From assembly GCA_002269645.1 (NCBI GenBank), contig NIVC01000412.1, forward strand, positions 558,001 to 622,000: a DNA stretch of 64,000 nt, written 5' to 3'. Under the pieces are notes generated by a model, which was not told the DNA's origin, made no database searches, and saw only the letters and a list, made by a program, of their open reading frames with translations. The stretch is from Macrostomum lignano (taxonomy: Eukaryota). Positions within the stretch are counted from its first letter, which is position 1. Every line of letters starts with the position of its first letter. The position numbers and the translations under genes are program-made. Below are positions 1 through 64,000 of this stretch, in pieces.

Positions 1-211
1 TTGTCCCCCACCCTACCTTGGGAGTCGTTGTGGTAATCAATAATTTTTCTTCAGGGCGCCAAAACGAGTGCCTGCGGCGCCAAAATGAGTGCCTGCGGCG
101 CTAAAAGGAATGCCTGCGGCGTCAAAATGAGTGCCAAAATTTAGTCATGTACATTTACATGTTGAATTCTTGGCATTGTCCCCCACCATAAAATCCATGG
201 CGACGCCCCTG
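1..211. mobile_element. 3' part of a hAT-like MITE (family also at 39000-39325)
   Basis: Ends in tggcgacgcccctg (198-211), preceded by accataaaatcca. Internal ~21-bp repeats (gcgccaaaacgagtgcct) match the complete copy at 39000-39325. Confidence 0.7.
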
Positions 212-362
212 GTGCCAGCATTAGCTGGGGTAATTGAGGCTGTGTGTGGCGACCTCCCAGTTCATGGACTGAACAGCCGTACGCAGCCTTCAGATGCGCC
301 GCGCAATAGCAGCGGCTGAGCTGTCGGTTGCACATCTGCCCATTAGGACAAGTGTAATAAAG
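212..362 (+). mobile_element. 5'-truncated SINE fragment (same family as 40821-41140)
   Basis: gtgccagcattagctggg...ggttgcacatctg aligns nearly base-for-base with about 40977-41125. Confidence 0.8.
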
Positions 363-493
363 TATTACCGTGGTATGCGAAATAATTAAGCACCACTTCT
401 TGTTAAATTAACATACACACGAAAGTTTTTAGTAAAATAAACGACAAGATTTTCTACTTTTTGGACACCTCTCATATCCTATCTCACTAATAT

Positions 494-832
494 CTAATCT
501 ATAATCTCTATCTCTAATTTCTTTTCCTCAACCTGATTGGGCAGCAGTTTAGAATGTTTTTCCTGCCGAGACTGTGGGTGCGGCAATGCACTTTCCAGCT
601 CGTACTTTGGCCAAATGTTTCTTTGAAGCAGAAAGCAAGCTCTCTTTGACAGCTCTGCAGCATGATTGATCGCTTCAGTCGCGACTCTCGAAAGTCCTGC
701 CTGGGCTATCGGGTTACTGTAGGCTGCGCCGAGATTCTCAGGTTCCAAACGTTTGCCGAGTTCGAGACCGATTTTGTTTACACGTTTGATTTTTTGTAAG
801 ACACAACAGTAGAAGTACTTAATTACGGGAAA
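494..832 (-). CDS. possible internal or terminal exon, weakly RGS-like
   Basis: Stop-free frame after a candidate ccgacag acceptor. The segment AELSKRACFLLQRNIWPKY loosely resembles the RGS C-terminal helix (LMxxDSYPRF). Splicing is not resolved. Confidence 0.25.
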   Translation of the reverse strand, partial: FPVIKYFYCCVLQKIKRVNKIGLELGKRLEPENLGAAYSNPIAQAGLSRVATEAINHAAELSKRACFLLQRNIWPKYELESALPHPQSRQEKHSKLLPNQVEEKKLEIEIID

Positions 833-1135
833 CTGTCGGGCATTGGATGCACTTTAGTGTGTAATACCTTTCTAGATTTTGCCAACCGGATACTTCGATT
901 CGAATTGGTCTAATAGAGGAAGTTTTAGAAACTTCACTGTGTTACTATGAGTATTTTCATTTAATATGATGGATAGAAGATTCATAGGTGGAATTGCGGA
1001 TTCAACTTTTTCTTTGTTACTACTTCAAGTATTGAAAGTAGCAATATAAGCCTATTGTAGCTTTGATTAAAAAATGACTGAAAAGAATCAAAACGATACA
1101 ACAGACAGACACTAATACGGACGCTTGGCAAGACA

Positions 1136-1990
1136 TTGAGACAGACACTGAGACAGGCACTAAGACAGGCACTGAGACAGACACTGAGACAGACACTGAG
1201 ACAGACACTGAGACAGACACTAAGACAGGCACTGAGACAGGCACTAAGACAGACACTGAGACAGGCACTGAGACAGGCACTGAGACAGGCACTGAGACAG
1301 GCACTGAGACAGGCACTGAGACAGGCACTAAGACAGACACTGAGACAGGCACTGAGACAGACACTGAGACAGACACTGAGACAGGCACTAAGACAGGCAC
1401 TGAGACAGACACTGAGACAGGCACTAAGACAGGCACTGAGACAGACACTGAGACAGGCACTAAGACAGACACTGAGACAGGCACTGAGACAGACACTGAG
1501 ACAGACACTGAGACAGACACTAAGACAGACACTGAGACAGGCACTAAGACAGACACTGAGACAGACACTGAGACAGGCACTGAGACAGGCACTGAGACAG
1601 GCACTGAGACAGGCACTGAGACAGGCACTGAGACAGGCACTGAGACAGGCACTAAGACAGACACTGAGACAGGCACTGAGACAGGCACTGAGACAGGCAC
1701 TAAGACAGACACTGAGACAGGCACTGAGACAGGCACTGAGACAGGCACTAAGACAGGCACTGAGACAGGCACTGAGACAGACACTGAGACAGGCACTGAG
1801 ACGGGCACTGAGACAGGCACTGAGACAGGCACTGAGACAGGCACTGAGACAGGCACTGAGACAGGCACTAAGACAGACACTAAGACAGGCACTGAGACAG
1901 GCACTGAGACAGGCACTAAGACAGGCACTGAGACAGGCACTGAGACAGGCACTAAGACAGGCACTGAGACAGGCACTGAGACAGGCACTG
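1136..1990. repeat. 12-bp minisatellite (acaggcactgag)n
   Basis: Direct tandem array of about 70 units with g/a variants. The long ORFs across it are artefacts. Confidence 0.97.
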
Positions 1991-2468
1991 TAAGACATGC
2001 CATGCATGCGCATTGCATCCATACACGTCAGGATAGATCGAAAAAGAGAATCATTTGTGGCAAGAAAACATTTTTCGGTACGGCACGACTTTACGCCAGC
2101 TTACCGGCAGACAGACAATTTTATTCCCGTAATCCCTCGACAGTAGGGATTTAGAAATATCTTTAATCCACCTCTTTAGTCAGCTGCTAATCCTCCCTTA
2201 GTACAAACGCCAAATCACTTGGTCAGACACAAGAAGAAACCTGACAGATTTTGTTGACTGAAATGCTTTGAATTTCTGCTTCTGGTTGTCAAGCGGATGG
2301 CGAAAATCTGCGGATTAGTGGATTAACATCCTAAACAAGCGGCCCAGTCTTCAGGGCACGAGTTTATCCTCAGTTTTATAAATATTATGTTCTAATACGC
2401 TTGTAAGCTAGAAAAACAAGGTTTTAATTCGATGCAATCGTCGAAAATTGGGCTTCACTGTCTCAGAT

Positions 2469-3640
2469 AGGGCGCCGCTGCCTTAAATTGGGCGCCGCTG
2501 CCTTAAATTGGGCGCCGCTGCCTAAAATTGGGCGCCGCTGCCTTAAATTGGGCGCCGCTGCCTTAAATTGGGCGCCGCTGCCTTAAATTGGGCGCCGCTG
2601 CCTTAAATTGGGCGCCGCTGCCTTAAATTGGGCGCCGCTGCCTTAAATTGGGCGCCGCTGCCTTAAATTGGGCGCCGCTGCCTTAAATTGGGCGCCACTG
2701 CCTAAAATTTCGCGCCACTGCCTAAAATTGGGCGCCGCTGCCTTAAATTGGACGCCGCTGCCTTAAATTGGGCGCCGCTGCCTTAAATTGGGCGCCACTG
2801 CCTTAAATTGGGCGCCGCTGCCTTAAATTGGGCGCCACTGCCTTAAATTGGGCGCCGCTGCCTTAAATTGGGCACCGCTGCCTTAAATTGGGCGCCACTG
2901 CCTAAAATTGGGCGCCGCTGTCTAAAATTTCGCGCCACTGCCTAAAATGATGCGCCACTGCCTAAAATTGGGCGCCACTGTCTAAAATTGGGCGCCACTG
3001 TCTAAAATTTAGCGCCACTGTCTAAAATTGGGCGCCGCTGCCTTAAATTGGGCGCCGCTGCCTTAAATTGGGCGCCGCTGCCTTAAATTGGGCGCCGCTG
3101 CCTAAAATTGGGCGCCGCTGTCTAAAATTTCGCGCCACTGCCTAAAATGATGCGCCACTGCCTAAAATTGGGCGCCACTGTCTAAAATTGGGCGCCACTG
3201 TCTAAAATTTAGCGCCACTGTCTTAAATTGAGCGCCACTGCCTAAAATTGGGCGCCACTGTCTAAAATTTGGCGCCACTGTCTTAAATTGGGCGCCGCTG
3301 CCTAAAATGATGCGCCACTGCCTCAAATTACCAGGTATGCGCCACTGTCTAAAATTGGGCGCCACTGTCTCATATTGGGCGCCGCTGCCTAAAATTAAGC
3401 GCCAAAGCCTTAAATTTGGCGCCATTACATAAAATTGGGCGCCGCTGCCTAAAATTTGCGTGCCACTGCCTAAAATTGGGCGCCCCTGCCTAAAATTGGG
3501 CGCCACTGCCTAAAATTGGGCGCCGCTGCCTAAAATTGGGCGCCACTGCCTAAAATTTGGCGCCACTGTCTCAAATTGGGCGCCGCTGCCTAAAATGATG
3601 CGCCTCTGTCTAGAATTTGGCGCCACTGCTTGAAATTAAG
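2469..3640. repeat. 20-bp minisatellite (gggcgccgctgccttaaatt)n
   Basis: Tandem array. A variant block at 2921-3020 recurs at 3121-3220 (200-bp higher-order duplication). Confidence 0.95.
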
Positions 3641-3940
3641 CGTCACTTTCTTTGATTAGAATTTGATCGTCCATTTCGAATAGAGGAACTTTTCCGGACC
3701 ACCAATATCCGACACCCAAATCTGATTGTGGCTAACAGAATCAATGTTAGGAGTCGATATTCTGAAACCGTCTTTGATTGATGGCAACAGTCGAGCAATG
3801 GAAAGCCAGTAGGTTAGAGATAACCTCAAGTCCTCACATCATTGAATTACCAATTTTTGAAACTCGATTGCACATGTAAATTATGCATTATGATCCCCGT
3901 GTACTGATTTCCTTCATGGATAGCGAAACGGCAAAAAGTT

Positions 3941-4703
3941 GAATCCCAGATCCCCGATCCCAGATCCCCGATCCCAGATCCCCGATCCCAGATCCCCGAT
4001 CCCAGATCCCCGATCCCCGATCCCCGATCCCCGATCCCCGATCCCAGATCCCCGATCCCCGATCCCCGATCCCAGATCCCCGATCCCAGATCCCCGATCC
4101 CCGATCCCCGATCCCCGATCCCAGATCCCCGATCCCCGATCCCCGATCCCAGATCCCCGATCCCAGATCCCCGATCCCAGATCCCCGATCCCAGATTCCC
4201 GATCCCAGATTCCCGATCCCAGATCCCCGATCCCAGATCCCCGATCCCAGATCCCCGATCCCAGATCCCCGATCCCAGATCCCCAATCCCAGATCCCCGA
4301 TCCCAGATCCCCGATCCCAGATCCCAGATCCCAGATCCCCGATCCCAGATCCCCGATCCCAGATCCCCGATCCCAGATCCCCGATCCCAGATCCCCGATC
4401 CCAGATCCCCGATCCCAGATCCCTGATCCCAGATCCCCGATCCCAGATCCCCGATCCCAGATCCCCGATCCCAGATCCCCGATCCCAGATCCCCGATCCC
4501 ATATCCCCGATCCCAGATCCCCGATCCCATATCCCCGATCCCAGATCCCCGATCCCAGATCCCCGATCCCAGATCCCCGATCCCAGATCCCCGATCCCAG
4601 ATCCCCGATCCCAGATCCCCGATCCCAGATCCCCGATCCCAGATCCCCGATCCCAGATCCCCGATCCCAGATCCCTGATCCCAGATCCCCGATCCCAGAT
4701 CCC
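3941..4703. repeat. 7/14-bp minisatellite (gatcccagatcccc)n, intronic
   Basis: Tandem array starting about 20 bp beyond the gtgagc donor of the minus-strand exon. Confidence 0.97.
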
Positions 4704-4722
4704 GCGGAACCCATCTGCTCAC

Positions 4723-4965
4723 AGTATGTCGCGCCTCGCAGTTGCCAGCCGCCGCGCCATCGCACGCCTGACTGCCGTGCTGCAAGCTGAGCAGCTTCCT
4801 CAGCGGACTTCGCGGTGTCATTCGACCGTCGTGCTCTTCAGACTCGACCTCGATCAGGGTCGAAGATGGGGTGATCTGGTGCAGCGGTGACCGGCTCTGG
4901 CTTCTCAGAGGCTGCTGCTGGGATCTGCACCGACCGAAATCGCGAATTCTTTGTTCTGAGTTCCT

Positions 4966-4996
<31 letters not shown>

Positions 4997-5076
4997 AAAA
5001 ACAGCCGTTTGAGTCTGCTCAGCCAGACCCTGCCCTCGGCTGCCGGGTTTCGAAAGCTGCCCGACTTTCTCGTCAT
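4723..5076 (-). CDS. probable first coding exon of a protein with an N-terminal cysteine string (9 Cys)
   Basis: ATG at 5076, GC-rich codons, MTRKSGSF...LFFCCCCCCCCCGRNSE...RHT, then a GTGAGC donor (phase 0). GC-rich upstream region with a GC box near 5665. Confidence 0.55.
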
Positions 5077-5899
5077 CAACTCGGGTTAGTCGGATGAGAC
5101 GGCTGGATGAGAAAAGCGCATTTCAGGGAACTCAATGTCCCATTTAACCAAGAATGATTCTTCCTATTTTTTTCGCTGGGAAAAAGAAAGAGAGAGAGAA
5201 AAGTCTGGGGATCGAATGGGGCAGGAGAGGCCGGACCGCCCAATCCTTGGTCAGCTTGCCCACTGGTCCCCAATGGCCAACTCCCGGTTGTCTCCCGTCT
5301 TTTCTCCTCGTTTCCCCTTCCCTTTTGCCTCCCCCGCCCCCTCTCAGCAGGGAGGCACGCGCTTTAACGTGTGCCCGCGCGCGCGCGTCAAGTGCGCAGC
5401 ATCGGAGTCTCGAATTTGGTTGCTATGAGGGGGTGCGGAGGCTGTGGCGTGGGGGACTTTGATGAGGAAAAGAGCGAGAGAGTGAGAGGATGAGAGGAGA
5501 ATCAAGTGGCTGATTTGTTAGTGAATAATGCGCCTGACAGTGTATATCAATTGAGAAGGACGCAGCTCCCAGACAGTAGTTAATCGAGCCGGATTAAGGG
5601 CTCCAAGCGCAGGTTGGGAGTGCATTATTTCTAGTAGAAATTCTCTCGTCTCTGGAAAAGAAAAGGGCGGGGCAATCCACACGGGGAGGATCCCGCACTG
5701 GGGCTGGTCAAGACTGACTGCAGTCTGCCCAAGACGTAAACAGTTCCACCTTTTTTGCCCAGAAATTGCGTCTTGTGCATGCACGGTGCCAGATTGCCTG
5801 CTTGCTACCATGCGCAAAAGCACTTGTGGCTGCTTACATTATATTTGACCAGTTATGTTGCCTTCTGCCTAGCTATAAGCTCCTGCTTTATACTTCTTC

Positions 5900-6405
5900 G
5901 CATCCCCATCCTCCCATCTTTCACTTCCCCTCTCCCTCTTCCTCTCTCCCTCTTCCCCTCTCCCTCTTCCCACCTCCCACTTCCCATCTCCCTCTTCCCC
6001 TCTCCCTCTTCCCCTCTCCCTCTTCCCCTCTCCCTCTTCCTCTCTCCGTCTTCCCATCTCTCTCTTCCCCTCTCCCTCTTCCCCTCTCCCTCTTCCCCTC
6101 TCCCTCTTCCCACCTCCCACTTCCCATCTCCCTCTTCCCCTCTCCCTCTTCCTCTCTCCGTCTTCCCCTCTCCGTCTTCCCATCTCCCTCTTCCCCTCTC
6201 CCTCTTCCCACCTCCCACTTCCCATCTCCCTCTTCCCACCTCCCTCTTCCTCTCTCCCTCTTCCCCTCTCCGTCTTCCCCCTCCGTCTTCCCCTCTCCGT
6301 CTTCCCATCTCCGTCTTCCCCTCTCCGTCTTCCCATCTCCCTCTTCCCATCTCCCTCTTCCCATCTCCCTCTTCCCATCTCCCTCTTCCCATCTTCCCTT
6401 CACTT
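5900..6405. repeat. polypyrimidine/polypurine tract, ~15-bp (cttcccctctccct)-type units
   Basis: About 500 bp almost entirely C/T on the + strand. Confidence 0.95.
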
Positions 6406-6895
6406 TTACCCCCTCATCATTTTTTCCTCAAGCTTTCAAGCAGCTTTTACTATTCAGTTTTGCAGTATTTAACCTTTAATCCAGCAGTTTGGTTCACTTT
6501 TCTGTAGAAAGCCCAGAGAGTTCACTCTCGCCCGTGTCATTCAGCCCGGGTAATAACAGAGCACTTGAGCTTGAGCAGCCCCCGCTTCTAAAAGCGTGGG
6601 TGGAAAGTCTTCTGTTTGTAGTCTTCAAAACTTGCCACGCACCCTTCTCAGTTGTGCTCAGGAAGTTCTCTCCCTCGCGCTCTCTCTACTGCATAGCAAC
6701 AATCTTCTTGGCGGAACCGGCTTTCACTTATGCGGAAAAAATTGGGAATAAAATACAGGAGCAGACGAGGGTCAAGGTCTGCGGCCTGTTCGCGATTTCT
6801 CGCTATTGCTGCACTGCACTGTACGGTGTGCGTGCGAGTGGCTGCTGGCGATCGTGTCTTTACTCTCTGTCTGCTCTGTCTGCTCTGTCTGCTTG

Positions 6896-7436
<541 letters not shown>

Positions 7437-9707
7437 AATATTTAATGCATTTATTTATTTTAGAAAAGATATATAAGTTTATTCACGTAGATCTATAGCT
7501 TCAAATAACAATTTCTGTAGATGGTACGCAGTGTACCATGAACACGCGCAAGAAGAGTATCTGGCCTGTCCTTTTCAGGCCCTTCCACTTTCTATTTCTT
7601 CTTTTACTAGAGGACACACCTGATTGAGCAGAAGCAATTGGAGCGCATGTATGGCAGGCTTAGAGAGCTGCTGAGAGTAGAGAAAGCATCCTAAATTTCG
7701 TTTACTTTCTTTGCTCGTTTCGCTGAACTGATTTTACCGAAGCGAATCAACAAGTGCAGAGAAAGATGCTTTGTACTATTGGTAGCTGTCCACACGTGGG
7801 ACTTAGGTGATAAGATGGGACTTTACAAGTCGATAAGATGGGACTTTACAAGTCGATAAGATGGGGTTTACGAGACGATAAGATGAGACTTTGCAAGTAC
7901 TTAGGTGGGACTTTGCAGAGGTGCCAAGAATGTACAGTTGTGTACATAAGCCATAACGATTGTGGATGGAGACTAATAATGCCGAGATTTGGGCATGCCA
8001 GCCCTAGCGAGCCGCCAAGTTCGTCCCTGCTCAACATTGTTGTGAACCAATTTTCTTCGTCGCAAGCAAAATTGTGTCGCAGTGCTGTCAAGCATTGAGA
8101 GAGAGTGGAAAAGTTGCTTTGCTTATTACTGGTCATATCGGTGCAAGGGCTTCAGTCTGCCATGGCCTGCTCGCATACATATATGGCTAGTTAAATGAAT
8201 CCCCAAAACTCGGCGCTGAGCTCAGGGGAGGCTGAGGAGTGCGTGCCCATGCTTTGCAGGACGAGAAGATTCACTTTGCTGGAAAAATTTTCTTGCTGCA
8301 GCTAGCTTAGCTATAGTATACGATGTAGTTTTTCGGCCGATGAATTCGAGTGAAGTCGAGTTGATATACAAGGTGTACTACTAATTGTATACAAGCGTGT
8401 AAACTACATATATATATTGGCAAAATCAAGCTGCATGCTTATAGCTGCAAGTAGGGAGCTTTCTTATTTCACACTGAGAATGTAACGAAGTCTGATATAT
8501 AGAATATATACAGTACAAGGTGGCAATTTTACATGTCGCATGGTACTGTCTGGTACTCGTTGTATAATGAGCATTTGTAAGTTCTTTGAGAATTATTATT
8601 ATAAAACAATTCTGAAGCAATTTTTTGCTACCCTGTGATACCGTCTTCTCCAGATCCATGTTTTAGCTAGTTATTTAGTTTCAATGCTGGTTTAATTTTC
8701 CACGTTAACAAAAATTTCTGTATTAATAGTTTTTTGAATAAACTGTATAGATTTTGCTAATTTTTTGTCAACACATTATGACACTTTGTTATAGTTAGTT
8801 TACAATAACAACGAAGTGAATTTATTACCGATTCAATTTACTCTTTCAGAAGCTATTATATTGTAAAATAAATAGCCAAAGTTACAATTGTCAATGCGTC
8901 GAGTTGTCGTTGAGCTCATGATCTGAGCATATGCTGTTCGAAATCAGATATTAGATATCAGATATTATTGTCAGTTAATAATTTCTTGCCAAATTGCATC
9001 AGGTTTAGCGCCATTTATGCACATTAAATTTCTCACTCTGTCGTCATTGTAATTTGTGAATTATGTTATCAAATGTCATTAGGTGCCCCTTGTACAATAT
9101 TATGGAATAGCAAGTCATTACTTTTTATTTTCATTAGCATTGTATATGATATTTTAGTGGCTACAATTATGCAACTATATTCATTTTTAATTGTTGTAAA
9201 CTCTTTGATAACCAAAATTTCGAAAAACGTGATACTCTGATAAACTAGCTTCTCAGGGAATCTATTTTATACATGTAAATAAGTTTAAGACCCAACTAGA
9301 TTGATTGGAACTGAAAAAATTACCAAATTTACTAGAATGAAAACTAATAAAATACAAAAGTAATCATATTATGAATAAAGTCTACTGACTGAAAGTTATG
9401 AAGTTGTTTATTATCACCTTAACTTCATTTATGCTGAAGTTTGATAAATTCATAATATGAAACTATTTATTATTTAGTTGATAAAATATGGGATAAGAAT
9501 TGAGTTAAAAAAATTGATGATTTTTTCACTTTAGAGTAAACATTGAAAAATTCTATTAAAACCTCAGCTTTTCACTTTTTCAAAATTTTTAATGGCATAT
9601 AAATAAAAATTAGAGTTGCCTTTTTATAAGGCTTTCTTATACTTGAAAAAAATAATTCTTCATTTCTTTTAAATTTAAACAAAATAAATTTAATTTAACT
9701 CAAACCA

Positions 9708-12700
9708 ATGCATGCCATGTCTGACGCAATTGACATTGTGGCGGCCAATAACAAAAGCGCCGCGGCGCACATCCCGCAAGCCATTGCCGAAGCCGACGAG
9801 ACTGAAGCGGAAGCCACCGATGGCGAGGAACAGAGACCGCGGGAGGATGCGGATGCTGCAGTCAAGCAACCGGAAGAAGCTGACGCAGATGATCCATTAC
9901 CGGTACAGGAAGCTGAGCGGCCAGTTGAAGATTCGTCATCAGACGAGGAGGATTTCCGACCGCCAGCCATCTCCGACCAGCTGAAAATCGGCAAGCACAG
10001 CGGAGACCGCGCCACCAACACTGACAGCAGCGAGATCCGGCCGTTGAACGAGCTGACGGCGTCTCTGCTGGCGCTGAGGGCTCGGGCAGCCGAGCTCAAA
10101 CGAGAATTCGGACTCACCAGCGGCTACCTGCAGGTAAATTGGTTTTAATAAATTGTCTCTGCTCATAGAGTCAGGTCATTTGCTGTTTATCATCACTCTT
10201 TGCTCATATAGTCAGGTCATTTGCTGTGCATCATTATTTTTGCTCATTTGCTCAAGGTTATTCACCTCTCATAGGTCACTCACTGCTTCTAGAATGCTGT
10301 AAATCACCTCTGACAGTTTATTCACAGTTCATAAAAAGTCAGTTCATCAACCGCTCATAAACTATGACCGCACGGTCATACAGGCCCAACTGGAAGAAGA
10401 GATCCGAGGCCGGGCGGTGAACCTGCAGGCGCACATGAACGAGCAGATTAACAGGCTCGAGAGGTCCTACGTTAAACAGCTGGACAGAGCGCGGAAGGCG
10501 CATCGGGCGGAGATGGATGAAGCAGTGATCAAGGTGAGAAAATTATGAGATTGCTCTCAGACCGTTGCAAGAAAAATCTTCTTATTCTGTAAGCCAGGAG
10601 CTCCTCCTCAATTTTATTGAAACAAGCGCCTCTTTGTTTAAACTGGCGCCATTTCATTTAAATAGGCTCCTCTTTGTTTAAACTGGCGCAATTATATTTA
10701 AACAAGCTCCTTTTTGTTTAAACTGGCGCCATTTCATTTAAATAGGCTTCTCTTTGTTTAAACTGGCGCCATTATATTTAAATAAGCTCCTATTTGTTTA
10801 AACTGGCGCCATTATATTTAAATAGGCTCCTATTTGTTTAAACTGGTGCCATTTCATTTGAATAGGCTTCTCTTTGTTTAAACTGGCGCTGTTATATTTA
10901 AATAAGCTCCTATTTGTTTAAACTGGCGCCATTATATTTAAATAGGCTCCTATTTGTTTAAACTGGTGCCATTTCATTTGAATAGGCTCCTCTTTGTTTA
11001 AACTGGCGCCATTTCATTTAAATAGGCTCCTCTTTGTTTAAACTGGCGCCATTTCATTTAAATAGGCTCCTCTTTGTTTAAACTGGTGCCTGCCTGCCGT
11101 ATTTAAACTGACAGCCTTGTACTGATGCCTTTATGCTTAAATTTGGCATCGTTGTAATTGCTTGCATGCAGTAGAATTTTGCCTAGTGTCGATTTCTCTC
11201 ATTGCTAGAATGTATCTGAACCTTCTTTGTAAACATATCGATCAATTTTAACTCAAATTTAAAGAACCAAAAAGCAATTAAACAATTCAAATTTCAAGCA
11301 AATATTTTTGCACGCGAAATAGCAAATGAAGAAAATTATCTGAAAGCAAAAATAACCCGGCCGAAGTGAAACAACTGAACTGAAACAATTCAAATTAACA
11401 AATTGATCATTTGTTTTGTTTAAACGCGTCTGCGCGACGCTCTGTGCTTTTCAGGCGCATAGGCCTTGAGCTGGTCTTTCAGTTTAGCAAACGTTGGTCT
11501 CTTCTCTGGGCTGGCACTCCAGCAGTCCAGCATGATTTGGTACAGGCTGGGGTCGCACCGGATGTGCCCACCGTGCGGATTCGGCATCCGGTAGCCCTTG
11601 GAGACCAGCTCGACCGCCTCGCGGTTCTGCAGGCCCTGATAGGGCACGCCGCCGTAGGTGACGAACTCCCACATCACCACGCCGAACGACCAGACGTCGG
11701 ACTTGGCGGTGAACCTGCCTTTCGTCACGGCCTCGGACGGTGTCCACTTAGCTGGGAACTTCTCGCCTTGGCCGGTGTACAACCCGGCGTCGTCCAGCTC
11801 GCGAGCCAGCCCGAAGTCGGCCAGCTTCACTCTCGCGTCGTCGCCGACAAGGACGTTGGCGGCACGCAGATCCCGGTGGACAATTCGCAGACTCTCCAGG
11901 TGGGCCATGGCCTCCACCAGCTGCATCATCATACGCAGGAGGTGCTCAATGTTCAGCAGGACGCCTTTGTCTTTGCGCAGATAGTTCAGCAGGGAGCCGT
12001 TGGCCATGAGCTCCGTGACGATGTACAGCGGCTCTCGGTCGGTGCAAACACCCATGATTTGCAGCACATGCGGATGGTGAGCCTTCAGCAGCAGGCGCGC
12101 CTCCTGGATGAAGTTCTGCTCAGCCTCCATGTTTGGCTTGAGAGTTTTCACCGCCACGAAGATGGAGTTGTTCCACTTGGCCTGGTGCACCTCGCTGAAC
12201 GAGCCGTGGCCGATAACTTCCAACAGGACGAAGCAGTCTCGGTTCACCTCGAGCTGGCTGAGGTCCGCTGGAGGCGGCGGTGGAGGCTGCGGGTACGGCT
12301 TCAGCAGCTTGCAGGCCATGCCGTCCGCAGTCTGTGCGTAGTGAGCAAGCAGCTCGCCGACAGAGTGGAAGGTGACCTCCGGCGAGATGCAGAACAGCCC
12401 GGCGGATGTGATGGACATTCGATAGTGCTGCACTGAGTAGAAGTTGGGCTTGGTGAGGTGCTTCACTCGGAGGCTGATGGAGTAGCAGCCAACTGAGCAG
12501 GGCCTGAGCACGAACAGGCCCTCTGGCAGGCCCGGCTGGAGCAGCAGTTTGTCAGCCTCCGACCGGGTGATCTCCATCCAGCCCGGCTGCTGGGTCACTT
12601 CCGCGTTGTTCAACAGGACGTAGTTGCTGGGCACGTAGCCCAGCTTGTTGCCCCGGTGCCGTCTGGCGTACCACCAGCCTTTGCTGAGGTCGCTGATGAT

Positions 12701-15700
12701 GTCCAGGACGTCGTCCTTTTTAAAATCCAACTCGTCCGCTGATTCGGCTGTGTAGGCGTGTAGCGCTCGGGCTGTCGGGTACTCCGACACGGGAAGCGAC
12801 GGAGGCGTCGGTGGCGGAGGCTGCTGAGCATATTCATCGTCTCGTGGCGGCTTCTTTGGCCGAACCGAGTCCAACGAGGCCTTGCGGCTGGTGTTGGACT
12901 TTCGATTTTGCTGATCGGCCATGGCTCTTTTAGGCGTTCGCGAGCTCAGATGAGTACAACAGCTGCCGTTGCCAGGTGGGCATTTCTCGCGGTTTACCTT
13001 AAATCGGTTTGAGAAGGCCCTATCACATCCGTGTACTTTCTCAGAAGGTCTATTCTAAGTGTGTTGGTGCTGTTGTACACCAGTGACCAAAGGCGTCTGG
13101 AAGTGCGCGACACGTGTATGACACCAAATATATAATAGTTACACATACGAGTATAGCTTTGCTATTTAATAGTCTATGGCTGGTGTCAATTTAGGCTAAA
13201 AGTAGCACAGCTTGCTGCACATGTTTTTCAAACCTATTTGGTCAACGTCTGTGTAGGCAGCGCCTACTATCGTGTGTGTGTGTGTTGGGGGGTTGTTAGC
13301 GGCTGCGCTGCGTGACTCTGCTAGCTCAACCCTTATGCGTACAATATTAAATGTGCATGGTGCGACTTTAGCCACCATTCTGACTCAGCTCAATAATTCA
13401 ATAAATATACTGATCGCTATTATTCTCGCCTGCAAGCTTTCGGCAACTATCGACTACAACAAGCAGTCTAGCCTCGTTTCACTCACTACAGTCTGTTCTT
13501 TAGTTTCCTTTTCTTTCAATTAACAAAGAAGAGGTTGAGAATCTGAGTGATGCTTAGAGGATAGAATCTGGAGATGAGGTTGAGAATCTGGAATCCGAGA
13601 AGATGCTTAGAGGATATCAGGTAGAATCAAAGATGAGGTTGAGAGGCTGGGATCCGAGAAGATGCTTAGAGGATAGAATCAAAGATGAGGTTGAGAGGCT
13701 GGGATCCGAGAAGATGTTTAGAGGATAGAATCTGGAGATGAGATTGAGAGGCTGAGATCCGAGATGATGATTAGAGGATAGAATCTGAGATGAGGTTGAG
13801 AGGCTGGGATCCGAGAAGATGCTTAGAGGATAGAATCAAAGATGAGGTTGAGAGGCTGGGATCCGAGAAGATTTTTAGAGGATAGAATCTGGAGATGAGA
13901 TTGAGAGGCTGAGATCCGAGATGATGATTAGAGGATAGAATCTGAGATGAGGTTGAGAGGCTGGGATCCGAGAAGATGATTAGAGGATAGAATCTGGAGA
14001 TGAGGTTGAGAGGCTGGGATCCGAGAAGATGTTTAGAGGATAGAATCTGGAGATGAGGTTGAGAGGCTGGAATCCGAGAAGATGCTTAGAGGATAGAATC
14101 TGAGATGAGGTTGAGAGGCTGGGATCCGAGATGATGCTTAGAGGATAGAATCAAGAGATGAGGTTGAGAGACTGGGATCCGCGATGATATTCGGAGGCGG
14201 ATCTGATCGAATGATGCTAGGAGGCTGGGATCTGAGTCGATCATCGCCTCTCCCCGCCCCAGGTGCACCGCATGTACGACTCCGGGTTCGGCAAGCGCAA
14301 GCAGGACGCCGCGTCATCGCAGGCGCCGCAGCCGTCCCAGCAGGAGTCGCTGAGCCCGGCGGCGGCCAGGAAGCTGCGCAACCGGGTGCTCGAACTCGAA
14401 GCCCAGGTGGCCGACCTGCAGACAGAAGTTGGCCGGCTAAACGAAGCCCTGGCCGAGGCGGACGCAGAGCTGGCCGACTCGGCGAAGCGCCAGCAGGCCC
14501 AGTCGGCGGAGCTGCAGCTGCAGCAGCAGATGATGGCGCACCAGTCGAAGGCGCAGCCGCAGGAGCAGAAGCCGGCCAAGGTCGACATTGAAGAGCTGGA
14601 GAAGACAGTCAGCAAGCTGGAGAAGGAGCTGGCGAAGGCGGATCAGCTGACGGATCAGCTGACTGCGGAGAAGGTACGGCTGTTTCTGAACTATTTAATG
14701 AAATTCTATAAACCCTGCACTCGCTACTTGTCAGTAGTAAATCTCTTCCCCTGCCCGATTTTGTGATTCACCAGACGGCCGCTCTGGAGGAGGCGGCCAA
14801 ATTTCGCGATGAAGCCGAGAAGCTGCAATCGGCGCTGGACGCCAAGATGGAGGCTTGGGCGGCCGCCACTGAGCAGCTCGAGGCCGAGCGGCGCCGCGCC
14901 GGCACTGGAGCCGCCGAGGCCGCCGCCGAAGCCGCTGCCGAGGCGCGGGCCGCCGCTCTCGCCGAAGCCGCCGCGGCCGCCGATAGAGAGCGCCAGGAGG
15001 CCGACGAGCGACTCGGCGCCGTTCGCCGTGAACTCGCCGAGGCTCAATCGACGCTCGAAGCCGAACGGCGAGACAACGCCGAGCGAATGGCGCAGCTGAA
15101 GGACGTGGAGAAGCTGAGGCGCAGCGAGGAGGAGCTGCGGAGACAGGTGGGTGGGAATGGGGGGCTGGGCATGGGTGACTTAGGGACCCAATGACCAAAT
15201 GACCCAATGACCAAATAACTCAATGACCCAATGACCCAATGACCCAATGACCAAATGACCCAATGACCCAATGACCCAATGACCCAATGACCAAATGACC
15301 CAATGACCAAATGACCCAATGACCAAATGACCCAATGACCAAATGACCAAATGACCCAATGACCAAATGACCCAATGACCAAATGACCCAATGACCAAAT
15401 GACCAAATGACCAAATGACCCAATGACCAAATGACCCAATGACCCAATGACCAAATGACCCAATGACCAAATGACCCAATGACTCAATGACCAAATGACC
15501 CAATGACCCAATGACCTAATGACCCAATGACCCAATGACCCAATGACCAAATGACCCAATGACCAAATGACCAAATGACCCAATGACCAAATGACCCACG
15601 AAAACTGCAGATTGGCCGCCTGCGCGCTGAGGCCCGCAAGTCGGACCAGGCCTGGGAGAAGAAGTTCGCGGTACTCAAACGCAGTCTTCACGCGGTCAAA

Positions 15701-16135
15701 GATGAGTGCTTCCTGCGACAGACAGCGCAGCGTCAGGCCGCCGTGCTGCACCAGGCCTCAGTGATGTACGCAGCCGACGCGCCTGGCGCCGTTCTGGCGC
15801 CGCTGCCGATGCAACAGGCGGCGCCGGCGCAGTCACAGCCAACAAGCGCCGATCAGCTGCTGGTCTCCGGTCGCCAGCAGCAGCTGCCGCGGCGCAAGGG
15901 CTCCGGCGGCGGCGGTGGCGGTGGAGGCGGCGGCGGTAACAAAGGTTTCCACGAGCGTCGGGCCGACCTTCTCTCCTACACGGCCTCGGCGCCGAACTCC
16001 GCCGGAGGGAACGGCCTCGGCGGCGGCGGATTTCAAACTGAAGACGACGAGGACGAGAATCAAGTGTGCTCGGAGGGTGAGGAGCTGCCCAAGGGGGTGG
16101 CGATGCTGCCGGAACGGCCGGGTTCCGGGAGGTGA
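9708..16135 (+). CDS. C10orf67: C10orf67-like coiled-coil protein (DUF4709 + DUF4724), ~627 aa; exons 9708-10133, 10384-10533, 14263-14673, 14775-15146, 15611-16135
   Basis: All four introns are GT-AG, phase 0, and give one continuous frame. ISDQLKIG...DRATNTDSSEI and WEKKFAVLKRSLHAVKDECFLRQ match the recalled N- and C-terminal conserved blocks of C10orf67 homologues. The start could be the ATG at 9717. Confidence 0.8.
10625..11090. repeat. 40-bp minisatellite (tgtttaaactggcgccatttcatttaaataggctcctctt)n, in intron 2
   Basis: About 11 tandem units, each a dimer of 20-bp subunits. Confidence 0.92.
11420..12922 (-). CDS. intronless Src-family tyrosine kinase (SH3-SH2-kinase, 500 aa), nested antisense in intron 2 of the C10orf67-like gene
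   Basis: Uninterrupted ORF with gccATGG context. SH3 (ALHAY...WWYAR...GYVPSNY), SH2 (FVLRPCS), GHGSFSEV, VAVKTLK, HRDLRAAN, DFG, KFPAKW. Confidence 0.93.
   Translation of the reverse strand: MADQQNRKSNTSRKASLDSVRPKKPPRDDEYAQQPPPPTPPSLPVSEYPTARALHAYTAESADELDFKKDDVLDIISDLSKGWWYARRHRGNKLGYVPSNYVLLNNAEVTQQPGWMEITRSEADKLLLQPGLPEGLFVLRPCSVGCYSISLRVKHLTKPNFYSVQHYRMSITSAGLFCISPEVTFHSVGELLAHYAQTADGMACKLLKPYPQPPPPPPADLSQLEVNRDCFVLLEVIGHGSFSEVHQAKWNNSIFVAVKTLKPNMEAEQNFIQEARLLLKAHHPHVLQIMGVCTDREPLYIVTELMANGSLLNYLRKDKGVLLNIEHLLRMMMQLVEAMAHLESLRIVHRDLRAANVLVGDDARVKLADFGLARELDDAGLYTGQGEKFPAKWTPSEAVTKGRFTAKSDVWSFGVVMWEFVTYGGVPYQGLQNREAVELVSKGYRMPNPHGGHIRCDPSLYQIMLDCWSASPEKRPTFAKLKDQLKAYAPEKHRASRRRV
13540..14235. 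repeat. ~52-54-bp minisatellite (gagatgaggttgagaggctgggatccgagaagatgcttagaggatagaatct)n
   Basis: About 13 tandem units ending about 30 bp before the exon-3 acceptor. Confidence 0.92.
15188..15597. repeat. 8-bp microsatellite (aatgaccc/aatgacca)n filling intron 4
   Basis: Tandem array between the donor at 15147 and the acceptor at 15610. Confidence 0.95.
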
Positions 16136-16220
16136 CAGCAGTGGCAGTGACAGTGACAGTTGGTAGTAACAGTTGGCAGTGACAGTTGTCAGTCACAGTT
16201 GGCAGTGACACTGACAGTTA
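16133..16220. repeat. short block of gtgacagt-type satellite starting at the stop codon
   Basis: Same motif as the array at 16984-17870. Confidence 0.7.
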
Positions 16221-16797
16221 GCCGCTGAGAAAATCGAGAACGAATCTGTACAGAATCTTCACAGACAACAGAATTTTGAGCGACAGATTTTTTCAATCTT
16301 GACTCGTTACAGAAATTTCGCTAATTACAAAATTCATATATTTTTACGCCTTCTCCTTCACAGTCTACTGACTCAGTAGAAACAATGGAACGTCGGATGC
16401 CCAAAAATATACAGAGAAAATCAGACTTCTTTTTTATTTATTTTCACTTACATGTATATAGCAACTAACTTCACCCATACAGTCAGCCTACCAGGCTGCG
16501 GTAGCATTTTTCACCGACCTTCAAATTAAAAAATTGATTACGAGCTATACTCGTACTGAGGCAGAAGCAACTGATTCTCTGTGCTCACCGAAACCGAAAT
16601 TTAACCAAGTGGAGTCCCTCAATCTACTTATCTACTGCCATCACATTGTACATTTGTTAGATTGCTAACTGCCCAGTGGAGCAGGTTATAGAGGCCTCGC
16701 ACGGCCAGGCGTATAGCGCTGAAATATTGCTCAAATTCAGAATCGATTTTTTGAATTTCTTGTTGTGTTTTCACAAAAATAACAAAACTATGCATTA

Positions 16798-16983
16798 TAC
16801 GAGGGTCACTCCGAAAGTCTTCAGCCTCACTAGCTTCTGAACTTCAGAAATCAAAATCAGCGCTAGGCCTGTTCGAAGTAGTCGCCTGCAGCACCTGTGC
16901 ACTTTTCCACTTTTCCATACGCTGAAACCACGAGTGAAATGCAGCAGACCAGTCAGCATCCTGCATGTCTGCAACAGCCTCGC
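16798..16983 (-). mobile_element. mariner-like transposon 3' remnant with one TIR
   Basis: TACGAGGGTCACTCCGAAAGT is a mariner-type terminus. The minus strand reads ...FHSWFQRMEK/...AGDYFEQA*, like the mariner C-terminal GDYFE motif. Confidence 0.6.
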
Positions 16984-17870
16984 AGTGACAGTTAGCAGTG
17001 ACAGTTAGCAGTGACAGTTAGCAGTGACAGTTAGCAGTGACAGTTAGCAGTGACAGTTAACAGTGATATTTAGCAGTGACAGTTAACAGAGACTGCAATT
17101 ATGTGATAGTTAGCAGTGACAATTAAGTGACAGTTAACAGTGACAATTAAGTGACAGTTAACAGTGACAGTTAGCAGTGACAGTTAGCAGTGACAGTTAA
17201 CAGTGACAATTAAGTGATAGTTAACAGTGACAATTAAGTGACAGTTAACAGTGACAGTTAGCACTGACAATTAACAGTGACAATTAAGTGGCAGTTAACA
17301 GTGACAATTAAGTAACAGTTAACAGTGACAGTTAGCAGTGACAGTTAACAGTGACAATTAAGTAACAGTTAACAGTGACAGTTAGCAGTGTCAGTTAACA
17401 GTAACAATTAAGTGACAGTTAGCAGTGACAGTTAACAGTGACAATTAAGTGACAGTTAACAGTGACAATTAAGTGACAGTTAACAGTGACAGTTAGCAGT
17501 TACAGTTAACAGAGACTGCAATTATGTGACAGTTAACAGTGACAGTTGCAGTGACAGTTAGCAGTGACAATTAAGTGACAGTTAACAGTGATAATTAAGT
17601 AACAGTTAACAGTGACAGTTAACAGTGACAATTAAGTGACAGTTAACAGTGACAGTCAGCAGTGACAGTTAGAAGTGATAGTGCATGGCAGAAACAGTAG
17701 CAGTGACAGTAGCAGTTGGTAGTGATAGTGATAAGGGCAGTCACAGTTGGAAGTGAAAGTTATAACGGCAGTGAAAGGGCAGTCACAGTTGGAAGTGAAA
17801 GTTATAACGGCAGTGAAAGGGCAGTTGCAATGACAGTTAGCAGTGACAGACGGTTGGCAGTGACAGACAG
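16984..17870. repeat. 13/11-bp minisatellite (gtgacagttagca / gtgacaattaa)n
   Basis: Tandem array with mixed unit variants. Confidence 0.93.
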
Positions 17871-18642
17871 TGAATGGGAAAGGGTTATTTACATGTAGCC
17901 TACATGTACTTAGATGCCAACTAATTGTACATTCTAAATGTATTGGCTAGCAACACAAGAGTTATGTAAGTTTGAATTATGAACATAAGTTACACTTGTA
18001 CATGCATTAAGCAGATTTGTTTTGTGTTGAAATATATATGTGCCTTACACTTTATAATGCCACTGTTAAATTCTGAACGAAAGCTAAAACTCAAATAAAA
18101 AATTTGTTTTCATAATATAAATATGAACTCATCAAAGCGACTCGCTTTTTATTTAATTTACTACTCAAACACTACTGACTACTGCAAAATGCATGTATAA
18201 ACTTTGCGCCAAATTTGGTGAGAAACGGTAGCCACATAGCCATATATACATGTGTATCTATATCTGCAGATTTGCATCACAGCTGTGCGATATGTTCAGA
18301 CGCAGCAATACTGAACTGTCGAATAAACAATAATCTATACCGCTATAACACGCATGAACTGTATAGTAGTAGGCCTAATTCCAACACCTGACATTTTTAT
18401 CGTTTCTTCATCAATTACATGTAGTTTACACAGCTACAGTGAGCCCCTGCTTGTCGAAGTAGCTAAATTCGGTCGCAATCTATCCAAATAATTATAGGTT
18501 TCGCACATGTTGGCTAATTCTACATGCATAATACATGTATAGAGATGTATTACATTCTATTAAAGGGTTATACTCGCAGAAAAAAACAAATTTAATTTAG
18601 CAGAACTGGCTACTTACTTTATACCGTATAAAACCTATTTTG

Positions 18643-18872
18643 TCCCTCATCACACCCTCCACTTTGCCTCTCACACCCTCTTCTCTGACTCTCACACTCT
18701 CTTTTCTCCCTCTCACACACCCTTCACTCTGCTTCTCACACCCTCCATTCTCCCTCTCACACATCTTCCACTCTGCCTCTCATACCCTCCACTCTCCCTC
18801 ATATCCACTCACCTTCTCATACCCCACTCTCATTATCCATCTCCCTCTCCATCTCACCTGCACTCTTCCTTC
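18643..18872. repeat. CT/CA-rich low-complexity tract
   Basis: G-poor pyrimidine-rich stretch with no clear period. Confidence 0.6.
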
Positions 18873-19904
18873 TGGCTCCTTTTTCAAAGTCAGTAGCAAT
18901 AATAAAAACTAGATATTTCGAATACTTAAAAAGAATTCTATGAAATTCAGTTACTTCCTCAGCCAGCATAAAAGCCTGCAATTGCGCAGAGCTCCCTGAC
19001 TACCCTCAGTAAAAGGTTTCCAATTCAATCTAATTGCCAAGTTCAACATGTTCTGAAATAAATTTTCAGTTCTATTGAAAAACCCTGTAGGAAAAATCAA
19101 GCGAACACCATAAAAACAGTAATTTAGTTAATTAGTCAAGGCTTGACCAATTAAATAAATTAAACGTTTTCTGATAAAATTTATCGGATAAGAAAGCTTA
19201 CTCAGTTAAAAATACACAAAAGGGCGACTGAACTTTCATTAGAAATTACATGGCCTTTTGTTATATTTTGTAGAACTCGCAGGGGTGACCAAACCGCATA
19301 TAAGCAAACCGTTAAAACAAATAATTACGCACAGTAATTGTCGGCAACGCACTGGGGACAGAAATTGGTCAATTAAAATAATTTATAAATGTGCCACTAA
19401 TTTTCTCAATATAATTAACACTGGATCTTACAGTTCCAGTTTAAACAAACAAATATAAATATTAGCATCAAGTAATCGCGTTGTACAAATAAATAAAGTA
19501 TAGATGCTATTATCATTAGCTTTATTATTGTAAACAGAAAGATGAACAATCAATTTTTGAGACAACTAGAATAGTTAATAATTTAATAATTCTCGATTAG
19601 ACAATAATTAATATACATGTAGAAGGCAATTATTAACCAAGCAACACACAGGACAGCACAAAGAGAAACACAAAGAGAAAAAAACCCACATTTGAACAGT
19701 GACCGACCAGGGTGGCAAGATTCACTGAATTTGGTGTGAGCTGGCCATCAGCCATCAACAGTCACTGGTGCTGACAGAAAGAACCCGTCCCAGCTAGGGA
19801 CAGGGAGACTGCGCTTGATTAACTGTACAAATATTTAACAAAACATATAAAGTAGCACTGAATCAAACACATCAGAATTAAATAGCAAGCAATCAGGGAG
19901 GGGA

Positions 19905-21106
19905 TGGCGGGTGACTCACTGAATGATCAGGGAAGAGGTGGCGGGTGACTCACTGAATGATCAGGGAGGGGTGGCGGGTGACTCACTGAATGATCAGGGA
20001 GGGGTGGCGGGTGACTCACTGAATGATCAGGGAGGGGTGGCGGGTGACTCACTGAATGATCAGGGAGGGGTGGCGGGTGACTCACTGAATGATCAGGGAG
20101 GGGGTGGCGTGTGACTCACCTGAATGATCAGGGAGGGGTGGCGGGTGACTCACTGAATGATCAGGGAGGGGTGGCGGGTGACTCACTGAATGATCAGGGA
20201 GGGGTGGCGGGTGACTCACTGAATGATCAGGGAAGAGGTGGCGGGTGACTCACTGAATGATCAGGGAGGGGTGGCGGGTGACTCACTGAATGATCAGGGA
20301 GGGGTGGCGGGTGACTCACTGAATGATCAGGGAGGGGTGGCGGGTGACTCACTGAATGATCAGGGAGGGGTGGCGGGTGACTCACTGAATGATCAGGGAG
20401 GGGGTGGCGTGTGACTCACCTGAATGATCAGGGAGGGGTGGCGGGTGACTCACTGAATGATCAGGGAGGGGTGGCGGGTGACTCACTGAATGATCAGGGA
20501 GGGGTGGCGGGTGACTCACTGAATGATCAGGGAGGGGTGGCGGGTGACTCACTGAATGATCAGGGAGGGGTGGCGGGTGACTCACTGAATGATCAGGGAG
20601 GGGTGGCGGGTGACTCACTGAATGATCAGGGAGGGGTGGCGGGTGACTCACTGAATGATCAGGGAGGGGTGGCGGGTGACTCACTGAATGATCAGGGAGG
20701 GGGTGGCGTGTGACTCACCTGAATGATCAGGGAGGGAGTGGCGGGTGGCTCACCTGAATGATCAGGGAAGAGGTGGCGGGTGATTCACTGAATGATCAGG
20801 GAGGGGTGGCGGGTGACTCACTGAATGATCAGGGAGGGGATGGCGGGTGACCCACTGAATGATCAGGGAGGGGTGGCGGGTGACTCACTGAATGATCAGG
20901 GAAGGGGTGGCGGGTGACTCACTGAATGATCAGGGAGGGGTGGCGGGTGACTCACTGAATGATCAGGGAGGGGTGGCGGGTGACTCACTGAATGATCAGG
21001 GAGGGGTGGCGGGTGACTCACTGAATGATCAGGGAAGGGGTGGCGGGTGACTCACTGAATGATCAGGGAAGGGGTGGCGGGTGATTCACTGAATGATCAG
21101 GGAGGT
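19905..21106. repeat. 33-bp G-rich minisatellite (gggaggggtggcgggtgactcactgaatgatca)n with 300-bp higher-order repeat
   Basis: About 36 units. Identical ORF translations at 19923 and 20223; the variant unit recurs at about 20100, 20400 and 20700. Confidence 0.97.
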
Positions 21107-22042
21107 TCCATAAAAATCTGCATTACAGCATTACAAAGCGCAGCACAATAGGAACAAACAAGAAGGAAAAAAAGGCATATTTTCAGCGCTCAGCAACGAG
21201 AACCAGGTGAGCAGTTAGTTAGGCATGCAAACATGGTAGCTCACTGGCGGAGACGGGTCGGGTTACATCAGGACTGAGAGAGAGAGGAAAGGCTGGCCAA
21301 AACTTGCCAGTGCTCTCCAGAAAGACCGCACCAAGACAGCAAAACAGCTAGCAGACTTTCTGCCGGCTGAAAGCAAAACTAAAACAAACGCAGAGATTGT
21401 CTCAGACGATATGTATCCAAAGCAGCTATTTTATTATAGCAATTTAAAAGATTTAGTAACTAGTATTGTCAGGTAACATTTATTGGGATTGAATCAAGAG
21501 TCAGAGGGGGGACCTGATACAGTTAAAACAGGCCAAACAAGCATGTTAAGGTTCTAGCAAAGCAAAGATATAAACCGCAATATAATAAAACAAATTAATC
21601 TAGTTTTTTAAGTAGACTGATAGCAACAACTAATTATAGCAGAATTGATTTATAATAAAAAAATTAAATTTTGTCTAAGAAACTGCAGATCAAATTTTCC
21701 CAGGTGTTCTAAGAAAGCTGCAGCTACACTGAGTCTCGCATGTATTTCTTAGAAAGTGCCAATAATTTGGAGTCCAAGTAATTAATATTTTGTTTAAATT
21801 ATCTAGAATGAGAGTCACATTGTAGCCACATGCATTTTCTCAGAATTAGGACAAGCTAACAAGCTAATGTACTACTTGCTTTTCTATTATTGAACTAATC
21901 AATAAATTTTTAATTTTTTGCAGGCTAAAAAAGTCAACATCGCAGGAAACTTACTAGTAATAAAAATGTACATAGGAGAGCAAGTCAGAAAAGAAATTTT
22001 GATGAAGAGAACATCTTTTGTTCTGTACAGCAATTGCCACAT

Positions 22043-25000
22043 TCAACGCTTATCCACGTACTGAATCTCCGTGGCAACGTTATAGTTCTCAAAGACGTCC
22101 TTCAGATAGGCGAATGTCGGCCGGCTGTCAGGATTGGCGCTCCAGCACTCCAGCATGAGCTGGTAGATGTTGTTGTCGCAGTAAACGTGTCCGCTGTGCG
22201 GGTTCGGCATGCGGTAGCCTTTGGACACTTCTTCTAGCACCTGACGGTTGGCCATGCCGACGTAGGGCGCGCGGCCGTAGGTGACAATCTCCCACATGAG
22301 CACGCCGAACGACCAGACGTCGGATTTCACTGAGAACATTCGGTTCTGAGCAGCCTCAGGCGCTGTCCACTTGATGGGGAACTTGGCGCCCTCGTCGGCC
22401 GTGTAGATGTCGTCTTCAGCGGTCATCCTGGCGAGCCCGAAGTCCGCCACCTTCACCCAGTTATTGTCGCCCACCAGAATATTGGCGGCCCGAAGATCTC
22501 TGTGCACGAAGTTCAAACTCTCCAAATAGGCCATGCCGTCGGATATTTGGGCCATCATGTCGATGAGATTCTCGAATTTCAGATTCAATCCGTTGTCTTT
22601 GCGCAGATAGTCTAGCAGTGCTCCGTTCACCATCAGCTCAGTGATGATGTAGATTGGCTCACCTGCCAGTTCAAATAATTTTGATTTCTTAGAATGGGAA
22701 AAATTTGGCGGAATGGGATCTGAAGAAGATTCTAAGAAATCGAACTTAAATGAATTGTGAATGTGTTTCTAGGAATTGGAATTTAAATAATATTCTCAGA
22801 AACTGTTTGAGTTTTTTTTAAGAAATAGAATTATCTTGGCGATTCCAAAAAGTAGGATCAAGTTGGCCGTTTTAGGAAATGCGATTAATTTGGTCATTCT
22901 AAGAAATGAGATCAACTTGGTCATTCTAAGAAATGAGATCAACTTGGTCATTCTAAGAAATGAGGTAAACTTGGTCATTCTAAGAAATGAGATCAACTTG
23001 GTCATTCTAAAAATGAGATAAACTTGGTCATTCTAAAAAATGAGATAAACTTGGTCATTCTAAGAAATAAGATCAATTTGGTCATTCTAAGAAATGAGAT
23101 CAATTTGGTCATTCTAAGAAATAAGATCAATTTGGTCATTCTAAGAAATGAGATCAATTTGGTCATTCTAAGAAATAAGATCAATTTGGTCATTCTAAGA
23201 AATAAGATCAACTTGGTTATTCTAAGAAATGAGATCGATTTGGTTATTCTAAGAAATGAGATCAATTTGGTAATTCTAAGAAATAAGATCAATTTGGTCA
23301 TTCTAAGAAATGAGATCGATGTGGTTATTCTAAGAAATGAGATCAATTTGGTCATTCTAAGAAATGAGATCAACTTGGTTATTCTAAGAAATGAGATCGA
23401 TTTGGTTATTCTAAGAAATGAGATCAACTTGGTTATTCTAAGAAATGAGATCGATTTGGTTATTCTAAGAAATGAGATCAACTTGGTTACTCTAAGAAAT
23501 GAGATCGATTTGGTTATTCTAAGAAACTGGTCTAAATCGTCTATTTAAAAAAATGAGGTTGACTCGGCCATTTAAAGAAATTAGTTTAAATAGTCTAGTT
23601 TTTTAAATGAGATCAACTCGGCCATTCTAACAAATACAACCGGGTGGTATCTGAACTATTCTTAAATATGGACTACAATTATGATTCTAAGAAGAATAGG
23701 ATCTCTAGGCATGAAATTTTGAGGATCTAGCGATTAAGGACTGGGGCAGTACTCACCCGTGGTGCAAACACCGAGAATCTGCACAATTCTCGGGTGATTC
23801 AATCGATGCAAGATCTGCGCCTCCGAGATGAATTTCTGAGCTTCCATAGTGTTCGGCTTCATGGTCTTCACAGCCACCTCAACGCTGTTGTTCCATTTGC
23901 CTAGGAACACTTCGCCGAAGGAGCCGTTGCCAAGTTTCTGCAGCAGCTGGATGCAATCGCGGTTCACCTCGATGTCGCGGAACTGCACAGGCGGTTTGTA
24001 GGCGCGGGGACACGGGATGGTGAGCTTGCAGCACAGGCCGTCGGTGCGCTCCTGATAATGACTAAGCAGGTCCTGCATGGAGTTGAAGGTGATTCTCGGC
24101 GATATGTAGAATCCGCCATTGTCCATGTTTTTGATCTTGTAGTGCTTAACCATGAAATTATTCTCCTTTGTTTGATCTTTCACTCGAACGCTGAGAGCGT
24201 AGTGACCGGACGAGCTGGGCCGCAGGATGTACGTGCCCGATGGGTTGCCGGGCATCAGCAGGTGCCTGGGGAGGTGACATGCGGTTCAAGCTACTCACAT
24301 TGACGCTTAATAACAATATTTGCAGGGCTGCAGGCAATTCTGCCCATTCTGTAGTACACACCCATGTACACTTCCGGTGCTTCAGGGGCTGGTCCTCAAT
24401 CGTACGACAGCCAGCTGTCTGGGCCTCTGTTTAGCGCTGTCATCTCTTTCCTTTCATCTGGTCAATTTCTAATTGGATTGTCCCCACCTTACCATCACCC
24501 TTATCAGGAGTTCAATCAATTTTTGTTAAACAAATTTCTAATTCTAGATTTAAAAGTTCTACTTTCAAGCCTATGTTTCAACAAGGACGCCAATTTCGGC
24601 AGCAGTTTGTGTAAACAAAGCTGACGATGTTTTTTGGCAATTTTATAGCGAATTCTATTTTCAGCTGATACAAATTTTAACTAATTGGTCTAACCCAAAA
24701 ATAACTTCTTGTAAATCAAATATTAATAGAATTTCAATATCAAACTCAGGAATCAGTTGAAACTGGGTGGCACTTATCGAAAGGCTTGGATAGACAGGGA
24801 TGCGGCTGTCAGGGCAGGGGCTTAGCTGGAGGGGGGATTATCGCGCCCCCTCCCAACTACTGATTTGCCACCTGCATCTCACAGGTTTGACATTTCTTGT
24901 ACCAGACAACTGCTTTGGCGGCCGGGGATTGGGGTATCAGGGATTAATGTGTCAGTGGCACGGGTTGGGGAGTCAAAGATCGAATTGTCAGGAGTTAGGG

Positions 25001-26344
25001 TGTCAGAGAATGGGATGTCAGGGATTGGAATGTCAGAAGTTAGGCTGTCAAAGGTTGGGGTGTCAGGAGTTGTGGTGTCAGGGATTGGAGTGTCGAAAGT
25101 AAGCTGTCAGGGGTTGTTGTGTCAAAGATTTAAGTGTCAGGGGCCAGGGGTTGGGGTATCAAGTATTCAAGTGTCAGGGATTGGATTGTCAGAAGTTAGG
25201 GTGTCAGGGACAGGGGTTGGGGTGTAAAAGATTTCAGTGTCAGGGATTGGAGTGTCAGAAGTTAGGGTGTCAGGAGTTGGGCGTCAAGAATTGAAGTGTC
25301 AGGGGTTAGGGTGTCAGGGATTGGAGTGTCAGGGGTTAGGGTGTCAAGGATTGGAGTGTCATGGGTTAGGGTGTCAGGGATTGGAGTGTCAGGGGTTAGG
25401 ATGTCAGGGATTAGGGTGTCAGGGGTTAGGGTGTCAGGGATTAGAATGTCATGGGTTAGGGTGTCAGGGATTGGAGTGTCAGGGGTTAGGGTGTCAGGGA
25501 TTGGAGTGTCATGGGTTAGGGTGTCAGGGATTGGAGTGTCATGGGTTAGGGTGTCAGGGATTGGAGTGTCAGGGGTTAGGGTGTCAGGGATTGGAGTGTC
25601 AGCGGTTAGGGTGTCAGGGATTAAAGTGTCAGGGGTTAGGGTGTCAGGGATTGGAGTGTCAGGGGTTAGGGTGTCAGGGATTAAAGTGTCAGGGGTTAGG
25701 GTGTCAGGGATTGGAGTGTCAGGGGTTAGGGTGTCAGGGATTGGAGTGTCAGGGGTTAGGGTGTCAGGGATTGGAGTGTCAGGGGTTAGGGTATACCAAC
25801 CAGTGGCCAAAGCAAAACCAAGCGGCACTGCAGACCACACAAACCTGTCAGCATCTCTGCGGCTGATTTCGAACCAGGAGCTGAGCGAAGTCGGCTTGCC
25901 GTCGTCAATGAGCACATAGTTAGACGGTATGTAGCCGGCCTTGGAGCTGCGCTGGTGCCTGGCGTACCACCAGGGCTCGGAGGTGTCGCCTAAAACCTCC
26001 ATTAGGTCGTCTTTGCGAAAGTCCAGATCGTCAGGATTCTGGGCATTGTAGTTGTAAAGCGCCCTGACCAAGATGCGCTGCTGTGGCGGAGGCTGCGGCT
26101 CAACCATCGGCATTGGCTGGTTGGGCCGGCCGATGGGCTGCTGCGGATATGGCCCCATGAATTTGTTACCCGGCCTCTGCGGCTGCATGTGGCCTGGTAT
26201 CACATCAGCATGGCCCATGTGGTTGTTCCACTGTGCAACAGGCGCCAGTTGCTGCTGTTGCTGCTGCTGCTGCAGCTGCTGCGGATCTTCAATGTACCTC
26301 CGGCCGGGTTGCTCTGCCGCGTGCTTTGAAAAGCAGCAGCCCAT
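22043..26344 (-). CDS. Src-family tyrosine kinase (Src42A/Frk-like), 542 aa; exons 26344-25845, 24265-23757, 22662-22043
   Basis: MGCC N-terminus (myristoyl/palmitoyl), SH3, SH2, GNGSFGEV, HRDLRAAN, DFG, activation-loop Tyr (DDIYTA), tail TEIQY. GT-AG introns of phase 2 and 1 join in frame. Confidence 0.93.
22855..23525. repeat. 27-bp minisatellite (ttggtcattctaagaaatgagatcaac)n in Src intron 2
   Basis: About 25 tandem units. Confidence 0.95.
24920..25792. repeat. 15/30-bp G-rich minisatellite (ttagggtgtcagggattggagtgtcagggg)n in Src intron 1
   Basis: Homogeneous over about 25290-25792, degenerate to the left. Confidence 0.95.
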
Positions 26345-28969
26345 TTTGTTGCTAATAATTAAATATTCACTAACTGTAGAATCACACTTCTTTGAGCTCT
26401 AAACTTCTTTGACAGTCTGCTTAGGACTCAAAAGCCTGATTAATCAAGTTAGAACCTAAGGCTTTGCAGTGCCTGCTAGCGGCTGCACAATGCAGCGCGC
26501 AGTATGCATGCAATTTTTGGAGGTAATTTTTGTTATAACTTGTAATTCAAATAATCAAGAAATAATGGGCAATTTCAGATAATATAAGACATGTGAAGTT
26601 TTTTAAAGTACAAAAGTAAGTTGGATTATTAAATTATAAAATAGTATATATCACTACTATTTACATAGTAAAAAACCAACTTTACCAAAGTTAATATTAA
26701 TTAAAAAAATTTTGTGTAGCAAATTTAAATATTTTTGGCTATAATATGTTAATAAAATTACAAAGAACTATATATTGCTATTAAAAAGCAAATATCTCCT
26801 AGGTATAAAAACTGCATATGTATCTTATATATGTAAATATATTTTTTGATACACATAAAAATAAAAATCATATACACATAGCATAAAGATAAAGATAACC
26901 CCTTAGCTCCCACATTAGCTGATCTCTGTATAACTTACCAAGAGTCTGTAAATGGCTGAAACTGTCTTGTACACCAAAGTTTTACAAATGCTATGTTGAT
27001 GACATGCTTGCTGTATTTGAAAGTGAGAAAGACCATAAAAAATTTGTTTTAGCAATCAACCTACTCTTAATATCAAATTCACCTTTGAAAATGGTCATGG
27101 ACACAAGAAACTTTTTAGATTTGAAAGTTGACTGCTCTAGGAACATTTTGTGTTTAAAAGTGTATTGTAAACCTATATTCACTGGCTTTAAGCTCAACTT
27201 TAAGGCTCTTTATATATTACAATTCGTATTTCTCAAAAAAACTTTCTAAAAAAACCCAGGGATCCCATGACTTGCCAATATGAATACAAAGGGCAAATTT
27301 TTAATAAAATGTTGGGTTTTTTGCAAATGAATAACTGTGCAATTCAATTGCTTAGAATCAAAAGCAAATATTAATTAGAAAGAAGAAAGAAATACATTTT
27401 CAAAAAAATAAAAAAAATATTCATCTGACTTTAATGGGATGATAAAAAACAAAGTTGTATTTTTAAAGAAAAGCCTTTAAATATCTCAGCTATCCCCCTA
27501 AGCCTTGACATCTAAGAACTCCCCCTATATACCTTGTTACTCATGATCAGCAATTCTCCCCATAAGCCTTGACATCTCAATAATTCCAAACTAAGCATTG
27601 ACATCTTAGCAATAGCAATTCTTACAAAGACTACATGATTTCTTCTTTGACATGTCTGAAATAACTATTATTTTCATATGATAACTTTTTTATACTTTAT
27701 ATGAGCTTTTTCATGTTTTATATGATGTTTCTTCTGTCTAACATGATGATTCTTTTGTTATTACTTTTATGATCTAGGTTTTTTCACTGGTGCTAAAATG
27801 CAAAATTGTATCAAAGGTCAAACTTCAGGATATGATTTGGAAAGTTGGGATATTACATACCATCCCTAGTACATAGCCTAGGGTTTTTTTCACTGGCACT
27901 AGGATGCAAAATTGCATTCAAGTATAATGTCTAATTTGAGGATGCAATTTTGAAAGTCAAGATACTATACTATCTTTATCACAAAAGAGAAACCTAGTAA
28001 CACTAATGCTTTTTTGTTTTATATGAAATTTTGTTTATTTTGTATATGATGATACTTTGTGATATTTTACATGATGCTTCTTCTAGGTATACATGACACC
28101 TAGACACCTAGGTATACTTACTCATTACTACATTATATTACATACTCTATTAGAGTAAAAGTCACACAAAGCAGTTATGACATAATCAATTTCTTATTCA
28201 GTCAATATCAGTTTCAATTAAAGTTAACAATTTGGTTGCATAATCTAAATTAAGTCTCATGTTATGTTTCCACATTATGTGGAACATATTTTGGCATTTC
28301 ACATTGCCACAATTCAAGCTAGAATCACAATTCAGCTATGATACAATCTTAATCAGAATCAAAATTCTATGTTAGTTTTTTTTCTCTAGCATTTTAACAA
28401 TATGTTTTAACTTTAAGAATCTGCTTGATACTTGCAAGAAAGCTTGTTTTAAATATTTAATCCTTTCAGCATTGAGCAATTTCCTAGCAACAACACATTA
28501 CTATCTTAGAAAATTTTCTGATTGAATAGTCAAAGTCTCATGAAAATTGGTTAGGCCATTTTTGCCAAAATTACTTCTATATAATCATATTGTTGTTAAT
28601 ATATAATAGGTGTGTTTTTAGTATATGGGACTAGCAATTAGTGCCCCCATTGGAAAGCTAAAAAATGCAATACAAGTTTTTTAATAAAGTACATGTAGCA
28701 TCTCTTTGCAATATATCTTAGTAGTCCCTTGTAAGCATTGACATGTCAGCAATTCCCCCCACAAGCCTTAACATATCAACTTTCCCTGTTGACATCTCAA
28801 TGATACCTCCCATAAGCCTTAAAATCTTAAAAAATCTGTCAATCTAACCCTAACCCTACTCTAACCTTAACCCTAGCCCTAAAGCATTGACAGTTCAATA
28901 ATTCTCCCCAAGAGTTAGTATAGCACTATAGTATTATTGCAATTCCCTGCAAGTCTTGACATATAGGGC

Positions 28970-29257
28970 ATACTTGCGCAACCTCCAAAATTTGGTCAGC
29001 TATGCGACTTAGTTTTAACAAAAATGCGACGTAGTTTTTGGCCAAAAATGCGACTTACATGTAAAAAAACCCTAACGCAAAATTAACGCAACTTTGGGTA
29101 AACGGCAGGAGTAACTATGACTGTCTTATTAAGTCAAAACGCCTCATCAGCTACTTAGTACCACTATTTTTTTGGGTGGGCATTTTTGCAACTTCCTTGG
29201 TTGGCCGCCAAATCGGTCGGCCGAATCGGCCGACTCGGCCGACTGTTGCGCATGTAT
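28970..29257 (+). mobile_element. MITE with ~13-bp TIRs carrying a 28S rRNA-like fragment (29096-29159)
   Basis: atacttgcgcaac ... gttgcgcatgtat (1 mismatch). Inverted homologue at 35009-35275. Confidence 0.8.
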
Positions 29258-29982
29258 TTCATAGGGATTCCCAAATGAATCTCTTAACTTCAGCATGATA
29301 CTTCTTTTTTACATGACACTTTTTCTATCAGTGACATCCCAACAAAAAGCCAACAAATAATATAATAAAAAGTTTTGAAGAAACTACATGTAGCTTCTAA
29401 CTTTAGCCTTAACATCTCAGTTATTCCCCCATAAGCCTTGACATCTTCCCCCATAAGCTTTGACATCAATAGTAATTCTCCTCCAGAGTCACAATATACA
29501 GTTTCATGGGACATTTTTTTACATGACACTTCTTTTGTCAAGGCTTTATTCTACTTTTGAATAAACTACATGTTTAAACAATAGCTTCTCTTTGCAATAA
29601 CCTCAGCAATCCCTTGTAAGTCTTGACATCTTAGCTATTCCCCTCTTTTTTATATGACGCTTCTTCTATTAGAACCCCTGTGGCGAGCCAACAAAGAATG
29701 TAATAAAAAAATTCAGTTAACTATATGTAGCTTCTGGCTTTTGCTTTGACATCTCAGAAATCCCCCCATAATCCTTTACAGCTTAGTTATTCTCCGTGAG
29801 CCTTGAACTCATAGTAATTCTCCTTAAGAGTCACAGCACAGTTTTATGTGATGCTTCTGTAATGTGAGCATCTTTTGCGTATTCTATTAGTTAGGTTTTG
29901 CATTATTGTTATTGAATTATTATTTTGCTTTAGTTTAGTCATGCGTTTTTGATGTACTTTTCTTGTTAGTTAAAATCTAAAA

Positions 29983-30950
29983 TTGTAAACAGGTTAGAAG
30001 TTAGACGCCAATTCTGTGACTCAGTGGAGGGTTGAGTTTTCTGCAAACCCCAGCTTTGCGCGGCCAGCCAATTAGAACCGGCCTGGACCCTGGCACGCGG
30101 CAAGTTCCAATTCTACCTGGCGCCACAGGCACAGTGCAATTCAGCTTAGCGGGCGGCCGGCCAGACAACCACCACCCGGCTTGACGGGGGGGGGGGTTGT
30201 GAGGGTTTGACTCTGACTATATATGAAAGTGTGTTTGGCAATTGGATCTCACTTTTTCCCTTTCTCGCCTTCTTTCCCCAATTCTTGGTTTTGTCCCGGC
30301 TTCCCGGCCGCTTGCCCGATTGTTGTTTTGGTTTGCGCTTTGAGGCGCTGCTTGAGTTTGTCACCCCCAGTCCATATTTTGTTCCCCGCCCAACCGCTTC
30401 AGTCTTGTAGTGTAACGATTCGGCATCCTTGTCTGACGTCGTCGCTATCAAGTGTGGTTTAGATAGAGACTGTCGGATCTGATCAAGTACGCGGCCTCGA
30501 CCCCGAGGGCCTCAGTGTCACACTGAAGGGCAGTGCTGATAGAATTTAGTCAGTGCTCCGTTGAACGGTCAATTTGGCAGTGCTCTCATTCGAGTGTAGG
30601 TTCTGGTTTAGGCCAGGGGTTAGGAGTCTTCTCTGTGGTTGTGTTCAGTTCTTCTTCCTCTTCTTCAGCTGAGATCTGCTTGCCAGTTGCGTTATTAATT
30701 TATTATTAATTGTTGTATTGTTATTATCATCAGTTCAAATTATCATCTGCGCCGCGAATCGCATTGAATCTTGTAACTTTATTAAATCTAATTAAACTGT
30801 CAATCAAGTTTAGTCACTCTTGAACTAGGATTATCACTCTCTAAATCTATTTGGTTCGTGTTCTTTCTTTTCTTGTACTGTACCTCTGACTATTGGAGAA
30901 AGACTGGTAAGACTCGCCAACTGGCAATAGGCGATTAGGGCCAATAGCTT
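29983..30950. mobile_element. GC-richer island in AT-rich DNA, possible solo LTR
   Basis: Compositional contrast, a TGT start, and TATA-like and ATTAAA motifs. No TSD or second LTR found. Confidence 0.25.
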
Positions 30951-31039
30951 TAAAATCTCTGACGCTCCAAAAATAGGTTTGTCTAGGGCCTAAATAATTG
31001 CTTACCATCATGCTATTTATCTAATTGCCTTTTTATCAC

Positions 31040-31770
31040 ACTTTTATTTTTGACATGACACTTTTTTATTATTCCATTATGCTTCTATGATTTTTTAATG
31101 ACGCTTATATGATTTTTTATATGATACTTCTATGATGGTTTACATGAAGCTTCTATGATTGCTTACATGACACTTCTATGATTCTTTACATGAGGCTTCT
31201 ATGATTCTTTACATGATGCTTCTGATTCTTTACATGACGCTTTTGATTTTTTACATTACACTTCTATGATTTTTTATGTTTCTTTGATTTTACATGATGC
31301 TTCTATGATTTTTTATATGACACTTCTATGATTGCTTACATGACACTTCTATGATTCTTTACATGACACTTCTATGATTGTTTATATGATGCTTCTTTGA
31401 TTGTTTACATGACACTTTTGATTCTTTACATGACAATTCTATGGTTTTTAGGCCTACATGATGCTTTTATGATTGTTTATTTAAAGCTTTTATGATTGTT
31501 TATATGACACTTCTAAGATTTTTTATGATGCTTCTATGATTGTTTAGATAAAGCTTCTATGATTGTTTATATGACATTTCTATGATTTTTACATGACACT
31601 TCTATGATTGTTTACATGGAGTTTCTATGATTATTTAAATGACACTTCTATGATTGCTTATATGACACTTCTATGATTTTATGTGACATTTCTATGATTG
31701 TTTACATGGAGGTTCTATGATTATTTATATGACACTTCTGTTCTATGATTGCTTACATGATATTTCTATG
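31040..31770. repeat. degenerate ~21-22-bp minisatellite (ttacatgacacttctatgatt)n
   Basis: Tandem degenerate array. Related older copies at about 27620-28100. Confidence 0.85.
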
Positions 31771-31819
31771 ATTCTAGCCTCCTATTACAATATTAGAAAA
31801 CCATCAACTTTTAACAGTA

Positions 31820-32794
31820 GAACTACCAAGAGGGGGGGGGGGGCGGAATCCCCCCTGTCAATTTTTTTGCTGCGCTGGAATAGAGCAACGCAGGCACACG
31901 AAATTCAAGAACACGACTAACTTTTTGTTGCATGATGAAAAATCACACTCAGGTGTCCTTACTCCCCTGGTGCCACCTGTTGAAGGTGCCGATGGTGTCA
32001 GGGTGATGGCTGAATGCATGACTGACTAGCTAAGGATGTCCAGCAGTTGAGGTTTGCCCATTATTGAAGCTTGATAAGAAAAACCTGACATATTTGCAAC
32101 AAGATGTCCATAGTCACCTGGTGTAATCTGTTGAAGGAGCCGACGGCGTCAGGATGATGACAGAATGCTTAAGGGACTAGATGAGAATGTCTGGCGGTTG
32201 ATTCTTGCCCATTGTCGAGGCTTGATCAGCGAAACTAGAGAAATTCTTATCAGGCTGTCCATAGTCACCTGGTGTAATCTGTTGAAGGAGCCAACGGCGT
32301 CGGGATGATGACAGAATGCTTGAGAGACTAGCTGAGAATGTCCGGCAGTTGAGGCTTGCCTACTGTTGAGGCTTGATCAGTGAAACTTGAGAAATTCGCA
32401 TCAAGGTGTTCATAGTCACCTGGTGCCACCTGTTGAAGGTCTAGAAGCTCTGTCTTGGAGAAGGCCAAAAACCAACAAAGTCAGAGCTGATGCAGACACA
32501 TTTGGTTGACGTGCTGATGAAATTTGGAGACTTGGCAAGGCTGCACTGAGGCGCAGTGCTAATTGACGCACAGGGGTGTACTGAATATACTAGCATGGGA
32601 AAAATCCAACCTGGCAGAATTGTCAAATATCTTGATGGTCCAAAGGGCTGGTGACTTGATTCTTGTTTGAGAAGATTCGCAACAAAAAGTTAGCCCGTGT
32701 TCTTGAATTTCGTGTGCCTGTGTTGCTCTGTTCTAGTGCAGCAAAAAAATTGTTAGGGGGGGGGGAAATTTCTTTCCCCCCTTCTTGGTAGTTC
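31820..32794. mobile_element. non-autonomous TIR element, ~110-bp TIRs, internal 150-bp tandem repeats
   Basis: gaactaccaagagggggg...actttttgttgc (31820-31931) is inverted at 32679-32794. About 3.2 internal units begin cctggtg...gttgaagg. Confidence 0.8.
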
Positions 32795-35008
32795 GACAGG
32801 CAGAAAAATGGCTTGGTATTCCTACTGTTAATGTTTTGAATTATGTTTAGGCCTATTATAAAAAAAGAAATTAAAGAAATTGGCCACAATAAAAACAATG
32901 TAATAAAATATGCTTAGGGCATATGGCCTAACTTTATATCCATATTTATAGTCACATACTAGTTGATTAAGCCCCCATAAGAGCATTCAAATTCAAAATT
33001 TAAACATTGAAAGCATGCAAAAAAATCACTTTATTTTAATTTAATAATCATTTGAGTCATTATTGAGTCAATTTGAGTCATTCATTATATGACCTACTTC
33101 CAAATTGATTTTTTATTGTTCAAAATTTTATACATACTTAGCAACATTGAAAAGTTGCCAATCTATATACAAATGAGCAATTTCTCTTGGACTAGGCCCT
33201 GCCCTATTATAAAAAAAAGATACAAAAAAATAATAGTAATTTTTATATCCAAAATGGCAGTTACCAAAGTGGCTGTTACCGAAGTGGAGTATATTCTTTT
33301 TTAATACAATACAAAGAAATACAATACAAAGCTAATTTAAAAACATCAGCTAGACAGTAGACAGTTCTAAAAAAATCTAGAACAGACAGACAACCAGCAC
33401 AAAAATAAGACAAAATGAGTATAATATTTAGCATAGGTGGATAGATATATTTTTTCTCTACCCTATTTATATCTTCAGCCAATTAATTTCCCATAACTTT
33501 CCATCTTTCCTAAATTTTAATGATGTCAAATCCAATGCATGCATAATAAATAAGGGCGTTTCGAGCGCTTTTCTAAGAAAATAATTCACTTATTGTTGCT
33601 ATTTGAATTTGTTATAGTTAGGCAAGTGTATGCTTAAACAACGTCAAAAGAAGACTTTGGTCTATCCTTTTGTCAGTTGAGCTGTTGTTAAAGTTTAGCA
33701 ATGCGCGTACAAAACATTACTAATCCTTACAAGCTACATTTTATGGTAAGGTAATATTTTATATTTAATGTTTCCGGGGTTTTCGAGGACTTCCACGTCG
33801 CTAGCAGTCTGGTCCGGTCAACCTAACTGGCGGCCCGTCCAACCGCCACATCGATTTTTAAACCCATGGCCATGCACCATAAGCTGTTTGCATAAAATTT
33901 GATTCATTTTTATACAAGAGTGATCCCCTAAAAATGTATCTAATGAGATTATTATGCCTAGGCCTATGGCTATGGCTATGGGACTTTTTCCAAAACATTA
34001 AAATATTGATTTAAGTGGGCTGAAACTGAGAAGAAATAATTTAATGCATAAAAAATATATTGTCCTTGTTTTAAAATGAAATCGCCTTTATTAGTAATAA
34101 AAATTCTATGAATAAATATAAAATTAGGATAGGCCTACAGTAGTACAGTAATTATAAGCCAGAACCTATGACTAGACTAGGCCTAGGCTATGACTTGCAA
34201 AAATAAGCACCTCTTCAGGTTCTAAAAAAGGCCTACCTTCTATAATCTGATTCTAATAGATATATAGCATATGTCTATATCTATATTGTATTAAAATTAA
34301 TTAGGTCTTAGCAATGGAATCTGAAATAAAACATGGTCATGTTTTAATGAACAACTGTCAACTACACTATCAATTTCATGATACACTAGCCTAGCTAGGG
34401 CCTAATATATATAGATACATAATGGATAGAAATATATAATAAAAACCTTTTAAGTTTTTATATTATATAGGCCTAGCCTATTGTATACTTTTGTTTAAAA
34501 AATTGAGGCCTAAGGCTAGGCCTACGCCTATATATAGTAATATAGCTAAAAATATTAACAACAAATTTAATTTCAGCTTAGGCCTAGTGCATGTTAGATG
34601 TTAATAATTATATTTGTATAGTACTTTTATTGAATAGGCCCAATTCATTTTGTTTTATTTCATGCCAATAATGATTGGCATATTGCAATATAAATTATAT
34701 AATAGACTTATCACTTATTGTCTAAGCCTAACAATGATATTGTATCATAGTAGGCCTAACTACAAGGACTAGGCCTATAGGCTATAGGCCTAGTGAGATT
34801 TAATATATTTATCCGATAGAAAAATAGGCCCTTAGTAGCAATCTAAAATAGTCTTAGTTATTATTTTTTGACTGAATAATATAAAATTTATATTATATTT
34901 TTCATATATGTGCAACTGCATTGCTGGCCAATATAGCCATTACAAATTCTGGTAGACTAGGGATAAGTTGCAAAAAGCCCTACTTTAAAGAATAGGCCCT
35001 ATACTATA

Positions 35009-35275
35009 CATACATGCGCAACTGCTGGCCGACCTGGCCAATCTGGCCACTATAAATTGTGGTGGACCAGGGATAAGTTGCAAAAATTCCTAGCCTGAAG
35101 AATATAGACGTAGTACTAATTAGATGATGAGGCATTTATTCCTTATAAGACAGTCATAGTTACTCCTGCCGTTTACCCAAAATTGCGTTAGGGTTTCTTT
35201 TACAGGTAAGTCGCATTTTTGGTAAAAAAATTAAGTCGCATGGCCAGTGTAAATCAGGGGGGTTGCGCATGTATG
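35009..35275 (-). mobile_element. TA-flanked MITE (Tc1/mariner-type TSD) carrying a 28S rRNA-like fragment (35115-35178)
   Basis: Perfect 14-bp TIR catacatgcgcaac/gttgcgcatgtatg with TA on both sides. Degenerate relatives at about 34905-34990, 35290-35400 and 36008-36060. Confidence 0.85.
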
Positions 35276-36377
35276 TACCTATATATATATTAGTACTAAT
35301 TAGATAACAAGACATTTAGCTTTAAAAAGACAGCCAAAGGCCTAGTTACTTTTACCATTTATCTAAAACTGCATTAATTTTTACTTTAAGGTTTTTTTAT
35401 ATGTAAGTTCCATTTTTAGTCAAAAAATAAAAACAAATTGTATGGCCAGTAAATTAGAGAAAGGAAGTTATATATATATAATTATTATTTTATTTTTTAG
35501 CAAAAAATATTGACATGCAGAAAGTTTTTACTTGTTAGATACCTTGCCATCTAGGCATTATACTAAAAGATCACCAGATAACCATTGCCAAGCAGCTATT
35601 ATGCTACATTGCCACTTAGAAAGGAAAAAAGAGATTTGTTTCTTTATAACTGTTTCTTTGGATAAGACATGGCTCTACTTATATATACTAAAAATATGAG
35701 CCTAATCTTAAGATTGGCTAGTATAAGTAATGTATAATGTATTGTAATACATTTATCTAATACATAAATGTAATGTATAAGTAATAAGTCTTGTATAAGG
35801 CCTAGCCTAGTCTTCAGATGCAACAAGGATTCAAAGAAGATAAGTCTTATCTTATGTTACAATTACTTTGATATAATTACAAGTGTCAAAACTCTCAAAA
35901 TAAGGACATGAACTAGGAATACTACAAAATCTTCATCATTTATTGTCTTTAACTAGTTTTCTAGAGAGCAAGTAGTGTTATAGTCTGGTGCAGTTTTGAG
36001 TAAACATATGAGTAGCTCTGTCAGTCTTATCAGGGCTAAATGCCTTGTTATCTAATTAGTATTATGCCTGTATTTATATGAAAGTTAACATTTTTTATTT
36101 TGTTTCACAGTTTTGAGCTGTAATTTTAGACCCCATATTGGATGTTTATAGGTTTTTACACTTATTCCAATAGGGAAACTATATATACTAGAAGATTGAT
36201 CATTGCTGCTTTATGAAAATGCAAATCCTTGTATGGCTAGGCTTATAAAGAAGCTGCTAGAAAACTATGATTAGGATATACTATTGCATCTTACTTATTT
36301 TTTTGACACAAAGTCTATAACTTTTATCTCTCCCAAGCTTTGAGGCAATTGCTATCATTGCATAAACAAGTTTGGAA

Positions 36378-36631
36378 CCCTATTGCAGCCAAGGTCTGAA
36401 CCGCGCCGGACGCCCCCCTTTCCCGCGCCAGACATCTACCCGTACTGCGCCAGGGCCAGTCCCCAGGATCAGTGATTTGGTTCAATTAGTCAGTCAATGG
36501 CTCGCCGCGCGCTGCGCGCCGCTGCCACACACCACGCCACCGCGCGCCGCCGCCACGCGCCGCGCCGCGCCGCCACCAGTCCAATCCGCGCCGGACGCCG
36601 TCCACGAAAATGGCCATTGGCTGCAATAGGG
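36378..36631. mobile_element. young GC-rich MITE, 15-bp TIR, 8-bp TSD (hAT-type)
   Basis: ccctattgcagccaa/ttggctgcaataggg is perfect. gtttggaa is duplicated at 36370-36377 and 36632-36639. Confidence 0.9.
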
Positions 36632-38999
36632 GTTTGGAATACTTCTAGCATTGTTAATAAAGTGAGAAGCTGTTAAAGCTCTGGCATTACATGATTGCTA
36701 ATTGTAACCAAAGGATGCTACTTTGAAGGACTTGAATTCTATAACTTTCTAGTTATTTGTTTTATTTTTTATAGTTATTGAAAAGACTTTTGGGATATCC
36801 CTCATAGATATTAAATTCAGTTGGCTCTTAAATAAGGCATGAAAGTGCTATGCATTACCCTAAATTTCACTTTTAAGCTTAATATGGGTCCAAGATAGCA
36901 TGACCTCTCAATGGTGTTGATATGGACGATTGGGTTGTTGGGGTCCATAAATAATTAGCACTAAAATCTTATAAGTCTATATATATGACCTTTCATTGCA
37001 TTCTTTGTTGTAACTGATAGAATAAATTAACTCTTAACATTTTAAAAAAGAGAAAAGCTGCTTTTTAGCAATATCAAACTTGTTATCATAGGATATATTG
37101 TTCATTGTTAGCATACAAAGTATAAGTATTTATGGAGCATCTTCAATGTATCACTAGATTTTTTTATTTAAAGTCTAAGTTACCGTAGTCAAAAATGTTA
37201 AATAGCTCATAGATCTTTAGGTTTACTCTTATAACATTCACTCTAGCCAATCAAGTGCTCATAAAAGGCTAAATGTGCTTTCTTATAGTTAGGATAATGC
37301 ATGTGGTGGAAAGTGCTATTTATTTTCAATCAATTGAAGTGGGCGTGTGCTTGCAGTTTTAGGCTACTGGTTTTGGTTTATTGCTATTTTTATTATCATG
37401 TACTTTAATTTGGTAGGTTGCTGCCACCAGACTAATGTACCTTATAATTAATGTTAAATTAAAATAAATGAGACAAGAGTCAAAATTATGTAAGGTTTAT
37501 TAGAAAATAAAAGAACAATATTATTAAAACCAAATATGCAAAGAGTGAATTTACACTATTAGTTTCCTATGTTTATACTTTAGTAGACTCCGGTTCTTAA
37601 TTAGACTAATGGTAGACTCCTTTAGTCTTTCCCTTATTTTTACCTAATTTGATTATACTAATATTCCTATTCTCGGTAGACTCCATTTGACTAAGTGGTA
37701 GACTCCTCTTAGCCTCCCTATGTTACCCTGGACTTACCCTTCCTTATTCCTTGAATCTTATAAATTTTCTTCTACAAAAGGGGAGACTCCCTTATGTTCT
37801 AGTTTATGCTTGAGACTTAGTCTGAAATATTGTCCTGATGGACTGTCCTGAATGGATGCTTTTCCCAAGGCTAAACAGCCTTTTACTAATCAAGGAACCC
37901 GCTAAGAATCAAATTCCCACCACTCCAGTTATTTCCCCGAGGGTGAACTACTGATAGTAGCATAAAAGCAAACTGCTTATTCTAGATATCGAGCTATTAA
38001 AATAATTCATTTCGACGAATGGAATTACTTGGCAAATGCCTTAGCACAACTGCTTGAAATAAACCCCTTACTATACAATTACTAAATCTCAATCTGTGGC
38101 TATTCTATTGTGCCCACTGATTTATTTTCTCCAATAAGCTCATATAGCTTTCAATATACAATGTACACAAGCTAGTGAAAGTACTCTCTGTACAGCCTGT
38201 ATAGCCTGGCTTAAGCTTAAATTTTCATCTTGGCACTAACTATTTAATATATAATAAACTGTAGCCCAGTGAGGCTTGGATCATGTTTTTGTGTCTAGCA
38301 TAGCATTGCTAAGAGTTAAACCCAATTCAACTACAATGCATTTTCTATATGGAAAGGTTATAACTTTATTATAGTTTTCTATGCTAAAAGTGGTCACACT
38401 GCTCACCTACTATAAATTATATAATAGATCTTGCTCTGATATTTATAATACTAAATTTGTGCTATAAATTAGAATCAGAAATCATAAAAATTCCCTAAAT
38501 ATAGCTTTGTCCTAAGATTAAAATTCCCTAGGCCCTAACCTTGGTATGCACTCAATTTGATCATATGGACTATCCTTAAATTGAAATTTGGCTTTTGCTT
38601 ATTATTGTTGTTTTTTCATTTACAATTTCATTGATTTTTTCAATAATCACCTCAGAAAATTTAGTATATACTTTAACAATAGAGGTGAATTTAGATTTAC
38701 TTCTAAAAAATTGTTTTAAAATGGTTTGAGTTGACCAAAATGCAATATAGTTTTGTCAAAAATGCAATATTGATAGTATATATTTTTTCTTCTTGAATAG
38801 TTTAAGCTTAAGCCTATGTAAAAATAATGTCTTATCTTGTACAAACCATGGTTTTCATAAACTTTTAAATTTATGTATTTATGAATACATGAATTATGAA
38901 TAAGGTAAAATTGGTATCAAACTTTTTTATTCTAGATGCTATTTTTTCATTCTTTTTTGCTAGTTCCTAAGATTTCTTACTTGTAAACAATCATTTTGT

Positions 39000-39325
39000 C
39001 AGCCTGGGCATTGCCACTAGGAGGGGGCAGGGGGCATGCCCCTCCTAGTAAAAGCTATGAGGGGACATGCCAATGCTTTGTGCCCCCCATCCAACCTTGT
39101 GACTCATTATGAAAATTAATAATTTTGCTTCAGGGCAAAAAAATATAGCATCTGCAGCACCAAAATGAGTGCCTGGGACACTAAAAAGGGTATGTGGTAC
39201 CAAAACGAGTGCCTGCAGTGTTAAAGTGGGCGCTGACAACACCAATTTTGAAAACAATGTATAGTACATGTAGAATTCTCAGCTGCCCCCCCCCGCCCTA
39301 CCATAAAATCTATGGCAATGCCCTG
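39000..39325. mobile_element. hAT-type MITE with 8-bp TSD
   Basis: cattttgt is duplicated at 38992-38999 and 39326-39333. Termini cag(cctg)ggcattgcca / tggcaatgccctg. Confidence 0.8.
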
Positions 39326-39533
39326 CATTTTGTTTCATATTGATTGTGGTTGATAAAATTGACATCCAGATTTTGAATTTTGCATCCAGTTTCTGACAAA
39401 AAGCAAGGTGTGAAACATCCTATCTGGTAGAGTAGAAGAATACTAAGTTTCAATATTGCCTTGTTAAGCACGGTAATATTATTTTGATTTACAAATCATT
39501 TATTAATATACTCCCAATATTTCATTTCCAGCT

Positions 39534-42500
39534 ATGGCTAAAAAATCATACGACCTTCTGTTCAAACTTCTGCTCATTGGGGACTCCGGTGTTGGCAAGA
39601 CTTGCATCCTGTTTCGATTTGTTGACAACACCTTCCAAACTTCATTTATATCTACTATTGGCATCGACTTTAAAATTAAAACCATTGAAGTTGAAGGCAA
39701 GAAGATTAAGCTACAGGTAACTATTGTAAATTAGTGATGCTTCTAGACCTGGAAGAGACCACAATCAAAGAAACTTTCATTTTGATAAAATAAATAAGCT
39801 TTCCTGCTCCCAGATCCTCAGTTGCTGGGCCAGCCTCCCAGATCCTCAGTTGCTGGGCCAGCCTCCCAGATCCTCAGTTGCTGGGCCAGCCTCCCAGATC
39901 CTCAGTTGCTGGGCCAGCCTCCCAGATCCTCAGTTGCTGGGCCAGCCTCCCAGATCCTCAGTTGCTGGGCCAGCCTCCCAGATCCTCAGTTGCTGGGGCC
40001 AGCCTCCCAGATCCTCAGTTGCTGGGCCAGCCTCCCAGATCCTCAGTTGCTGGGCCAGCCTCCCAGATCCTCAGTTGCTGGGGCCAGCCTCCCAGCTCCT
40101 CAGTTGCTGGGCCAGCCTCCCAGATCCTCAGTTGCTGGGGCCAGCCTCCCAGCTCCTCAGTTGCTGGGCCAGCCTCCCAGATCCTCAGTTGCTGGGCCAG
40201 CCTCCCAGATCCTCAGTTGCTGGGCCAGCCTCCCAGATCCTCAGTTGCTGGGCCAGCCTCCAAGATCCTCAGTTGCTGGGCCAGCCTCCCAGATCCTCAG
40301 TTGCTGGGCTGCCGTTATCCTCTTAGATTCAGGGCCATAATTGGTAGTCGTGTATAATGTATCTAACGGATAAAACTAATGTCGCCATGGTAACGAACTC
40401 CGGCAGATCTGGGACACGGCCGGGCAGGAACGGTTCCACACCATCACGACCTCCTATTACCGAGGCGCAATGGGCATAATGCTAGTTTACGACATCACCT
40501 CGCGCAAAACATTCGAAAGCGTGTCCAGATGGCTGCGCAATATTGACGAGCACGCCAGCGAAGATGTTGAACGAGTGATTATTGGAAACAAGAAGGATAT
40601 GGGTGATAAGCGGCAGGTAGGTGTTTATATATCCTGACAATCAATATATGGTCTGTGTACCATTTGCCCACAATCGATTTAATTATTAAAAAGTTATCCC
40701 GCCAACTTAGAACCAAATATTTTGTATTTTCCATACAGACAAATGTCATATTCCGGGCAAAGTTGGGCCATAGACACAAGCATCAACAGCGTGCACTACT
40801 AATAGTTGAACTATACGGATACCGGGATCGGGGTGGTGTTCAGGGGGTATTCTCACCCTTGGTAGTTTAACGGGCGAAAGTTTAGGGGTTCGATGCCCGG
40901 TCCCACTGGAACAATTTGAGTCCTTGAGCAAGACACTTTACTCTGCATTGCTTCAGTTCACCCAGCTGTAAAATGGGTGCCAGCATTAGCTGGGACAATT
41001 GAGGCTGTGTGGCGACCCCCCAGTCCTTGGACTGAACAGCCGTACGCAGCCTTCAGATGCGCCGCGCAATAGCTGCGGCTGAGCTGTCGGTTGCACATCT
41101 GGCCCAATTGGGGCAGGTGTAATCAATTATTACTAATAATATTACTGATTGTTTTGTTCTCTCTGTTCTCACATATGGGTTAGAGTGCTGGACAAGATCA
41201 CCATCACCAGCTTCACAGCGTTTTTGAGGCGCATCCTGAGAGTGAGATGGACCAGTCACACAGCAAATGAGGATGTTCTGCTAATTGCTGGTTGTAGAAG
41301 GAAGCTGATGGCAAACATTCGGAGATGACAGTTGGAGTTCTTTGGCCATACAGCGAGGAAACTTTCTGAAGGACCTGTCTTAATGAATAAGCCAGACTAC
41401 TCAAATAGGACTACATTTCTTAGAAAATGTTAGGGAGTAGGTTTTACCGAAAAAATACATTACGCAGATAGAAAGTTTTCATTATTTCAGCACAAAAATA
41501 GTTATTGCTTTTGATATGAGGCAGACACAATGTTAATCTTTTGATATGTCATGCCTTTCTTATAGCTCTAAGAGTCTAATTTATCATTCGTAGCTTAATG
41601 ACTGTAACAAAATGATTTTCTAATAGAGCTATCAGAAAAGCAAGGCATATCAAAAGATGAACATTATGTCTCACTTCTATCAAAAGCAATAAATATTCGG
41701 GCTGAAAAAAAGTTTCTCTATCTCCGTAATGTATTTTTAGGTAAAGCCTGTCTCCTTAAATTTTCCTAGAAAAATTGCTTCCCATCCTTCTACTCCCGTT
41801 GAATTTTTCACCCGGAATTTCGCCCGGAAATTTTTTGCGTTCACCCGGAATTTTTTCCTATTCCAGTAATGCAATTAGATCCGGGTGGAAATTCCGGATC
41901 TGTAACGAAAGTTTACAGAATCCGGGCGAAATTTCCGGATCAAAAAGAAAAATTCCGGAAAATAGACTTGGATCTCTAAAAAAATTCCGTTGACCGTTCC
42001 GGGTGAATTCCGGGCGAGTGAACCGGATCACACGAATCCGGGCGAGTGAACCGGATCAGCACACAATTCCGGGCGAATGAACCGGATCAACACACAATTC
42101 CGGGCGAATGAACCGGATCAGCACACAATTCCGGGCGAGTGAACCGGATCAGCACACAATTCCGGGCGAGTGAACCGGATCAGCACACAATTCCGGGTGA
42201 ATTCTGAATGATTGCATCGGATTTGCAGCCAAATCCTGTGCTTATCAATGTTGCGGAAAATTAAATGAAGAACGGGTAATTGGTCCATACATTTTCCACG
42301 ACTACGAATTGAATCGAATTCGATTTAGCCGTCCTCGAACAGAAATATTAAATCCAGTTGAACACAACTGTAAATCGTATATTTCTATGTACGTCTACGT
42401 ACTTTCCAAAACATAAAAATGTTTACCTTCTGAATGTCACTCAAATGAGCAACTGCACTTCGATTCCATATAACCGTAACCGTACCTTATCGCAACATTG

Positions 42501-45500
42501 GAAATTCTACAGGGATCCCAATCGACTACCTCTGAATGCATCTGTTGGGTGGGTCACTCGCCATACAGCTAATTAATTAACTTAAGTCAGCTGACTTGTC
42601 TATTCACTTGCTTAAGATCTCCGCAACAATTAAAAAGGGAGTATTATTTCTTTTTCCGGGACCCATCAAGGCTGATATATTTTGGCAGCCAGTGTCTCGA
42701 CAAGCGTTTCTAATGAAATCTAATCAAGCGAAATTGGCCATAACAAAAACGTAGAAATGAAATGCAAATAAATGCGGTGGTGGTGTTATGCACTCAATCT
42801 TGGACATCGCCCGCATTTCATTCCTCTAGTAGCTCGCCGTCTGGAGACATTTGCAGCTGATCCGGACTTCCCCCGATACCGGGAACCGGCTCCTGCGCAT
42901 GTTCACCAAGATGAGCTGCGTCTTGCTGATGCTGTCTTTTGCGCGACTTCCGGTTTCCGGAAGTCGGCCCCTCATTTGCAGCAGCACTGGTGATTCGTCG
43001 CGCCTTCACCTGGTCCGCCTTCTGTTGCCGCTCTGCGGCTGGCCGAGATTAAAAGAGGACCAATTCGCGGCAGCGACCGAAGGCTTTCCTCAATTCGTCG
43101 AAGCTTACTGGCACGTTCACGTGCTTACAGTACGCCTGGACAGTCTCCAGCTTAGCCGTGTTTGCTGCACGGACGTGTCCAGTCTCGCCATGCGAGCCGC
43201 GCCGACCGGACACGCTCGAGCTTTTAAAATCCTCAACGGAGAAGACGGCTCGCAGAATGGTCCGAACGAAGGTAGCTTTCACTCGCTCTACCATCTTCTT
43301 TGTATGCGGGTCCACGGCGTCCCGGTTTTTCTCGATGACTGAGGTGGCCTTTTCTCCGGCCGCCTCTGTGGCCAGACGGTCGCGCATGGTCACCAGCACG
43401 TTCTTGAAAGCGGGATCAGTGTCACAAATAGCGACTCCGGATCCGGCTTGCTGGTCGCTGGATGAGTGCACAGCCAAAACGGATTGCATGCTGCGGTGCA
43501 GTAGATTTCTTTGATTAGTGCTGATAGGCCCTTGTACGAAAAAAGCGGAAGATGCGCTTGGGCGTGATTCTGCAGTCTGTCCGTCGGTCTCATTGTCCGA
43601 ATTCAGACCGTTTTCAGACGAAGGGTGCATATCGGAGCCGCCCAGCATATTGCACACTTCATTAATTAGTGCAAGCGACTGCTCCTGTCGCTTTGCGACG
43701 CGACATAATACATGCACTGCCTGGCTTCTCGCCACGGTCGTGTCGGATTCCGACGAGTTCGTAGCAGAGATCGCTTCCAACCGAAGAACTTCAGCTTTCA
43801 GCTGACGATTTTCGGCTTGAGCCTCAGACAGCTTGTCGCGAACTCCGCTCAATTGATGGCCTATTAAGTGCATAAAAAGGAGGAGAGTGGCGAGGCAGCT
43901 GCTAAATAGAGAATCGACAACACTTATACATATACGAGACTGCTAATAATGTATTCTAGTATATGCACAAAGAACTTATGCAGTTCGTCCTCCGCTTCGC
44001 CTTGGGCCCGAATCTGTTCCATCATTGTTGTGCATGACGGACATCGTGACGGCTGCGGTTGTTGCGACGGCACACGCGCCAAAGCAGTCGCTTCAATCGC
44101 TTGGGACTTTCTTTCGAAAGGCCCCTTCCAGAGAGTGGCGGAATACCGGGATCCGGTACTCTTGTTAGCAGCCGTGACAACCAGGACACGGCACTTGCGG
44201 GTAGGCTCCTCATCCGCATGCGGAATCGCTACAATAGAGGCGTCCTGCACAACGCCGTACTGTACAGTGCCCTGAGAATCAGGGGCATATTGTACGCTCC
44301 AATAGCGATTGATAGCACCGGAGTACGCTTTAAACTCAGCAGGGAGTTCCTGCTGTTTCTTGGAAGTCTTGGAAGTCTTGCTTTTTGATGTCATATTGTC
44401 AGACGGACAGCCTATGGCTGAAATGGTTTCAGTGAAGGACACATTGTGTTAAAGACATGTGCTTGTTAAATTCCGATACAGCTGCCCAGATCTGCGGGAT
44501 CACTTAAGTAAATAACCTAGTAGCATGCGTCCTGTTAGGTAAGCGTTAGAAAATACAACATAAATGTGCAGACTATGTCACTCAGTCCTTAATTAGATAC
44601 TGTTTTGACGCCATCCTGCTATACTATACTACTTACAAAAGCAACCATCAAATGTGCCGCGGCACCGGGATTGGCCCTGCCTGGAAAATTGGGTTGTCTA
44701 TTTACGCCGAATCCGGGCACATGATCCGTGAGCCAAAGCCACACGCCGTCTGTGGCGATTCTCTGGCTATACCGATCTACAAGTTCACCAACGCTGTTAC
44801 ATCCGAGGTCGGCGAGAGGAATTTCAGCGCCTAATAGCCGTCGGTACGACGTCAATACAGACTTGATGCGCACCCGAGGTGCTGGACGGCCCCGATGTGC
44901 GGGGTACAGCAGGATGGCCCGGAGACTAGCTAGCACGTCGGCTATTTTCGGTTTCTTTTCATTGAACAGCACAGAGAATTCGTTGCGATCCATTGTGCTG
45001 AAAGGGGTGTGATATTCACTTCTGTAAATAGCAGTCAGTTTGAACTGTATGGGACGTAACCAGGGTATTAATGGCTACTTCGATGCTATCGAGGTATCAC
45101 TTCCTTACTGCACATATGTACATACTGATGCGGAAAATATATCATTCAATCAACTTCGGGTTCTAGCTGCACTTTTAGTGAATAGTTTTAAAATTTCTGC
45201 TGCACCTAATACTCAACAGTTTACGAGGTTACCTTGAATACATAACAATGATCACACATACTACCCAATAATTTCGAAAACGGAAATAAGAAAGACAGAA
45301 GTCAGTGCGCCAATACTGAAGCGCATAATTCATTTGTATTTTCAAATCGCATATCAGCTTAGCAGCTGCCTTGAGCCACAACAGAAGCGAGGATTGATTA
45401 TCCATCGCATGTCAGCTTAGCAGCTGCCTTGAGCAACAACAGAAGCGAGGATTGATTATCCATCGCATGTCAGCTTAGCAGCTGCCTTGAGCCACAACAG

Positions 45501-47872
45501 AAGCGAGGATCGATTATCCATCGCAGGTCAGCTTAGCAGCTGCCTTGAGCCACAACAGAAGCGAGGATTGATTATCCATCGAATGTCAGCTTAGCAGCTG
45601 TCTTGAGCCACACGATATGGTTACCGACCCTAGTAGGCCGTATAGACTACGCTAGACTTGATCTGCTCACGACTGGTGCAACTGCAAACGCATTAGACAA
45701 ACCACTGGAGCATGTACCGAAATAAATCGGATTAGCGTCTATCTTAATAGTGAAGCTGCTTTGCATACTGGGCCAGTTAAAGTTATTTGGAACTATGCCA
45801 CAGTCTCCGTCTAGACACCCAGCTGTGCCAAACCATACGGTTGGCTGACTCATGCTTCTAAGCGTCAAATATGACGATAGAATCATTCAGCCCGTTGACA
45901 CACTAAGCAGCTGTGATAGACTACATGCCAGTGGAAGTCAAACCTCTCGCACACAAACAGGGCGCAACAATTTTTCAATTGTCACCTGTACGGAGGATGG
46001 GCTCAGCCTCACATTACGGACGCTACAGTGCCGCCGTAAAGCAGATAAGTTGTCTCATCAAAGCGAGGCTTGATTACCCCTCGCTTTCCAAGAGGAATTA
46101 GCGCCGCTGACCAAACGGATGCCAGGGATTGCCTGATGGGAAAACCATTTGCTGGGGTCTGTATTCAGCGGTTTTCCATCAGAGGCTTCCTCTCAAAATC
46201 CCCATGGTACTTGTAATGGATGCCTGATTGATTCCGACTGAAGTCTCGAAATTCTCCCGATTCAGCTTCGCCCGGAACTCGGCTGCAATTCGGGTCAAGG
46301 GAGCTGATCCCGGTGAATTTTCCGGATCATTTGGTCCGGATCACTAGGGAATTCCGACTCAAATCCCGAAATCTCACCCGGAACACTACTGAAATTCGGG
46401 TCTACACCCAGAATTCCGTAGTGTTCCGGGTGAAAAATTCCGGAAAATCCAACCGGAACAGCTTTCCTTTTCCCGAAATTTCCGGATCTTTACCGGATCA
46501 TATACCGGATCTTATTTCCGGATCTTTTTCCGGAAAAAGGGGCTGTTCCGGGCCAAAAAAGCTGATCTGGGCCTTCACCCGGAAATCAATTAAAAATCGG
46601 GCCCGGATCACGAAATTCCGGAAAAAATTCCGGGTGAAAAGTTCAACGGGCTTTGAGTAGTCTTTGGGGAGACCATGAGCAGCATGGAAATACTTCACGC
46701 CTCAATGGACCGGTGCTAGAGGGAGAGGAGGGCAACTCCAATCTCAGGCCCTGACACGGTAGAAAGGACTGAAAAAAAGTCAGTTAAGTTGAATTGCCGA
46801 TATTTCGAAATTATTATATTTCTTCGTCAGGGCAAGAGAGAGAGAGAGAGAGAGAGAGAAGAGAGGTCACGGTGTGTAAAAAAATTGAATATGGGCTACC
46901 GGTTTTGAGCCTCTGGGCTCTTCGTCAGGCCAAAAATAAAGAGAGAGAAGAGAGGTCACGGCGTGTTAATTTTTTTTTAATATTAGACTACCGGTTTCAA
47001 GCCTCTATGCTCTGTCTGATAGAATTGATGAGTAGATGTACATTTTAAACCCTTTTCAGTCTAACTCTAACTTGTTCCAGAGGCATTTCAACCAGTCAGT
47101 TTGGGCGACAGTATATTTAGTGCATTAAATTTTTTTTTGGAAATACGATTAAATTAAATGCAGGTATTGAAGGTGGGAGTCTAAAAATCGATATTTGTGC
47201 GTTCAATCAAGAAGTTTGAATAAAATAAACGACAATGTAAATAAATTGTAGTTCTATAGGTAAAGTGAGCGCATTGGTTAAAATGATTCAGTGGTTTCCT
47301 GGCTGAGACTTGAACTTATTGGGCGCCAGGAGGCTCTGTAAATGTCGTTGCCGTGTAAATGCGGGCAGTATGCGGGAGCCTGGTTTATTTTGTAGCTTCT
47401 CAAAGTTTTTAGCAATCTCGTTGGCAAGCCAGACCGTAGATGGGTGAAAAGGAAGGACCAGGACCGGTGGGATGGGTCAGAGACGAAGATGGTTGTGCAC
47501 CCTGATGTTCGTACCCGGCGGTTTGTCAGTCCACAATTTTTTAATCCAGAGAGAGAGAGAGAGAGATTGCACTGTCAACACTTGTCGGGTAGAAATGTAT
47601 TAATGAAGCGACAAGCCTAACCAGGCTAAACTCAACCCCGCCTTCAGGTCAGCCAAGAGGAAGGCGACCGTCTGGCCCGCGAGATGAGCATCCCGTTCTT
47701 CGAGACGTCGGCTAAAACCGGCGACGGCGTTGAGGCGGCTTTCCGCGCCCAGACGGAGCTAATCCTGCGCAAGACGCCCGCCGCCATGGCTGGCGACGGT
47801 GGCGGCGCCGGTGGCGGCACCGTCAGGCCGCACGAGGGCGGCGGTGGCCATCGGGCTGGCAGGTGCTGTTAA
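39534..47872 (+). CDS. RAB10: Rab10-like small GTPase, 205 aa; exons 39534-39716, 40407-40616, 47648-47872
   Basis: [65 protein letters not shown]-terminal CC. Both introns are GT-AG, phase 0. Rab8/10/13 clade; Rab10 by the N-terminus and FHTITT. Confidence 0.9.
39806..40308. repeat. 28-bp minisatellite (cctcccagatcctcagttgctgggccag)n in Rab intron 1
   Basis: About 18 tandem units with occasional 29-bp variants. Confidence 0.96.
40821..41140 (+). mobile_element. tRNA-derived SINE with CORE-like central domain
   Basis: Box A-like tggtgttcagggg, box B ggttcgatgcc (40887), then ccttgagcaagacact...ctgtaaaatggg resembling the MIR/CORE domain, and an AT-rich tail. Second copy at 212-362. Confidence 0.75.
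41190..41390 (+). mobile_element. RTE-clade LINE ORF2 C-terminal fragment
   Basis: Translates [20 protein letters not shown]...IRR*QLEFFGH, the recalled RTE C-terminal motif, with an in-frame stop. Confidence 0.75.
41409..41787. mobile_element. fold-back MITE (~150-bp imperfect inverted arms, ~55-bp loop)
   Basis: The left arm ...ttattgcttttgatat...cttatagctct is mirrored by agagctatcag...atcaaaagcaataa.... Confidence 0.75.
43049..44394 (-). CDS. coiled-coil + BEN-domain protein, probably two exons (ORFs 44394-~43975 and ~43900-43049)
   Basis: C-terminal [25 protein letters not shown]...[11 protein letters not shown] fits the BEN consensus; heptad [18 protein letters not shown]; beta-rich N-terminal module. 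The exact splice junction is unresolved. Confidence 0.7.
44637..44993 (-). CDS. small stand-alone LOTUS (OST-HTH) domain protein; exon 1 of 119 codons, probable short exon 2 (DACY*) near 44530
   Basis: [10 protein letters not shown]...H.G...V...[23 protein letters not shown] matches the LOTUS pattern LRAxL...YRxxxGxxIPxxxLG. GTAAGT donor at 44636; downstream ctaac branch-point-like motif and aacag acceptor. Confidence 0.75.
45352..45612. repeat. 58-bp tandem repeat (~4.5 units) inside the TIR element, upstream of the LOTUS gene
   Basis: agcagctgcc-type core recurs at 45361, 45419, 45477, 45535 and 45593. Confidence 0.93.
46815..47013 (-). ncRNA. tandem degenerate Penelope-type (type I, minimal) hammerhead ribozyme motifs
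   Basis: Minus strand of 46893-46931: ggc-CUGACGA-agagcc cag aggcuc-(A)AAA-ccgGUA-gcc. The second copy (46986-47013) keeps GAAA but loses CUGA. A third CUGACGA lies near 46825. Unit about 89 bp. Confidence 0.6.
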
Positions 47873-50599
47873 CCGAGTCTTGTTCGTTCTATCTATTTAT
47901 TTATTTATTCTTAAGGTTTAAGCCAAGCTCAAGCTTCTTCATTTCCATTTTCCATCATTAAAATATTGGTGGATGCTGATTTGATAGTGACAGCTGATTA
48001 TGAGTCAGTTTCGTTATTAGCTGTTCTTTGCTTGCTTTCCATTGTAATAATGAGCGTTATGCTTCATTTTCAAATAACTATATATATAATGCATTGTGTC
48101 AGACACTTGTTGCTATAATTGTTGGATTTGATTAAGTCATAACATCGAACAGGGCCAGTAAAACAAAAAATCTGACGCGACGCTTGTTTTTAAAATGTAC
48201 CCGCCCCCTCCAGTCACAGGGAATTCAATCTATCAATCTCCTCTCCCCTCTTTTATCTCCCCTTTTCTCTCATCTCTGATCTTCTATTCCCTCTCTTTCC
48301 ACACTCATCTGGCCCGCAGCCATGAGCTGGACTCTCTCTGACCGTTAAGGTAAAAAGAAAGTTTGCCAACCCCTGCATGCGTACGTAAAATGATGAGGCC
48401 ACATGTATAAACAAGTCTTCAGCTAATTAATCCTTTTTCTGTAGTCTATGGCCGCGCTCAAGTGAAGATTAAGTATGGGCTAGTTATAGCCATAGACAAA
48501 ATTTTGGTGACAGTTTTCCTTATTGTCTGTCAACAGTAGAGACAATGCCAATAAGTAGTATGTGCCGTAACAGCAAATTAAATCTATTTAAATTCCTCGT
48601 ATTTTGGGAGATTATTATCGTCGGGTCCATGTCGGTGTTATTAATTTACCTGAGAGGATTTTGCCATTATGTAGTCATATTAAATTCAAATATACTACTA
48701 ATCTAAATAGTAGTGCAGTTTAGTAAAAAATCAAACCAAATATTCAGCTAGCATGTCCAAGGCAAACAAATCTCATCTTTAAATTGCTACATGTTTACTA
48801 AAATTGATATAAATAGCTTGTCCTATCTTAATTTCAATACATTAGCTTACAATTCTCAATACATTCATGCGCGCTCGCAATAGTGAAGGGTTGAATAAAA
48901 ATGCCTAACTAAGCGTGCTTCTCATGCCAAAATATATATTTATTGATTCTAACAGTAATTATTTCCAGGTTAAATATAATCTAATACAAGAAATACTGAT
49001 CGCACAAAATATATTTTCAGAAGGCCAATTTTTTTAGTCATTAACAATTAATAAATCATGTACTTTTTTATTTCTAGTGCAGTTTCAACTAAAAATAATT
49101 TTAACTGCTTCGATGCTTCGATTCTGTTTTTTATTCCAACGCAAGCAGATGATCTTCAATAGTCTTTAATGCTTAAAAGTTATAAACATTGGGAAGGTTC
49201 TATTTCTTGACTTGACTTGAAGCTTTCAACAAATTTATGGAACCTATTTAATTGCTTGAGTATATTCTGTTAAGGAAACATTAAACGCAATGGAGAGGTT
49301 CCCTTATTTTTTCAGCATTGTTATGACCGTTTGTCACTCTGTTTGTAGATTTCGCACGACCTTATTTGACCATTTGATAACTTTGACCGTGTTACTTGCA
49401 GTAGTAAATCTATTTCTAAATTTATCCAGCTATTTATGCAAATGCAGTACGGTATGTATTATTAAAAAAGAGAGCATCTATTGTCTCATGCGGCGCGCTG
49501 TATCCATTTTTGCGTAGCTTTGCCAGTCCAGGCGAGGCATGTACATGTACTTAACGCTGAAATTTTACAGAACTAATTTCTGATATATACCTAGGATTTA
49601 TATAGCTTTTGTTTCCTGTTTGAACTAGCTGGGGCATCTCGATGCAGATTGAATGCGCGAGTGTTTTTTGTGTGTGCAGTTATTCGTCGGTTGTTGAGCT
49701 GTTAATAAATTACCAATTTAATTAAAAATACACATTTATATATCAATTGCATGTACTGTTTCAAACGCTCCTAAAAGAATATTATCTATACTGATTCATT
49801 TCCGAGTTGGTAATTCAAAAGTCAAATATTAAGCTATATTCCATGAAATTCTGGGTTGGTAATTAAGCCTTCGACTTGATTTCCAGGTCAATAAATGATA
49901 TTCTCTTGGGCTAGACTTCCAACCTATAATAATTCTAGACCATCGAATAGATTCCAAGCAGCCACTGAAAAGCAGATTCTTGTGCTTTTTTGTAAATTTT
50001 GCATCGTTGATCGGCTCTTTGAGTCTCCTCGGCCCTCGGCCGGCAAGTCATTAGTAACAACACTGACCGCCGCTGGCCTAGTGTTTATCGACTCGGTTGG
50101 TTATATCGGGCTGGGTTGTAAAAGCGGCGACCCGAACAGAACTACAAGTTGCAATTGTCAACAAAGTACTTGGAGCAAATAATTCGGGTTTGGTGCTGCT
50201 ATTTTGTCAGTGGGCTCGTGTGTCAGGTTCTTATCGTGTACGAGTACATCGACCTGGTCAACAAGCAGCCGACCTGGACTCGACAGAACGTGTACATCAG
50301 CATGATAGCCATGGCTGATAACTGCTAAAACTTCGTCAATGCTTGGTAAATCATTAACAGAGATTTAGGGGTCAGAGCAACATGGCATATACCTTAAAAA
50401 TAGCTCATTAGATGTACCCATGCATGCATATAAAAATGAAAATGACAAGAAAAAATATTTGATATGCAGTCACCATCGAAAAATTTTGTGCACCGTCGAC
50501 GCTGTTAAGCTGCACTTTTGCTGTGTCGATATTCGCCAAGTTGGTCCTCAAACCGCCGTGAAGCTCTCATATTAGGTCGCTGCAGGTGAGACACTGCGT

Positions 50600-51110
50600 G
50601 CACCGGGGACATAATAGTCGGCCAGTCCAGCCAAAGTGAGCTAGCCAGACTCGTTCCAGCAGCGCCATGTCTTTTGTCGACTACAAGCAGCGGTAGCTGT
50701 AGCTGCTAGGCGTCGTGCTGGACTCTGTGGGTTCGACCCGCGGATGAAAGCGTTAATTGGTGAAGGTCCGCAAAACTGCAGTCGATGGAGCCAGCTGTAG
50801 CTGCAGATGTTGCGGCATCAGCGTAACGGCGGAGCCGGTGTCGCGACGAAATGATCATATTCCAAGAACTTCGCGAGCAGCATAACCGACAGGCCGGCGT
50901 TGCTGCCTGTTGATCGGACTGCGACGATTGTGAGCTGTTGGCTATAATTTTCACGCCCGGCCTAGCGTGGATTCCGTGGAAATTGGTTTCCCACCTCCGG
51001 CCTGAGCGCGGGCCAGGTGCCAACGGTGTCGCTGTCCAGTTCCTTGTCGAGTCTGGGCCACCAGACGAAGCTCCGCGCAAGGATCTTCATTCGGCTCGCA
51101 CCGAGACTCC
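50600..51110 (-). mobile_element. Gypsy LTR-retrotransposon remnants (integrase Zn-binding region and protease)
   Basis: GASRMKILARSFVWWPRLDKEL, DTGSAVTLMP, LRTFTN and ALLERVWLAHF(G)LDW, with frameshifts and stops. Confidence 0.75.
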
Positions 51111-51567
51111 CTGAGTTTTCCTCAGCACACAACCACTATCGACTGAAAGCTGTTTGACGTTGGGCGTAGTCCGGGAATTCGTTAGCTGCATGGCAGCTCC
51201 TGTCCCAACTGCAAGCCCCACATCATCTTCAACAGTGTCGTGTCAGCTTGAGTTGCATTGGCAATGGCAGCAGCAGTCACTGAGACGTTGATCGAATCGT
51301 CCTCCAGAGTGAGCGAGTGCACCGCAGCTCTCGACAAAGTTGCCCTTGAGAGGCAGACGGTTAGAGAGGATCGCAGTTTCCATTCTACTTCTCGGTCAGC
51401 CTGAACTTCATAATAGATTACTGGTAGCCTGATTGGATGGCTCACCTTTGCATCCTGGCAGCAGCTCGCGTCGGCATTTCCTTGTCCGGGCCCAGCAGTC
51501 CGAGGAGCGGCGAACAATCCGTCACACGATGGTGAAATAGCGACCGTATAGGAATCATGAAACCGCC

Positions 51568-51766
51568 GTGTGGCGGAAAAGTTCATATTTATTCAGCCCA
51601 AATGGTTTTTTTACATTAAGAGAAATTGACGCGTGGGGGTGGGGGCGCCCAGTGTACGAGCAGATGTACATTGCACGACAGGGCGAAGTGGGGTGAAAGG
51701 TGAGTCGGCTTTCTCTTATTGTTAAAAACCATTTGGGCTGAATAAATATGAACCTTTCCGCCACAC
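51568..51766. mobile_element. small MITE/hairpin with ~60-bp inverted arms
   Basis: gtgtggcggaaaagttcatatttattcagcccaaatgg... is inverted at 51708-51766. No TSD seen. Confidence 0.75.
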
Positions 51767-53153
51767 TCCCCCAATGACCTGATCGATTGAGGTCAAGGTC
51801 ATTTCACAGAAGGAAAAGTAACACAATGTAGAAAAAACAAATATTGCCGCCGCTAAAACATCGGACTGCAGAAAAAAGGCAAAAACCGAAAAAGCACGAA
51901 AATCAACCAACTGTGAATAAACTGCAAAATTACCAGAAAAAACGCAAACCAATCACCGATAAAAGAGAAAACCACAAACTACATAAACAAGAACTAACCG
52001 GCTCGAAGAAAAAAACTTAACTTAAAGCGACTGTAAGAACAAACACCACCAACTACAAAAAACAACAAACGTGTCGCAACCAAAACCAACCACCAAACAA
52101 CAACGACCGTGAACCACCAACCAACCGACTGAACGACCACCGACCGTCACACAGCCACAGACATCGAACGACAACCGACCGAACGCCACCAACCAACTGA
52201 CTGACCGACCACTAACGACACAGACTTCCAGAGGTACCAGCAACTTCACTTGCCGTCGAAGATGCGTAGCAGCTCGACCACTTTGAGAACTGGCCACCCG
52301 CAGTAGGCATGAGCGGGCGACTCCATCGCGACCCTGGTGCACAGCTTCGACAACCGCAAGCTTCCCTTGAAGTCTTGGTAATCCGGCATCCATCACTAAC
52401 TCTACGTCACCAGCTCGTATTTCCCGATTCGATGTTCGACCGTCTTTAGATGATCGCTCACGGAGGGCCAGAATGTACTGTGCTTGCCACTCCTTCCAGA
52501 ACTTGTTCAGCAAATGTCTGGACTTTCGGAGCCTTTCGGGAAGCGGCAAGGACCATTGAAACTTCGCTTCGTCCTCTGGTTCTTTTGTCAGGCGGCGCAG
52601 AACGAGGAAATGAACAGGTGTGATGACTTCTGATTGCTCACCGGAAGACACAAAGCCAAGCGGTCTAGAGTTTACAACCGCTTCCGCCTCACAGATTACT
52701 GTCGACAGCTCCTCGACGGTCAGGAAAGCCCTTCTGATTGTCTTCTTGAGCACTGATTTCACTACGCCGACCAGCCTCCTTGTCCAGCTGGGAGTAATTG
52801 TGCTGGGCCGAGGTCAGCCAGCGAGACGGCGGCCCATCTGCTGATCTGCCCCGCCCTGACATCACACCGCTGCCGCCTCTGGGGGCCAAGCCCGGAGCCC
52901 GCGGCAGTTTTCGAGAACTGCGTCGCGGTGTTGAACTTCCTGGGGAAGGCGGGCGCCATCTGACGCCCGGTGCCATGGGTCCTGGCCCGAGCACGCCCGA
53001 AGAAGAAGAAGAAGAAGGTCAGCCAGCGACTTCAATCGCATGGTCCTGCCCTATCAGGATCAGGTGGAGTATGCTGACGCGTTGTGCTCCGTTCGAAGAG
53101 GCACGTCCGGGTTGAAGTGCATCGGGCGCCGGAATCCAGCAGCAGCTGACTTA

Positions 53154-54427
53154 TTTGGTGAGCCAAAAGTTTCCGGAATTTGAACATTTTAAAACTATAA
53201 CAAATAGTGTCAAGAACAAACAGTTTACAGCGATGTGATGTAGTTGCCATTCAAGGCCCTGACCCTCTCCCATCTTGCTGGCAATGCCTCAATCCCCTCC
53301 CTCCAGAAGCTCGCAGGCTTTGAATCAATCCATTTCTGCACTGCCTGCTCCACATGTTGCTTGTTGGCGAACCGCTGTCCATCACAAAAGCTCTGGAGAG
53401 ACCTGAACACATGGTAGTCGCATGGCGAGAGGTCTGGCGAGTATGGTGGGTGGGGCAAGACACTGAAGCCCAGGCTTGCCAGCTTGGCCTGGGTGAGTCT
53501 TGCTTTGTGAGGCCGCGCATTGTCGAAGAGGAGCACCTTGTCGCGGTGTCCCGGGCACACGGATCGCAGCAAACGGGCGACCTGCTCCAGTTCGCTGCAG
53601 ATCACCTCCGCGTTCACAGCCATGCCATGCGGGATGACCTCCCAGAAAACAGGGCCAGACGAGCAGAACCAGAAAGATAGCAGCTCCTTGCCGCAGTGGG
53701 GGTTCCGCATTGGGCAGCTGGGTGGTTCTTCAGAAGCATCGACCCAGACGGCTGATGTGCTTGGGTTCTCATAGCAGACCCACTTCTCGTCTTGAGCGAT
53801 TATCGACTTGAGAAAGTTTGGCGATCCGGCCTGGCGAAGATTCGAAGTTGCCACATCCACCCTGGCTCTCAGCTGCTGAGGTGTCAGCTCATGGGGCACA
53901 AAGTTGGCTTCTTCGGCACCTTGTCCGCAGCATGTAGGCTCCGCCGGACCGTGCCATAGGACACCCCAGTAGCAACTGACAGCTTGCGCACGCTGTAGTC
54001 CGGATTGTCCTCAAGGGCTTGGAGAACGGCATCGCCATCAGCAGCAGGGGGTCGGCCTGACCTCGGCTTGTCTTTCAGCTCATAGTTCTCCTCTGCAAAG
54101 CGAGAGAACCAGTCGTACACCGACGACTTGGAGGGTGCATGTGGGCCCATCAGCTGCAACAACTCGCGATGTGCCTCTGCTGCGTTGCGTCCCGCATGAA
54201 AGTGGTTGAGCAGAATTGCTCGCCATTCAGTTCTTGGCAGTTCCATTGGATGCGTTTGCTGGCTTAAGTAGGCAGGGTCTGAGAAACTGAGCAATATTAA
54301 GCTAAAGAGTGATGATAAGGCTGGCCAACAGCATAGTAGATGGTTGCTGCTTTTAAGCTTTTCCATAGACAAAAATTAACTAAAAGTTCGATTCTAAAAA
54401 ATTCCGGAAACTTTTGGCTCACCCTAA
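53154..54427 (-). mobile_element. full-length mariner (D,D34D) element, 1274 bp
   Basis: ~29-bp TIRs (ggtgagccaaaagtttccggaattt) with TA on both flanks. Confidence 0.93.
53225..54246 (-). pseudogene. mariner transposase with a single frameshift near 53900
   Basis: ATG at 54246 (MELPRTEW), HTH, RSGRP, frame change at the (W/F)VPHEL motif, then DEKW, DNARPH and YSPDLSPCDY. Confidence 0.9.
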
Positions 54428-55542
54428 TAAAAGCACGGATCAGGCTAAGTGGTCCTCGTGGGATCACCCACTTCCATGCTCGCTCCCTTGGTGAGCAGGG
54501 TTTGAGAGGCACTACGATCGGATCGCCAGCAACGAGTCCGGACTGATCCATCGTCTCCGACAGGAGGAATCAGAACTGGCGCGCGACGCATCTGCTCAGA
54601 AACTTCGTTAACTCAAGGACGGCCTGAATGTGCGCCTCTTCCGCGCTTGATATTTGATAACAAATATCAAATCAGACACGACACAGGCTAGTTAACAATA
54701 ATTATACGTACCACAGTATTAAATTCAAGGACGACTGAAGTAATGTGTATACTTATCTGTACTTAAGTAGTCCTTGATTAAATTCAGTTCACGAAATTAA
54801 AATTAACCTATTCCACAGTTCATAGTGTCGCCATAATGCCAATATAATCGAAAACCATTGGTGTTTAAATTGGAACATGTGGTACATCCAGGATGCTACA
54901 TTCATATATGTACACGCGTGTTACATTATTTGAAAATTCTAAAAAACAGTTCCGTAACTTTATAGTACACATTGTATGCAACTTTCTACTTAGTTGGAAG
55001 AGAAAGGTAGAGGCTACTAATCTCGTAAGGTATAATCTTCAAACACAAAATTGAGGTTAAAAATAGATAACGTTTTGGTGCTTGATGTTTAACAATAAAT
55101 TTCAGTCAGTGACTTCAAAATTTGTTCGAACTTGTTTTAATGAAACTGTTTTTATCAATTTCTGTGGAGACGATATCCAATTTAATTTCACTATTTTGCG
55201 ATAACGAAAAAATATTGTCAGTAATAGTGGCAACAACTTATACATAAATATTCAGATACCAATAGCTAGGCCACGACAAAAGCTCACGTTAACTTAGCAC
55301 CCTTCTGAGTCTGAGTCGAAGTCTAGCTGAATACTAAATAACTATACTACAACCTCAGCCTCATCCCACTAACAATTTGTTAGGTTAGACCTAACAGTTT
55401 GTTAGTTGGGCTTAATTTCTTTTTTTGCTATAGCAAATTGTCAATTGCTGTTTTAACATGCCATAAAGTTGCAGAATGTAAACAATATTGATTGATGACT
55501 TCACTTTATTTGTGTCACTAAGGCCAGGACATTTGTTCAGCG

Positions 55543-58500
55543 ATGGCTTCTGAAAGTGGGTTGACAGCTTGTGTTAGTATTGGTAAGTTATGTAACAATA
55601 TTTATTAAATTTGTGCCTATTAAATATTTGTTTAAATAAATGAGTAGTGTTGCAAAAGTAGGCAAATTTTCAAAAAATGTAAGCTATCTGAACAAATATG
55701 CTTAAGTACTTAGTCTTAAGCTTCTAGATTGTTAAAGTTTTTAACTAGATATTACATAATTAAGCACTTTATTACATTTAATTTTGCTTACTTATTATAA
55801 ATACTAAATCAATAAAGCAACAAAAAGTGTTGATAGGACTATTTTAAGAACAAAATTACAGCATTATCTATAGACATCCAAAAATATTCAGTATACTGAA
55901 ATAAGTTGCTTAGCAAGTATGATTTCTTTTTAAAAAGACATCAATATTTATCTATCATATTTCAAATACATTTTTTCAGTTCCCTACAAGCTGAAGGAAG
56001 AAATCAAGTATCAACTAAATGATAAAGAGTTTTCAAAATTGTGTCAAAAAATTGATGCCAAGAAAGATGATTTGCAGCTGTTACTTCAAAATCAAAGTAA
56101 TGGCAACTTCAACTTGGTGACAGTGACTCAAAAACAAGTTTCTGATAGTTCCAACACTGACAGTGACTCATCAGATGATGAAGATTGTCTCAAAGGCTTT
56201 CCTGAAATTGAATTGAAAATATCAATTGTGGATTTCTCTTCTGACCATTTACAACATTTTAAGGATTTTGTTTGTCAACAAACTGGTGGTTTAATTGAAT
56301 TGATAACAAAAAGTGTAAAAGTTCAAAATGACATTGCCTTCAGCATTTTGTTTGAAGAAGAATATTACAAGTCCCTGTTGAAGAATGCTAAGAAGCTGCA
56401 GTAAGTGTTTTTCTTGCATTTAATCCAATTGCTCATCAATTTTTTATGTTGCATTTTATTTAGTTTTTGTATTGCTAAATGCACTTTTTAATATGGCTTA
56501 AAAAGTTGAGTTTTCAGTTATAACTTACCATTTTCAAAATTCATTTGCCTTTAATAAGTGCATGGACTACCAAAATGGCGACAAAGTCACTTGCTGGCGC
56601 TACTAATAATTACACCAGTAGAACTGTCAAAAGCACAGCTGCTACTGACACTTGTGCCGATACAACTGCAGCGAAGTCAGCTGCTACTACTGACAATTTT
56701 GACGACACGATTTCTGCAAAGTCAGCTGCAACTGACACTGATGCCGATACAACTGCAGCAAAGTCAGCTGCAACTGACACTGATGCCGATACAACTGCGG
56801 CGAAGTCAGCTGCTACTACTGACAATTTTGACGACACGATTTCTGCAAAGTCAGCTGCAACTGACACTGATGCCGATACAACTGCAGCAAAGTCAGCTGC
56901 AACTGACACTGATGCCGATACAACTGCGGCGAAGTCAGCTGCAACTGACACTGATGCCGATACAACTGCAGCGAAGTCAGCTGCAACTGACACTGATGCC
57001 GATACAACTGCAGCGAAGTCAGCTGCAACTGACACTGATGCCGATACAACTGCAGCGAAGTCAGCTGCAACTGACACTGATGCCGATACAACTGCAGCGA
57101 AGTCAGCTGCAACTGACACTGATGCCGATACAACTGCAGCGAAGTCAGCTGCAACTGACACTGATGCCGATACAACTGCAGCGAAGTCAGCTGCAACTGA
57201 CACTGATGCCGATACAACTGCAGCAAAGACTGCTTTCGGTAGACACACTGAAATGGATGCATCAGTATTACCAGAGGTGAGTTGAAGTTAAGAGAAGTTC
57301 TAGAAGTTGAGTTGAAGTTCTAGATTTTTTATTTTTGTACCCTTTGAATTCATTAACTTCTAACTCTGGTTCTAAGCCTTTTTGTAACCTCTTCCATAAA
57401 TTTCTTCCCAAGTGCCAAGACACTCTAAAGCTTGAACTCTAATTCGCCTAGAATTAAAGCGTAACTTCACTTTCTGCAAGCTATGTTATCAAGTTTTTCA
57501 CGTTTTCTATGAATTATTTCTTATAAATATTAACAAGCCTTTGTATTTCCTTGGCGGGTTGTCTTGGTAGCTATATAACTTTACTGCCCAAGCGTAATAC
57601 GGGAGTACGACGTTTGCTTGCGGGAAGTTTGCTTGCAGGAATTTTGCTTGCGGAAATTTGCTTGCCGAAGTCTGCTTGCTGAACTTTGCTTGCCGAACTT
57701 TGCTTGCCGAACTTTGCTTGCCGAACTTTTTGCTTGCTGAACTTTGCTTGCCGAACTTTGCTTGCGAAACTTTGCCTGCCGAACTTTGCCTGCCGAACTT
57801 TGCTTGCCGAACTTTGCTTGCCGAACTTTGCTAGCGGAATTTTGCTTGCCGAACTTTGCTTGCCGAAATTTGCTTGCCGAAGTTTGCTTGCCGAACTTTG
57901 TTAGCGGAATTTTGCTTGCCGAGGTTTGCCAGCCAAAGTTTTCTTGCGGAACCTTAAAAATCTATTTTTGAGCTCTTGTATTTCTAATTTTTATTTTCTA
58001 AGATTCGTGGAAGTCGCCTATAGTGTTATTATTTTGTATGAGGATATGGCGTATTTGAAAAGCCCTAACGCAGAAATGGAATAATTTAGTTTTTACTGGG
58101 AATATGTTTTCAACAAAAAAATGGACACAATTTTGAACAATACACATATCGAATGATTTAGGCACCGAAATGTACATAATAATTTTTTTGCAATTGACTG
58201 TACCACCGATCTGTGAATTGCTACATATCATGACTCGTTAGGATACCCTAATACCTTAATACCCTAATTATCAGTTCGACGCTGATAAGAATCCACTTGC
58301 AAAGCATCTGTAGTAAGTAATAATTGACTGACCAACTTCTCAAGCAATCAAAACAAGCAAGCAAACAAGAAAATAATTCGGCAAGTTAAAACCTCTTAAT
58401 TGTGATTGCGAATTTCTAGGAAGCAGACATCAAAATTCCACAAGCAAAGTTCGGCAAGCAAAATTCCTGTAAGCAAAATTTCTGCAAGCAAAGTTCGGCA

Positions 58501-61500
58501 AGCAAAGTTCGGCAAGCAAAGTTCGGCAAGCAAAAGTCCCGCAAGCAAACTTCTCGCAAGCAAATTTCATAGACCCGCGTAATACATTGAATATTCTTTC
58601 TTTAAATTGCAAAATGCTTTATTATTCACTAAGTCTGGTCCGAGCGATTTAGTAGCAGTGAACTAAAGTTTCCCGCCAAGGCTGCTTTACTTCACTTACT
58701 CGTACACTTCACTTACTTCACTTCACTTCACTTCACTTCACTTTTACTTTACTTACTTCACTTACACTTTCACTTTTCTCTAACAAAACTGCCCTCATTT
58801 AATAGATCACTAGCATCACGCATTCAGTAGATCTTCTCTCTCTACAAACACTCAGCTTGGCTCAATGATATGATAACATAACTTCTATGATAACAACATC
58901 CAGTGGCCAGGCGTGGCGGAGTCGGGAGTGAGGGGGCATTGCCTTCCCAAAGTTTCAATGGCATCAATAATTACGAGTATATTATAGCATTTAGTTGTTA
59001 TTATCCATTTAGTCTTCTCTATCCAAAAAGCATCAGCTTGTGCTTGCGTTGCCCCCTTCTTGTGAAGGACAATTTGTCTTCTGCTATGCTGACCAGTGGC
59101 TCATACAATTAGGTTCTAAGCACTGTTAACTTTCTAGTCTGACAGGAATCTTCAAGAAAAATTGATCGTGGTTAATTAGTATTGGCCTTTTTAGTTATAA
59201 ATAATCTAATTCTGTTGCTGGTTACTGGGCAGGCAACTGCATGGTCCTTTCAATAACTGAGATTGTGTCATTTTCAGAGCTTTACTTCACTTACACATTT
59301 ACAAGTACATGCAGCATATTTTGTTGTTAGCTCATATTGCCAGCTAACTTTAGCAGGAAATAGCCGTTATGAGAACATTTAGTGTGAAAGAACTGCGCAT
59401 ATTGACAGCTTTGTTTGATTTCACAGTTGGAACCTTTACAAAGAAACCCTGTATAATCTCAATTTTCTCTGGGTGCAAAAAATTAAATAGCTAGCTACAT
59501 ACATATGTATTACATACTTAAAAGTTACATTCCATTTTAACATTTCAGTTCCTCCCAGCAGTTTTTTTTAGTAAATCAGAGCTCCAAAACTTGACAGTAG
59601 AAGACCAAAAGAAATACGTAAGTATCGCCGCAAAGTCTTCAAAACTCGTGTAAGTTCAGTTTTCTTTAAAAATTAAAGTAAATACCACAAAACTTTTTAG
59701 GTTCAGTACGAGTTTCGGCTTTGTCTGCCTGATCTATTCAGCTATTTAGAAAAGTATCAGTTTCGTAATATTTATCGCAATTCAAGCCTTCGTAAAAAAG
59801 TGGCAGAACTAGCAATGTGTCATATATTAAAGAACATGCATGGTTTCACTGTTTCTCTGGTGCTCAGTAACGAGAAGTTAAACAGATTGTACCAAGAAAT
59901 CCCGAATAAAGTGGACGGCTCCAACTACTACTGCTTGCCCGCATGGCAAGTTTATATTCGATCAGATGCAGCTGAGCATATTTCATATCAGTTTAATATT
60001 AGTGAGTGCGGTGAGATGATCGATCTATTTCATTGTGAAGAGTATCGAAAATTGACAAATCAATTTGGCTTTTTTGAAAGCCTAAAGCAGGTCAGCATCA
60101 AAAGCCTTTTAACTGAAGGACTAAATGATATAGTCAAGGAAAAGCTATTGCGAAAAATCCGCGAAACAAAGTGTCGCAAACTTCACAAAGACTGCTTTCT
60201 TCAGTTTGCTATCTTTGGTCGCTATGAGACCTTGAAAAGGCTGCCTGATGCCCGCTCCTTAACAGCTCTAATGTTTAGTTTCTGTTATGAGTGTTTTGAA
60301 AATACTGAAATCGTCGATTCTATTCCATCGATTTATATTCATTTCATCACCAAGTTTTTGAAGCCATTGCTGGAAAAAGCCGATTTCTCAGTGCAGAAAC
60401 AATTTTCTAATGATTTTATCGCTTGTGTCAGTTTCTTCATTCTAAACCCACAAATAACACAATTTTATCCGTTTTCTGCTGATGGAAAGGCTCTTGCTGG
60501 TATTTTATTTGTCCGGATTATGTCAATCATACGGCAGCCTGACGCTGATATACAGTTGGAACGAAAAGTTGCAGATTTGTTTCTTAATTTTATTAATGAT
60601 CCTATAATTCCGGAACTTGACGATGATTTCCTTAAGTGCTTGGATCATGCTGGTTGCATTGACACGATTTTTGCAATTTATCGAAAAGCTTCATCTAGGA
60701 CTGGTAAATGCAATACGTCGTTCCTTAAGCTTCTTGATAAGCTGAGGTGTCCAAAAAGATTAGACTTAAGATTTATTCCAGTGGTTACTGACTGTCTTAT
60801 GAGAAGCAAGAACCATGCTAATGACGAAATGATGATTGAGTTTTGCTACATTGCTCACAAAAACGGTTTCGATTTGAACGACTGTGAAGCGTCATTGGCT
60901 TTGTATATTGCGTCGAACGACAAAGAAAGCTGCAGTCGAAAAGCAAAAGAGTTTTTGAACAGCGCCGAAAGCACACAAGGATTAGATCCTAGTGTGTTGT
61001 CGTTCATCAAGAAAGTTCTAAGAGAACGGGCAATATCTGGCGCACTCGAAAGCCTGAAATGCGATAAAGGACTAACTGTGCCAGAAATTCTTAAATCAGC
61101 CAGAATAATATTACCAGCCGATAATTCTGAAGACGCTAATGCTGATAAAATTGAGACAATTAGAGCCGCTTTCTTAAAGTCTCTAGAGAACTATCCTGCG
61201 GAGGATGAACTTTGCAGTGCTGCAGCATTTGCTGAGCTTCTCAGAATTACCTGTCTAGAACAAAAAGATGCTTTTGCGTGGCAACTGGTGAAGAAAATTC
61301 TCGAGAAAAAATCTCGCTTTCGATCCGAGTTTGTGAGAAAATTCAACACATTGCCCATCAATACTCATCTAAAAGAGACTTCGGGGCAAATGAAGGGCCA
61401 ATCGCATGAAATTTTGTCTACATACCTTCTTGCTTGCGAAGAAGAAAGCAACAAATTGCCACAAGAAGCTATTGAAGACTTGTTACTGGATTGTTCGGAA

Positions 61501-64000
61501 TCTAAACACAAAGATTTCAAAGACGCCTGTCTAGTTGCGTATGAAAATGTGCTACGAAACCAACGGTTGTGTGGAAACGTATTAGAATCAGCTTTTTCAA
61601 CGTCTAATCCAGAACTTTTAAATGCCGCAGTTAAAATATGTGCTGAGTGTCTTCGGCACAGCTGCAGTGAACGCAGCGAGATCGTAGTAGAATACTTTCT
61701 GCAAAAAGATGTCCTAAAGTCGAAGAATCATCAGCCAAATAGGTAAGTTTTGTTTTGATGCAGCTGAAAACAGAAAAAATATTATCATACATAGGGTACT
61801 CGTAGCTATAGTCAGTTTTTATTTCCATAATCGATGCTGATCGAAAAATAACCAAGAACGACTTAATTATAATCGCTTTATTGTAGTATCGTACTATTGC
61901 TTTGCAGGGGTTGTTTTAGTATATTAATGTGATGTTTTCATATTTTGCATAAATTTAGTTTATAAAATAATAAATATTGAATAAATGGTTAAAAGATAGC
62001 CGTCTACATGCCACGTTTTGATAAAGGCAAAATTCAAGGTTCAGCCTTCGAAAAAATTGCCATCATTTATGAGTGCAGAGTCCTTAAGTAGTCGTTGAAA
62101 ATAACTTAACGCCCAGCTTGAAGCAGTAGGCCTGGAGTAACTATATTTTACTTCAGTAGCTAGTTTTTTAAACTACGAGTATCTCGTAGCTGAAACATTC
62201 CATCTATTTATTAACTGAGCTCTGCCATGAAAATGAAATATAACCAAATTCAAAAATGTTTTTAGCACCAAAATTTGAAAATATGCAGCCCAGAGATGTT
62301 AGTGGTAAAAGGTAAAATTTGCATTTTTTCATTTTTCTGTTTTAGAGATACTGTGAGCCTCATGGTGGAATTATTGCGCGCTTCTTTAAAGAATGCCTGG
62401 GAAGTCGAACAGCAAATTCAGGTTCTGCGTCAACATTGCCATATCTGGCAGTGGGTTGAATCAGCTGCAAATGAAGAATTGTCCTCGGAATTTGGAAAAG
62501 AAGCAGTAAATTGCCTTGGAAGCTTATCCGCCTACTTTCAAATGTTTACCAGCTTCAATCTCACAGCCAATGACTTCAATGCTTTCGTCACTGTCTATAT
62601 GAGTGATGAAAATGAAGAGCGCCAAACATGCGAGGCAATAGATTCTATTGCAAATTTGCTACTGCATAATCAAGTTGGAAGAGTAAATTTCCAAGAAGTT
62701 GTCAAAGAAGGGAAGTCTGCTATCGATACTTGGCTGCATCAACAGATGGCAATGAAAAAAATTATAGCTTTCTTTACTGAAGTTAAGACGTCATATGGCG
62801 TCAATTTAACTGATCTTAAGGAGGTCGAAAGGGACTTTACCGAGTTTATGAGACATAGCGAAAATATCAAAATCTGTGAAATGCTTCACACTTCCGTCTT
62901 AAAGAGATTCGGAATCGACGTAAATATGCTGGGCGTCAATTTAGACCCGAATACTGCTCTTCAGTCATCTGTTTTCAACTATTTCTTTCGGAAAGTCGCT
63001 ACAGAGCAAAGCTCTCTTAGCAGCTCTGGTATAACTTGCTCACAATTTTGGCACGATGTTTTTCCAGTAGCTTTTGATCAATACACCAAATTTGTATCAA
63101 AGAGTCTTGTGGCTGAAGAGGTCAGCCTAAAGGATATTGAGGATATTTCACAAAGTTTGGAAGGAAATTTTAACCTTTCGAATGAGTTTCAACTGCTCGA
63201 GAAAATTTTGTTAAATAGCCGAGGCATTGAAAACTTTTACAAAGTGCTGTCGAGGAATGAGTGGAAAAGTAGACTTAGTGCACTTTTGTGGCTTCATGAA
63301 ACTTTATCTGTGTGTCCTGAGAAAGAAAAGCAAAGCATCTCGGACAGCTCAAACAGCTCAAGTCAAAATTTCAGTGAAGATTCACGTGTGCTGGAACTAT
63401 TACATGAGTACCTAAATCTGCCTAGCGGCATCACATTGTCAACGTTCTTGCAGTTGCACAATGACTTGTCCAATGAATTTAATTCGGTCACTGAGAACGC
63501 TTGGTGCGTTATTGAACGCGTTTTCAACTGTAGAGACGGAATTGTAAAATTTATTCGGGAGCAGGCAGGTTCTGACTTCCAGCACTTAATGGACTGTGAA
63601 ATTGCTGGTCAAGATGTGAGCATTTCAACTATCAACTCATTATTTCTGCTACAACGTGCAATGAAGCCGCTTTTCTCAAGTTCGCAGCCTTTAATACATG
63701 AGATATTTAAATGTATCAATCGCTCAATCAGCTCTATTGGATGTCATATTCAGTCCCGTGACGCATCAGAGGATACGGCTACGAAAAATTTGTTAGAAAG
63801 GTTGAATGAATGTGAGAAAAACCTAAATGCGATTCGAGAACTTCACTCTAGCGTTGGGTCGCATGGAGAGACTTCAAAAAAATTTGCACTTGAATTTGTT
63901 AGCCTAAAATCGGACCAGTCGGACCAGGTTACTGTCACCATAAAGATTATTGAAACAGCTATTGACAGTTTGAATTCATCTGCATTGAGTGACGAGAAAG
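55543..64000 (+). CDS. very large multi-exon protein running off the window (possibly RNF213-like); exons 55543-55582, 55980-56400, 56559-57276, small exon(s) including 59549-59617, 59701-61742, 62346->64000
   Basis: GT-AG junctions with matching phases (1, 2, 0, 0, 2). The last exon is open to 64000. Sequence is helical and Leu/Cys-rich. The RNF213-like impression comes only from KFIREQ..DFQHLMD...TINSLF; no ATPase or RING domain is in the window. Exons at 57.3-59.5 kb are uncertain. Confidence 0.7.
56630..57225 (+). repeat. 42-bp coding minisatellite (ATDTDADTTAAKSA)n
   Basis: About 14 in-frame units inside the exon 56559-57276. Confidence 0.9.
57598..58578. mobile_element. non-autonomous TIR element with asymmetric 15-bp subterminal arrays (ttgcttgccgaact)
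   Basis: The array at about 57610-57950 is inverted at about 58435-58565, and the termini are imperfectly inverted. Confidence 0.75.
58700..58778. repeat. (cactt)n microsatellite
   Basis: Degenerate pentamer run. Confidence 0.8.

Follow-up and report, generated by a model that had tools for sequence, protein, structure and literature searches.

A probable non-autonomous CMC-like transposon with a predicted BEN-fold accessory gene in a Rab10 intron of Macrostomum lignano

The En/Spm (CACTA) elements of plants encode a transposase, TnpD, and an accessory protein, TnpA, which binds the subterminal repeats. Deletion derivatives of En/Spm without the transposase are mobilised in trans. Among the animal elements to be considered here, Mirage has 2-bp duplications. 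The CMC group is characterized by a C(2)C motif after the second D of the transposase, target site duplications of 2-5 bp, and CA...TG termini in most cases (PMC12730594). Furthermore, Chapaev possesses invariable CAC...GTG termini and duplications of 3-4 bp (PMC4079192).

The locus described here lies on contig NIVC01000412.1 of the M. lignano assembly GCA_002269645.1, in a stretch of 64,000 nucleotides, called the window below, in which each position equals the record position minus 558000. In the Mlig_3_7 assembly of M. lignano, duplicated blocks amount to 180 Mb (PMC5730564). The best explanation, and in our view the probable one, is that the segment 41795-46650 is a decaying, non-autonomous copy of a two-gene CMC-like family, in which gene 2 would act as an accessory gene of the En/Spm kind and the transposase would be supplied in trans.

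Host gene and ends of the element

Three exons of a host Rab gene were found on the + strand, at 39534-39716, 40407-40616 and 47648-47872. The best match of the spliced product was human Rab-10 (290 bits, against 255 bits for Rab-8A). The element, 4856 bp long with inverted termini, CCGG-rich ends and CT flanks, was located within intron 2 of this gene, and its ORFs were on the - strand. The antisense placement in a Rab10 intron, proposed in a previous sequence-only reading, was in agreement with these exons and strands. In addition, no RNA family of Rfam was detected within 41000-47500.

The two TIR arms, 41795-41832 (+) and 46613-46650 (-), were 38 nt each and 87% complementary. The former lies on the side of the 3' end of the genes, begins with CCCGTTGAA and aligns with the termini of two related elements, L002 and L005; the latter lies upstream of the genes. 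The first 23 nt of the terminus occurred at two sites in the 64 kb, both at the element ends, where shuffles expect 0. CCGG was counted 22 times in the left and 18 times in the right terminal 436 bp, compared with 1.2 per 500 bp on average over the window. The left array (41795-42205), with a neighbour spacing peak at 13 bp, contained a tandem repeat of 31 bp x 6.3 (42006-42197, TRF), and the right array (46230-46650), upstream of the genes, had spacing peaks at 12-13 bp. A further tandem repeat, 58 bp x 4.6, was present at 45346-45612, where non-coding sequence separates ORF A from the far end. The CCGGATC motifs showed the same, direct orientation at the two ends of the element. The flanks read ...TCTACT/CCCG on the left and CGGG/CTTTGA on the right (the slash marks the boundary), so that CT at 41793-41794 and CT at 46651-46652, read directly, might be a 2-bp target site duplication, although a two-base match has a chance of 1/16. 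The CCC-starting inverted termini, the CCGG-rich ends of ~400 bp and the CT flanks noted previously were thus recovered by measurement, as arms of 38 nt, arrays of about 430 bp and CT/CT.

Relatives, transposase and relation to CMC

The closest relative found, L002, occupied 97-10043 (9.9 kb) of the Tara Oceans marine metagenome contig ERZ976238 k127_1411745 (10198 bp). It was the sole autonomous-looking relative found, and it comes from another organism than M. lignano. Its layout was terminus, CCGG arrays, DDE transposase, two-exon accessory gene, CCGG arrays and terminus. The TIRs of L002 (97-129 and 10011-10043) start with CCCGCTGAA, and 8 of the first 9 terminal bases matched those of the window element; both elements had CCGG arrays at both ends with 12-13 bp spacing. 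Moreover, both exons of gene 2 adjoined one end in the same orientation, with the position and phase of the intron kept. L002 differed from the window copy in having an 863-aa transposase, in lacking ORF A and in showing no flank duplication (AT vs CC), and the protein identity was 29-36%. In the other relative, L005, a gene 2 homologue and a similar terminus were about 740 bp apart, and TCGTCCGG repeats were present.

These relatives bear on the question of whether the locus is one unit. Two independent MITE-like repeats might flank genes of the host without forming a single mobile unit, and the flank identity of just 2 bp and the direct CCGGATC motifs at both ends could be read in this way. 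However, L002 and L005, which come from other organisms, combined such termini and arrays with gene 2, the 23-nt terminus was limited to two sites of the window, and degenerate copies were present in unrelated M. lignano gene models. Two independent MITEs, which the sequence-only reading had itself named as a refuting outcome, were contradicted by L002 with its same termini, arrays and gene 2, and this explanation is extremely unlikely.

No transposase remnant was detected in the window by tblastn with the L002 transposase. The former description as a TIR transposon without a transposase was consistent with this result and with the single unit seen in L002. Since the window copy has no transposase, it would be movable only if one were supplied in trans. 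The transposase ORF of L002 (3923-6514; P0009) encodes a DDE protein homologous to P0010 (E 7e-8) and P0011 (E 1e-4). P0011 in turn matched the Pfam families DUF4218, with 27.5 bits at a cut-off of 27, and Transposase_21/tnp2, with E 5e-4. Residues D286, D372, C391-x2-C394 and E558 of the L002 transposase, in the motifs DG, DAPARA, CDKC [C(2)C] and E, were invariant with P0010 and P0011, in apparent agreement with the CMC criteria in PMC12730594. The H-x3-H directly before E558 was found in the L002 transposase only.

The CA...TG termini typical of CMC were absent; the window element, L002 and the ant element that carries P0010 all had CCC...GGG, and the wording "most cases" leaves room for their membership. 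The ant element showed 2-bp duplications in two of three copies (TA/TA and AT/AT, with TG/AT in the third). Altogether, the flanks matched over 2 bp at three of five insertions (the window with CT/CT and two ant copies, not L002 or the third ant copy), each match having a chance of 1/16. Like Mirage and Chapaev, the family would combine possible short duplications with a DDE transposase bearing the C(2)C motif behind its second D, as found in L002 and its relatives. It differed from Chapaev in its termini (CCC...GGG vs the published CAC...GTG). Judged from these homologies, the family appears to belong to CMC or to sit next to it, through a link that runs indirectly over two homology steps and an element of another organism. 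The CMC assignment made earlier thus holds in an indirect form, via P0011, the homologue of the L002 DDE protein with DUF4218 and tnp2.

None of the 80 metagenome loci with distant transposase relatives contained gene 2. Homology between gene 2 and the second gene of the ant element was unsupported (BLASTP E 0.01 over 24 residues, hhalign probability 0.45%), and gene 2 was not found in scans of metagenomes and viral contigs.

Gene 2 and its predicted BEN fold

Gene 2 consisted of two exons on the - strand. Exon 1 (43980-44394) encodes a basic N-terminus, a conserved domain and a CPSC motif, and shared 36% identity with a 242-aa ORF of L002 (E 6e-23); neither Pfam nor a profile search of PDB sequences gave a meaningful match for exon 1 or this N-terminal domain. 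The intron (43861-43979, phase 1) reads CTGC/ATAAGT...TTAATAG/GC, with the junction taken from P0001, an M. lignano protein that shows the spliced junction EL-C-HQLSG. Exon 2 (43049-43860), with the homologues P0003-P0006, encodes a coiled coil, a disordered linker, the C-terminal domain and a stop codon. The coiled coil corresponded to long helices (residues 2-38 and 42-78) that AF2 predicted for ORF C at the start of exon 2 (43640-43870), and P0003-P0006 had the same architecture.

The gene seems to be repeated in the genome. P0001, which is joined to a cathepsin model, was 93% identical to gene 2, and P0002, which lies inside a 'Tensin 2' model, was 76% identical; the occurrence of both in unrelated gene models suggests that the family is multi-copy in M. 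lignano. Exact-product look-ups in the databases returned no record for ORF A, ORF C, the 156-aa exon-1 ORF or P0001. The homology search with ORF B also gave no matches, though P0001 shares ~65 residues with ORF B, and the negatives of this method are thus weak.

The window copy of gene 2 carried a lesion at the 5' splice site (43979-43978), which was C/ATAAGT here and C/GTAAGT at the homologous codon in L002 and L005. Among the alternative GT-AG pairs, the frame was restored only by weak donors. Because of the change from GT to AT, a full-length gene 2 protein from this copy is doubtful, and the copy is probably crippled and decaying. Furthermore, the reading frame continued past the TAA of gene 2 (43049-43051) into a basic tail (42818-43048). 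In the relatives, RCRET is followed by a basic tail, and P0002 reads across the point of the TAA, which may therefore be premature or lie inside a short intron. The two genes had been described as intact-looking and on the same strand; the shared strand was confirmed, but the second gene is divided into two exons and, with its AT donor, is probably not intact.

The last 125 residues of gene 2 (43052-43426) were predicted by AF2 and Foldseek to form a BEN fold. The domain modelled alone, from a small alignment, reached a pLDDT of 84.7 and a pTM of 0.79. BEN domains made up 11 of the 12 top PDB matches of this model (Insv, BEND6, Bsg25A, BANP and NACC1), with modest E values (0.02-0.6) and probabilities of 0.95-1.0; the best was 4ix7 (E 0.023, probability 1.0, rmsd 2.9 over 80 columns). 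In the viral structure library, bracovirus BEN proteins ranked first. The domain model was used in place of the model of the whole ORF C, which had a pLDDT of 57 and gave mostly long helices in Foldseek, with BEN at rank 48. At the sequence level, Pfam BEN (PF10523) was not matched at E up to 1 by ORF C or up to 0.1 by P0002-P0006, and a profile search of PDB sequences with the C-terminal domain returned no BEN chain and nothing meaningful. Compared with the cellular and viral BEN proteins (Insv, BEND6, BANP and NACC1; bracovirus), the domain was alike in fold over 125 residues (TM 0.45-0.64, Foldseek probability 0.95-1.0) but shared only 12-19% identity, had no Pfam BEN match and possessed its own R-C-R-E motif, invariant in the gene 2 family. 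A BEN fold is thus supported for the C-terminal domain by structure prediction. The earlier claim of a BEN gene agrees with the predicted-structure matches and not with Pfam, where no family member matched PF10523. Among the papers searched, no report was found of a BEN-fold accessory gene in Mirage or Chapaev.

The same claim had paired this gene with a LOTUS gene as cargo, and this pairing was not sustained. Gene 2 is conserved in the family and appears to be its own accessory gene rather than cargo paired with LOTUS, because in other organisms, too, it adjoins this end of the element, and in L002, which has no LOTUS ORF, it is accompanied by a transposase. An accessory factor comparable to TnpA would be a simpler reading of gene 2 than a LOTUS-BEN cassette. 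The likeness to En/Spm extends to short TIRs, subterminal repeat arrays of several hundred bp and, in the full-length relative L002, a two-protein system whose transposase is connected, by way of P0011, to Pfam tnp2 and DUF4218. The differences are the termini (CCC...GGG vs CACTA), a 2-bp flank match instead of a 3-bp duplication, an animal instead of a plant host, a BEN-fold accessory protein unrelated to TnpA, and separate genes instead of one alternatively spliced transcript.

By analogy, the gene 2 protein, with its N-terminal domain, CxxC motif, coiled coil and C-terminal BEN fold, would dimerise via the coiled coil and bind paired CCGG half-sites 12-13 bp apart, in the ATCCGGGCGAAATTTCCGGATCA-type units of the subterminal arrays. 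We infer this binding because gene 2 is co-conserved with the CCGG arrays, and because of the BEN fold and the half-site pairs at 12-13 bp. The bound protein would then bring together or mark both ends for the transposase, which would cut at the CCC...GGG termini. Alternatively, the protein might be a regulator instead of a co-factor, repressing transposition or transcription or acting like an insulator factor. This is unlikely, although the matched BEN structures (Insv, BEND6, BANP, NACC1 and Bsg25A) all belong to sequence-specific DNA binders, repressors or insulator factors; the conservation of gene 2 beside the transposase and the repeat arrays fits a co-factor and a regulator alike.

ORF A and meaning of the family

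ORF A (44619-44993, - strand) encodes 124 aa, of which residues 15-80 (44754-44951) were LOTUS/OST-HTH-like. These residues matched Pfam OST-HTH (PF12872) on profile positions 7-60 of 71, with E 0.001 and 19.3 bits, below the cut-off of 23.8. The LOTUS domain of Oskar (5cd7) was the second-best PDB match of ORF A, over the same residues, with E 1.8. The LOTUS identity is thus weakly supported at the sequence level: the OST-HTH match and, weakly, the Oskar match speak for the former claim of a LOTUS gene, and the score under the Pfam cut-off speaks against it. No counterpart of ORF A was found in L002 or in the 80 metagenome loci whose transposases are more distantly related. ORF A was also rejected as a fragment of the transposase, since it was similar neither to that of L002 nor to anything else in this element.

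ORF A would be an addition seen only in the window copy, and it may have been captured as a fragment or be what remains, as a first exon, of a gene truncated by deletion. In the latter case, the coding sequence of a longer gene, the family's transposase or another, would have begun with ORF A, and its downstream exons would have gone with the internal deletion by which this copy became non-autonomous. A consensus donor, TTT/GTAAGT (44636-44631), was present 5 codons before the stop of ORF A, and joining it to the next acceptor (44420-44418) led to an immediate stop, as expected for a broken gene; ORF A also takes the place that the transposase has in L002, upstream of gene 2. Such an origin nevertheless has a low probability, as ORF A resembled neither the L002 transposase nor the rest of L002, and the OST-HTH match was found in neither P0010 nor P0011.

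The stem cells of M. lignano use PIWI, and piRNAs bound by Macpiwi1 are on record (PMC4604429). A functional mobile cassette of two genes might be considered, in which a LOTUS protein (Vasa/nuage) and a BEN chromatin binder would serve piRNA evasion or targeting to the germline or neoblasts. ORF A is open, OST-HTH was its only Pfam match (E 0.001), and Oskar LOTUS ranked second in the PDB. In addition, tttcag acceptors were found directly upstream of the ATG in both ORFs, with possible trans-splice sites at 44418 and 44998, and trans-splicing makes co-expression plausible, since 39% of the transcripts of M. lignano are trans-spliced and about 7% are polycistronic (PMC5730564). However, ORF A had no counterpart in L002 and the 80 related loci, its LOTUS score was under the cut-off, the conserved donor of gene 2 was broken in the window copy, and the accessory-gene reading is simpler. 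A functional cassette is hence quite unlikely. Less likely still is the specific case in which a flatworm DNA transposon acquired a LOTUS protein that is SL trans-spliced from one transcript with a BEN-fold end-binder and reaches the Vasa/PIWI granules of neoblasts and germ cells. If this were true, co-expression of LOTUS and BEN-fold proteins would blunt piRNA silencing or confine transposition to heritable cells. The LOTUS aspect would then be relevant to the conflict between transposons and piRNAs, a relevance that depends on one sub-threshold match in one copy.

With gene 2 as the accessory gene of the family, the new part of the finding would be a CMC-like lineage of animal transposons that combines CCC...GGG termini, arrays of CCGG half-sites and a conserved protein with a predicted BEN fold; no report of this combination was found among the papers searched. 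For annotators of M. lignano, it provides a repeat family whose copies are at present merged with host genes in models such as the UniProt entries 'Pept_C1' and 'Tensin 2'. Moreover, it offers a concrete and testable case of a BEN-type DNA binder that would serve a transposon, which bears on the origin of the cellular and viral BEN proteins.

Element ends and insertion site

The terminal inverted repeat arms of the element (41795-41832 and 46613-46650) were 38 nt long and 87% complementary. The first 23 terminal nucleotides (CCCGTTGAA.TTTTCACCCGGAA) were found at only two sites in the 64-kb window, both of them element ends, and at none in shuffled sequences. The left and right terminal 436 bp held 22 and 18 CCGG, respectively, compared with a window mean of 1.2 per 500 bp, and a 31-bp unit was tandemly repeated 6.3 times inside the left array. 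CT was read directly outside both termini; the chance of a 2-bp flank match is 1/16. The sequence reading thus bore out the inverted CCC-starting termini, CCGG-rich subterminal stretches and CT flanks proposed by the sequence-only reading. The proposed Rab10 intron also stood: three exons on the + strand (39534-39716, 40407-40616 and 47648-47872) together encode a Rab of 205 aa, to which human Rab-10 was the best-matching solved protein (290 bits vs. 255 for Rab-8A), and the element lies in intron 2 with its ORFs on the - strand, antisense to the host.

Several other features were recorded in the window. Nested inverted repeats at 41416-41773 (57-nt arms 41416-41472/41717-41773 enclosing 74-nt arms 41497-41570/41624-41697, 85% complementary) form a MITE-like hairpin element that stops 21 bp short of the left terminus, and the sequence directly right of the element (46831-47013) holds an (AG)n run as well as a direct repeat of about 90 bp in two copies. 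A mariner/Mos1-type transposase at 53225-54372 (-), spread over two overlapping ORFs (Transposase_1 1.8e-13, HTH_48 1.2e-11), is probably a frameshifted copy. A 246-aa ORF at 52022-52762 (-) matched DUF5641 (3.5e-14), a domain typically found toward the C-terminal end of BEL/Pao-type retroelement polyproteins, and is likely a retroelement fragment. Two Src-family-like SH3-SH2-tyrosine-kinase genes were present, one a single 500-aa ORF at 11420-12922 (-), its domains assigned from Pfam, and the other multi-exon at 22043-26344 (-), with a minisatellite in an intron or exon region. A 648-aa ORF at 59800-61746 (+) had no Pfam match. Long minisatellite arrays (982-2022, 3847-5079, 5755-7498, 15044-15751, 23002-23548, 24865-25919, 56545-57285, and 39822-40357 within Rab10 intron 1) yielded spurious long ORFs in several frames, and are consistent with the reported high tandem-repeat content of M. 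lignano (PMC5730564).

Gene 2, its fold and its relatives

The element contained three long ORFs (A, B and C), all on the - strand. The M. lignano UniProt model P0001, which was 93% identical, joins ORFs B and C as the two exons of a single gene, gene 2 (exon 1, 44394-43980; intron, 43979-43861; exon 2, 43860-43049; all -), the junction reading ...GEAEDEL-C-HQLSGVR.... In the product of about 408 aa, a basic N-terminus is followed by a conserved domain of unknown fold and a CPSC motif; a coiled coil and a disordered linker then lead to a helical domain at the C-terminus. Pfam found no BEN match in gene 2 or any relative. Structure prediction on the whole ORF gave a low-quality model (pLDDT 57), with which Foldseek returned nothing useful. 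When only the last 125 residues were modelled, from an alignment of six sequences, pLDDT rose to 84.7 with a pTM of 0.79, and 11 of the 12 best PDB matches were DNA-bound BEN domains (Insv, BEND6, Bsg25A, BANP and NACC1). For instance, Insv (4ix7) matched with an E of 0.023, a probability of 1.0 and an rmsd of 2.9 over 80 columns. In the viral structure library, bracovirus BEN proteins ranked top. On this modelling we accept a predicted BEN fold for the C-terminal domain, so the BEN gene claimed earlier holds at the level of structure but fails the sequence-family test.

In the databases, only M. lignano proteins were close homologues of those encoded by the element. Five proteins were found when the C-terminal 155 residues of gene 2 served as query in a full HMMER scan. 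One, the M. lignano model P0002 ('Tensin 2'), holds a degenerate gene 2 copy of 76% identity; the other four were marine metagenome proteins of 219-268 aa that share an invariant R-C-R-E motif and carry a coiled coil and C-terminal domain like those of gene 2. Both P0001 (A0A1I8I0I8, named for a cathepsin domain) and P0002 (A0A1I8JF29) include translated pieces of this transposon family and are probably chimeric predictions; since the two models concern unrelated genes, copies of the family are scattered in the M. lignano genome. One metagenome homologue, P0006, is encoded with a eukaryote-style two-exon layout on a 2.4-kb contig of a Pseudomonadota MAG (GCA_038533115.1 JBCAZM010000456.1), probably eukaryotic DNA that was mis-binned.

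A full-length relative was found on the contig that encodes one of these four metagenome proteins (L002, 10198 bp, Tara Oceans). Its inverted termini (97-129 and 10011-10043) begin with CCCGCTGAA, where those of the window element begin with CCCGTTGAA, and CCGG-rich arrays lie inward of both. The spacing of neighbouring CCGG peaked at 12-13 bp in both elements. A 242-aa ORF adjoining the right end of L002 was homologous to exon 1 (36% identity, E 6e-23), and an exon-2 homologue followed. In another related contig, L005, TCGTCCGG repeats and a terminus resembling that of the window lay about 740 bp past gene 2. The gene 2 intron occupied the same codon and phase in L002 and L005, with the donor C|GTAAGT in both. 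Termini, arrays and gene 2 therefore travel together across organisms, and the possibility that the two ends are independent MITEs, which the sequence-only reading had named as fatal to its proposal, is rejected. For the same reason gene 2 is part of the element, not half of a cargo cassette as had been proposed.

Transposase and superfamily

Upstream of gene 2, L002 encoded an 863-aa ORF, P0009, without a Pfam match. It was homologous to P0010 from the ant Monomorium pharaonis (LOC105834125, E 7e-8; DUF4218 E 0.004) and to P0011 (E 1e-4), which matched DUF4218 with 27.5 bits (cut-off 27) and Transposase_21/tnp2 with an E of 5e-4. DG, DAPARA, C-x2-C (CDKC) and a downstream E were invariant in the three proteins, in line with the published CMC transposase pattern (PMC12730594). 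At least three M. pharaonis copies of the P0010 element, about 11.6 kb long and 99.96% identical, were found (L087 2619-14230, L088 2616-14230 and L089 2620-14231), with AAGACATCTT-type subterminal repeats and a second gene of 411 aa with a faint DUF4806 match. Judging by these sequences, the ant element seems to be a transposon of very recent origin that may be active; one of its copies sits within a fatty-acid-synthase gene model. The ant termini (CCCAGT...TATGGG) and flanks (TA/TA, AT/AT and TG/AT) suggest that CCC...GGG ends and a 2-bp duplication recur in this clade. The flanks of L002 (AT/CC) showed no duplication, and metagenome assembly of a repeat may give chimeric flanks; the 2-bp match was seen at three of the five insertions (window, L002 and three ant copies). 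The proposed CMC affiliation is thus supported indirectly, through the homologues of the L002 transposase. As also claimed, neither a transposase nor a remnant was found in the window copy.

Condition of the window copy and proposed mechanism

The window copy looks defective. Its conserved gene 2 donor reads CTGC|ATAAGT, with G changed to A at 43979, and the only other donors that restore the frame are weak. Past the gene 2 TAA there were 69 in-frame codons with a basic tail resembling that of the relatives, and P0002 reads through the equivalent position, so the TAA may be a premature stop or lie within a short intron. ORF A (44993-44619, -, 124 aa) carries a consensus GTAAGT 5 codons ahead of its stop, which leads to an immediate stop when joined to the next acceptor. 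A tttcag acceptor directly precedes the ATG in both ORFs, and in M. lignano 39% of transcripts are trans-spliced and about 7% are polycistronic (PMC5730564), making a single transcription unit plausible. Of the two intact-looking same-strand genes described earlier, the shared strand stood, but gene 2 has two exons and a mutated donor.

The only Pfam match of ORF A was OST-HTH/LOTUS (E 0.001, 19.3 bits), and the LOTUS domain of Oskar was its second-best PDB sequence match over the same residues (E 1.8). The score was under the 23.8 cut-off, however, so the claimed LOTUS domain is sub-threshold. No ORF A homologue was present in L002, the short contigs or 80 further transposase loci. ORF A also showed no similarity to the L002 transposase. 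A LOTUS domain in a transposon is in our view very improbable, and the suggested anti-silencing or germline-targeting role has no support beyond this weak match.

The window element is best explained as a deletion derivative of a two-component, En/Spm-like element; the pairing of transposase and BEN-fold accessory gene in L002 is likened to that of En/Spm. Sequence comparison established the anatomy and the homologies of the element. BEN domains are known DNA binders. By analogy with them and with TnpA, the accessory protein of plant En/Spm, we infer that the coiled-coil BEN-fold protein would bind paired CCGG half-sites and organize the element ends, while the transposase, missing here, would cut at the CCC...GGG termini. 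A repressor role, in which the gene 2 protein regulates the element, is equally compatible. Among the papers searched, none connected CMC transposons with a BEN or a LOTUS domain. The CMC-like lineage, which combines unusual termini with an accessory gene of predicted BEN fold, extends a known kind of transposon. It is useful for classifying transposable elements, for tracing where BEN proteins came from and for correcting gene models in M. lignano.
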